Positions 1 through 64,000 of a stretch of DNA of 64,000 nucleotides are shown here, in pieces; position 1 is the stretch's first letter; each line of letters starts with the position of its first letter. This stretch comes from Geosiphon pyriformis uo1 (taxonomy: Eukaryota; Fungi; Glomeromycota). Both the position numbers and the translations under genes were made by a program. The stretch is taken from contig JAAOMT010000372.1 of assembly GCA_016748015.1 (NCBI GenBank), positions 496,001 through 560,000 of the forward strand. The letters run 5' to 3'. Under the pieces are notes generated by a model that was not told the DNA's origin, did no database searches, and saw nothing but the letters and a program-made list of their open reading frames with translations.

Positions 1-1567
1 TGTCTAATGAAGCTAATGAGGTAAAGAAGCTAAATTCGGAAAGTTTGAAAGACTGGTGGAGTAAATGACTGGTATGTATCAAACTTCTGAAATTTCACTG
101 AGCTTTTGTGTTTGGGCGTTATTATTCTACTGGTATTTTACTGACATGTAAATTGCTCTTGGCATCTAGTGGAGAATAATTCTGGGTTTTCTTATTAAAT
201 TAAAGAGTTCTGTTTGTGCGTGTTGCAAGAAGACGACGAGCATCTGGTACAAACTTCAAGGAAATTTGCTCAAAATAAAAAATAATAGGGTTCAGGTCAC
301 GAGTGGTTGATTTTTGGCTAACAAAAAAATTATTATTTGTGATTGAAGTCATTTTTTGTCAAACCTATATAAATATTATAATATAATCATATTGATTCCA
401 TTAGACAATTTCAACAAAACGAAATAAATTGTCAAAAATTTTGCAAGTCTTTTAGGACCTCTTAAAAAATTGTATAGGTCATTTAACTTTGAACGAGCGC
501 AATGGAAATGAACGAATTGAATATTTTTGCTAAAGTGGATCACCAAATTTCCCGATAAATTGCAACCGTGTAGAGAATGTCAAAAATTTCCACAAACAGT
601 AATTATTTGTAGACCAAAAACAAACGTTGTTTTTAATTGTTTCACAGTCAGTGAAAACTCAAAGAATACTAAAATGGGTAGATAATAACAATAATAATTT
701 AATGATAATTAAACAAATAAGAACCGTAACATTTCTGCTCTCCCAGGCTTTTTCCTTTTTTAATGATAAATTCTAGCATACTTGGAAAAAACCCATCACA
801 TATCAGATATTTAACTCAAACCCTCGGATTTTGATAAGAAATCGCCACCAAAAACGTCAATAAATTTTTTATTTATAATTTTTATTGGATTATTACTCTA
901 CCTGATTCAATCGTCTCCTAAAAGAAATTGGCTACCAGAATCAAATTGGAAATCAACAGAGAATACAAAATCAAATGGAAAAATCAACTTGAACTCAAGA
1001 AAGAGCACAATAAATAGCCCAGTTCAAGCAAGCGACATGTTTTAGTCCAACATTTTTGAAGAGACAAATCACAGCAAAACAGAAATAAGAGTAAAGGTTA
1101 TGTTCTTCGAAAAATTTACAACCCAAAAAATTTTTTTAACTCAACATTTATCGGAAAGGAAACATTATTCAATTATCAGGTCTAACCAGCTTTTTGGTAA
1201 ATACCTTTTAGAAAATACAACTACATATTAATTTCTGGCCAAGATTGTGAAATACGCGAACAAAAGTTTCAATCTATTAGAAAGAAAGCAGAAATTAGGA
1301 GACAGTAGAATTTTTAGTATAGAATTAAAAATTTTGTTTGAAGTTATCCAATTCAATTTCAATATTTTTTAACCTTAAATTTTTACTTTAAGTGAATGTT
1401 GAAATCAGAGAAGAGAAAAGGGAAAAAAATTATCATTGTATTCTAGTTTTTCCTATGAAAGTTTTATGGGCCTTGATAAAGAAGTGACTCCGCTAAAATA
1501 TATGGGAAGATTCAAGAGCGTAGGGTTAATACTATGATTTTGCAGGTTTTAACAGGTACAGGTTGCC

Positions 1568-1603
<36 letters not shown>
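1568..1603. repeat. (AAT)12 microsatellite
   Basis: Perfect AAT trinucleotide run read directly. Confidence 0.95.
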
Positions 1604-1604
<1 letters not shown>

Positions 1605-2339
1605 GCACTAAAGATAGCAAAGAAATGTTATTACAAATTTATTGGTCATGGCATAGCTGAAGGTAATTATTACCTGGTGTTTTGTCTTACTTTAGTGTTA
1701 GCAAAGTATAATTGATAAATTTTATAAAATTATTTAAAGCTATTACCATGTTCGCAGCAGTACAATTTAAAGTGAGGTATGGAAAATAAAAGTTTCCCAT
1801 ATAAATTTTGGCTCTCTACGAATAGGTAATGGGTACTTTGGAAATTATGTTGAAAGAGGATTTATTGTCTATCGTGTTACCCATTCAAACGATTGGTATC
1901 CTCTATTATGAGTCATATTCAACCAGAATATTGGATTCCAAGCGACGACGATTGTGAGTGTTGGTCATCCGGTTTGTAACTTCAATCAATTGAGTTCATG
2001 TTTTTTTTTCAGCCAAAAATGTAATGCGTGTATATTCCTTTTTTTTATAGAAAATGTGGGATATAATCAGGGTCCATGCTTTGGCTGCACAATGGGGGTC
2101 TAGCATCTACCAAGTGAATGAAAAACTCAATGGAATTCGGAACATGATTCGAGTTCTCAGACGATTCACGTTGCATTGAAATCACAGCTAAGAAATGAAA
2201 ACATCTTAACAAGCTCTATCTTATTGGCTAATATAAGCATCACGGCTCTTTTAGAAGATTTTTTAATTATAATTAACAAAGGTTTAGACACCTATAGACA
2301 TCTTAATATATGAAAAATAATTCCTCAGCTAAAAAATCA

Positions 2340-3085
2340 ACTTAAAAATATTGGCCAAAGTTTCACATATCTTTTCAAATCTGTAAAAGTTAATCAAACC
2401 TCACCCAATTCGGTTTTTCTGCTTGGCTTTTTTTACCAATTTGGAATTGGGATCAATCTTAATGTTAGGCAGGCTTTTTTAGAATATCAGAAAAGCCCTT
2501 CTCAAAAAAATCCCTTAGAACAATTATTTCTCAGGCAATTTTATATAAATGGCATCGACATTGAAAAAATAATAAAAAAGGCTTCGAATGGTATACCAAA
2601 TCAGTGGAAAACGGATGAAAGATCTCGTAAAGGCATTTAAATGGTATACTAAAGAAGCAGAAATAGGTCATATAAGAGCACAATGTAGTCTTCGATTTTG
2701 CTATTATAATGGGGTTGGAGTAACCAAAGATTTTATAAAACCCGTTGAATGGCAACCAAAGCAGCAGAAAAAGGTCATTTGACTCTCCAATATAATCTTG
2801 AAATCTGCTATGAATATGGGTACGGAGTAACCAAAGATCTTGCAAAAACAGTTGAATGGTATGATAAAGCAGCCGAAAAAAGATGTTCAGATGTACAATA
2901 TAATCTTGCAATTTGTTAGTATCATGGGTATGGAGTGATGAAAGATTTCTTAAAAGCGGTTGAATGGTGAATTAAAGCAGCGGAAATAGGACATTCAAGA
3001 GCAGAAAATAATCTTGGATTTCGCTATTATAATGGGGATGGAGTAACCAAAGATGAGCAAAAAAATAAAAATCAATACTATTAAA
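2340..3085 (+). pseudogene. Sel1-like repeat (SLR) protein pseudogene; decayed upstream part may extend to ~1.2 kb
   Basis: ~108-bp (36-aa) periodic units near 2657, 2764, 2872 and 2980 translate to e.g. AFKWYTKEAEIGHIRAQCSLRFCYYNGVGVTKD and KAAEIGHSRAENNLGFRYYNGDGVTKD. There are frameshifts and stops, and the last repeat breaks off at ~3063. Confidence 0.85.
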
Positions 3086-4165
3086 AACTTATCTATGGAT
3101 TTACAAAGTTCAAACAAAATACACTAAAAGCTAAAAAGATTAATGAGCGAAATGCCTAATTTCAAAATGTCTTTGTTAATAAAAAATTTTCAATATTTTA
3201 ACGTTGTCAGCAGTTTGGTAACTTATTTTAAAAACTAAATGGTATTTAAAAATATTTGCACTTTTTTCTTAGTTTTAATTGTGACAGTGTAAAAAAACAA
3301 GAGATTGTTGGTAGATCATTTTATAAATTTAATTTGCTGAAAATTAATACTAAAAATAACAAAAATAAAATAAAAAGTTACTAGTTAAAATACAAAAGCT
3401 ATAAATATAAAATATGAATTTGTGTATTGAAAAAGAGTGGTTGAATATTCTATTAAAATATTCAAATTTACTTTAATAAGATAATAAAAAAACCATCAAA
3501 GCTTAAAAACAACTATAATTGAAAGTTACCAGTTTATGTACATTCCCAAACTCCTGGCTCTGGCTGACTTAAAAATATATATTAAACCTGATTCTAATAA
3601 TTGATTAATTTGAACAATTTAGCAAAAAAGTTTTATTACATTAAAAATATTGAATGCAAAAGTTCTTTCAAAAGAAGCTTTGATGTTTTCAAAAAAGAAA
3701 AGCCTGAAGACTTTGCAGAACATGTAATACAAAGTTTGGAAATTTATTGGGGTGAGTAAGTAAAAAAAAAGCCATCATTAAAAGGAATAAATTGAGAAAA
3801 AGTGGCATTTTCCTTTTTAACTTGATTAGTTAATAAAATTTCTATTTTTTCTGCTTGGTTTAATTAACTATTCTCTTTTTCTTGGCAAATAAAGTTTTAT
3901 TATCTGGTCAAATTTTATTTTTTTTCCATCTGGACTTTTTTTTGTTGTTTCGTTAAAAAATTTTTTAAGGAATTCTCATTTTACTTTTAATTGCTGCTAA
4001 CTTTTTTACTTTGCTTAAAAGCTCTGTTATACAATTTACTCTGATTTCTCTAAAAAAAATTTTTCGGTTTAAAAAGGTTCATAAGAAAATTTTTTAACTT
4101 TTGCTCCATTTTTTGCTTTGGCAAATAATTCTTTTAAACTGTTTACTTGAATTTCTTGGAGTTAC

Positions 4166-4586
4166 TCATATTCGGTTATAAAGATAAGTAGTAAAGTTAG
4201 GAAACTTCTTTTTCTGATTAATTTACCCTTATTTATTCCATAAAGAAATAAACATTTCTTTCATAATTTCTTTTTACTATAGAAACATAATGTAGCAAAA
4301 GATAAGTTTGCTGGTAGATTTCTAACTGTCATTTACACATTATATAACTCTAAAATTTCTTTAAAATCTCTGGTGAAATTAAGGTTTTTCTTATATTTTT
4401 CCTTATTTTTAGTGATAACTATATTAAAGAATTTTTTGATGGTTTACAAAGTTTTTTTTTCATCAAAACTGTATTTCCAGAAGTTATTTAGGAAAAATAA
4501 TTAATTTTAGCATAAAATTTCAACGTGATATTATTATCTTTGGCAATGAAGAAAGCTTGATTCATCTCTCAAATTAAATTTACCAT
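4166..4586 (-). pseudogene. folA: Dihydrofolate reductase pseudogene, bacterial type
   Basis: Manual minus-strand translation from ATG 4586: MVNLI(TGA)EMNQAFFIAKDNNI...YFS*ITSGNTVLMKKKT...NIVITKN...EIYQQT...YVSIVKRNYERNVYF...FPNFTTYLYNRI. This matches DHFR motifs (LIWAMD..IGKDN.LPW, T.GNTVLMGRKT, NIV.T, EIY, EGD.YFP). Confidence 0.85.
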
Positions 4587-4989
4587 TCAACTTAAATTAT
4601 GAGTTTAAGGAGAAAGCTCAGAAATATAATGAGGATATCTTGATAACATTTTAGAAAATCTTATGAAAAAATTTTCAGTATTTTTAAACTTTAAAACTAA
4701 TCTTTTTTTGATAAAGGTAGTAACTTCTATTTTCAGAAAAGTAAGTTTTACTTGGTGTTGACCAAGCATACTTGTTTGATGTTAAAAACTCCCTTTTTTT
4801 TTTTTTTATAGATAAAACTTAAAATTCATTGTTGAATTGTCTGAAAAATTAAATTTCCTTAGCCATGAAATTTTGATGAATTCGCCTGCTATTTTCGTAA
4901 GAGAGAATTTCTTGATCGATATTCGGCAGTAATGCATGGAGATTTTAACTGCCTTTTCCTCGGCAATTATTTCCAATTTATATTTTAAA

Positions 4990-5682
4990 TTAAGAAAATG
5001 AAAATAAAAAATTAATTTTTACTCTGGGATTAAGTTTCAGGGTTGCGGTTCTCTTTTTAACTTGTTCCAAATGATTTAAATAAACATGAACATCACTATT
5101 TGTAAGCTGTAAGAATCAATATATTGCCACTTCTTTGATATAATAAGCAAGATAATTTAGTGGAAATGAAATAGATGATAATCTCTGGTTAATTAATATA
5201 TGGCGTCGCCAAAAAAAAGATTATTTTTGAAACTTCAATTAAAATTTTTAGCTACTCTATTCCATTAAAGTTTCGCATTACTTACCATAAACTAGACCCA
5301 AGTCACCATGTTTTTTAGCAAACTTAACATCAGCTCTAACTCTCTCAAAAAACTCTTTCATAGTTTTAATTGTTTCACCACGGTAATCCGCAGATAATTT
5401 GAAATATTTTCAAGATCATTTATTTCAAATTTTCACTTTATTTTCAATTATATACTTAATATTAAAAACTATTTTTTTGATAAATTAAAGCAGTTTGTGG
5501 ACAATTGTTTTGAAATTCACCCTTTTTACAATTTAGTATTGGAAATTTTTCTCAAAGGTTAAAATGAATTTAGCAGCCAAAAAGGGCTTTAGTCCCTATT
5601 CCCACATTTTTTTTCCACTTATAATTATTGACTTTAAAAGATCAAGATATGCTTTTTCAGTTGTTGGTTTATTAATTAGCAT
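4990..5682 (-). pseudogene. thyA: Thymidylate synthase pseudogene, bacterial long-insert type
   Basis: From ATG 5682: EKAYLDLLKSII..GIGTKALFG..FNL.EKFPIL..VNFKTIVHKLL*FIK..NIKYIIENKVKI(TGA)NK(TGA)S(TGA)KYFKLSADYRGETIKTMKEFFERVRADVKFAKKHGDLGLVYGK*.RNFNGI..LKNLIE..RRHIL [deletion] LSCLLYQRSGNI [del] SYSL [del] DVHVYLNHLEQVK..LKLNPRVK. The catalytic PCH segment is deleted and there are several frameshifts. Confidence 0.92.
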
Positions 5683-5694
5683 AAGTTTAATGAT

Positions 5695-5850
5695 TTATCA
5701 AATTAATTTATTTATTTTGACTTAACTTTTTCTAATCTTTGGTAAAAATATTTTTTATTATTTTCATCTAAATTATTATTCGCTTGATCAAAAATAAAGA
5801 ATTCTTGGACGTCGCCAATTATAAATAAATTTTTTAAATAAATCAATGGC
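5695..5850 (-). pseudogene. 3' end of an ABC transporter ATP-binding protein gene
   Basis: Translation ...LFIIGDVQEFFIFDQANNNLDENNKKYFYQRLEKVKSK resembles Walker B/D-loop (hhhDE..NLD), followed by a degenerate H-loop that ends a few bases before the thyA ATG. Confidence 0.6.
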
Positions 5851-6526
5851 TTTAAATTATTTAAAACAAAATCAACTTTATTAAATAAATAATAATTTTT
5901 GTAAACTATAGTTATTATAATTCTAAATTTAATATATATAACAATTTTTTTAACATTAAATTTTGCAGTTTTAGATTTTATAAAATAAAATTTTAAAAAT
6001 TTTTAATAAACTTATTCAAAAATTTACAATTTGAATACAAAGAATTAACTAATTGAAAAAATAAAGTCTTTTAAATTTAAAATTAATTAAGCTTGGCTCT
6101 TTTAACATAATATTTATACTACATAAATTTCAGAAAAATTAAATTCTAAGAAACTTTGAGCATTTAAAATAATTGAAAATTTAATTTTATTGGCTTATTG
6201 ATTACAATTTTCAATAAATCTTAAAATTAAAATGTATTTCATGTATTATTATTGAAAACTTTATATTTAAAATAATATTTTTGAACACTAAATTTTGTCA
6301 ATAAAATTTGTAATTTTTCAAAAAATGAGAAAAATTTAAATTATTTAAATACTTGATTTTAAACTTATAAGAAACAAAACTTCTTTCTCTCTTCCATCCA
6401 AAAAACCCCAAAGAGCACTTTTTTGAAAAAGAAGTTTTTTATTTTATTTTTCTTGTTAGTTATCTCACCATTTTTTTACCTCATAACCCATTTGTAGTAA
6501 GCTTGGAAACTGCTTCTAATAGCAAT

Positions 6527-8386
6527 ATGATAAAGAAAAAGACACTCAAAAGTGCTTTTCATGGTCTAATTGAAAGTTCTTTCTCTCAGAAAAAGAAGGT
6601 TGTTCTTGAGAATATTAAGCACACTGATAATAAAAAGAATGTATTTCTGGTCAAGTCAGGGTTCAGTGATAGTATTTATTCTAATGTAAACAGCTTGTCT
6701 GGTGATGATGGAAATGTTGACATGGCTGGCATTAGTAGTAAATTTCTTCTGGATTTGGCTGTTACTACTTCTAAAGTGAAGTGATTCAATACTAGTGCTG
6801 ATTTTGGTTCTCCTCTCAGTTTTCCCAACTTTGTTATGGATAATAATGAAGTTACCCTTCTTCCTCATGTTAATTTCTCTCTAAAAAAGAAGTGAATTGA
6901 TCCCAAAATCACCAAAGTACAAGTGAAAGTATCTTTCAAAAAGTTATTTGCTTTGGACATCAATCTCTCAACTATGAAAGAAAAATCAGCAACAGCAAAA
7001 ACTTAACTTATTGGAAAAGTTTTTTCAATAATCAATAGTTTTGGGAGAGCCACTACTCTCTCAAAGTTTAAAGAGATCATCAGATTTATGTTTACCTCAG
7101 AGAAGAGCATAGAAAAAGTCGTATTATTGGCCAGAAAAAAGGAGATTAATGTAAACAATAATCTCAAGAAACAAAAAATTTGTTCAGATTGGACCATAAT
7201 AATCAAAAAAATTCTCATAAATATGCCAAAAGAAATAATTGTTACCATAGTATCTAAGTTTGGTAATATTAAGTCAATGAAGATTCAGTTAATTGAAATG
7301 TGACAGAAGACTGTAGTAGAATTTGCTGAATTGGAGCAGGCAAAACAACTGGCATCAAAATGGTCATTTCTCATTGGAAAGGACTCAGTATGTGTGGCTA
7401 TGGCTATGAGAGATCAGGATATTTGGATGTTTAAAGATTGCTTTAAGGCACTTTTGTTTACTTTGCTGATGGAAACAACAGTTCATGATTTAGGAACTTT
7501 GTTAGAAAAGGCTGGTATGAAAACATGTGTTATTAATCACTCTCTTGTTACTGGCAACCAGTTTTGCTGTGCTGTAGTTGGTTTCAATTCAAATGAAAAC
7601 CTGGAATCTGTATTTTACACAGAGCCAATTTTTGGTGGTGTTAAACTTTCATGGACTAGGATGGATTTGGTTTATTGTAAGAAGTGCAGTTGTTTTAAAC
7701 ATTTTGCTCTTGAATGTGATTCTTTAGATGTGTTAATCCCATTTTCCCCAAAATTTTATAAGAAAGTTGTCTTGGAAAAAATTCATCTTTAACTTGCTAG
7801 ATTGTATGCTAAGAAATATGTTCCAATTTTCCATTCTGCTGCCTTTGGTAACAAGTCTTGGGCTCAGATAGTTTCACTTGAGTTGGTCTCAAGTGGCTCT
7901 TTTCTTGGCTCTGGTTTCAGTTCTGGTTTTGGTTCCCCTCCTACTGATATCTCTGGTTTGAATGGTGATTCCCTTCTTGCTTCAGTTAATGATTTAGCTT
8001 TGAATGCTCAGTTGGTCTCTTTGAAATGTTCTCTAAAGCTCTTAATAAATCAGGTTTTTGGCATTGTGTGAAAATTAAGTGGCATAAAATTGATGTCTTT
8101 GGCTCTTCTTCCTTATTCTAGTGTTTTGGCTGTTTCAATAACTGTTAGTTTAAATTTAGGCCAAGACATGGTTTTGGATGGTTCTGAATTAGTTTCTTCA
8201 TCTTTTTCTCATGCTGTTTATGATGTTTCAGCTTTGGGTCTTAGTAGTTCAAAAGTTTTAACAGCCAAGATGGGCAGTTTAAAGTCAAAATTTGTGGCTT
8301 TTGAGGCCTCTGTAAATTCAGTTCTGATGAAGTTAGATCAGTTGTGTGCTGGCTTGAGTTTTTTGATGTCTTTTTTGTCCCAATGA
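6527..8386 (+). pseudogene. LINE-A ORF1 (RRM-like region + CCHC knuckle), with stops
   Basis: Same-frame fragments 6503-8386; knuckle CKKCSCFKHFALEC; homologous to LINE-B ORF1. Confidence 0.85.
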
Positions 8387-9579
8387 ATGATCTGGTTTGG
8401 AAAATTGCTACATGCAATGTTCATGACATTAATGTTTTAGCTAAGCAAAATGACGTTATGTGTTGATATGTAAATTCAGGTAATATGATTTCAATTGTCA
8501 CGAAAACAAAGTTAAAGTTTAGCATTAGATCTTAGATTATGAACAAATTTGAGGGAGTGCAAATTTTTTTTTCTGGTTTGGACAAGAGTTTTCTTGGTGC
8601 TGGGGTGGTCATTATTATGAACAATTCTTTGGTCTATCATGTTTTTAAAATTGAAAAAGTTTCTGGATAAATTATTTCTATTAGGCTTTTGTTTAAGGGG
8701 AAGTTATCTATTATAATTTTAGGATTATATGCTGGTGTATCTGCTAAGATAAAATATGGTCAAGCATCTGAAATTAATTTCTTTATTGCCAAAGCTGTCA
8801 ATTCCAGCACTTTTGTGGTAGTGAGTAGAGATTTTAATAAAAATAATATTAAAAGGAGTACAAGTTTCAAGTTTTGCATGAATCTGGGATTGGTTAACTC
8901 TTTTCATAGATATTTATTAGCTAAGTCATATATTTAAAGCAATTTTAAGGACATAAAAAAAGTCATTGATTTCATTTTTGTTTCTTACAGTCTGGCATCT
9001 GCTGTTGCTGGCCATAAAGTAGAGCCAGTTTCTGAATTTTTTGATACTGATCACAAAACAGTATCAATAGTAATTGGTTTGGGTGGTCTTTTGAATATAC
9101 ATCTTAACAGTATGTGCAAACAGGAATAGATGAAAATTCCAGATCAAGAATGCTAGTGATAAAAGTTGATTGCAATTTAGAAGCTGTTCTTTAAACATAT
9201 TTTTGGAGAGAATAGGGGTTTTCAATAGTGCTAAGTGTCATGAAAATTTGAACTCAATATAAGAAATTTTAAAAGAGATGATAGTAGTTTTTGTTAATGA
9301 AATGTTTCTTAGGTTGTGGTTTTCTGGATCTGATGTCTCAGTGGATAAACAGTTGTTGAAGTTTGTTAAGCTTGAATTGTTGGTGGCAAAGCTAATGAGA
9401 AATGTAAGCTTTAATCAAGTTTTAAGGGCTGTTTGTCTTATTAACACATGGACTGCCATTGATAAAAGAGAAGCTGTTAATGTTCATGACATGATTGAGA
9501 ATGGTGTTTGTTCTAGTGTTGTCTTATATTATTTGTTATGTGTCAAGAAAAATTATTGCAAGTCCAAATACTATGAATT
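8383..9579 (+). pseudogene. LINE-A ORF2 part 1 (apurinic-type endonuclease)
   Basis: ATG AAT GAT CTG GTT TGG = MNDLVWKIATCNVH; GAGVVII, IDFIFV and FDTDH motifs. Confidence 0.85.
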
Positions 9580-9710
9580 TTTTTTTTATTACATTTTACA
9601 AGTGAGGTACAAACACTATCTAGTACAATACATCAATTGACTAATCTAAACTAGGCATGAATCATGCATTTTCTACACATAACCAGCCATTCGGGCCAAT
9701 TAGAATCACA

Positions 9711-12700
9711 CTAAACACTTATATGTACCAAGACTGAGTCTCCAACACCTAAGAAAAACAAACAAGCCTTACAAAAACCAAAACCAATACCAATTGCCTC
9801 AACAATACTCAGCAATTTAACAACACCTGCAGAAAGCAATGCAGGCAGCTCTAAAACTGAAACTAAAGCTGAACTGTCAATAGGTATAATCCTACTCTTT
9901 TTTATGCAGACACAATGCTTAGCATGAACCAACCAAACCTCATCTCTAAAGGCAAGACACAAGTTATGCACAAATTTCACAACCTTCTGACCAGCTATTT
10001 TGGCACCTCCAAAAACAGACACAGCTTCCTAAAACCAATTCTTAAAAACAAAGCTTTGTAAAGAACTGTGCAAACCACAACATTTAAAGCACAGGAAATA
10101 AAAATTGAGAAACACTTGAAAAGAAGATGAAAAAACCAGAAAGAAAATCCCAAGCAGTGGCATGAGCATTTAATAAACAACAATAAGCAGAATCATTTAC
10201 CATAAAAGAAAAGGCATGGTCAGAAACCTCAATCTTGTCACAATACAAATACAGCACACTGAAATAGCATCTATTATACAATTGCTTCTGAACAGCGACT
10301 GGTAGCTGATGGTATAAGGCTTTTATGAAATATGTGCAAAACCCAGCCGAAGATTTACTAGTGAAGTCAGCAGCCATGTGCAAGTCTGGATGCCACACCA
10401 ATGATGAGCTAAACCAATCAATGTCCGAATGCAGACTACTATCTAAAACTCTAAAACTCAAATTGACCTCTCAATGCACACAATAAATAGACTAAAAGAC
10501 TCCATGAACAAAATGTCTAAAATTACCAGAAACAACATTTCCATCAGCTAAAATAAAATGTTCTTTCATATGTGGAACAAGACACTAGAGAGAAAGAGAC
10601 ATTGCATCGATAAACATATTAGCACATTTGTTGCTCATAACACCCAAATGGCCCTGCATCTTGTGTTAGCTAACCCTCAAATTTTTTTTTCTAATAATGT
10701 TTACAATGTGCTAATGCTCAACTCATGAGCGATTCCTAAAATCCAAATAAACTATACTTAATTCTGATTTGCAAGCATTCAAAACAGTCTGATTGTCCAA
10801 ATAGACACCAACTAAGCTATTAAAAGGAACACACTTAAAAGCCAACATGATGGCCTGCAATTCAACTAAAGTAGAAAACATTAAACCAGAAACTCTGACC
10901 CCCAAACTCAAGCTTATATCTTCAAAAAAAACTGCAGCACCAGTTTTTATGTCAACATTCCCCAATCCCTTCAGAGATTCATCTGTATAAATGGAAAAGC
11001 TGTCAGCTTCAAGATCCCACAACTGATTATAAATCAGTCCAAACTCACTAAATTCTAAAATATCCAAATGCTTAGTACCAACTATAGGCAAAAATTGGAC
11101 AGGAGAAGAAGCTACACTATCAAGAAAGTCAATAGAAAGCTTAAACCATTCAGGAACAGGACCATGTAGATCCAGTCTTTTCCAATATTTGAATGTTCTC
11201 CAATCAAAAACAGCTCTATTTTTACAGCAAAGCTGTTCAACAAAAGCAATACCATACTTTCAAAGGAATAGAAAAAATCTAAAGTAATCAAACCTGCCAA
11301 GAATAGATAACAGAGGAGTACCACCATGAAAATGGAAAGAATTGTTCACTTGATCACCCAAAGACAGACCACACCCAAGAAAAATATGAACCACACCTGC
11401 CAAAAAATTATTAAAAACACTGACTTTAATATGAACTGAGAATGCCAAAGGATGGAATGAACTCTAAGACAAAATCTGCAAGTCATGAAACCTGTGTAAA
11501 AACAAACAACCCAAAATTCCAACAGAGTTTACAAATCACACAATGGAAGCAACTTTGTTTTCAGCTTGAACTTATTCAAAAGTTTTTAAGCCATACAATA
11601 AGGGATGACAAAGTGCATCATTGGAAAAATTAAGAGGTAGACCAGACTTTAGCTTTAAGCTCCTGTAAATCAAAAAATCCCACTTATTACACATATTGAT
11701 AGGAACAAAACTGAACTGCATCTTGTAGTTAACAATAAGGTGGAGAATTGCTAATACAAGATACAAAAACTGCTTATCAAAAATGGCTTTCTTTAGAACC
11801 AGATTGGCAAAAAATCTGACATCAGCATCTGCTTTAGCTAGACTAGGTTTTGACAAACTCTCAGTCAACAAAAAAATTTTTAGGTAGTAATGAAACTCTC
11901 CTTTTTTGGCAATGGAAATAAGTAAACCACTAATAGACAAATTAGAACATGCCACTTTGCAATTAATAGGAATTGCCACTGTTTTGTCATTGTTAATAAA
12001 AATATTATTGATTCGAAAAAATTCACTAGCAATATTAAGAATGTGTTGGATTGTAGTTTGGCTACTACCAATTTAGATTGTGTCATCAACAAAAACACTA
12101 GCAGCAAAAAAAAACGTCAATTCAGCCTGAGACTCCAAATGATCAGTTCTGACAACAAAATAAGAGTTTATCCTATATCCATATATGTTTTCCTGTCTTT
12201 TGACTTCACACAAAAGAAGATCATAAAATATATGCCAAAAAAGCAGAGAGAACACTTGCCCTTGATCCAAACCATCATGTACTTAATATCTATCTATCAA
12301 ACCAAAATCTGTTATCACTCTATTAATATAACTATTGTGAATGCCACCAAAAAATTTAATGAACTTGTCACACATCTTTATTCTGACCAAACTGTTTCTA
12401 AGATGCTCCTATCCAACAGAGTTGTAGGCCTTTTATATGTCCTACAAGACCAATCAGAGTTCATGGTTCTTTTCCAAAGCATTCTCAATAACAGAACCAA
12501 TGACAAAAATGGGAGATTGTATTGTTGTATTCTTAAAAACTGAGAAATTGTCCCCATATAAAACATCAAAAGAGTTACAAGCTAAAGAAATTCTGTCTGA
12601 GAGAATCTTGAAAAAGATTTTGTGAACAGTCTCAATTAAAACAATAGGTTGGATATTCATAAGAACTCCCTCCCACTTATATGGTTTAGAAATCATCAAA

Positions 12701-14396
12701 ATCCAAGCTTCTTTCCAAGCACCAGACACTAACTTACAAGACAAACAAGAGTTTAAAAGCACCAAAAGCATATCTAAGACTGATTTGTTGTAATGTTTCT
12801 AAAGCTCATTTGACACCTCAAAAAGACCAGCAGCTTTGCCATCAGGCAGATTAGAAACCACTCCAAGTAGCTCATCAAAATTAACCAAACACATCACATT
12901 TGAAAAAACATCATCAAAAATGTACTCCAAAGACTGATATTAATGCGACCAATCAATGAAAAAATTCTCCACCACATTATGCTTTCTGGTCTAGTCCTCC
13001 ATAATCTTGTTAATTTTGGCTTTAACTAGGTCTGATTCCAGAATCAGTTCATCCTCAACCACAAGATGGTTCAAAACCACCTTCCGAAAAGAATGCTCCA
13101 GTATGCTTTTGATTGTGCTACCTTTGTTGAATGCAAAATTCTTTATTCAACTTTTAACAGCTGACTTTATTCTCAATTCTTTAGCTTGCAAAAACTCAGC
13201 AAGCTTGGAGGCACAATATGTTTTTTGCACACTAAAAAAAACTGAGTGCCCATGATTAAAACTCACACTAGAGTTCACAATTTCCTGCACAATTAAAGCC
13301 TTGACATTGTTCAAAGAATCCCAGTGTTTCATAAAAAGAGCAAACTTATCAACATTTTCCTTATAAGAGGCCTTAGCAATCTTTAAAACCAAAAGCTCCA
13401 GCTTATGAAACTTAGAAGATTTCTTGATAAAAACACCATTATAACTCTTAGACCATTTTTTCCTGAATATTTTGTTAGCTGACAGTGTTATAATCTTGTG
13501 AATCATGTTTCACATTACGTCCAAGTCCAAGAATTGTGCAGAAGTGATAAAACCATTAGAGAACATGGCAGCATTGGCTGCCATAGCTTCTTTAAATCTG
13601 CCCCACTTTGCATTATCAGCACCTTTAAAATCAAACTTCCAGTGATCCTTATTTGCTTGTCTACAAAGAGAGTTTAACTGAGTGTTCAGCAAACTGCCCA
13701 GACCCACAGATACAAAAACAGCTCAATGATTAGTGTCAAAGTAATCATTAATGTCTATAATATTGTGATCAACTATTGTACTGACTAAATTTGATGAAAC
13801 TAATATAAAATCAATTGTTTTTTCTACAAGTTTTGAATTCCTCTATGTGGAACTCTTCATAATCAAACTACTCACCAAAAAATTGACCAGCCCCAAACTA
13901 ACACATTTCTTAAAACTAGTACTTCTTTTTAAACAGTCTTTATTGAAGTTACTACCAAGAATAATAAAAGAAGATCTATTAGCAGTTTTTACAATGAGAG
14001 AGTTGATTTCTCCAGCCTGTGAAAACTGAGTTGCAGATAAAGCACCAGCATACAGCCCCAAGACAGACACAGAAAGTTTATTTTTGAAAAGCAATCTAAT
14101 AGATAGAAGCCGATTGGGCATCTCAGTAATCTTGCACACATGTTTTGCCAAAGAAAAGTCCATGACGACCACAATACCAGCACCCAAATACCCAGAATTC
14201 AAACCAGAAGTGAACATACGGACACCTTCAAATTTGCCAGCAATCTATGGATGAACTTTATTTTTCAATTTAGTCTCAGTAAAGATTGAAATCAAGTTGC
14301 TCTTATTCTTATGCCAACAAATAACATCTTCTTGCTTGGCAAGAACATTGATGCCTGAACATTACACATAGCTATCTTTCAGATCAAACCACTTAT
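9711..14396 (-). pseudogene. LINE-B ORF2 (APE endonuclease, RT, RNase H, C-terminal Cys motif), with stops
   Basis: RT motifs QPIVLIETVHKI, QDI*KAYNS, DQGQVFSLLFW and FVDDT; RNase H IYTDESL and ELQAI; C-terminal YCDKIEVSDH. Confidence 0.9.
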
Positions 14397-16155
14397 TGAG
14401 ATGAAGAGGATAACAAGAGACCCAAACTAGCACCTAAATAATCTAACTTTGCCAAAACTAAACTAACAGAAGCCTCAAAAGCCACCAACTTAGATTCCAA
14501 ACTACCAATTTTGGTTGTCAAGACTTTTGAACTACTCAAACCCAATGTTGAAACATTAGAAGAAGTGGATGAGAGGAGCGAAAGTACCAACTCAGAATTA
14601 TCCATAACCATATCCAAAACTAAATCTTTCTTGGCAGCAATCAAAGTAGCTGAGACTTTAAAGGGGGAGCTAAAGCTTGTGGCACCAATTTTATGTTGCT
14701 AAGTTTGTGCACAATACCAGAAACTTGGTCAGTTAGCAGCTTTAAAAATTGCTCCAAAAAGACCAAATGAGCATCCAAAAACAAATTGTCAACCAAAACA
14801 GAAAGAATACCATTATTCAAATCTGAGGTGCCAGAAAAAGGGGATTCAGAACCAGAAGCAAAGCAAAAGCCACCAGAAAAACCAGCAAGTGAAACCACCT
14901 GGGCCCAAGATTTACCACCAAAAGCAATAGGGCGAGATATTGGAACCCTTTTTTTCTCATACAACTTAGCCAACAGAAGACAACATTCATCAGACATGAC
15001 CCTTTTAAATATTCTTGAAGACTTAGAGGGGGACACAACAGATGCATCACATTCCAGAGCAGAATAACTAAACTTTCTACATTTTTTACACTGAATCAGA
15101 TCTATTCTTGCCCAAAAAAGTTTAATACTGCCAAAAATTGGCTCTGTGTGAAAGGCAGATTCCAGATCATCATTAGATTCAAAACCAATCATAGCACAGC
15201 AAATCCTATTACCAGTTTTCACAGATCTGTTTATGATGCAAGTTTTTCCACCAGCCCTTTCCAGAAGAGTCCCAAGATCATGTGCTGTTATTCCTACTGG
15301 TAAAGTAAACAAAAGCACTCTGAACTGATCCCTTGACACCCAAGTTTCATGATTTCCCACTGCTTTGGCTATGTGCACAGAATCTTTACCAATCAGGAAT
15401 GACCACTTAGAGGCTAACAAATTAGCTTGGTCTAATTCAGCAAACTCCACCACAGCTTTTTGCCATATTCTAATCAGTTGAATTTTGATTGACTTAATTT
15501 CCCCAAATTCGGATACTGTGGCAATAATCATATTTTTAGATGTGTCTATAGGAATTTTCTTAATTACCACAGCCCAATTTGACCTCATTTCTTGTCTCTT
15601 AAGATTGCTGTTTATGTTAATTTCTTTTTTTCTGGCCAATGATATGGCCATTTCTATGCTTTTTTCTATAAATTGAGTCTTTTCTATTGCTGATTTCTCT
15701 TCTATAGCACTAAGATTGATGTTAAAAGCAAAAGACTTTCTGACAGATACTTCAACTTGAGTTTTGACAATTTTTGGGTCAACCTATTTTTTTTCAAGAG
15801 AGATTTTAAAAGAGAGAGGGAAAGGCACATTATTTTCATCTATGCCATAATTGATTGAGCCAAGAGGGGAACCACAAACCAGATTGATAGTTACTTTTTT
15901 AGCTTTAAGAGTATTTATTGCTAAACCAAGGAAAGAACTATTGCCAACACCAAAAAAAATATCATCATCCCTACTATCCCCAGATACACTGTCCATATTC
16001 GAATACACTCCATGACTAGAATCAAGTTTGACCAAAAAGATATCTTTTTTATCTTCAGAATGCTTGACATTACCAACAGAAGCCCTTTTTTTCTGAGAAA
16101 AAGAACCCCCAATAGGACCATAAAAAACCCCTATGGGCGCCTTCTTTTTAGACAT
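14393..16155 (-). pseudogene. LINE-B ORF1 (RRM-like + CCHC knuckle)
   Basis: MSKKKAP start; CKKCRKFSYSALEC knuckle; ORF-track fragments 15784-16188, 14641-15651 and 14393-14644. Confidence 0.88.
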
Positions 16156-16333
16156 GGTATTATCTGAAGCAACAGCCAGATTCACCACAAAAGAATTATT
16201 TGATTGAGAAATGTTTGCAAGAGATAGCAGAAAAGAAAAAAAAAAAAAAACTTTTTTTTCGAAAAATTGCTTTTTGGGGTTTTTTGGAAGTAAGAGAGAA
16301 AAAAGTTTTGCTTATTTATTCTTACTATAAATT

Positions 16334-17553
16334 CAAGGCTGCCAGAGATAATTCCATTAGAAAAGCTATTGACAAATATATGGAAAATTTTTGTTCTAAT
16401 AAAGATAGAATGATTAAAAGTATCCTGGATTGCTCTGTTCAAAAAGTAACATTTGATCATTTGGTGGTAAATGACAAGCTTGTTTTGAAACCTTTGATGG
16501 TCAAATTAATGGTCGATAATATCATAGAAAAATAGACAAGAAAGCATTTGGTGCCTAGTTCTACTCCTGTTTACTGGCTCAACTAATATGTTCCTCTTAA
16601 TTATATTAATGATGTGGCCTTTTTAGGCATTATGTGTGATATTGGGTTTGATGAGTTTTTACAGGTTGTCAAGTCTCTGCCTGATGGAAAGGCTGCTGGT
16701 CTGTTTGGTATTCCTAATAAGCTTTGGAAACATGGCAACCAGCAGGTTCTCAGTGGCTTGTTGGACATTTTAAATGAGTGTTTAAGATCTAGTACAGTTC
16801 CTAAGCAATAAAAAAGGACCTGGATTTCTATGATACTGAAGTCTTATGATTAGGAGAGGACTCTCACTAATATGAGACCAATAACACTAGTTAAAACAGC
16901 TAGGAAGATTTTATCCAAAATTCTGTCTTATAGGATTTCTTTGGCTTGTAATGATTATAATATGCTGCATAGAGATAATTTTTCAGTTTTGAAGAGCATT
17001 TCTTCTTAAACCCCAATTTTTGCTGTAGGTTTTATTATTGAAGATGCATTAAAGAAGGATTGTAAGCTGTAACTTGTTCTTCAAAATATGTGTAAAGCTT
17101 ATGATTCGGTTGGGTGGTCTCACTTAAGGAACAGTTTGGTTAAAATTAAAATGTGTCTTTATTTCATTGAATTTTTTGGGAGCATACATAATAACTGTAT
17201 TAATCAGGTGATAATAAATTTTGGATTCACTAATAGATACATTGTTTATGATGGCCTGAATTAGGGTGAGGCATTCTCATCTTTGTTATGGAGAATTTTT
17301 TATGATTCTTTACTGTATAAGGTTAAGAGACATGAGAATTTGTATAGATACTAGCTAGACTCAAAATTTTTTACATGAACTGGCAAACAAGATTACAAGG
17401 GTGGTTTGACATCATATTTGGCTGCAGGAGTATTTGTGAATAATATTATTTGGATTGGAAATAGCATGGCTGCTACTCAGTATATTTTGGATATAGTTAG
17501 CAAATTTTTCTATCTCAATAATATTTCAATTAACACTGAGAAAATGGTAGCTA
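16334..17553 (+). pseudogene. LINE-A ORF2 part 2 (reverse transcriptase)
   Basis: LPDGKAAG..IPN, RPITLV, KAYDSVGW and AAGVFVNNIIW (degenerate FVDD). Confidence 0.88.
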
Positions 17554-17694
17554 TAGTAAACTCTCTTTATAATTATATCTTTTGGTCAGCACATTTGTGG
17601 TGACTATAGAAAGATAAGACTATAAAAAATGATTAATATCTTATTACATGATCTATATATCACATGCATAATATAATAACCAATTATATATATT

Positions 17695-19239
17695 TTATTT
17701 AAAAAAGCTATCTATTTGCAACTGTTTTTTTTCTTTTTGAACTTTGAGAACAGTATTATGAATTAATGTTTTCAAAGTTTTAAAAAAGTCTGAATCAACT
17801 TTTTCACTATACTGCTCTTCACAATAGTGCAATATATCTTCAAGAGCAGTTTTATCTTGATTTGTAGATAGTAAAAGCAAAAGTTCATCTTCATTTTCAC
17901 TTTTTAAATCTTTATTTGCACTATACTTGTTGTTAATAAGATCCACAATTTCATCCTCTGAGGCATAAGTAAATAATAATTCAAACTTGTCAATATTAAT
18001 GAAGTCTATTGCCAATAGCTTGTCAATATTAACATGCTCAATAAGAACTTGTACTTCTTGTAGGAGTTCTTGTTCAATATCTAATAGATGGGCTGGCATT
18101 TGACTATTATTCAAAATTTCCATATGATGCCAACAGTATTGGATTGTAGTTGTTGTTATTGCTGACTACACATTAATTAAAAAGTCAACTACATCTTTTA
18201 ATGTTACTGTTGATATTGGAATCTTGTCATTATACTGATTAATAAGATAGAAAAGAAACAACTTTCAGTATTGTGCCTTAAAGAATACAATAATTCTTGC
18301 ATCTAAGAGTTGCAAATAGGATGTTGTATTGGATGGTAGATATTTAATCATAATATTAAATAATATGGAAGGTTCTCTACCATGGGAACCAGTATTATCA
18401 AGCAATAGCAAAATCTTTTTTTTTGTGATGCATTTTTTTATTTAATAAATTAAGCCATTTACAAAAATATCAGTTTGCATTTATGCTTTTGTATTGTAAC
18501 AATAAGTGATTGAAAGTGCATTTATATTAATATTGTGAAAACATCATAGTTTTACAGCTTTGCCAATAATTAAAGACTGCAACTTGATGCTATCTGTTGT
18601 ATTACAAACAAGAAGTATGATAATTTGATTCTTATTACACTTAGTGCCAGAGGTAAATCTTGTTGCCAAAGTTGCATTTAGTGGTATTCTAAAGAATAAT
18701 GCTGTTTCATTGGCATTGTAAACATCATTTAGATTATATTCGCTGATAATCTCATGCAGTTTCTCTTATTTCTCTGGTAAAATTTCCAAGAAGGCACTGT
18801 TTGCTTCACCATGCATCTTAATGTGGTGCAAATTATAATGTTTTTTGAACTTTTCTAACCAACTATCTAATGCTTTAAAGTTATTTTCTTCTGGAAACTT
18901 TTCAGCAAACTTGAGGGTTTTCGTTTGTAAAATTTTTCCAGTAAGAATGCAGTTAGTAGCTAGTGTTCTAAGCATTCATTCTTCCAGTACATCATTTATC
19001 TTTGGAAACATCTCTTTCCTGTCCTTTGTCAATTGATTAGAGTTGCCAGATATATTTTTTTCAATCCATTGGTCTGATTTTGCGAATATCTTTGTTATAA
19101 TAGAGAGATTAATCTTTAGATTAAATATTTGGATAAGTCTATTTGCTGAGTAGTCAAAATGCTTTAGTTTGTACTGGCAGAGAGCCTTTTTAGTTTTCAA
19201 GAAGATTTCTGTTTGCTTTTGGTTTGCATTTTTTGGCAT
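17695..19239 (-). pseudogene. CENP-B/pogo-type DDE transposase, decayed
   Basis: HTH region FKALDSWLEKFKKHYNL..MHGEANSA, then DVYNANETALFFR, LLLDNTGSH and YLPSNTTSYLQLLDARII (DDE_1-like). Confidence 0.9.
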
Positions 19240-19614
19240 ATTAATAAGAACACACTTTTTATTACATTTTGCTTTTATAATGCATTAATGTATCTATTAT
19301 GTCTTAAACATCATTTTGTCTTATATCTTATTAGACATATGAAGTGTCTTATGTTATATGAGGTGCTTCAGATTATAAAAAGCAGCCAAATTATAAAAAT
19401 AAAGATTTTAATCCAACTGTAGAATTCTAAGTGCAAATGACAAATTCTCAGTAAAAAAAAACCTAATTTTGATAATGTATCTATAACACTTTTTGTCTCT
19501 TACTTCCAACTGATAATCAATAATGAAGACTGTCAATTTGATCTTCTGTATATTTGTATAATTATATAGAAGATAGCACAATGTTATGTTGTCAAGCCCT
19601 CCAAATACAGCAAT

Positions 19615-20118
19615 GCCTATATCAATTGGAATATTAATATAAAATACTTTGTACAATGTCAGAGATATTGGAGTAAAAGTCAACTACAGTTTTTTAAAAA
19701 ATGTTCTGATCATTATAAGTCATGGGATTTAATATGTAATATTTATAAGCATACAATGGCTTCCAAATTAATGTGATCATATGTTGTTTCTAAGGAAAAT
19801 TTATTTGTTGAAGATTACTTAGAATGGGCCCAAAATAAAACAGATCCAACATTTAGGTTAAAGTATGAACAAGTTTTTTTTTATTTACAAGCAATTATTA
19901 ACTTTCGCACTGGAGTTTGTCTTAATAGGTTTTCATTAAGACTTACAGCTAGATAAATGTTTGCACCAATTTGGTCTGCTTGGTGCCATTCTATTTACCA
20001 ATTAATTAAAATTGCTGATAAAAAACAATGACTATAATTGAAGCCTGAAGTTTACAAGTTGATTCAAGAAAAAATTGTAATTTCTCAATCTAAACTTTCA
20101 AATCAACATTAAGGCCAT
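19615..20118 (+). pseudogene. Cargo coding fragment inside the pogo element (continues at 40456-~40810 after the Gypsy-1 insertion)
   Basis: Long near-open frame NWNINIKYFVQCQRY..CSDHYKSWD..YLQAIINFRTGV..FAPIWSA..NQH*GH|DAILEKINKILKSLIP..HWEIAA, which rejoins in frame across the CCAT TSD. Confidence 0.65.
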
Positions 20119-20984
20119 TGTTACTCATAGAATATAGGAAATATAGTATTATTAGTTAGTAGAGATTAGCCAATTAGATGTAGACATAGTAAATGTGGAA
20201 TTCCAGAATTCCTCTCAGAGAAATTGCAAGATTCCAGAAATTTCAGGATTCCAGAATTCCAGGATTCCTCTCATTAGGAATTGCAGGATTCCAAGAATTC
20301 CAGGATTTCTGGCACAAGGAATGGAAGAATTGAGGAATCTCAATTATATATATATAGCAGTAGGATTAGAAGCTAAAAAGACAGACCTCTCAGTTTAGAT
20401 TTAATCTAAGCAACTCTCCAAATTACAATCATCTAATAAATAACTATTTGTTATCTCAAATCTATTTTCACTATCAACACTTCATGTTGATAGTAATTGA
20501 CACTTAACCACACTAAAACAATAGCTCTTGATCATGGCTATTGATGGAATACTAACTTGCAAATCGCCTTGGCTTATTTCTTTTCTTTCTTTATTTTCTT
20601 TTCTTTTCTTTATTTTTTTGCTTTGATTTTATTGTTGTTTACTAACTCTATTGAGGATTAACATGTGGGGCACTGACATCAGAATAAACGTGACTGGTAA
20701 AAGACTCAGAAATAAGGGTAGAACACTCAATTAAAGATAGCTTACCAGAAGGAATACCAGCTATCAAGCTGAGAAAAAAATTGACAAAACTGTGGTTTTG
20801 GGAAGCTACAAATAAAACTCTCATTATTGAATCTTTGTCTATTATACAAAGAACTCAACCAAATCCTTCAGATACAAAACCTTCAGATACCAAACCTTCA
20901 GATCATTGACAACGAAAATAGCTTTTGAGCACCAAGTTATGGATTTGTTATTTAATTTAACAGCAGAAATAATCACTTGTAACA
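20119..20984 (+). repeat. Gypsy-1 5' LTR
   Basis: TG...CA ends; direct repeat of 39563-40451; TATA-like run at ~20344-20356. Confidence 0.95.
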
Positions 20985-20986
20985 TT

Positions 20987-21003
20987 TGGTGCTCCCTGTG
21001 AGG
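20987..21003 (+). promoter_or_regulatory. Primer-binding site TGGTGCTCCCTGTGAGG (probably elongator tRNA-Met)
   Basis: Lies 2 nt after the LTR; its complement CCTCACAGGGAGCACCA resembles elongator tRNA-Met 3' ends. Also present at 22187 and, decayed, at 44337 and 63927. Confidence 0.75.
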
Positions 21004-22246
21004 TATAATCCTACAGAGAACCAGCACCAACAGACACCATCCAAAAGTGGCAGAATCAGAAAACATAGGAGCAAACCATTTAAGATTTGTGAAATCCCTA
21101 TTTCAATACTATTGTTAATACTTGGAATTAAACCACAATCATATATCTGCCAAATCAGCCTTTAATTTCTATGTCAACGAAAAGATTTTCTCTTTGTTAG
21201 GAACATCAATAAATACTGAATCAGCCAGGGAAACTTTCTACAGAGAATTAATTCAAAATACCAATCTGTCAACAAATCACAATTTTGTCTCTATCATTAC
21301 TGAAATCAACAAAGAAATTGAACATCACACTCAACAAAGATATCTAATTACTTATGCCAATAAAGGCAAAGAAAAACTACAAACACCAGTGGTAACACTA
21401 TTATGCATAAATTATAGGAATTATATTAGAATATAAATTAGCCAATCAGAATAGATGTAGTAAATGTAGAATTCCAGAATTCCTTTCATCAGGAATTGCA
21501 GGATTCCAGGAATCCCAGGATTTCTATCATAAAGAATTGAGGAATTGAAGAATCTCAATTATGTATATATAGGGATAGCATTAGAAACAAAAAGAGACAT
21601 CCAGTTTAGATTTAATTTAAGCAACTTTCCAAATCACAATTATCTAATAAATAACTATTTGTTATCTCAAATCCATTTCCATTATCAATGCTTCATGTTG
21701 ATAGTAATCGACATTTAACCATACTGGAACAATAGCTCTTGATTATGGCTATTAACAGAATACTAACTTACCAAATTGCCTTGGCTTATTTTTTTTACTT
21801 TCTTTTCTTTATTTTATTTTATTTTTTTTTCTTTGATTTTGTTGTTGCATACTAATTAATTGAGAATTAAAAACACTGAGTTATTGACATCACAGATAGC
21901 CTGGTAAAAGACCCAGAAATAAGAGTAGATTTATATATATTATCGGTTAGCTTACCAGAAGGGCACAACTACCAAAATAAATCTGGCCACCAAGCTAAGA
22001 AAGAAATTGAAAACCAACTGTACACACAAACACCATCACTATTGAGTTTCTGTTCATTATACAAAAGACTTTATCAAAACTTTTAGATACAACATCTTCA
22101 GAACATCATCAACGGAAATAGCTTTTGAGCACCAAGTTACAGGTTTGTTATTTAATTTAACAGCAGAAATAATCATCTGTAACATTTGGTGCTCCCTGTG
22201 AAGTATAATCCTACAGAGAACCAGCACCAACAAACACTATCCAAAA

Positions 22247-25200
22247 GTGGTAGAATCAGAAAATATAGAAGCAAACCATTTAGGATTTGCAAAATTCTTA
22301 TTCCAACACTATTGTCAATACCTGGGATTAAACCATAATTACATATCTGCTGAATCAGCCTTCAATTTCTACATCAACAAAAAGATTTTCTCTTTGTTAA
22401 AAACACCAGTGAATACTGAATCAGCAAGGAAAACTTTCTATAGAAAATTAATTCAAAACACCAGCCTATCAACAAATCATAATTTCACATCCATCATCAC
22501 TGAAATTAACAAAGAAATTGAACATTACACCCAACAAAAATATCCAATTACATACGTTAGTAAAGACAAAGGAAAACTACAAACACCAGCAGTAACACCC
22601 AGAAAGATACAACCACCTACTTGGAAGAAAAACAAAATTGAATCCCCAAGCAACCCATCCTACCACTATACATCCAGAAGTGCCATTAACATATCATCAA
22701 CAGACACATTCCCATCAACTGCAATATTAGCATTTAGACAATTCCCATTCCAAAGTAGACAAAAGAAAACAGAATTATTAGGACCATATGGCAAATACTT
22801 TAAGGGATTTAATTTGCAATCATCAACCCCATCAGAACTTCAATCATTACCGTCTCCACCAGATTTCGGAATTTTTGATCTGTGGAAAGTACCAGAATCA
22901 GAAAAAGAGAAAGAAGAATCAGAGGATTAAGAATTCACTTATCAGCATCTAATCACTAAAAACCTGGGAGTTGAAACCCTGAATCCTCAAACTCAGCAAA
23001 ATTTAAATTTAGAAAATTCAGAAATCGAAACTCCAAATTATCAAAGGCAGAACAATCCAAACTCCAAATTAATTCATCAGTAAAACCTACCTCCAGTTAT
23101 CGTTATTGATCAACCACCAATTGAGCCAATCAGTGAGCCAATTCAACCATCTCAAGTACCACCCCAACAACTGTTACCTCTTCAACAACTTCAGCAACAG
23201 CCGCCTCAACAGCTCCAGCAGTCTATATTACCAATGGCCTATGCACCAATCACCAAATTAGAAAAATTCACTGGGGAAGAGGATGATGCTCAAGCTTGGT
23301 TAAACGACGTCGCCAAAGCAATCATAACAAACAATTGAAATGACGACAGAGCTCTTTAGGCAATTTCATATTTCCTTCAAGATACTGCGGATTTGTGATA
23401 TTAAAGCTTAGCCACAAAACCTCAAATGTTTGATGCATTTAAGCAGGTGTTTCTAAGAAATTTCAGTAATAATAACAGTATCAATTGTTTGGTAAATACT
23501 TTTACTACTATTAAACAAGGAGACACTGAAGCCATTACCACATACTTGGGATGATTCCATAGATGCCTGCACCAAATCCAAGCTATTAATGCTGATTATT
23601 TCACAGTGGCTCAAATTTTAAATCAATTTATCAAAGGCTTACGCAGTAGTATTCTCCAGCGCATATGTTCACTACATCCAGCAGATTTACAAGCAGCTGT
23701 CACTAACACCAGAGATTTTGAAGCAGCCGAACTCAAAACTAACCATGCCCAAGCCGTTAATCTAGTAATGAATGGATCATCTAAATTGGATTCTAAATTA
23801 AAACAATTCAGTAATTCTATCAATCAAAAATTAGAGGGATACTTAACTGACAATTAAGTAATTTATCAATCACCACAATGATGCAACAATCAAGAAAACT
23901 CCAATTGCATCCAAAATCAGTCATGTCCATCATTTTCGGCCAATCAACAGTGGCAATAAGAAATGCATGTTTGCCACTATTGTGGTAGACAAGAACATAT
24001 ACAATTCGATTGCTACCAGTGTTTAAATAACCAATAATCAGGAAATCAATATTGAAACCCCAATCACCAGTTTCAAGCTCCAAGTTTCCAGCAAAATCAA
24101 GAACAATATCAACACTTACCTCATTATGTACCAATAATGCAGCAATCAATTTATCAACCACCAGTATATCAAGCTCTCATTTATCAACCAACGGCCTCAA
24201 TTTATCAGCCATAGCCACAGATAATATATCAATCACAACCACCAACAATCTATTAACCCCAAATAGTTCAGACATCATCACAAAACTTACCTGCCAGTGG
24301 AGTCCAAAGACCAAAAATCACGCAGCAAAACTGGAGATCATCAATAGTAGTTTATCAACTGATTCCCAGCTCTTTCAGTCAACAAACAAGATCTTATTAA
24401 TGGAATTCGGGCACCAGTCATTTCCAAAACCCAAATTCTCAGGACTATTTAAGTCTCCTAGTTATCCCAAAAGATGCCTCACCCAGCAACCAGGAACCCA
24501 CCCAAAAACAACAAACACTTACCAGCAATATTCTGCCAGCAACAGTCACCAACAACAAATTACTAACTGCCATTTTCCCATTCGAGATCGAAGAGCCATC
24601 AAGTACTCTATTATTTAGTGGAGCTGCTCTCAATAAAAAACCCATCACCGCAATGTACACAGATGCTAAAGTTGATGGTCAATTCATCAAATTGATCCTT
24701 GATAGTGGTTCAGCAGACAGTATCATCACACGACAACTCATGGACCAATTAGGTTGCTGAGTTGATCAAGCTGCCAGCACCAGAATTATCACAGCTGATG
24801 AAGCGACTAAAATTCCAATTGGTGAAATCAACAATTTCCCTTTTGAAGTCAATGGCATTGTAACTCCCATTAAAGTTTTAGTAATAGAAACCACTCAATA
24901 CTAAGCTCTAATTGGTAATGACTGCCTATCCAAAGTCAACACGACATTAGACTGGAACACTTAAGAACTTCAGCTAACATATCAAGGCCGACATATACAT
25001 GTACCAGCCACATGTGGCCATTTCAAGACTCCTCTAAGAGAGAAACTATTGATCGAACTGGAGGAGGAGAAAGAGAAACCTATCTGGAAAGCTTACCAAG
25101 TCTCCTGAGCCAATGCCAACCACAACAAACTACCACTCATACTCTCATAGAATGACAAAGGAAAGAGAAAAGAAGAAAAAAAACTTATTGGAGGAACAAA

Positions 25201-28200
25201 CCAAGGATCATGGAGTGACAACGGCCAAAGCAAACCAGCCACTGAATGGAGTTGGGAAGAAAAGGGGAAAGAAAAAGAACAGGAAAAAGAACCAAAACAA
25301 ACCACCTCCTTTACTTATATTCTATATGTAACACAACCTCAAAACGCATACTGTTGACCCAAACTTGTATGCATCAGTTGTGACAAGAAACTGTCAACAA
25401 TGGGTGTATGCTGTAGTAAGGACGAAGAATGAATGACAGCAACCGAGTACTACTGTCGCCCATGCATCCTTGAATGTAATAGACGACCACCAAAAATAAA
25501 AAAATGGGACAGTACTTTGTGTTTAGCTTGTAGAGATACCCTCTTAGATGAAGGAATGTGGAAAGACATTCCTGGAAGAGAAAGAGCATGCAACAAGACA
25601 TGCCAATACACCATCCTGATCAATGACTGAGTATAAAAAGAAACTCCCATTGATGATGTCTGGAAGTGAGCATTAAGATGCCTGGAAAGATACCTACACA
25701 ACAAAGATGAGATCTGGAGAATGGCATATGCTATGTCAGAAGACGCTACAAAAGAGGAGCTGAGAGAAATCAAAAACAACCCACTTACCCTTCTTGAACC
25801 TGAGTACATTGTGACTTTTGATGTTTTTGACAATGTCAAAGACAATTCCAAGCAATCCCACAAGCACTACCAGAACCTGGCACTTACGAGAGAGGAGCAA
25901 GAACAACAGCTAGCACAATTGAATACAAGGCTGTGTCGCCATTGCCTAATTCTCAGCAACTTCAAATATTGTAACAATTGTGACCTCATTTACAATCTAC
26001 CACCATGCATGATATACACTATCCCAAAGGAAATTGAATCAATCAGCAACTGTGCATCAGAATCAGAATCAATTTTCAATCCCAATTTAAACTCTGACAA
26101 CGATGACAATAAAAACACTGGTTTTAGCTCGGTTTAATATGGTGACAAAAAGAACTCAGATTCAAACTCCGATTCAAACCATAAGCAATATATTGCACTC
26201 CTTAACCTTACTAAAGAACAAGAACTTAAATAGTTTAGCAATAATGATGAGGATATCATGCCAAAATGCGTGCATAATACTAATGCCAGGTTTAATCTAA
26301 GATATCCAGAAAAAGAAGCCATCAAATTGGAACCACATTCGCACACTTGCATTGATCTGAAAGTAGCTTTAGAAATTCTAGCAACAACAATGGTTTAACT
26401 AGCATCTAAGAGTAGTTTAGCGAAAAAAGGGATAAATATCAGAAGAGGAATAATTGACACAAAATACATAGGAAATATTATTGTTATGCTACAAAACGAC
26501 TCTGAAAAGGCCTATATCATAGAGCCAAACGAAAAGATAGCACAAGCAATATTCCTGCCTCTGGTGAAAATAGTGCAGTTAGTATCAATAGAAAATAGAA
26601 AAAAATTAGGGATAACAGCAAAAGGGATACAGAGATTTGGATCAATGAATAGAATAGATGTACTAGTCAATATGGCAAAAGAAGAAATTGTTAACCAAAA
26701 AGAAATTATCTCAATGGGTCAAGCAATTTCCATTCCACCATATGGCCAGTACATGGTAAGGATAAAGCAGGAAGTAAAAGAACAGAATCAGATTTTTGAA
26801 GCAAAACCAACCCTTTGTGAATCAGGAAAGATTGGACTCATCAATCTCCATATACCAGCCAAAAATTACAACCATATTAAAATTCCCATCTATAATAACA
26901 CAGGAAATAGCATAGTAATACCAGCCAGAACCACTATTGGATACTTAAGCACTGAAATAGAGGATCAACTACCAAGCACTATTCTGGACTTTGCACAGCT
27001 TTGTGGATATGTCAATATCACATCACAAATAATATATGGATGAAATGAATGTTATTTACTCCAACCAGAGCAATTGGAACATAGGAAACTTAGACTCACT
27101 TTAATATATGCACCTCAAGATGTTGCTCAACAATTTCAATGACATTTTTGCTAGTAAAAACAAGTTTGGCTGAACTGATATCATCCAACACTAAATCAAA
27201 ACTGGAGATGCAATGCCAATTAAATAAAGGACATACAGAGTGCCACCAGCCAGCCATGAGATCATCCATTAAGAAATCAATCAAATGCTTGACAACAGGC
27301 TAATTCAGCCATCAATGAGCCCATGGTTATTACCAGTAGTACTCATCTGAAAGAAAAATGGAAAGATTCACTTTTGTGTGGATTATAGAAAGCTTAATGG
27401 AATTACTCGTGGAGACAGCTACCCAACTCCACGAATCCAGGAATTATTCGACACTTTTGGTAGAAACAAATGGTTCTTAACATTAGACTTGAATAGTAAT
27501 TATTGGCAAGTAGCCATGGATCCAGCTAACAAGAAGAAGACAGCATTCACTACTAGAGAAGGAAATTTTGAATTTGAAATAATGCCCTTCGGCTTAACCA
27601 ATGCCCCAGCCATTTTCCAATGGCTAATGGAAATCATTTATACTGGCTTATTGTGGAAATCAGTAATTGTATACTTGGATGACATCAATGTATTCTCAAA
27701 AACATTTGATGATTATCTTTATCATCTTCAACAAGTGTTCGAAAGACTAAGAAAAGCAGGACTAAAGTTAAATGCAACAAAATGCTTCTTCGGCAAGACA
27801 GAACTAAAATTCTTGGGACACATAGTCAGTAAAGATGGCATCAAAACGGATCCAGAGAAAATAAAGATAGTAAAAAACTTTCCAGTACCAACCAATGTGA
27901 CTGAATTGAAATCATTCTTGAGATTTGCAAGCTATTATTGATGCTTTATAAAGAACTTTTCAAAAATAGCTCAACCACTCAATAATCTGCAAACCAAGAA
28001 TACCAAATATTAATGGACAGAAAGTCAACAAAAGCTTTTGATATTCTGAAAAGAAAGCTCATTTAAGCTCCAGTACTGATCTACTCAAATCACAACAAAC
28101 CATTCATTATTATTACTGATGCATCAAGTTAAGTATTGGGAGCAGTAATATCTCAGAAGGAACCAGACAGCAGAGAACATCCAATAGCTTATGCCAGCCG

Positions 28201-28474
28201 AGGTCTAACACCAGCCAAAAAGAACTATGGAACACCAGAACTAGAACATTTAGCAATCTATTGGGCAGTCATGAAGTGGAATGAATACTTGAACCAAAAG
28301 TTTGATATATACACAGATCATAAAGAGTTAACATTACTTCAAAAGCCAAAATTTGATGACAGTCGCCAATTCAGATAGAAAATGGCACTATCATGATATA
28401 CTTATACTATACACTATAAAAAAGGAAAAGACAATGGAAATACTGACAGTTTGTCGCAAATAAAACAAATCTAA
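22247..28474 (+). pseudogene. Gypsy-2 ORF1 polyprotein: Gag(CCHC)-protease-Cys-rich domain-dUTPase-RT-RNase H
   Basis: CHYCGRQEHIQFDC; LILDSGSADS; dUTPase motifs; VYLDD; TDAS..HPIAYASR..YTDH. Many TAA/TGA/TAG stops derived from transitions. Confidence 0.92.
26258..26650 (+). pseudogene. dUTPase domain of Gypsy-2
   Basis: ARFNLRYP, ASKSS, GIIDTKYIG, KIAQAIF and KGIQRFGS. Confidence 0.88.
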
Positions 28475-28535
28475 AAACATTTCAACCCAAAAATATAACA
28501 AAACCAGAACAAATACCAATGAAAAATAACAAAAG

Positions 28536-29915
28536 ATGAACATACAAAAATATTAACAACTCCAACATTATATAAATACTCAACAGTTCAAGGAGAATTT
28601 ATCTCAAATAAAATGAAAGAAGATCAAACAACAATCAAAATATTTTATCACTCACCAAAATATACTTTATTGGAAAAATAGAAGAGATCTAGATCAACCA
28701 ACCAGAGTAATTACAGAGCCAGAAAAAGAGACAATATTATTCAACATGCACTCAAATCCAACAGCAGGACACTTTCACAAAGAAGCAACCATGAAAAGAA
28801 CCAGAAAAAGATACTATTAGCCATCAATATATCCAAACATCATCCAATATGTTCAAAATTGTGACACTTGTTAGCGAAAAGGAGGAACAAGACCCAGTGA
28901 ACCATTAAGACCAATCAAAATGGGACAACCATTTGACTGGATTGGAATTGATTTAGTCAGACCATTAACAATCACCAGCAGAGAAAACAGATATATAGCA
29001 ATAGCCATGGACTATCTTACTAAATGGCCAGAGGCAAAAGCAATTCAAAGAGTGGATGCAGAATCTGTTGCCAAATTTGTTCATCAAGATTTGATTTGTC
29101 AACACAGATGTCCAAAAGAATTACTCTTAGACCAAAGAACTCATTTTGTGAACAGAACATTAGCAGAATTGAGCCAAAGATTCGGAATTAAGAGACCACT
29201 ATCATCACCATACCATCCACAAACCAACAAATTAGTCAAAAAATTTAACAGAACATTGTGTGAAGCGATAGCCAAGCTCAGCCAAAAGAATCAAGATGAT
29301 TGGGATTTATTAATACCATTGGTATTATTTGCTTATCGAACAATAAAGCAAGATACTACACAAGCAACACCATTTGAATTGGTATATGGTAGAACAGCAA
29401 CATTACCAGTTAAAATAGAAGTCAACATGTATCCAACAGAACCAATAATAGAAGAAAATTTCCTAGAAACATTGTTGAGAAGAACATATGACTTGATAAA
29501 AACTTTGGAAAACAAAAAAAGAAAAGCAGCTGACAATATACAAAAGTCACAAGAAAAACAGAAAGAATGACATGATAGCCAACTACCAGACAAACCAGTA
29601 GAATTCAGGATTGGAGACAAAGTACTTTTATATTACACCAAAGTGGAAAAACAATGGAGTAGAAAATTTGACTCCAAATAGGATGAACTATTTTACATAA
29701 AAGAAATTCTAGGAAATGGAGCTTATAAATTAAGGTTGAACAACAAAATCTTGACCAAAGCAGCACATGAAGATTGACTAAAACCATATTACCAAACATC
29801 AGCATCCACCAGTAATATTCTACAATTGGAAGTACAATGAATACTAGTCAAACCAGATAAGATTTCATGAGATCTAGAACCAATTATTATCATTGGTACC
29901 AACATGTCAAATTAA
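28536..29915 (+). pseudogene. Gypsy-2 integrase, separate ORF with its own ATG
   Basis: MNIQKY..; HHCC (MHSNPTAGHF..CDTC); IGIDLV, DQRTHF and YHPQTN; C-terminal SH3-like region. Confidence 0.9.
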
Positions 29916-29940
29916 TTAACAAAAGAACATATAAAAAGAC

Positions 29941-30603
29941 ATGGTTGACATGACAAAAGAAAGCCGAAAAATGAAAATCACAGACAACATCCACTCCCTA
30001 ACACAACAACTCTTTCAATTAATCCAACAACAAGAAATAGAGATTATAATCAATCAACAGACTATTCAGTACAGAAACACAACAAAAAGACCACAACACA
30101 GAATACAAAAAAAACCTGAAAATATGATAGAAAAAATAATTACAAAAGTAAAATTGGCAATAAAAGGACAACAAGTAGTCAGACAATACCAAGAATTGAC
30201 CAAAAAAACTTGGAATTGGTGGACCCAGCAATTTTCAAAAAACTACTGTTATTTCTATTTGGGACAACATGTAGATATCCAGAATTTGTATATGGATAAA
30301 ACAAAATGGTTGTTTAATAACACAATACTACAACAGTTGGAATCTTTTGTAAAGAAAAACAACTTATCCACACAAGCCCGAGCCATTTACAGAATACATG
30401 CTGTATTTCAAGACCAGCCAGAGATTCTACTTGACAAAGCAATGGATACTGTGACTATTAACCAATGGGGAAAAATCACCAATGCCCAATTTGAAAAATT
30501 ACAGACACAAATAATACAAATAATTTTAGAAAAAAAAATTCAAGAAATAGTACAAGAGGAGGAATTAGAAAAGTTAGGAAAGTTCGATGGAGCTCAATAT
30601 TAA
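29941..30603 (+). CDS. Gypsy-2 ORF3, 220-aa protein of unknown function (intact)
   Basis: Open ORF with homologs in Gypsy-1 and Gypsy-3; conserved C-terminus FDGAQY* abutting the PPT. Confidence 0.75.
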   Translation: MVDMTKESRKMKITDNIHSLTQQLFQLIQQQEIEIIINQQTIQYRNTTKRPQHRIQKKPENMIEKIITKVKLAIKGQQVVRQYQELTKKTWNWWTQQFSKNYCYFYLGQHVDIQNLYMDKTKWLFNNTILQQLESFVKKNNLSTQARAIYRIHAVFQDQPEILLDKAMDTVTINQWGKITNAQFEKLQTQIIQIILEKKIQEIVQEEELEKLGKFDGAQY

Positions 30604-31523
30604 AAAAAGAGAATAATATTATGCATAAATTATAGGAATTATATTAGGATATAAATTAGCCAATCAGAGTAGACATAATAAATGTGGAATTCCAGGATTC
30701 TTCTGAGGAATCACAGGATTCCAGAAATTTCAAAATTCTCCATTGAGAAATTGCAGGATTCCAGGAATTTCAGAATTCTCCATTGAAGAATCGCAGGATT
30801 TCAGAATTCCAGGATTCCTCTCATCAGGAATTGCAAGATTCTAGGAATCCCAGGATTCCTATTGTGAAGAATTGAGGAATTGAAGAATCTCAATTATGTA
30901 TATATAAGAATAGTGTTAAAAACAGAAAGAGACATCCAGTTTAGATTTAATCTAAGCAACTCTCCAAATCACAATCATCTAATAAATAACTATTTGTTAT
31001 TTCAAATCTATTTCCACTATTAACACTTCATGTTAATAGTAATCGACACTTAACCATACTGGAACAATAGCTCTTGATTATGGCTATTGACAAAATACTA
31101 ACTTACCAAATCGTCTTGACTTATTTTCTTTACTTTTTTTTCTTTCTTTTATTTTCTTTCTTTTTCTTTGATTTTGTTGTCACATACTAATTAATTGAGG
31201 ATTAAAAGCACTGAGTTATTGACATCACGGATAGCCTGGTAAAATACTCAGAAATAAGGGTAGATTTATATATATTATTGGTTAGCTTATCAGAAAGGCA
31301 CAACTGCCAAAATAAATCTGGCCACCAAGCTGAAAAAGAAATTGGGAACCAACTAAACATGCGAACACTATTACTATTGAATCTCTGTCTATTATACAAA
31401 GAACTTCATCAAAACCCTTAGATACAACACTTTTAGAACATTATCAACGGAAATAGCTTTTGAGCACCAAGTTACGGGTTTGTTATTTAATTCAACAGCA
31501 GAAATAATCACTTGTAACAACAC

Positions 31524-34500
31524 CCAAAAGAATACAACCACTCACTTGGAAGAAAACCAGAATTGAATCACCAATTGCTCCATCCTATTACTACACACTG
31601 GGAAGTGCCATCAATATAACATTAGCAAGCGCATCCACATCAAATGTGATATCAACATTTGGACAATTCCTATTCCAAAGTAAACAAAGGAAAACAGATC
31701 TACTAGGACCATATGGCAAATATTTTGAAGGATTTAAATTGTGATTACCAACACCATTAGGAATTTGATTACCACCACTTCAACTGAACTTTGGAACCAC
31801 TACACCATAGGAACTATCTAAAGAAGAAGAGGAAGAAGAATCGGAAGATCAGGAATTTACTTACCAAAACCCGATCCTTGAAAACCCAGAATTTGGAACC
31901 CCAAACATTCAAACTCAGCAAAAAAATCCAGAAATCAAAATTCCAAATATTCAAGCACCACAAAATCAAAACTCTGAAGTAATTAATCAACATTTACCTC
32001 CAGTTATTGTCATCAATCAACCACCAGTTGAACCAATTGGTCAGCCCATCCAAACACCAAACCAATAAAATCAACAACCACCCCCAGTACTGCCTCAACA
32101 ACAACAACAACTTCCACCACAGTAACAACAACAAATAGCATATGCACCAATTGTGAAGCTCGACAAATTCACTGGCAAAGAGAATGATACACAAGTTTGG
32201 CTAAACAATGTAGAAAAAACCATTGCAGCCAACAGATGGAATGATGTCAGAGCCATACAAGCCATACTCTATTTTCTCAAGGATACAGCAAACTCATGGT
32301 ATCAAAGCCTGGTTAACAAACCCCAAGATTTCAAACTAGAATTTTTGAGATACTTTAGCAATAACAATAGCATCAACGATTAGCCAACACTTTCACTATA
32401 ATTAAACAAGAAAAAACTGAAGCAGTTACTACATATCTAAGATGCTTCCATAGAAATCTGCAATAAATCCAAGCAATTGATGCTAATTATTTTACAGTGC
32501 CACAAATTTTCAATCAATTCATCTGTGACCTGCACAGTAGCATTTTGCAACATGTATGCCCATTGCATCCAGCCACTCTTCAGGATGCAGTCACACATGC
32601 CAGAGATTTTGAATCTGCCGAATTAGAAGCCAATCACATCCACGCCATGAACCTAGTGATGAATAGATCATCTGAATTAAATTTCAAATTGAAACAATTC
32701 AGTGATTCAATTAATCAGAAATTAGAAAGATACTTAGCTGACAATTACACAATTTATTAACCACTACAATAATGCAATAATCTAAGAAACATGAATTGTT
32801 TCCAAAATCAGTCATGTCCATTATCATTATTAGCAGCACCTAATTAGCTGTGGCAGCCAGAAATGTGTGTTTGCCACAACTGTGGTAAACAAGAACACAT
32901 AAGAGCAGACTACAGATTTTATAGCAACAATTTATGATCGGGAAATCAATATTGAAACCCCGATCGCAGATTTCAAACTCCAAATCATTACCCAAATCAA
33001 GATTAAACTACTTACCTGCCAATGACACAGTCACAAATCTATCAACCACCAGTATATCAAACTCCAGTCTATTAAACACCTGCAATCTATCAACCACAGT
33101 CACAAGTAATTTATCAGCTACAATCTCAAGTAATTTATCAATCCCAACAACAAATTCAAATACTGCTACAAAACTTGTCTCAAAATGGAATCCAAAGGCT
33201 GAGAATAATACAACAAAACTAGCAATTGGTGATAGTAGTCCACCAACTGATCTCCAGTTTGTCAAATCAGCAAACAGGATCTCGTCAGTAAAATTCAAGT
33301 ACTGGTGCCACCCAAAACCCAAATTCCCAAAACTATTTAAGTCTCCTGGTTACTCCAGAAGATGCCCTACCCACTGAACCGAAAACCAACCTATAATTAA
33401 TACTTACCTGCAATATCCCACCAGCCACCATCACAGAAGATGAGTTACTTGCAGTCATATTTTCATTTAAAATTGAGAAACCATTAGAAGTTCTTTTGTT
33501 CAGTAGAGCCACTATTGAGAAAAAACCCATCATGGTAATGTACACCAATGTCAAAATTAATGGCCATTCTATCAAGCTCATTTTGGATAATGAGTCAGCA
33601 AGCAGCATTATCACATGACAACTTATAGACCAATTAGGTCACCAAGTTGATCATGCTACCAGTGCCAGAATTATAACAGCCGATGAAGCAACCAAAATTT
33701 CTATTGGCAAGATTAACAATCTACCCATTGAAATTAATAACATCACTCTACCAATCAAGGTATTAGTAATGAAAGCAACCCAGTATCAAGCTCTCGTTGG
33801 CAATGACTGGTTGTCCAAGACCAACGCAATGCTCAACTGGAACATGCAAAAACTCCAACTCAGCCAAAATGACCAACACATGCAAGTACTGGTCACGTGT
33901 GGCCATTTCAAATCTAACAATGTTATGTCATCAATGCTGCTTATTGATTTTGAGAAGGAAAAACCAAAGCCTACTTGGGAGGCATACTAAGTATTGTGGA
34001 CTGACGTCGAGCACAATGAGCTACTGCCAATTCTAGACTGGAAAGAAAAGAACAATGTAAAGAGAAAAGGAACAGAAATAGAAGAACATATCTGGGAGAC
34101 CACTATCAATGCCTAAAACAACAACAATGAAAGCAAAGCAATGCCAACCAGCTGAGAAGAAAAAGGAAAAGGAAAAGAGAAAGAAGAAGACTTATCTGAA
34201 AAAGCCAACAAAGCCACAGAAAAAATAACCAGTGGCTGGAAAAGAAAATATTTACATGAGCCAGTAAGGAAACACCTTACATTCCCTTAAAATGTCAGGA
34301 CTGTAAGAAAAAACTCTCTTCCATGGGAGCATAGATCATGCCAGATGAAGACTACTGAACACAAACCCACTACTACTGCAAACCATGCCATAGAGAACAC
34401 TATGGTTACCCAAAACAACAAGACAAATGGGACAATGAACTATGTCTTGCTTGCGGCAAACAGTTACTCGACAAAGAAATGTGGAACAACATTCCTAGTC

Positions 34501-37425
34501 GAGGAGGAATGTGTGATGCTTCGTGCCAATACATGATCTTCATCAGTAATTGAGTAAGTTGTGGCACACCAATAACAGCCGCCTAGCACCGAGCAATCTC
34601 TTGCTTAGAAGATTACCCACATAACGAAAACAAAATCTGGCAAATGGCCAATGCCAAAGTAGAAGGCACTTTGCCCAGTGAAATTCTGGAGATTAAGAAC
34701 AACTCTTCAAAACCAACAGACATTGTTTTGGTTCTCAACCTGGACGTTTTTTTCAACTTAGAAAACAGCCCAAAAGAATTCCATGAACACTATCAAAACT
34801 TAGCACCCACCAGAGAAGAGCAAAAACAAAGATTGGAAGAAATAAACACTCGACTATGTGACCATTGTTTGATTCCATGTGACTTTCAATATTGTAATGA
34901 ATGTGACCTTATTTACAATTCACCATCACACATGATCTACATGATTTCTGAAGAGGAAAAACCAATCAGCAGCTGTGCATCAGAATTGAAATCAATTTTC
35001 AATCCCAATTCAAACTCCGACAAGGACGACAATAAAAACACCAGTTCCAGTTCCATTCAAAATAACATTAACAATGACAATAATTCCAACTCAGATTTAA
35101 ACTCTGATTTAAACTACGAACAATATATCGCACTCCTCGACCTCACTAAGGAGCAGGAACTTAAATGGTTTAGCAATAACAATGAAGGTATTATGCCAGA
35201 ACACACACATGATATAGATGCCAGGTTTGATTTGAGGTATCTAGGAAAAGAAGCCATCAAATTGAAACCACATTTACGCACCTGCATTAATCTGAAAATA
35301 GTGCTGGAAATTCCAGCAACAATAATGGTTCAACTAGCATTGAGGAGTAATTTAGCAAAAAAAGGGATAAACATTAGAGGAGGAATAATTGACACAGGAT
35401 ATGTAGGAAATATCATTGCTATGCTACAAAATGATTCGGAAAAGGCCTATATAATAGAGCCAAATGAGAAGATAGCACAGGCAATATTCCTGCCTCTGGT
35501 AAAAATAGCTCAGTTAGTGTCAGTGAGAAATAGGAAAGAGTTAGGAATAACAGCAAGAGGGATACAAAGATTTGGGTCAACAGGTAGAATAGATGTACCA
35601 GTTAATATGGTGGAGAAAAAAATTGTTGGCCAAGAAGAAATTATCTCAACCAGTCAAGCTATTTCTATTTCACCATATAGCCAGTATATGTTAGCAATAG
35701 AAAGGAAAAAAAAAAAGCAAGAACAGATTTTTGAAGCTAAAACAAACCTTTGTAAATCAGGAGAGATTGAACTGATCAATCTCCACATACCAGTCAAAAG
35801 CTATAGCTGCATAAAAATTTCCATCTACAACAATACTGGCAATGTTATTAACATACCAAAAAGAACCATCATCAGATATTTAACTACAGAAATAGAAAAC
35901 CAACCACCAAACACCAAACACCATTCCGGACTTTTCACAGCTTTGTGGATATGTCAATATTACATCACAAACAATATATAGATGAAGCAAATATTATTTA
36001 CTCCAACCAGAACAATTGAAACAAATGAACATAGAAAACTTAGACCCACTCCAACATATGCAACTTAAGATGTTGCTTAACAATTTCAATGACATCTTTG
36101 CCAGCAAAAATGAGTTTGGCTGAACTGACATCATCCAGCATTAGATCAAGACTGGAGATGCAATGCCAATTAAACAAAGAGCATACAGAGTACCACCAGC
36201 CAGCCATGAGATCATTTGTCAAGAGATAAACCAAATGCTTGACAACAAGTTAATTCAACTATCAATGAGCCCATGGTTGTCACTAGTGGTATTTGTCCAT
36301 AAAAAGAATGAAAAAATCCAATTTTGTGTGGACTACAAAAAACTCAATGGTGTAACTCATGGAGACAGCTATCCAACTCCACAAATACAAAAATTATTTG
36401 ACACTTTCGGCGAAAACAAATGGTTTTCAACATTAGACTTGGACAGTGGTTACTAACAAGTAGCCATGAATCCAGCCGACAAAGAAAAAATGGCATTCAC
36501 AACTAGAGAAGAAAATTTTGAATTTGAAGTTATGCCATTTGGCTTAACCAACACTCCAGCTACATTCCAACGGCTAATGGAAATCATGTACACTAGCTTA
36601 TTGTGGAAATCAGTAGTTGTATACTTAGATGACACCAATGTATTCTTAAAAACATTTAATGACCATTTTCATCATTTTCAACAAGTGTTCGAAAGGCTAA
36701 GAAGAGCAGGACTAAAGTTAAATACAACAAAGTGCTTCTTTGGCAAGACAAAACTAAAATTCTTAGGACATATAGTTAGCAAAAACGGCATAAAAACAGA
36801 TTCAGAGAAAATAGAGATAGTAAAAAACTTTCCAATACCAACCAACATGACCGAGCTGAAATCATTCTTGGAATTTGTAAGCTATTATCAATGCTTTATA
36901 AAGAACTTTTTAAAGATAGCTCAACCACTCAATAATCTACAAACCAAGAATACAAAATATGAATAAACAGAAAATCAACAAAAAGCTTTTGATATTCTGA
37001 AAAGAAAGCTCATTCAAGCTCCAGTACTGATCTACTCAGATCACAACAAACCATTCATTATTACCACTGATGCATTAGGTTAAGCATTGGGAGCAGTACT
37101 ATCTCAGAGAGGATTGGATGGAAGAAAACATCTAGTCACATATGCCAGCCAAGGTTTGACTTCAGCCAAAAAGAACTATGGAACACCAGAATTAGAACAT
37201 CTAGCAATCTACTGGACAGTTATGAAATGGAAAGAATACTTGAACCAAAAGTTTGAAATGTATACAGATCACAAAGAATTAACATCACTCCAAAAACAAG
37301 AATTTGGAGATGGAAGACAGTCAAAATGGAAAATAGCACTTTTGTCATATACTTATACCATATATTATAAAAAGGAAAAAGACAATGGAAATGCTGACAG
37401 TTTGTCACAAATGAGACAAATCTAA
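31524..37425 (+). pseudogene. Gypsy-1 ORF1 polyprotein, main part (N-terminal gag piece at 21047-21398)
   Basis: Capsid (KLDKFTG..VWL); CHNCGKQEHIRAD knuckle; protease LILDNES; 445-aa ORF 34644-35981 containing the dUTPase; RT YLDD; RNase H ending NADSLSQMRQI*. Confidence 0.92.
35193..35586 (+). pseudogene. dUTPase domain of Gypsy-1 (all five motifs, uninterrupted)
   Basis: DARFDL / LRSNL / GGIIDTGYVG / KIAQAIF / RGIQRFGSTG correspond to trimeric dUTPase motifs 1-5. Confidence 0.93.
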
Positions 37426-37487
37426 GAACATTTTAACCCAAAAAATATAACAAAATCAAAACAATACTCATAAAAATATAACAAAAG

Positions 37488-38866
37488 ATGAACACACAAA
37501 AATATCAACAACTTCAACATTATATAGATATTCAACAGTTCAAGGAGAAATTATCTCAACTGGAACAAAAGAGAATCAAACAACAATCCAAATATTTTAT
37601 CACTCACCAAAATATACTTTATTAGAAAAATAGAAAAGATTCAGATCAACCAACCAGAATAATTACAGAACCGGAAAAGAAACAATACTGTTCAACATGC
37701 ACTCAGATCCAACTGCAGAACATTTTCATAAAAAAGCAACCATAGAAAGAACCAGAAAAAGATACTATTGGCCATTAATATATTCAGATATCATACAATA
37801 TGTGCAAAATTATGATGCTTGTCAAAGAAAAGAAGGAACAAAACCTAGCAAACCATTGAAACCAATCAAAGTGAGACAACTATTTAATTACATTGGAATC
37901 AATTTAGTCGGACTATTGACAATTACTAGCAGAAGCAACAGATATATTGCAGTAGCCATGGACTATCTTACTAAATGGCCAGAAGCAAAAGCAATTCAAA
38001 GAGTGGATGCAGAATCCATTGCCGAATTCGTTTATCAAGAGTTGATCTGCCAACACGGATGTCCAAAAGAATTATTGTCAGATCAAAGAACTCACTTTGT
38101 GAACAGAACACTAGCAGAGTTAAGTCAAAAATTTGGAGTTAAGAGACCATTGTCATCACCATACTATTCACAAACCAATAGACTAATTGAAAGATTCAAT
38201 AGAACACTGTGTGAAGCAGTTACCAAGATCAGTTAAGAGAACCAAGATAAATGAGATTTGTTTATACCATCAATATTATTTGCTTATTGGACAATAAAGC
38301 AAGACACTATATAAGCAACACTATTTAAATTAATATACAATAGAACAGCAACACTACCAGTCGAGATAGAAGTCAACACTTATCCAACAGAACCAATAAC
38401 TGTAGACAATTTTCAAGAAATATTACTAAGAAGAACATATAATTTGATGGAAACTCTAAAAAACAAGCAACAAAGAGCAGCTGATAACATTAAAAAAGCA
38501 CAAGAGAAACAAAAAGAGAGGCATAATAACCAACTACCAGACAAACCAGTTGAATTCAAGATTGGAGACAAAGTACTTTTACATCATACTAAAGTGGAAA
38601 AACAATGGAGTGAGAAATTTGACCCCAAATGGGATGGACCATTTCATATAGAAGAAATTCTAGAAAATAGAGCTTACAAATTAAGACTGAACAACAGAAT
38701 TTTAGCCAAAGTAGCACATAGTAATTGACTGAAACCATATCACCAGATAGCATTTGCATCTACCAACATTCCACAACTGGGAATACAAAGAATACTAGTC
38801 CAACCAAATGAGATTTCATGAGACTTAGAATCAATCATTATCATTAACAATAACACATTCAATTGA
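37488..38866 (+). pseudogene. Gypsy-1 integrase, separate ORF
   Basis: ATG at 37488 (MNTQKYQQLQHY), in a different frame from RNase H; HHCC, rve core and WDGPF motif. Confidence 0.9.
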
Positions 38867-38889
38867 TCAACAAAAGAATATATAAGAAC

Positions 38890-39549
38890 ATGGTTGATAT
38901 GACAAAAAAGATCAGGAAAATAGAAATTATGAACAATATTCATTCACTAGCCCAACAAATTTTTCAATTAATCCAACACCAGGAAATGGAGATTACAATC
39001 AATTAACAAACTATTCATTACAAAAATATGACAAAAAGACCACAACACAAAGCACAAAAAAGACTTAAAAATGTTGTTGACAAGATTATGACCAAGATAA
39101 AATTGGCCATAAAAAAACAATAAATAGTCGGATTACACCAAAAACTTACCAGAGAAATTTGGACTTGGTGAACACAACAATTTCTGAAAAACTATTGTTA
39201 TTTCTACTTGGAACAATACATAAATATCCAGAATTTGTACACCAACAAAACAAAACGGTTATTTGACACAACAATACTGAGAAAACTGAAACAATTTGTG
39301 GGAAAGAACAATTTAAACACATAGGCTCAAGCCATTTACTAGATATATATGGGATTTCAAGACCGACCAGAAATTTTATTCAACACAGCAATAGATACAG
39401 TTATGAGTAATCAATTGGGAAAAATGACCAATGCCCAATTTGAAAAACTACAAACTAAAATAACACAAGTAATACTTGAAAAAGAAGTTCAAGAAATAAT
39501 TCAAGAAAGGAAATTAAAGGAATTAGATTTTGATGGAGCTCAATATTAA
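38890..39549 (+). pseudogene. Gypsy-1 ORF3
   Basis: MVDMTKK...FDGAQY*; collinear with the 29941-30603 ORF, with internal stops. Confidence 0.8.
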
Positions 39550-39562
39550 AAAGAGGGAATAA
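39548..39562 (+). promoter_or_regulatory. Polypurine tract
   Basis: AAAAAGAGGGAATAA immediately before the 3' LTR; equivalents at ~30602-30616 and ~52711-52726. Confidence 0.85.
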
Positions 39563-40451
39563 TGTTACTCATAGAATATAGAAAATATAGTATTATTAGT
39601 TAGTAGAGATTAGCCAATCAGATGTAGACATAGTAAATGTGAAATTCCAGAATTCTTCTTAGAGGAATTGTAGGATTCCAGAAATTTTAGGATTCCCTGA
39701 TGAAAAATTGCAGGATTCCAGAATTCCAGGATTTCTCTCATCAAGAATTGCAGAATTCCAGAAATTTCAGGATTCCTGACACAAGGAATGGAGGAATTGA
39801 GGAATCTCAATTATATATATATAGCAGTAGGATTAGAAGCTGAAAAGACAGACCTTTCAGTTTAGATTTAATCTAAGCAACTCTCCAAATCACAATCATC
39901 TAATAAATAACTATTTGTTATCTCAAATCCATTTCCACTATCAACACTTCATGTTGATAATAATTAACACTTAATTACACTGGAACAATAGCTCTTGATC
40001 ATGGCTATTGACAGAATACTAACTTGCAAATTGCTTTGGCTTATTTCTTTTCTTTCTTTATTTTCTTTTCTTTTCTTTATTTTTCTGCTTTGATTCTATT
40101 GTTGTTTACTAACTCTATTGAGGATTAACACGTGGAACACTAATGTCAGGATAAATGTGACTGGTAAAAGACCCAGAAATAAGGATAGAATACTTGATTG
40201 AGGATAGCTTACCAAGAGGAATACCGGCCATCAAGCTAAGAAAGAAATTGACGAAACTGCAGTTTCGGAAAGCTACAGATAAAACTCTTACCATTGAATC
40301 TCTGTCCATTATACAAAGAACTCAACCAAATTCTTCAGATACAAAACCTTCAGATACCAAACCTTTAGATCATTGACAATGAGAATAGCTTTTAAGCATT
40401 AAGTTATGGGTTTGTTATTTAATTCAACAGCAGAAATAATCACCTGTAACA
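39563..40451 (+). repeat. Gypsy-1 3' LTR
   Basis: Direct repeat of 20119-20984. Confidence 0.95.
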
Positions 40452-42115
40452 CCATGATGCAATACTTGAAAAAATTAACAAAATACTCAAATCATTGATT
40501 CCTTTCACACCTTCACAATGGCATTGGGAAATTGCAGCACATAACTGTATCAAATTTGAGAAATTGTGTACTAACCTCTTTAATGTTATTGAATATTCTA
40601 AAAGTGAAATATACAAGTCTCATACATGTCCTAGTTTTATTGCTGAATTAAATCAATTTCAAGTTCAGATAAAAAAAACACAGTTTGTAAATCCAAATGT
40701 CTCTAATTGTGTTTTTTGTAATATTGACCATAAATAAATATTAAGTGAAAAAATGAAAAAATTCAGTAAAATTGCACAAATAAAAAAAATAGACTTTCTT
40801 AAAGCAAGGTAAATTAAGAAAACATTGTTAGGTACTTGGAAACTAATTTTAATAACAAGTAAAGAAGCAGATCATCAAAAAATATAAATTTGTTAATAAA
40901 ATCACAACTATTACCTATTATTAACTTTCTAATACCTCTTTTAAGTGATTATGTTTTCAAAGTTTATCAAATTAATCGTATGACAGCTTAATAAATATCT
41001 TTTAAGAAGTTAGAAATATATTGTATTGTGTACATTTTTGTTTACCTTGGGTTGGGTGTATTATTATTTATAATTGGCATTTTTAAAACATAATATGTTG
41101 AGTCTAGGTCCAAATCTTCATTCTGTGTAATTATGTTTGGATTATAAAAAGCATTCAACATGGATTTATTTGCCCCAAAAAAGTTAATTTTTAATATATC
41201 TTTAAAACTATTAGTCAAACTTTCATTTGCTAATACTAAATATTGGTTGAATGATGAATATAATTGCTAGTATAGAGCCCTTTTTTAATTGCAGATGCCA
41301 AAGTTGGTGTGAAAATGTATTTATTGGATATATATCAAAATTTTCATGCTCTGAGTTTTATTACTGTTTACATTTCTCTTCCTAAGAAAAGGTAAATTTG
41401 AACTCTATTTTCAGTTGATTTGCTTAAGCAATGTTCCATTAACAAACTTGTTTCCAGAGGATCCCATTGGGCCATTATTCTTGCTTGTAAGTCTGTTAAT
41501 TCTTTCTTCCAATACAGAAAAAAAATAATCTTATTAGCCAAAGTTTAATTCAAAGTAACTTTATCAATACTTAGAGCAACAGTCTTCAAAGCACTACTAG
41601 TCTTTGAAGCACCACCAGTCTTCAAAGCACCAAAAGCAGCAGTACTGTACCATATGTCAACTATTATTAAAACTCTTATAATACTTGCAAACAACAAGCC
41701 AGATATAATAGTTCTGTTATTGTCTACTGATAACAATGGTGGCTTATAAAAAAGAAGAGTAATTGAATGTTATAATATTTCAAAAATTTTGTTTAGTGTT
41801 CTATAATTGTTTCCAGAAACTTCTCTAATTTTTTTTACTATTTTAAAAAGAATAATTTCCATTAACAAATTGGGAAATCTCCCTGACTGTACATGTCTAA
41901 TTAAATATCATATGATTATAGTGTGACTATAGAGAATAGAAATTACTTATATTATGCTAACATATTTGTAAAGATAGGAACTATAAGGAGATATATATAG
42001 TAAAAGTGACTATAAGAAAATAATATTATATATAAATGGTTTTGGTTTTTAAAAAAATGTGATTATAAAAAGATAGTAATTATAACCAGAAAGACTATAG
42101 AGAGAGTTTACTGTA

Positions 42116-43546
42116 TACTTATTAATTGTAAAGTTGAGGTTCCTTATTTAACAATTAGTGGTTCAGATATTTCAATTGCTAAAAAAGGTAAGGCTCATAG
42201 ATACTTAGGAATTTTTTTATCTACTGATGGTCTTTCAAAGCCCAGCCTCACCAAGGCCCAGTTAGATGTAAAATTTTTTGTTAACTTGGTTCTGAGAAAA
42301 ACAGTTTCTAATAAACAGTTTCTCTATTTGGTGTTTGTTGTTTTACAGTCTATTATTAAATATAGATTGCAGTTTAGTCATACTTCTGTAAATGTTTGTG
42401 AGAAATAAGATAGGCTGCTAAAAAAGGATTTGAAGCTCAAGACCAACTTGCCCAGAGATTTCCCCAATGAAGCCATTTCATATCTTGAATTATATGGTCT
42501 TAAGATCTTTAGGCAGTTGCAAGCCAAAAACTCTTTGGCTAATTTGGTACTGTTTGCCAATTCGAAAAGTGTTTTTGGCAGATTATTTGAACATAGGACA
42601 ATAGATCTGTAGGCTGTTAGTTGGATGCCCTGGCAACCTCTTAGTTTTCCAGTTGTGTTGTCATTAAATCCTGTGAATTTTTTTTTAGTTGACATGACCA
42701 ACACTCTGGCATCATATAGGCTCTTCTTGGGCAATGTTTTGTCAAATGTTTTCTGAGCTGGTAGTGACATACCTGTTGCTGACATTTTGGATTTGAATTA
42801 GTATATGAGTGTGATTGATTCACTAAAAAAGTTTGGCATCATTTTTGTAAACCAGCTTTTAGACTATTATGGTACATGTTTTACATGGAGTAATTTTCAC
42901 AGATAAAAAAAACTGGATCTAAAAAGTCCAGCTCCTGGTTGGTTTAGTGTATTAACAAAATTCATTGGAAGTGGTGGTTTGGTCAGTGGTCATGTTCTAG
43001 TTTCTGATCTAGCTTCTGGTGGTTGCTTAGTTAGTCTAAGTTCTATTAGTAAATGTCTTCTTGAAAATGCTTCAGATGATGTAGTGGTTTATATTGATGG
43101 TTCAGTTAAAGGTTTGGGTTCTATAAGTGCTCATAGTAGTACTGCTGCTTATTTTTTTAATATTGATAATGATATAAGAGTTGGTGTGAGTGGCTTGCTT
43201 TTATTAATTCTGACTAAACTACATGTCATTGCTTTTACTTTGGAGTGTGTTCCTGTTTCCAGTTTGGTTACTCTTTTTACAGACAGTCAAGCATCTTTGA
43301 ATGCTTATATCTCTTTTAAAAATTCTACTGGTCTCAATTTTTGTGATAAATATTGGATTGAAAAAGAGTGAATCCAGCAGATTATCATATCAAAAAACTT
43401 GTTGATAGTCTGGAACAAAATCAAGGGCCACTCTGGGGTTTATGGCAGTGAGCATGTTGATTTATTAACCAATGCTGCTATTGGTTCTGATATCATGCTA
43501 CCTGTTGAAATGTCCTGCCATTTTTTGTCTATTAAAAGAAAGTCTG
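42116..43546 (+). pseudogene. LINE-A ORF2 part 3 (RT C-terminus and RNase H)
   Basis: HRYLGIFL; VYIDGSV; FTDSQASL; KIKGHSG. Confidence 0.88.
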
Positions 43547-44396
43547 TATTATTCATAAAAAAAAAACAGATATAGAGAAATAGTAGACTAATAAGCAAAT
43601 AGTATGTAGCACATGAGCACATTGCTCAGCAATGTAAAGCAATAACAGAAATCATAGCACATTGCTCGGGAATGTAAGCAATCTCATAGAACATCAATTA
43701 TGTATATATAGTGGCAATATTAGAAATAAAAATGGCAGAATCTTTCCATTAGAGACCTCTCAGTTTAGATTTTATCTAAACAACTTTCCTTTTACAAATA
43801 TTAATAAATAATTATTCTCCATTTTAATCCCCTCTTTACTATTAACACTCCATGTTGATAGCAATTGATACTTAACAACACTGAAACAATAGCTCTTAAT
43901 TATGGCTATTAACAGATACTAACTTGCATATTGTCTTGGCTCATTTCTTTATTTTTCTTTTATTTTCTTTTCTTGATTTTATTGTTGTATACTAACTGAT
44001 TAAGGATTAAAGTACTAAGTAATTAATGTCACAGATAGTCTGGTAAAAGACCCAGAAATAAGGGTAAAATTATATATATTAATGAATAGCTTATCAGAAG
44101 GGCACGAATGCCAGAATAAACTGGCCACCAAGCTGAAGACAGAAATTGAGAACACAACTTACCAACCAATTACATCATCATTAAATCTCTGTCTATTATA
44201 CAAAAGACTCTAAATTAAAACCTTCAGATAAAGACAACATATCAATATTACCCCATCATCTATTAGAGTAAATACTAAGCACCAAGTTACAGATTTGTTA
44301 TTTGATTTAAGATCCCAAATAATTATTTGTAACATTTGGTGCTTTCTGTAAGGTATAATTTTACAGAGAACCAGCACCATCAACAATCATCAAAAA

Positions 44397-47300
44397 GTGG
44401 CAAAATCAGAAATCATAGAGACAAACTATTTAAGATTCGCCAAATCCTTATTTTAACAGTACAGTCAACCATTAGGATTGAACAATAATCATTTTCTAGC
44501 AGAATCAGCCTTTAACTTTTACATCAATGATAAAATTACAGATTGCTTAAAAGAAACAGTTAACATTGAATCAGCAAGAGAAAACTTCTATACAGAATTA
44601 TTTCAACATACCAGCTTACCAAGAAATTACAGTTTCGCACCAATTATTAGGGAAATCAATTAAACTATTGAAAAGTATATACAATAACAATTTCCCATCA
44701 CCTATGCAGATAAAGACAAAGGAAGATTGCAAACCCCAGCAGTAATACCAAAACAAATACAACCACCCAATTGGAAGAAAACCTGAGTTGAATCACTCAC
44801 TCATTTATCATACCATTATATGCCTAGAAGTACCATCAACATCTCATTAACAGATGCATCCATATCAAATGTGACATCAACCTTTGGATGCTTTTTATTT
44901 TAAAGTAAACAATAAAAAACAGAGTTATTAGGACCATATGGCGATTACTTTGAAGGATTTAAATCGTGATCGCCAATACCATCAGGATTCTGATCACTAC
45001 TACCTCAGCCAGATTTCAGAACCATGAGTCTCTAAGAAATAACAAAATTGGAAGAGGAACAGAAAGAAGAAGAAGAATCTGAAGATCAAGAATTTACTTA
45101 CTAGAACCCGATTACAGAAAACCCAGACATTGGAACCCCAAACTTTCAGACTCAGCAAAATCTAAATTTAGAAAATCTGGAAATTGAAACTCTGAATTTT
45201 CAAATACAGCACAATCAGAATGATTAAAACCCTGACATTAATAATCAACAACACTTACCTTCAATAATTGTGATCAATCCACCTCCAGCTCCACCAATTA
45301 ACAAACAGTAACAACAGCCACTTCAACCACCTCAACAACCACAGCAGCTGCTTCCACAGCCACAACAACAACTTTAACAACCAAACTTGAATCCAATGGC
45401 CTATGTTCCAATAGCAAAACTCGAGAAATTCATTGGCGAAAAGAACAATGCCCAAGTATGGCTTAACAACGTAGAAAAAACCATAGTGGCTAATGAATGG
45501 AATGACACCAAAGCCATGCAAGCCATCTTATATTTTTTCCAGAATACAGCTGATTTATGGTATCAAAGCCTAGTCAACAAATCCCAAGATTTTAATGCAT
45601 TTAAAATTGAGTTCTTAAGATACTTCAGTAACAATAACAGCATTAACAGGCTAGTAAACATCTTCACTACCATCAAACAAGAAGAAAATAAAGCAGTTAC
45701 TACTTATTTAGGATGCTTCCACAGGAATCTGCACCAGATCCAAGCCATCAATGCCAATTATTTTACAATGACTCAGATCCTAAATCAGTTTATTCACAGA
45801 TTATGCAGTAATATTCTGCAATGGATATGTTCAATGCATCCTATCAATCTACAAGCAGCTGTCACAAATTCCAGAGATTTTGAAGTCACTGAATTAGAAG
45901 CCAACCACACCCAAGCCATTAATCTAGCAATGAATAGATCATCTGAATTGGATACCAAATTGAAACAATTTAGTAATTCTATTAATCAAAAATTAGAGAA
46001 ATACTTAGCTAACAATCATGCAATTTATCAATCACCACAATGATACAATAATTCTGGAAATGCGAATTGTTTCTAGAATTAGTTGCATCCATTATCGTTG
46101 ACTAATTAACTGTAACAACAGGAAACACGTGTTTGCCACTATTATGATAAACAAGAACACCTACAAATTAATTGCCACTATTGCTTAAATAACTAATAAT
46201 TGGGAAATCAATATCAAAACCCCGATCACCAGTTTCAAATTATGAATAATCCACCAAACTCAGAGCCATATTATTAGACTTACTTACCTATAATGCAGCA
46301 GTCACCTTATCAACTACCAGTATATCAAACACCAATTTATTAACCAATAACACTAGCAATTTATCAACCGCAGCCACAACCCATTTATTAGTCGCAGTTT
46401 CAGATAATCTATTAGCCCCAACAAATTCAAACACCGCCACAGAATTTACCTCAAAATGGAACCCAAAGGCCAAGATTGACTCAACAAAGCTAGAAATTGT
46501 TGATGGTAGTCCACCAACTGATCTCCAGTTCTTCCACACAACCAGCAGAATCTCAACAATAGAATTTGGGCACCAAATATGCCCAAAACCCAAATTCCCA
46601 GAACTATTTAAGTCTACTGGTTACCCCAGAAAACACTCAACCCAATAACCCGGAAACCAATCAACACCAAATACTTACCAGTAATATTCTGCCAGCTACT
46701 ATCACCGAGAACAAATTACTGAATGCCATCTTTCCGTTTGAACTCAAAGAACCATCAACTATGCTGTTATTTAGTGGAGCTGCTCTGAAAAAAAAACCTA
46801 TTACTGCCATGTACACTGATGCCAAAGTTGATGGCCACTTCATCAAATTGATCTTAAACAGTAGATTAGCTGGCAGCATTATTACAAAACTGCTCATGGA
46901 CCAATTAGGTCACTGAGTTAATTGTGCTGCCAGTGCTAGGATCATAACTGCTGATGGAGCAACCAAAACTCCCATTGGTAAGATTGATGACTTCCCTTTT
47001 GAAGTCAATGGCATCATCATTCCCATTAAAGTCCTAGTAATGAAAGCAACCCAATATCAGGCATTAGTAAGAAATAACTGGTTATCTAAAACCAATGCCA
47101 TACTGGACTGGATGACACAGAAGCTCCAACTAAGCCAAAACGGTCAACACACATGTGTACCAGCCACGTGTAGCCACTTCAAGACCACTAACTCAACAAC
47201 ACCACTCATCAAATTTGAGGAAGAAGAAAAAAAACCTACCTGGAAAGCCTACCAAGTTTCCTGGGCTGACACAGAACACAATGAGCTGCTGCCAGTATTT

Positions 47301-50300
47301 TTATGGGATGACAACAGCAAAGGAAAACTAAGAAGAACTTATCTGGAATGCTGACCAAGAATGAGAAACCAACTATGATTCAGAAGAACCAACAGTTTGG
47401 AAATAAAAAGAAAAGACAAAAAGAAAAGGAAAGGGGAAGAAAGAAGAATCAATATTCACCAACAACACCCCTTATAATTCCTACAATACACCACAACAAT
47501 CTGCTTATTATCGCCCAAAACTAGTGTGTGTTGATTGCAGCAAGAAATTGTTGTCAATGGGTGCTTGCTGTGACAATAATAAGGAGTATAATTTGGCAAC
47601 TAAATTTTATTGTCATTTATGTGTCCTTGAACATTTTGGAAGACCAAAACAAATAGAAAAATGGAATAATGAATCCTACTTGGCTTGTGGAGAAACTCTT
47701 CTGGATGAAGGAATATGGAATAACATTCTTGGGTGAGGGGGAACATGCAACAAATTGTGTCAATACATGATTCTCATAAGTGACTGGGTAAGAAAAAAAA
47801 TGCCCATAGACACTGCCTAGAGACAAGCTGTCAAATGTCTGGACAGGTGTTCACACAATAATGATGAAATCTAGTGAATGGCACTCGCCAAGATCAAAAG
47901 AGTGACCTCTAAAGAAATAAAAACAATTAAAAATAACCCACCTAAACCTATAAAACTTGACTGAGACCCAAAACAAGTCATAAATCTCCTAAATCCAGAA
48001 CAATTCTATGAACATTATCAAGAACTAACACCTACCAGAGAAGAACAAGAGCAGTGTTTGGAGCAGTTGAATATTCAATTATGTTAACATTGCTTAATTC
48101 CCTGTGACTTTTAATATTGTAATGAGTGTGACCTTATCTACAATCCATCACCATGCATGATCTACACAATCTCAGAAGAAAAACCAATCAGCAGCTGCAT
48201 ATCGGAATCAGAATCAGTTTTTAATCCCAATTCAAACTCTGACAACAATGACAACAAAAACACTGGTTCCAGTTCTGCACAATATGGCAATAAAAATATT
48301 AATGATTCAGGCTCTGATTCAAACTCTGAAATATACATTGCACTTCCTGATCTCTCTAAGGAGCAAGAACTCAAATAGTATAGTAACAATAATAAAGGTA
48401 TTATGCCAGAACATACGCATGATATCAATGCAGAGAAAAGAAGCCATCAAATTAAAACCAAATTTGTACACATGTATTGATCTCAAAATAGCTTTAGAAA
48501 TTTTAGCAACAACCATAGTTCAATTAGCATCTAGGAGTAGTTTAGCGAAAAAAGGAATCAACATCAGAGAAGGAATAATTGATGCAAAATATATAAGAAA
48601 TATCATCACTATGCTACAAAATAACTCGGAAAAGGCCTATATTATAGAGCCAAATAAAAAGATAGCACAAGCAATATTCTTACCTCTGGTAAAAATAGCT
48701 CAGTTAGTTTCAGTAGAAAAGAGGGAAGAACTAGATATAACAGCAAGAGGGATATAGGGATTCAGATCAATGGGTAGAATAGATATACTAGTCAATATGA
48801 CAAAGGAAAAAATGATTGACAAAGGAGAAATTATCTCAACTTATCAATCAATTTCTATTCTATCATATGATCAGTATATGTTAACTATAAAAAGAGAAGT
48901 AAAGAATCAAGCTCAATTGTTTGAAGCAGAAGCCACCATTTGTAAATCAGGAGAGATTGGACTTACTAATCTCTACATATCAGCCAAAAGCCCCAAAAAC
49001 ATCAAAATTCCCATTTACAACACAACTGGAAAGGTTGTCAAAATACCAAAGAGAACCATCATTGGATATTTAACCACTGAAGTTGAAGATCAACCACCAA
49101 ATTACATTCCAGATTTTTCACAACTTTGTGAATATGTGGATATCACATCACAAACCATCTATGGACAGAGTAAATGTTATCTGCTCCAACTGAAACAATT
49201 GAAACAGATAAACATGGGGAATTTAGACCCACTTCAACAGATATAATTAAAAATGTTACTCAGCAATTTCAATGACATTTTTGCTAGTGAAAATGAATTT
49301 GGCCACACCGACATTATCCAACATCAGATCAAGACTGAAAATACAATGCCAATTAAACAAAGAGCATACAGAGTACCATCAACTAGCCATGAGATTATTT
49401 ATCAAGAAATTAACTGAATGTTTAACAATGGGCTAATTTAGCCATTAATGAACCCATGGTCATTACCAGTAGTACTAGTCCAGAAGAAAAATGGAAAGAT
49501 CCATTTCTGTGTGGATTATCAGAAACTGAATGAAGTGACTAAAGATGATAGCTATCCAACTCCAAAGATCTAAGAACTATTCGATGCTTTTGGAGAAAAT
49601 AAATGGTTTTCAATACTGGATTTAGATAGTGGTTACTGGCAAATAGTTATAAATCCAGCCAACAAAGAAAAAACAGCATTTACCACAAAAGAGAGAAATT
49701 TTGAGTTTGAAGTCATGCCATTTGACTTGATGAACACTCCAGCAATATTCCAACAGCTCATAAAAATTGTCTATACTGGATTACTATGGAAATCAGTAGT
49801 CGTATACTTGGATAACACCAATGTGTTCTCAAAAACATTTGATGATCATCTGCATCATCTCCAACAAGTGTTTGAAAGATTAAGAAGAGTCGGACTAAAG
49901 CTAAATGTGACCAAATGTTTCTTTGGAAAAACTGAATTCAAGTTTTTGGGACATATGGTGAGCAAAGATGGAATCAAAACAGATTCAGACAAGATTGAAA
50001 TTTTCAAGAACTTTCTAATACCAAATAATCTCACAGAATTGAGAGAATTCTTGGGATTTGCCAGATACTACTACTGCTTCATCAAGAACTTTTCCAAAAT
50101 AGCTCAATTACTACACCAACTCCAAACAAAGAATATGAAGTATAAATGGACAAAAACTCAACAAGAAGCTTTTGATATATTAAGAAGAAAGCTTATCTAA
50201 GCTTCAGTATTGATGTATCCAGACCACAGCAAACCATTCATAATCACCACTAATACATCAGGCCAAGCATTGGGAGCAGTACTTTCACAGAAAGAACTCA

Positions 50301-50608
50301 ATGGAAAAGAACATCTAGTACCTTATGCCAGTAGAAGCTTAAGTCCAGCTGAAAAGAACTATGGAACTCCAGCATTAGAACACTTAGCTATCTATTGGGC
50401 TGTCATCAAATGGAAGAAATACTTGAGTCAAAAGTTTGAAGTGTACACTAATCACAAAGGATTGACTTCAATCTAGAAACAAAAATTTGCAGATGATCAC
50501 CATGCCAGATGGAAAATAAAACTTTCACCATTCAATTATACAGTACATTATAAAAAGAGAAAAGACAATGGAAATGCCAACAGATTGTCATAAATAAGAC
50601 AAATCTAA
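44397..50608 (+). pseudogene. Gypsy-3 ORF1 polyprotein (Gag-PR-Cys-rich-dUTPase-RT-RH)
   Basis: Gag (45387), PR (46566, 47040) and the knuckle share one frame; dUTPase at ~48403-48775 with motif 1 deleted; RT YLDN. Confidence 0.92.
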
Positions 50609-50639
50609 AAACATTTCAACCCAAAAATATAACAAAAAG

Positions 50640-52016
50640 ATAAACACACAAAAATACTAACAACTCCAGCATTATATAAATACTCAATTGTTCAAGGAGA
50701 AATTATCTCATAAAAAACAAAACAACATAAAACAACAATCAAAATATTTCATCAATTATCAAAATATACTTTACCAGAAAAACATAAAAAATCCAGACCA
50801 ACCAACCAAAGTAATTACAGAATCAGAAAAAGAAACAATATTGTTCAACATGTACTCAGATCTAACAACAGGACATTTTTACAAAGAAGCAACCATGGAA
50901 AGAACCAGAAAAAAATATTATTGACCATTAATGTATCTGGATATCATCCAATATATTCAAAACTGTGATGCTTGCCAAAGAAGAGGAGAAACAAAATCCA
51001 GTGAACCACTAAGACCAATCAAAGTGGAACAACCATTTGATTGCATTGGAATTAACTTAGTCAGACCATTAACAATCACCAGCAGAGGCAACAGATATAT
51101 CACAGTAGCCATGGACTATCTTACTAAATGACCAGAAGCAAAAGCCATTCAAAAAGCAGATGCAAAATCTGTTGCCAAATTCGTTTATCAAGATTTAATT
51201 TGTTGACATAGATGTCCAAAAGAACTATTATTAGATCAAGGAACTCACTTTGTGAACAGAACATTAGCAGAATTAAGTCAAAGATTTGGAATCAAAAGAC
51301 CATTATTATTATCATACTATTCACAAACAAATGGGTTAGTTGAGAGGTTTAATAGAACATTGTGTAAAGCAATTGCCAAGATCAGTCAAAAAAATCAGGA
51401 TGAATGGGATTTGTTCATATCATCAGTATTATTTGCTTATCAGACAATGAAGCAAGACACTATACAAGCAATACCATTTGAATTAGTATATGGTAGAACA
51501 GCAACATTATCAGTTGAGATAAAAGTTATCACTTATCCAACAGAACCAATAACTGAAGACAATTTTCAGGAAACGTTGCTAAAAAGAACATATGACTTAA
51601 TGGAAAAATTAGAAAATAAATGGTGAAAAGCAGCTAATAACATTCAAAAATCACAAGAAAAACAAAAAGAAAGACATAATAATCAACTACTAGACAGACC
51701 AGTTGAATTCAAAATTGGAGACAAAGTACTTTTACATCGTACCAAAGTGAAAAAACAATGGAGTAAACAATTTGACCCCAAATAGGATGGACCATTTCAC
51801 ATAAAAGAAATTCTTGGAAATGAAGCTTATAAATTAAGATGAGACAACAAAATCTTAGCCAAAGCAGCACATGGTGATCGACTGAAATCATATCACCAAA
51901 TAGCATTATCATCCACCAATAACATTCCACAATTAGGAGTACAATAAATACTAGTCCAACCAGATGAAATTCCACAAGATCTGAAACCAATCATAATTAT
52001 TGGACCAAACACATAA
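50640..52016 (+). pseudogene. Gypsy-3 integrase, separate ORF (ATG mutated to ATA)
   Basis: AAAG ATA AAC ACA CAA aligns with the ATG of the other copies; HHCC and rve motifs present. Confidence 0.88.
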
Positions 52017-52054
52017 AATCAAACAATAAAAAAGTATATAAAGACACAGTATAT

Positions 52055-52712
52055 ATGACAAAAACAACCAAGAAAAATGGAAATACCAGATTATATTCAC
52101 ACCATAGCTTAATAATTATTCCAGACCTTAAGTCAACAATCTTTAAACATAGAAATTATCATTAACAACCAAACAATTTGCTATCAAAACACCAAAAGAA
52201 GAACAAAAAATACATCATATCAGCAGTTACCAAAAAATGATAAAAACTGGTCAGATAACATAATAAGAAAAGTAAAGAACACTTTTGGGAAAAAACTTAT
52301 TATGACACCAACAGAAAAACTTACAAAAAAGAATTGGAAGCAATAGACAGAACAACTTCCAATATCATACTATTACTACCAGTTAGATCAAAAGTTGAAT
52401 ATTCAGGAGTTATATATCAACAAATCTGAGAAAATATTTAACCAAAACATAATACAGCAAATTAAAGAATTTATTGGAAAGAAAACAAACTCAACACTAT
52501 ATGTGAAAACAATTTACCAACTGCACAACATATTTCAGAACTATCCAGAAATATTATTATACTCTGACATGGAAACCATAACCATTAACCAATGAGAAAG
52601 AATAAACAATGTACAAGTAGAAGACATAAAAAATAAAGTTAAACAAACAATACTAAAAAAAGAAGTATTAGAGCTAATTCAAAATGAAGATTTCGATAGA
52701 GCTTAATATTAA
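52055..52712 (+). pseudogene. Gypsy-3 ORF3 (diverged)
   Basis: PEILLYSDMETITINQ..; C-terminus FDRA*Y* is a mutated FDGAQY*. Confidence 0.75.
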
Positions 52713-53641
52713 AAAAGAGGAGATAATGTTACTCATAAAAAGAAAACAGATATAGAGAAATAGTAGACCAATAAGCAAATAGTATGTAGCATATAAGCAT
52801 ATTGCTCAGCAATGTAAAGCAATGACAGAAATCACAGCATATTGTTCAGCAATGTGGAGCAATATCAGAAAAACATGGCATATTGCTCAGCAATGTGGAG
52901 CGATATTAGAAAATTAGGGCACATTGCTTAGCAATTTAAGCATTGCTCAAGAAATCATAGCACATCATTCGGGAATGTGAGCGATCTCATAGAACATTAA
53001 TTATGTATATATAGCAATAGCATTAGAAGTAGAAAAGGCAGAATCTTTCTATTAGAAACCTCTCAGTTTAGATTTCATCTAAGCAACTTTTTTTTCACAA
53101 ATATTAATAAATAATTATTCACCATTTCAATCCCCTCTCCACTATCAACACTCCATATTGATAGCAATTAATACTTAACTACACTGGAACAATAGCTCTT
53201 GATCACAGCTATTGACAGATACTAATTTGCACATTGTCTTGGCTCATTTCTTTATTTTTCTTTTATTTTCTTTTCTTGATTTTATTATTGTATACTAACT
53301 AATTAAGAATTAAAGTGCTGAGTAATTGATGTCATGGATAACTTGGTAAAAGACCCAGAAATAAGAGTAAAATTATATATATTAACAGATAGCTTACCAG
53401 AAGGACATAAATGCCAGAATAAACTGGCCACCAAGCTGAAGACAGAAATTGGGAACACAACTCACCAACCAACTACATCCTTATTGAATCTCTGTTTATT
53501 ATACAAAAGACTCTAAATCAAAACCTTCAGATAAAGACAACATACCAATATTACCCCATTATCCATCAAAGTAAATACTGAGCACTAAGTTATGAGTTTG
53601 TTATTTGATTTGAGACCCCAAATAATCACTTATAACATCTG

Positions 53642-54473
53642 TTTCTGGAAACACCTGTCATTTTGTTAGACATTTTTTTGATGCTGTAAGCTTTGTTGGT
53701 TAAAAAGCCAAATGTGTGGTCTATGCTGTGAAAAGTATACTATATAATGAGATTGATATGCAATGTACATTTAGTGTATGGCATTTTAACAGTTGGTTTT
53801 GATCAGGCTTTACCACTTATTTATCTGCATGTCTTTGATCCTATTTTATAAAAGCTGTGCACAACTGCCTTTTTGTAGCCAAGAGAAAGAGCTTTATAAT
53901 CTAGGTTATTCAAGTGTACTATGTATTTGGTATGGATTGATTGAGAATTCCAATCACATATTCTTTTGCATTTATAATACTAGTGCTAAAAGTGGGTTGA
54001 TTTCAAAAACTATTGATTGTTGAGTTAGTTTGCTTGATGTTCTTGTTGTTAACAGTGTGGTTATTTGCTTTCTACAAAAAGCTAAATTGTCAGATTGTTT
54101 ATATATGTCCTTAGCCAAAAGCTTTGTTTTGAAGAATTAGGTAAATGATACAGTTTGTTTGCTGAATGATGGCTCTGACAGTAAGTTTTTAGTTATTAGT
54201 TTAGTTTAAAGCTTTGCTGAGGGTTATAAGTCTACTATATGGCTGCCAATTGCTAAGTTAAGAGTGCTTTATGAGAAGTATGGTTTTTTGCCATGTAATG
54301 AGTCAGTATTATCAATGGTATCTGGTCTGGCTTCCTTGTAGTCTCCTAGTGTAATCTTTGATTTTGGTATCAGACTAAATATTTACATATATTATGGTTT
54401 GTATTCTTATCTGTCCAGCACACATTTCGGTTTTTTAGGTAACTTCCCAATAATTGGTGGTTTAAGTGTCTAG
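53642..54473 (+). pseudogene. LINE-A ORF2 part 4 (C-terminal Cys-motif region)
   Basis: QLP..SVLCIWYGLIENSNHIFFC, homologous to the LINE-B C-terminus; followed by the 3' UTR and poly(A). Confidence 0.8.
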
Positions 54474-55704
54474 TATTGTTTTGATTGGTCCAAGTGGCTG
54501 GTCACATATAGAAAATGCATAAGCCATGCTTAATATAAGATTTTGTATATTGCTATAATTTAGGTAGTGATTGGATTATATTTGTTAAATGCTTAATAAA
54601 AAAAAAAAATAAGAAACAACTTTATTTATTTATTAAATTAATTAAAATACAATATTAATAAATATTTTTAAAAATTTCTTAAAAATTTACCAATTGGATA
54701 AAACTAATTAAACAAATTTTATTAAAAATATTTTAAATGAGCCAAAAAACTCTTGTTTATTAAAAATTAATGCTGAATATTATTTTTTGGTAAATTTAAT
54801 TATTATTATTATTATTTTTTATTAATAATTTTTTAATTTAATTAATACTAATTACTATTTTCTATTTTTTTACATTTTGAGTTTTTTTCTTTTTAAAACT
54901 TTTCTAATTTATTTTAATAAAATTCTTAATTTAATATATATATATATATATTAATTATTATTAATAAATAAATAAATTTTATATTTTATGTAATTTATAA
55001 TTTGTAAAAATTTAAATTATAATATTACAAAAAAAATATACTATCAGATAAAAAATTAATAATTAAAATACAATTAAAAACAACTTTGTAAAAGACTTAA
55101 TAAAAAATAATAATAATAATTTATAAAAATTGTATCATATATTTAAAAAATAATAAATTAATAACCATAGTTTTTAATAATATGTTAACTCGAATGACTA
55201 TTGAAAAAAAAAAAAGCAAAAATATTATATATTTCAATTTGTTAATTAATATAAATTTTTAAATTTTATTATTGTTTCTGCTTTAATATGTTTAAATAAT
55301 AATAAATTTTAAAGAATAGATGAAAAAAAAGTAAAATGCTTTTGGTAAGTGAAAAAAAAATATTTTTTCTTGATTTAAAACAAATTAAAAAAATAAGAAA
55401 AACAATGAAATTAATAAAGAATTGTGGATTTTGATTTAGAATATGATAAATATTATCAAATAAAATACTCGGCAGTATGCTATTTTTAATTACTAGATGT
55501 GACGTCATAGTTTACTACGTTTTATCATTTGATGATCAAACTGCGTGGACGTAGTAAAAATGCGTCATCTTCTCCAAAAATGCTAATGTATCCTAAAAAA
55601 TATAAAAGGAAAACTTTGAATACACCCGGCATTTCCGATAACCTTTTTGAGAGGTTTATCAACATTTGGACCACGAAATTAAATTATCTCAACAAAGTTC
55701 AAAT

Positions 55705-58700
55705 ATGTCCCAAGAAGTAGCCGACAAAGATAACCAAGATGCGAGTTACTTTGAAATTGACAACGAACAGACTATTCTTTCACTCAAACTTCCGCAAAAC
55801 TTGCTTTCGCAATGGTTTCAGAACCGCTCGATTGCTCTGTTCATTTGTTTAGACATTTCTGGTAGTTTATATTGAGGGTTTCTGAACATTCACCTTTTAT
55901 TTATTCCACAATTACAACTAACCTTATTCACAATTAGGCTCTATGGCTGGATCAGGAATCAATCAAGCAAAGCACGCCATTTTGACGCTACTCGAAGGGG
56001 TTTTAACTGCTGGTGCTGTAAAAGAGGAAGATGTCACATGCTTCTTTTTTAATCATGGATGTAAAGAAGTTCCCTTTGCTACCAACCCACACTTGCGCTG
56101 GGCTACAGGCGGCATCAAAACATATTTTGATAAGGTTTTTGCTACAGGCGGTAAATGAAACGAATTCAAAAACATTCTTCGTTGCATTCCTTGATCAACT
56201 TGGATACATTGAAACTTAGGGTTTTATCTTATTTGATTCCCTTAGGCACTTCTTTCAGTTCTGTCTTCGATTCGATTTTAAATAACATACCCAATGTCAA
56301 CACTGATTTGGCTGTCATCTTTTTTACCGATGGACAAACTTCCCCAGTACAACAAGAGAAGAAGGATGCCCTTGCGGCTGCTCTTTCCGGCGCTAAACAT
56401 GGAACTGAGGTTCACACTGTCGGCTTTACTGGAGATCATGACGCGGGTAATTTCAAAAAATCCCTAAATTTAGTTAAATTTTCAAACTAAGAATTATTAT
56501 TATTTTGAAATCTACATAGTAATATTATCATGGCTCACCAAACTCGGGACTAAGCAAGGAAACTTCCAGTATGTCAGATCTTCCGGGGATATCCCAAACA
56601 CAATGAAAACAACATTGGAATTGCTCGCATTAGGTGACCGAAATGCATATGTGAAAATAGGGGGTAACGAAGCACTTAGAACTTCATTTGACAATGACGG
56701 CCGTGGAAGGCTAGTACTCACAGGAGAAAATAAAGTGGTACACACGAAGCAAGTCCGTATTCTTAAAGATAAAGAAAGTGAAGAAACTTTTACCTTTGGA
56801 GCCATTCGGGAGGTTAAACCAAATGAACCTGAAGCGACCCTGCTCATGATTCCTTTCATACAAAACGAAATCACTCGATTAACAAACGAAGTCGTGAGCA
56901 ATTCTGGAGACTCGACTAATCGAGATAAGCTCAACGAGATCGCAGAGGAAGCAGAAAAATATGATGATAAATTAAACACTATATTACAGAACGCTTATAA
57001 GATCAAGTCTATTTGGAGAAATGTCACCATTCAACAATGCTTGAGTGTCAAAGAAACTCTTATTCACTTCAAAGACTTACTTTCAGAGTATACATTCATT
57101 TCTTCACTAACACCATTTATAGATTTTTGAGTTTATTATTAACCTTTGAACTATACAATCCTTAAAAGGGCACTTAAAGGGTCATTGACAAATGAAAAAA
57201 TTGCAACCTTCAACAATCTGGCCTATAGAAATGTCACGAAACAGAGGCTCAAGAAGAAATTAGATGATCGGACAATAAAAAATATCGATCAAATGGAAGC
57301 AATTGAAGAACGCCTCCAAAAGTTAATAAAAACCATTGATTTTGACGAATTGGATCGCAATGAAACACAGGAAAATAAATTAACCTTCACATGTACCCTG
57401 ACTACAGGTAAAAAATTTTTTCTCGTTTACTCTGTCTTTCTAGAGTTCTTTGTAGTTGCTCAAATATATATTGAATTCTGGTAGATAACTATATTGAGGC
57501 TATGCGTGAAGGAGAGTGTATGTGCCTGACCTTGGATATTGCAAGATCTCAAGCTGCTATCGCTGATCCAACACAACTCCATGTTAAAAAGATCAATCAA
57601 ACTTTCTTGACCTCTGATGCCTTTATGACCTCGGTGGGATATGCTCTTGACGAGACAGGAGGTGACGGGCAAAGTGTCCATGGTGGGTTCGAAGGATCAT
57701 CAATCGGTGCTAGTGTAATAAAAGGAGTAGCCAGGGAAGATATTACTGGTAAGTTTAGAGCATTTGATTAAAAATTAAATATAACATTAGTAAATTAAAT
57801 TAAATTCCCGAAAATATACATTTAGGAATCTTGCCTCTTTATATCAATGAACAGCATTGGCAGATCGCGAAAGAGAGAATAAAGGTCAGTGACTATTTCT
57901 TGAGCTTTATCTTCAATAGAAAACAAAATTCATTTTTATATTATTGCCTAGCCAATTATGGGATACATGACGACACTTGATGTATTCGGCTATTCCTACT
58001 CGCAGTTGACTTCGATTCCATTCCTGGTCTTAGAGAGAGCATTTAGTGATACCTCATTGGATTTTCGGCGGAAGCAATTCAGATTGGTCTTTGAAACTTG
58101 TGATGCAATCTACAAACAATCAACGAAGCTTCGTGAAGAAAATAAAGCAATCTTCCCCAATTATACTAAATCACCACTCAATCGGACTATTGATAGCGTG
58201 GCTAATAATTTCGTATTCCTAGGTCATCTACTTTGTGCGATTCGATGTGGTGATGTGAGCCTCGTTGAACTTCAACAATACTTGCAAGAAGGTTTAATAA
58301 CATTTGCCATCGAGGAAACAATTCGAAGAAGGTTAAATCGAGCTGCTCCTCAAATCGAGGAGCAATTCAATAATATTCAAACTCTTTTGGGGATAGATCA
58401 AAAGGCCTATATTGACACTCCTGTAGAAGAATTTTCGAAAGCATATGCCAATTATATTAAGGAACTGAAAGATTCTAAAAAACAAGTGAATAATCGCTAT
58501 TCTAACGCGTTCCTATCGGCTTTGAGTTCAATCTCAGCCACAGAAGCCATGGAGATTGAGCTGCCAACTGGTGGCGGGCAAAAATCTGTTGGCATGGAGA
58601 TTGACGAGGTCCCTGCACCCATGATCCGCATCGAAGGTTATGATCCCGAAAAATTAAATATAACTGAAAAGACCCTCGAATTGCTGACTAAAGTAGAAAA

Positions 58701-59575
58701 GGTTATGTCCGAAACAGTTGAGAATATACTACGATACAATGAAATCTTTCAATGGGCAATTTCCAATAACTCGACAGACCTATTGACTTTCCCTGATTTC
58801 CGTAAATTTGACCCTGCAAAAACACCTCTGGCTGATGAATTTTTTTCACAAGTGACTCCTAAAGTTAAATTGGCTACCTTCCTTCAAGCCTATATTCACC
58901 GGCAAAATTCGGCACGACGCGAAGCCGCCGAAGCAACGCCAACAAAATTTGTTCAACCATTCTCGGAAGCAACTCCAGATGCGATTCTTTCCACCAAATT
59001 TCAAGAATTCCTTTCTGAACTTTTGAAACGCAAAATGACTGAGATCGTGGATTCTTACACCAAACAAGCCAATAATGAAACAGGATTAAGTTTTTGGGAA
59101 GCTACTACTCCAGAGGAGGCTGCTGGCTTAATAATATTAGATGTGAAACATCGGGGGAAAAAAGTCTTTAAGCAAGTTGTAAAAGCATTTCAAAAGCCTC
59201 ATATGCCCTTGGCCAAAGAAAAACTAGAAATGATGGTCAATGGAGTTTGGAAGGGTGTGCAATTATTCCAAGATAAATTCACAAAATTGCCAGGTAAAAA
59301 TCATAGATTTAGCTCAAGTTTACTTGATTATGACGTCCTCTCACAATATATTTTCCTTTAAAGATAAAGCTATTTGGAGACCTTCGCGGGAAAACTTGCA
59401 TCGAATTCTAAAAGCTCAAAAAGGCAACGTTTCCGATGTTGCCTATTGGGTCAATTTGCTACCCCACTACAAAGATTATATTGAACATCAGTTCGATGAA
59501 GTATATTTGGCTGATCGACGTCACGCAGCGTGGGAGGTTCGACAACAAAAACGGGGGCTCCCGACTAATGGCTAA
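55705..59575 (+). CDS. Host gene, ~1084-aa von Willebrand factor A (vWA) domain protein, 9 exons: 55705-55861, 55938-56150, 56246-56446, 56520-57087, 57169-57407, 57485-57748, 57826-57884, 57952-59293, 59364-59575
   Basis: All eight introns are GT-AG and the spliced CDS is 3255 nt in frame. The MIDAS motif DISGSM is formed across intron 1; GGTSF, FFTDGQ and VHTVGF are present; CpG content is normal. Confidence 0.88.
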
Positions 59576-60049
59576 GACTTTAAAGGGTAAACCAAGACCT
59601 TCAGTATTCGCTGTATAATACATTCGAAATAAATATCATCAACCATATAGTTCCAGCGTGAATACTTTGAATAAAGTTGAATAATAGTCGTGATCGATAA
59701 GAAGAGCTTTTTTGGCAAGATCTGCTTGAACCCATATAATGGGTTCTTTCAATATTCAGCAAAACCACGCTAATACAATGAGCCTGAATTCTTAATCGAT
59801 CTATCAAGACCGAGTAATTATGATTAATTTTCTCTCGGGTCCACTACTTTTCAAATGCGGGATTAAAATTCTTTACAGAAAAAAAGACATCAAATCAAAA
59901 ACCGTATTAAATCAAGATTAGCTTTCACGATTTGTGAGTTGTAAAGAAACTAGACCAAAATACAACTACTATATCTAATCGAAAATACCATTGATATTAA
60001 AATACTTTTGTATATTATAATCCACACATTCCAAGGGGGGGACTATTTG

Positions 60050-62560
60050 TACTCTTGTTAACTGCTAAGTTAATTAATTAGAACCAAAGATAATTTTTAT
60101 TAAAAAAAAATAAAAACTTTTTCACAATTAAAAACTGACAATAACTGTTTTAATAAATAGTTTAATAAATTTAATGTTTAAATATAAAAAAATAATATGA
60201 TTGTTAATAATATTGCAAAAACAAATTTGATATTTTAACTTTTATTAAAAAGTTGTAATTTAATATCATTTTAAAGTTTTTATATGCTAAATTGTACCAA
60301 TATAAAATTTAAAAGTTTAATTAATTAAATACAGTATTAATTTTTATAATAAATCTAACTTTTGAATTTTTTGTTAAGATTTTAATAATAAACTTAAATT
60401 TTTAATTTGGATATTTAATTAAATAATAATAAATTAAATAAAATTTTAATTTTAACCAATTTTAATAATAATTGCAATTTTAAAAATACTTTAATATAAA
60501 GTGGCTTAAAAATATTATTAATATTTGTTTTTTATTAATTAGTTAAATTAAATAATCTATTAATACTTATTTATTGTAAACATAATTATAAATATATATT
60601 TTTATTAATATCTTGTAAAAAATTATACAGTTTTAATATAATTATTTATAATCAATTATATAAATATCTAAAAAATATATTTTATATTTATTTTTGGACT
60701 GATTAATAACTTTAAACAAATTAGTAATTAAATTAAATATTTATAGCAAAATTTATTTTAACAATTATAAAAAAGTAATTAAATTTACTAAAAACTCAAT
60801 TTTTTAATCACAAATTCTATTAAATTAGATAAATTTTACAACTTAAATTCTAATATTTTTAATTTAGATTTATGTATTTTATTAGTAATAATATTAAAAA
60901 AATTAAAATTATGTAATATTAAAAAAATAATAGTTTTAATTTAAGATATTAAACTAATAAATTAATTTACAAAAATTTTAAATATAACAAAAAACTAAAA
61001 AAAATTTTAATAAATTAAAAAAAAACAGTTCTATAATTAATAACCAAACAATTCAAGTTTTAATACTTATAATAATATTAATACTTAGAAATTTTTTATT
61101 AATATATAATCTTTTTTTAAAATATTAGTTTTAATTATAATAATATTAAATTTATTTTTGAAATTAAAAATTATAATAACATATTTTTATGATATTTAAA
61201 TTTAAATAACTAAAAAATAAAACAAGTTTAATTATAAATTTTAATAATTAAATACTAAATTTTTAAGATAATATAACCAAAAAAAATAATTAATCAATTT
61301 GATTTTAAATATATTATTATATTTAAATATAATATGTTAATAAATAGCAATTAACTTTAATAAATAAATTGAATTTGTAAAAATTTAATATATAAAATTA
61401 GTCTTATAAAATATCTTAGTTATAATTTTTTTTAAAATGTAACAAAAAAATTTAAAAATAAAAAAATAAATACTATTAACAAAAAATAATACAATTATAT
61501 AATTATATGTTTTATATTAGTTTTTTTATAATTTAATAATAGATATTAATTATATTTTTCAATAAAACATTTATTTAATATATTTTACAAAAGCTAAAAA
61601 AATACAAATCAAGAAAAAAAATAAAAAAAAAGTTAATATTATTGTATTAATTTTTATTTAAAATTTTAAAATTTTTTAAATTGTATTTTTTAAAGCTTTT
61701 TTATCTTTTTGTAATAGGATAACATTAAAAACATTAATATAAAAAATAAACAATTTATTAAAATTGGTCTGCTTTAAAATTAATTTAAAAATTAATAATA
61801 ATTAATGTTTTTTTCTAAAAAGCTAATTAAATAAATAAGCAATTTTGAAAAAATTTTTTATAAATTTTTGTTAATATAAGACTAATTTAAAAAAAAAAAT
61901 TAAATATATTTATTAATTGCTTAAGCTTTTGCATTTTTTTTACTTTGGCTAAATTTGGAAAAATTTTATTATTTATAATAAAATGTTCTAAAAACTAAAT
62001 AAATTGTAGTTCAAAAAATAATTAATGAAGTTAATCTTAAATTTAATATTTTTAAAAAGATTGAAAACTTGTTATAAATAATTTAAGTGTTTATTTTATA
62101 TTTTTTTTATTTAATCAATTTTTTTTAATTAATTTATTATTTTAATGATTTAATTAAAAGAAATTTAAATAAATGAATTAAATTTTTAGTTTTAATTACA
62201 TGTTAGATAAAATTGGTTTAATCAGATAGTTTTTTAATATTGTAAAAATATTTTTAATTGGTGAATTTTTAATGCTAATTTTTTAATCTTTTTTAGGAAG
62301 TTTTTTTGTTTAATAATAAAACTTTAAGTATTTTTTTTAAATAATTTCTGTACAGCTTTTATTTTTTTATTAAGAATTAATTAATTGGTTTTTAATCTCA
62401 ATAAAAAATTAAACATGATTTGTATTTATTATTTAAAGACTAAAAAAAATAATTATACCAATATTTAACACAAAACCATGTTATTAATAATTTTATTTTG
62501 CATTTTTTTAAGTTGTTTTTAAATATTTTTTTAAACATGTTATAATAAGACCAAAAAATA
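60050..62560. other. Extremely AT-rich tract, probably terminally decayed TE sequence
   Basis: Almost no G/C; contiguous with a recognisable integrase fossil. Confidence 0.5.
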
Positions 62561-62569
62561 AGCTTTTTA

Positions 62570-62895
62570 TTAACTGTTAAAATATTTTACAAATCTATTT
62601 ATTTGTGGATGATAAGATGAAAAAAAAGTTTTTTGACATTGAATTATTCATAAATTTTTTTAATTAGGTTATTTACAAAATGTGTTTTTTGATTATATAA
62701 AAATTCAATTAAGCATCTGTGTTTACAAATAATGTTTTTGTAGATAAAATTTGTGACTGATTTTGTATCTGCTTATTGAATTGCTCTTGTTTTAGGTCAT
62801 TTGATAAGATAATCTACTGTAATTACAATATATCAGTTTCCTTGAGTTGTGATAAGTAGTGATTTGACTAAATTGATACCAACTCTGTTAAAAAG
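62570..62895 (-). pseudogene. Fossil Gypsy integrase core
   Basis: Manual translation FNRVGINLVKSLLITTQGN*YIVITVDYLIK*PKTRAIQ*ADTKSVTNFIYKNIICKHRC...QKTHFVN...SSYHPQINRF aligns with the integrases of Gypsy-1 to 3. Confidence 0.85.
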
Positions 62896-62939
62896 TTGTT
62901 TAACTTTGATTGAATTCAAAAGTTCAATAAGATAATATT

Positions 62940-64000
62940 ACCTAAGTAAAAAAGCCAATCCAAAAGCTATTGAAAAAACGTAATTAAAACGTAATAACAT
63001 AGAAAAAACGTAATAATATAGAAAAAACATAATAGCATAAAATAACACAAAATATTACATAATAACTCAAAATAATGCAAAATAACACATAATAATGTGA
63101 AATAGCACGGAATAAATAATTATAGTACAAAAAAACAAAGCAATAACAGAAATAGTAAGCAATAACTAATAATAACAAATGATTAAAAGCAATTTTATAA
63201 AACTAAAAAATATGTATAAAAATAAATAATTTTGGCAGATAAAAAAAAAGAAAAAAAAAGACAAGAACTTATTTTCTTAAAAACATCTCTTATCTTTAAC
63301 TTAATAAAACTATTTATCTTATTTTCTTTATATTTTTATATTTATCATTAAATAAAATATTATTTAATTTATTCGTACATAATCCTAGAATTTGTGTTGT
63401 TAAAATCAAATTAATTGCTTTTCTTATCCTTATTTCAGACCAGATGCTATTAACATAAAGCAGTTTTGAAATTCTAACAACTTGGACCAATTAGTCTTGA
63501 TTATAACAATTGACAATACTAATTTCTCTTCTCTTTTTCTCTTATTTTCAATTTTTTTTTTTTTTTTATTTTCTGTTTCTTTTAGTAAAGTGGCAACATT
63601 AAAAAAATTAATTGTCTAAAAATAAACTTCATGATAATCTGGTAAAAAGAGGAGTTCTTCTTAGGTTTAAATATTTATTCTATCTTGTTAGCTTATCAAA
63701 AAAGCAAAAAAACAATGTTAAACCCTAGCAACTGCACTCAATTAGCTTGAAAAAAATAGTTCATATACATCAAACCACAGACAATTAAACTATATCTTTG
63801 TGTTTTATACCAAAAAACTTTACAGATAAATTCACATCTACTGAAAATTTTCAAAAACTAATAATTTTAATTTATTTTTTATATCAAATATTATTATTAT
63901 ACTCCACCAAGTTTACTCATAATATTTAGTGCTTCTTATAAGATTATAAATTTTACAGAAACAGAATACTTCAGAAATTCACAAAAATAGCAATTATTAA
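62940..64000 (+). mobile_element. Gypsy-4: diverged 5' LTR (to ~63924), decayed PBS and start of the internal region, running off the window
   Basis: Tandem repeats at ~62977-63170; LTR motifs CAATT..TTGATTAT..AATTGAC-AATACTAA, a pyrimidine tract and CTGGTAA..AGCTTATCA; then TTTAGTGCTTCTTATAAG (PBS remnant). The left boundary is uncertain. Confidence 0.65.

Follow-up and report, generated by a model that had tools for sequence, protein, structure and literature searches.

Remnants of an ABC-thyA-folA gene cluster, probably from a Mollicutes-related endobacterium, in a contig of the fungus Geosiphon pyriformis

How do the remains of three bacterial genes come to lie next to one another in a contig of the fungus Geosiphon pyriformis, and from which bacterium did they come? 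The question is raised by a window of 64 kb, the whole stretch of DNA analysed here, which spans positions 496,001-560,000 of contig C647 in an assembly of 128.3 Mb and 792 contigs. From the letters of the window, an original prediction had placed the tail of an ABC-transporter ATPase, thyA and folA on the minus strand, and all three bacterial gene remnants are present where it put them. They were read by translating the minus strand of window positions 3000-6000 with TGA as Trp. Much of the evidence comes from comparison with DhMRE, the endosymbiont of Dentiscutata heterogama. DhMRE belongs to the Mollicutes-related endobacteria (MRE), and its host is a Glomeromycotina fungus. The features of the locus, in window coordinates, are these:

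2320-3060: Sel1 array, on the same side as the PRK-like fragment of the next line.
3383-3750, plus strand: host flank, part of a PRK/uridine-kinase family gene that is multi-copy and uses the standard code, recognised by DNA identity.
3751-4165, no strand assigned: stretch from the end of folA to the first host repeat, without a match.
4166-4586, minus strand: folA (DHFR) pseudogene, identified by pairwise matches; the alignable part is 4586-4245.
4569-4571, minus strand: TGA codon for the Trp in the LIW motif at the N terminus of DHFR, a site that reads TGA in DhMRE too.
4587-4992, minus strand: spacer between the thyA and folA remnants, without a match.
4993-5682, minus strand: thyA pseudogene of the bacterial long-insert type, identified by Pfam, tblastn and alignment.
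5427-5425 and 5418-5416, minus strand: two TGA codons at the invariant Trp residues of the ThyA IWNEW motif, located by alignment columns.
5715-5837, minus strand: C-terminal remnant of an ABC-transporter ATPase, found by tblastn with a DhMRE ORF.
5817-6386, no strand assigned: host flank, a non-coding repeat, dispersed and very rich in AT, with DNA matches on many contigs.

Profile searches see little of these remnants. A Pfam run on the stop-free pieces of the locus came back nearly blank, as the pieces have decayed too far and are too short. For thyA, the N-terminal half matches PF00303 at window 5266-5655 with 24.7 bits against a cut-off of 24.3, across a stretch that contains three TGA, one TAG and three TAA, and a C-terminal piece reaches 17.7 bits on the same profile. 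When PF00303 was run over the whole assembly it found three places, namely two exons of the host TS on contig C623 and the relic. Pairwise comparison is far more telling: the ThyA proteins of 80 named bacterial loci match 5655-4981 in tblastn, with a best E of about 1e-28. DhMRE ThyA scores 115 bits against the relic and every other ThyA 99 bits or less. The relic and DhMRE proteins are about 46-47% identical over some 205-213 positions, followed by 41% for the next best sequence in a 109-sequence alignment, and DhMRE ranked first for ThyA identity in 864 of 1000 column bootstraps.

Between its IWNEW and GDLGPVYG motifs the relic ThyA carries a long insert (SADYRGET...FAKKHGDLG), which bears out the earlier assignment to the Firmicutes/Mollicutes type of enzyme and not the eukaryotic one, the host TS being of the short form and 25% identical. 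The relic could also have been a host TS copy that had decayed, but this was ruled out by the low identity, the absence of an intron and the bacterial insert. When a 43-aa piece of the insert was searched with phmmer against 1.8 billion proteins, the matches were mostly lysine/glutamate-rich repetitive proteins, with three true ThyA among them, and a metagenome scan gave no match closer than 60%. In a motif-pattern search for related genome loci Acholeplasmataceae came out on top; DhMRE escaped it, having FAKKY and GELG where the pattern required FAKK[HW] and GDLG.

The other two remnants were identified by pairwise comparison with real proteins. Pfam is blind to both: neither the DHFR profile (DHFR_1, PF00186) in the relic nor PF00005 on the ABC tail gave a match. 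The folA remnant begins with an ATG at 4586, can be aligned down to 4245 and is projected to end near 4166. DHFR ORFs placed immediately after thyA in Mollicutes loci match 4592-4245 with E values of 1e-6 to 4e-8, the latter belonging to an Acholeplasmatales DHFR. The DhMRE DHFR matches the relic with 65 bits (E 7e-16), set against at most 42 bits elsewhere; when the frames are followed, the two are 51% identical over 109 positions, and all other genomes reach 38% or less. Of the ABC gene, the last ~41 codons survive, ending …FFIFDQANNNLDENNKKYFYQRLEKVKSK with a stop at 5714-5712. They keep a Walker-B-like FFIFDQ and a short tail, and everything upstream of the signature region is missing. The tail (5837-5715) matches the C-terminal end of a 508-aa ORF of DhMRE with 49% identity over 41 aa (E 2e-7, tblastn) and had no match in any other genome searched. 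That ORF (L135:7512-9038) lies upstream of the DhMRE thyA, scores 45 bits on ABC_tran and has the motifs GENGFGKST (Walker A), LSTGQ (signature) and IFIFDE (Walker B).

None of the three remnants encodes a working product. thyA has eight TAA/TAG stops, two changes of frame (5191/5188 and 5123/5112) and deletions of about 4, 15, 29 and 7 residues, the PCH active-site stretch being among those lost. With its frame closed and the catalytic Cys of the PCH motif deleted, it is a pseudogene by descent and specifies no working enzyme. folA changes frame near 4427 and 4332 and has stops both inside and in the C-terminal tail. The relic is dead in any genetic code and is unlikely to have a present function.

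The original prediction described a closely packed operon. This applies to ABC and thyA, where the ABC stop and the thyA ATG (5682) are 29 nt apart, but not to thyA and folA, which are separated by ~340-400 bp (4587-4992) for which DhMRE, Pfam and the rest of the host genome gave no match. On the far side of folA, 3751-4165 gave no match in the host genome, DhMRE or Pfam and contains no tRNA; the left edge of the bacterial DNA is somewhere inside this stretch.

The donor's genetic code has left its trace in the codons. Three TGA codons that had been proposed to stand for Trp, at 5425-27, 5416-18 and 4569-71, each align with an invariant Trp column, while a fourth and less certain candidate, at 5410-12, aligns with Phe/Tyr and drops out. 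It had further been proposed that Trp sites in the relic read TGA or, once, TAA. Neither TGG nor TAG occurs at any of the six surviving conserved Trp sites, as foreseen, but the set is wider than TGA (three sites) and TAA (one), with TGC at 5277-5275 in ThyA and TTG at 4523-4521 in DHFR making up the rest. Two TGG codons do exist in the relic, at 5604-5602 and 5211-5209, where relatives have Ser or Glu/Val/Asp. Across the five invariant Trp columns of ThyA, DhMRE reads TGG, TGA, TGA, TGA, TGA and the relic TAA, TGA, TGA, TGC and a deletion. Both Trp sites of the IWNEW motif are TGA in DhMRE, as they are in 29/32 and 26/32 code-4 Mycoplasmatales, respectively. In DHFR, the Trp of the LIW motif is TGA in relic and DhMRE alike, and for the Trp of the LPW motif DhMRE has TGA where the relic has TTG.

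Three of the five in-frame TGA codons fall on Trp columns, although these number nine among ~367 (chance 1.4e-4), compared with one of the 15 in-frame TAA/TAG codons (Fisher test against TGA, p = 0.03). To explain the four surviving Trp sites of ThyA, an origin from TGA needs two steps and an origin from TGG five; the DHFR TTG is one step from TGG and two from TGA. The relic thus retains the genetic code of its donor. Mitochondria also use TGA for Trp. To our knowledge they have none of these genes, and a mitochondrial origin was ruled out on gene content.

Which bacterium supplied the genes can be narrowed further. One and the same genome gives the best match to each of the three remnants (49% identity for ABC, 47% for ThyA and 51% for DHFR), and its EF-Tu is 100% identical to the EF-Tu of DhMRE. 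The search covered 251 genomes of the order with code-4 matches, 159 of which have thyA, and in nearly all of the matches listed the thyA of that order contains 2-8 in-frame TGA. In a concatenated ThyA and DHFR tree of 56 rows, computed in a quick run, relic and DhMRE were joined with an SH-aLRT of 97; a careful run on 36 rows recovered the same pair with UFBoot 99 and SH-aLRT 97. The phylogenies called for by the original prediction therefore place the relic as sister to DhMRE in the combined tree and not with the host genes. ThyA by itself did not resolve the placement of the relic, whose branch there measures 3.3 changes per site, and the addition of DHFR did. The relic has a skewed composition and sits on a very long branch (2.0-3.3 changes per site), so the clade is to be weighed with the three best-match results. 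Best matches, combined tree and codon pattern agree with the predicted origin in a code-4 bacterium of the MRE lineage. The comparisons show descent from the MRE lineage ('Candidatus Moeniiplasma'), the donor being a code-4 bacterium and sister to DhMRE.

The gene content of DhMRE is also in keeping with an MRE. Its full-length kinase genes of eukaryote type number eight, and Peptidase_C48 gave three matches, with in-frame TGA; in four further Mycoplasmatales there was a single kinase gene per genome and nothing for Peptidase_C48. Kinase and LRR genes taken from the host are the published hallmark of MRE (PMC10507103). A 1127-aa ORF of DhMRE contains Sel1 repeats that match Sel1 arrays of the fungus, and one DhMRE ORF has a marginal match in the 64-kb window (E 0.001). 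The GTDB family of DhMRE comprises five genomes of 0.2-0.7 Mb, and thyA and folA were found in DhMRE alone.

The gene order of the relic, which the original prediction proposed to compare with that of MRE genomes, is shared with DhMRE in part. The ABC gene is upstream of thyA in both, but in DhMRE a 143-aa ORF stands between the two, and folA is 330 kb away from thyA, so that synteny is partial. A folA directly after thyA is common in the Mycoplasmatales loci searched. The two settings also differ in state: the DhMRE genes are intact and reside in a bacterial chromosome of 34% GC, whereas those of the relic are dead and reside in a fungal contig. The GC content of the relic is 24.6%, like that of its surroundings, and that of the DhMRE thyA is 37.6%.

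The surroundings are those of a fungal chromosome. That the host is a Glomeromycota fungus, as had been deduced, is borne out: the genome is that of Geosiphon pyriformis, which has its own intact TS and DHFR. The host TS, on contig C623, is 100% identical to a protein of Geosiphon pyriformis. Its gene has an intron, its loop is short and of the eukaryotic form, and its named relatives prominently include other Glomeromycotina and Mucoromycota fungi; the intact host DHFR adjoins it in the opposite direction. At the DNA level the core of the relic locus (3751-5816) is single-copy in the host assembly. On its left, 3383-3750 is 70-73% identical in DNA to fragments on contigs C436 and C701, and the C436 copy scores 28 bits on Pfam PRK. 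On its right, the repeat at 5817-6386 has dozens of matches of 67-79% identity on many contigs. Many of these copies begin at window 5817-5822, and they are found in DNA of 18-20% GC without ORFs. The BLAST databases built in scripts comprised the window apart from 5972-6008, positions that the ORF listing and the base counts did read. In the assembly, host repeats thus bound the relic within 0.1-0.5 kb on either side, all on a single contig extending past 822 kb.

Decay had been taken as an argument against reads from a living symbiont. By itself this argument is weak and does not prove a nuclear location, because MRE genomes are themselves rich in pseudogenes, which make up 7-35% of them (PMC10507103); the host flanks carry the argument instead. 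In the assembly, then, pseudogenes with host repeats on both sides form the dead piece of endobacterial chromosome in a fungal contig that had been predicted. All sampled 31-mers of 3600-6200 occur in run X1, which is probably the source of the assembly and so not independent of it. Nuclear integration is supported by the assembly and by the 31-mers of this one run.

Taken together, the relic is most likely a decayed molecular fossil in the Geosiphon nucleus, derived from a fragment of MRE chromosome of at least 1.6 kb that comprised the 3' end of the ABC gene, thyA and folA. A piece of MRE chromosome may have been released in the coenocytic cytoplasm and passed from there into a nucleus. It would then have been joined into a chromosome, presumably by end-joining at a break, in the manner of NUMTs and Wolbachia inserts. 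The transferred genes would never have been usable by the fungus from their arrival on, because TGA is a stop there and the fungus had its own TS and DHFR. Stops, frameshifts and deletions would have accumulated under neutral decay towards AT, and the AT-rich host repeat that abuts the ABC end probably truncates it. A more specific version is put forward tentatively, namely that the relic is the fossil of an MRE of the Geosiphon lineage itself, that it kept an ancestral ABC-thyA-folA arrangement and that it arrived as bare DNA with no mobile vehicle.

The arrival of bare DNA has to be weighed against a vehicle. The bacterial genes could have been cargo of a code-4 cut-and-paste transposon and not a bare fragment of chromosome, in which case 4587-4992 and 3751-4165, which match nothing, could be what is left of the vehicle. 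Such an element should have left other signs. Inverted repeats bracketing the relic were looked for and none was found; beyond the three genes and the Sel1 protein, the 64-kb window has no DhMRE ORF match at E <1e-3; the core is single-copy where multiple copies would be expected of cargo; and a search of the other copies of the flank repeats found no MRE-like DNA beside them. The adjacency of ABC and thyA is, moreover, that of a bacterial chromosome. Transport by a transposon is accordingly unlikely.

Less likely again is an artefact of assembly, in which a pseudogene-bearing read or contig of a living MRE was wrongly joined into a fungal contig. The concern is a real one for these fungi, as MRE contigs are known in fungal assemblies (PMC11423566; PMC10507103), EF-Tu proteins of MRE appear under the names of Racocetra and Gigaspora, and a pseudogene-rich MRE genome could furnish dead genes. 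For an artefact, however, the assembly would have to contain two wrong joins within 2.1 kb of each other, deep inside a contig of >800 kb, with host repeats on both sides. In a search run with a stricter filter, no bacterial-type 16S was found in the assembly, the matches being of 18S length (390-536 bits) apart from small fragments, and the PF00303 search found no second thyA. The 31-mers across the junctions are present in run X1, probably the source of the assembly, and the GC content of the relic has fallen to the level of the AT-rich nuclear DNA around it, so that a misjoined contig is a very improbable source of the locus.

A donor among other Mollicutes or Firmicutes, possibly one of standard code whose TGG codons decayed to TGA, can be set aside almost entirely: the 43-aa piece of the insert shares 56-63% identity with Acholeplasmataceae (code 11), the ThyA-only tree is indecisive and the TTG at one DHFR Trp column fits an origin from TGG, but DhMRE is the best match of all three genes and forms a clade with the relic supported at 99/97, and a TGG origin takes five steps in place of two and leaves the absence of TGG and TAG at Trp sites unexplained.

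With an integrated fragment of MRE chromosome as the preferred reading, the relic can be compared with transfers already on record. Papers on MRE stress gene transfer from the fungus to the MRE (PMC10507103), and no MRE donors were reported for the bacterial genes of Rhizophagus (Li et al., 2018). Defence-type genes are described as having moved from an MRE to Diversispora epigaea (Sun et al., 2019, as summarised in PMC8227670), and in a review from 2026 the passage of genes to the fungal host figures chiefly as a late stage that endosymbiosis is expected to reach. In the open literature searched, MRE-to-fungus transfer is mentioned only for those few retained genes of Diversispora epigaea. 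Since MRE-to-AMF gene transfer has been published, its direction was already known, and as far as that summary goes it is the same as here, from MRE to a Glomeromycotina nucleus. What it lists for Diversispora epigaea are retained and presumably working genes, for RNase III, Uma2 and HNH endonucleases and a methyltransferase. The Geosiphon relic is, unlike these, a dead fragment of a housekeeping operon that still has its code-4 spelling.

Other parallels are found outside the MRE. NUMTs, NUPTs and Wolbachia-to-host inserts consist of non-functional donor DNA that keeps the gene order and code of the donor while it decays neutrally. The relic differs from them in that its donor would be a facultative Mollicutes-related endobacterium, its genes would have been unreadable on arrival and its junctions are known from the assembly. 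The novelty of the relic lies in its being a clean fossil in which no vehicle was found, made up of three neighbouring housekeeping-type genes and matched by a named sister genome.

For the biology of this symbiosis, the relic represents plain chromosomal MRE DNA in a fungal nucleus with the code of the donor still legible, and in Glomeromycota assemblies it can serve as a clean marker by which integrated MRE DNA is distinguished from contamination. The relic is evidence, too, that linked thyA and folA were once present in an MRE lineage. If the tentative version given above is true, the relic preserves in thyA and folA two genes of nucleotide metabolism that turned up in only one of the five DhMRE-family genomes, and the Geosiphon nucleus may hold a datable archive of MRE genome reduction. 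The difference in genetic code would then be a barrier through which most genes of the symbiont are dead as soon as they arrive. The relic may also help to date and size the flow of DNA from symbiont to host in the oldest lineage of fungal symbiosis.

The long insert in the relic's ThyA had been read in the original prediction as a mark of Firmicutes or Mollicutes. The insert is there, but it is not diagnostic alone: ThyA of many Sphingomonadales and other Proteobacteria (loci L053-L099) carries the same long insert, which by itself is therefore no pointer to a Firmicutes or Mollicutes source.

The host has its own dihydrofolate reductase (DHFR) and thymidylate synthase (TS) on another contig, C623, and the Sel1-repeat genes of host and endobacterium were also compared. 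The features concerned are:

C623:344087-344707 (-) and 346778-347720 (+), host DHFR and TS gene pair on opposite strands (loci L001, L002, L014-L016)
DhMRE (G043) C1:501001-504384 (-), 1127-aa ORF with a kinase domain and Sel1 repeats
Window 2320-3060 and C653:807-843 kb (L012, L013), Geosiphon Sel1 arrays compared with the DhMRE ORF

The fungal DHFR and TS genes are intact and contain introns, and lie adjacent in opposite orientation with ~2 kb between them. In a eukaryote, this adjacency echoes the thyA-folA linkage of bacteria.

The 1127-aa ORF of DhMRE, the Dentiscutata heterogama endosymbiont, appears to be among the host-derived genes known from Mollicutes-related endobacteria (MRE). 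Its kinase domain is without any TGA, and its Sel1 repeats are 37-45% identical to the Geosiphon arrays. A 90-aa DhMRE ORF also matched window 43368-43484 (+) marginally in tblastn (E 0.001, 35% over 43 aa), probably by chance.

Elsewhere in the window, ~22000-26000, 32000-35000 and 45000-48000 have a common profile of GC, GC-skew and AT-skew, which suggests one long retroelement in three copies. Positions 60001-62000 are extremely AT-rich (GC 9-12%), followed by 17-20% GC to the end of the window.

NCBI entries named Racocetra fulgida, Racocetra persica and Gigaspora margarita (P0072, P0075, P0076) are MRE-type EF-Tu, 80-96% identical to that of DhMRE, and probably derive from endobacterial contigs within fungal assemblies. 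The four remaining genomes in the GTDB family of DhMRE (G012, G024, G034, G052; 0.2-0.6 Mb) yielded neither thyA nor folA. The relic thus keeps genes that went undetected in most of the MRE sampled.
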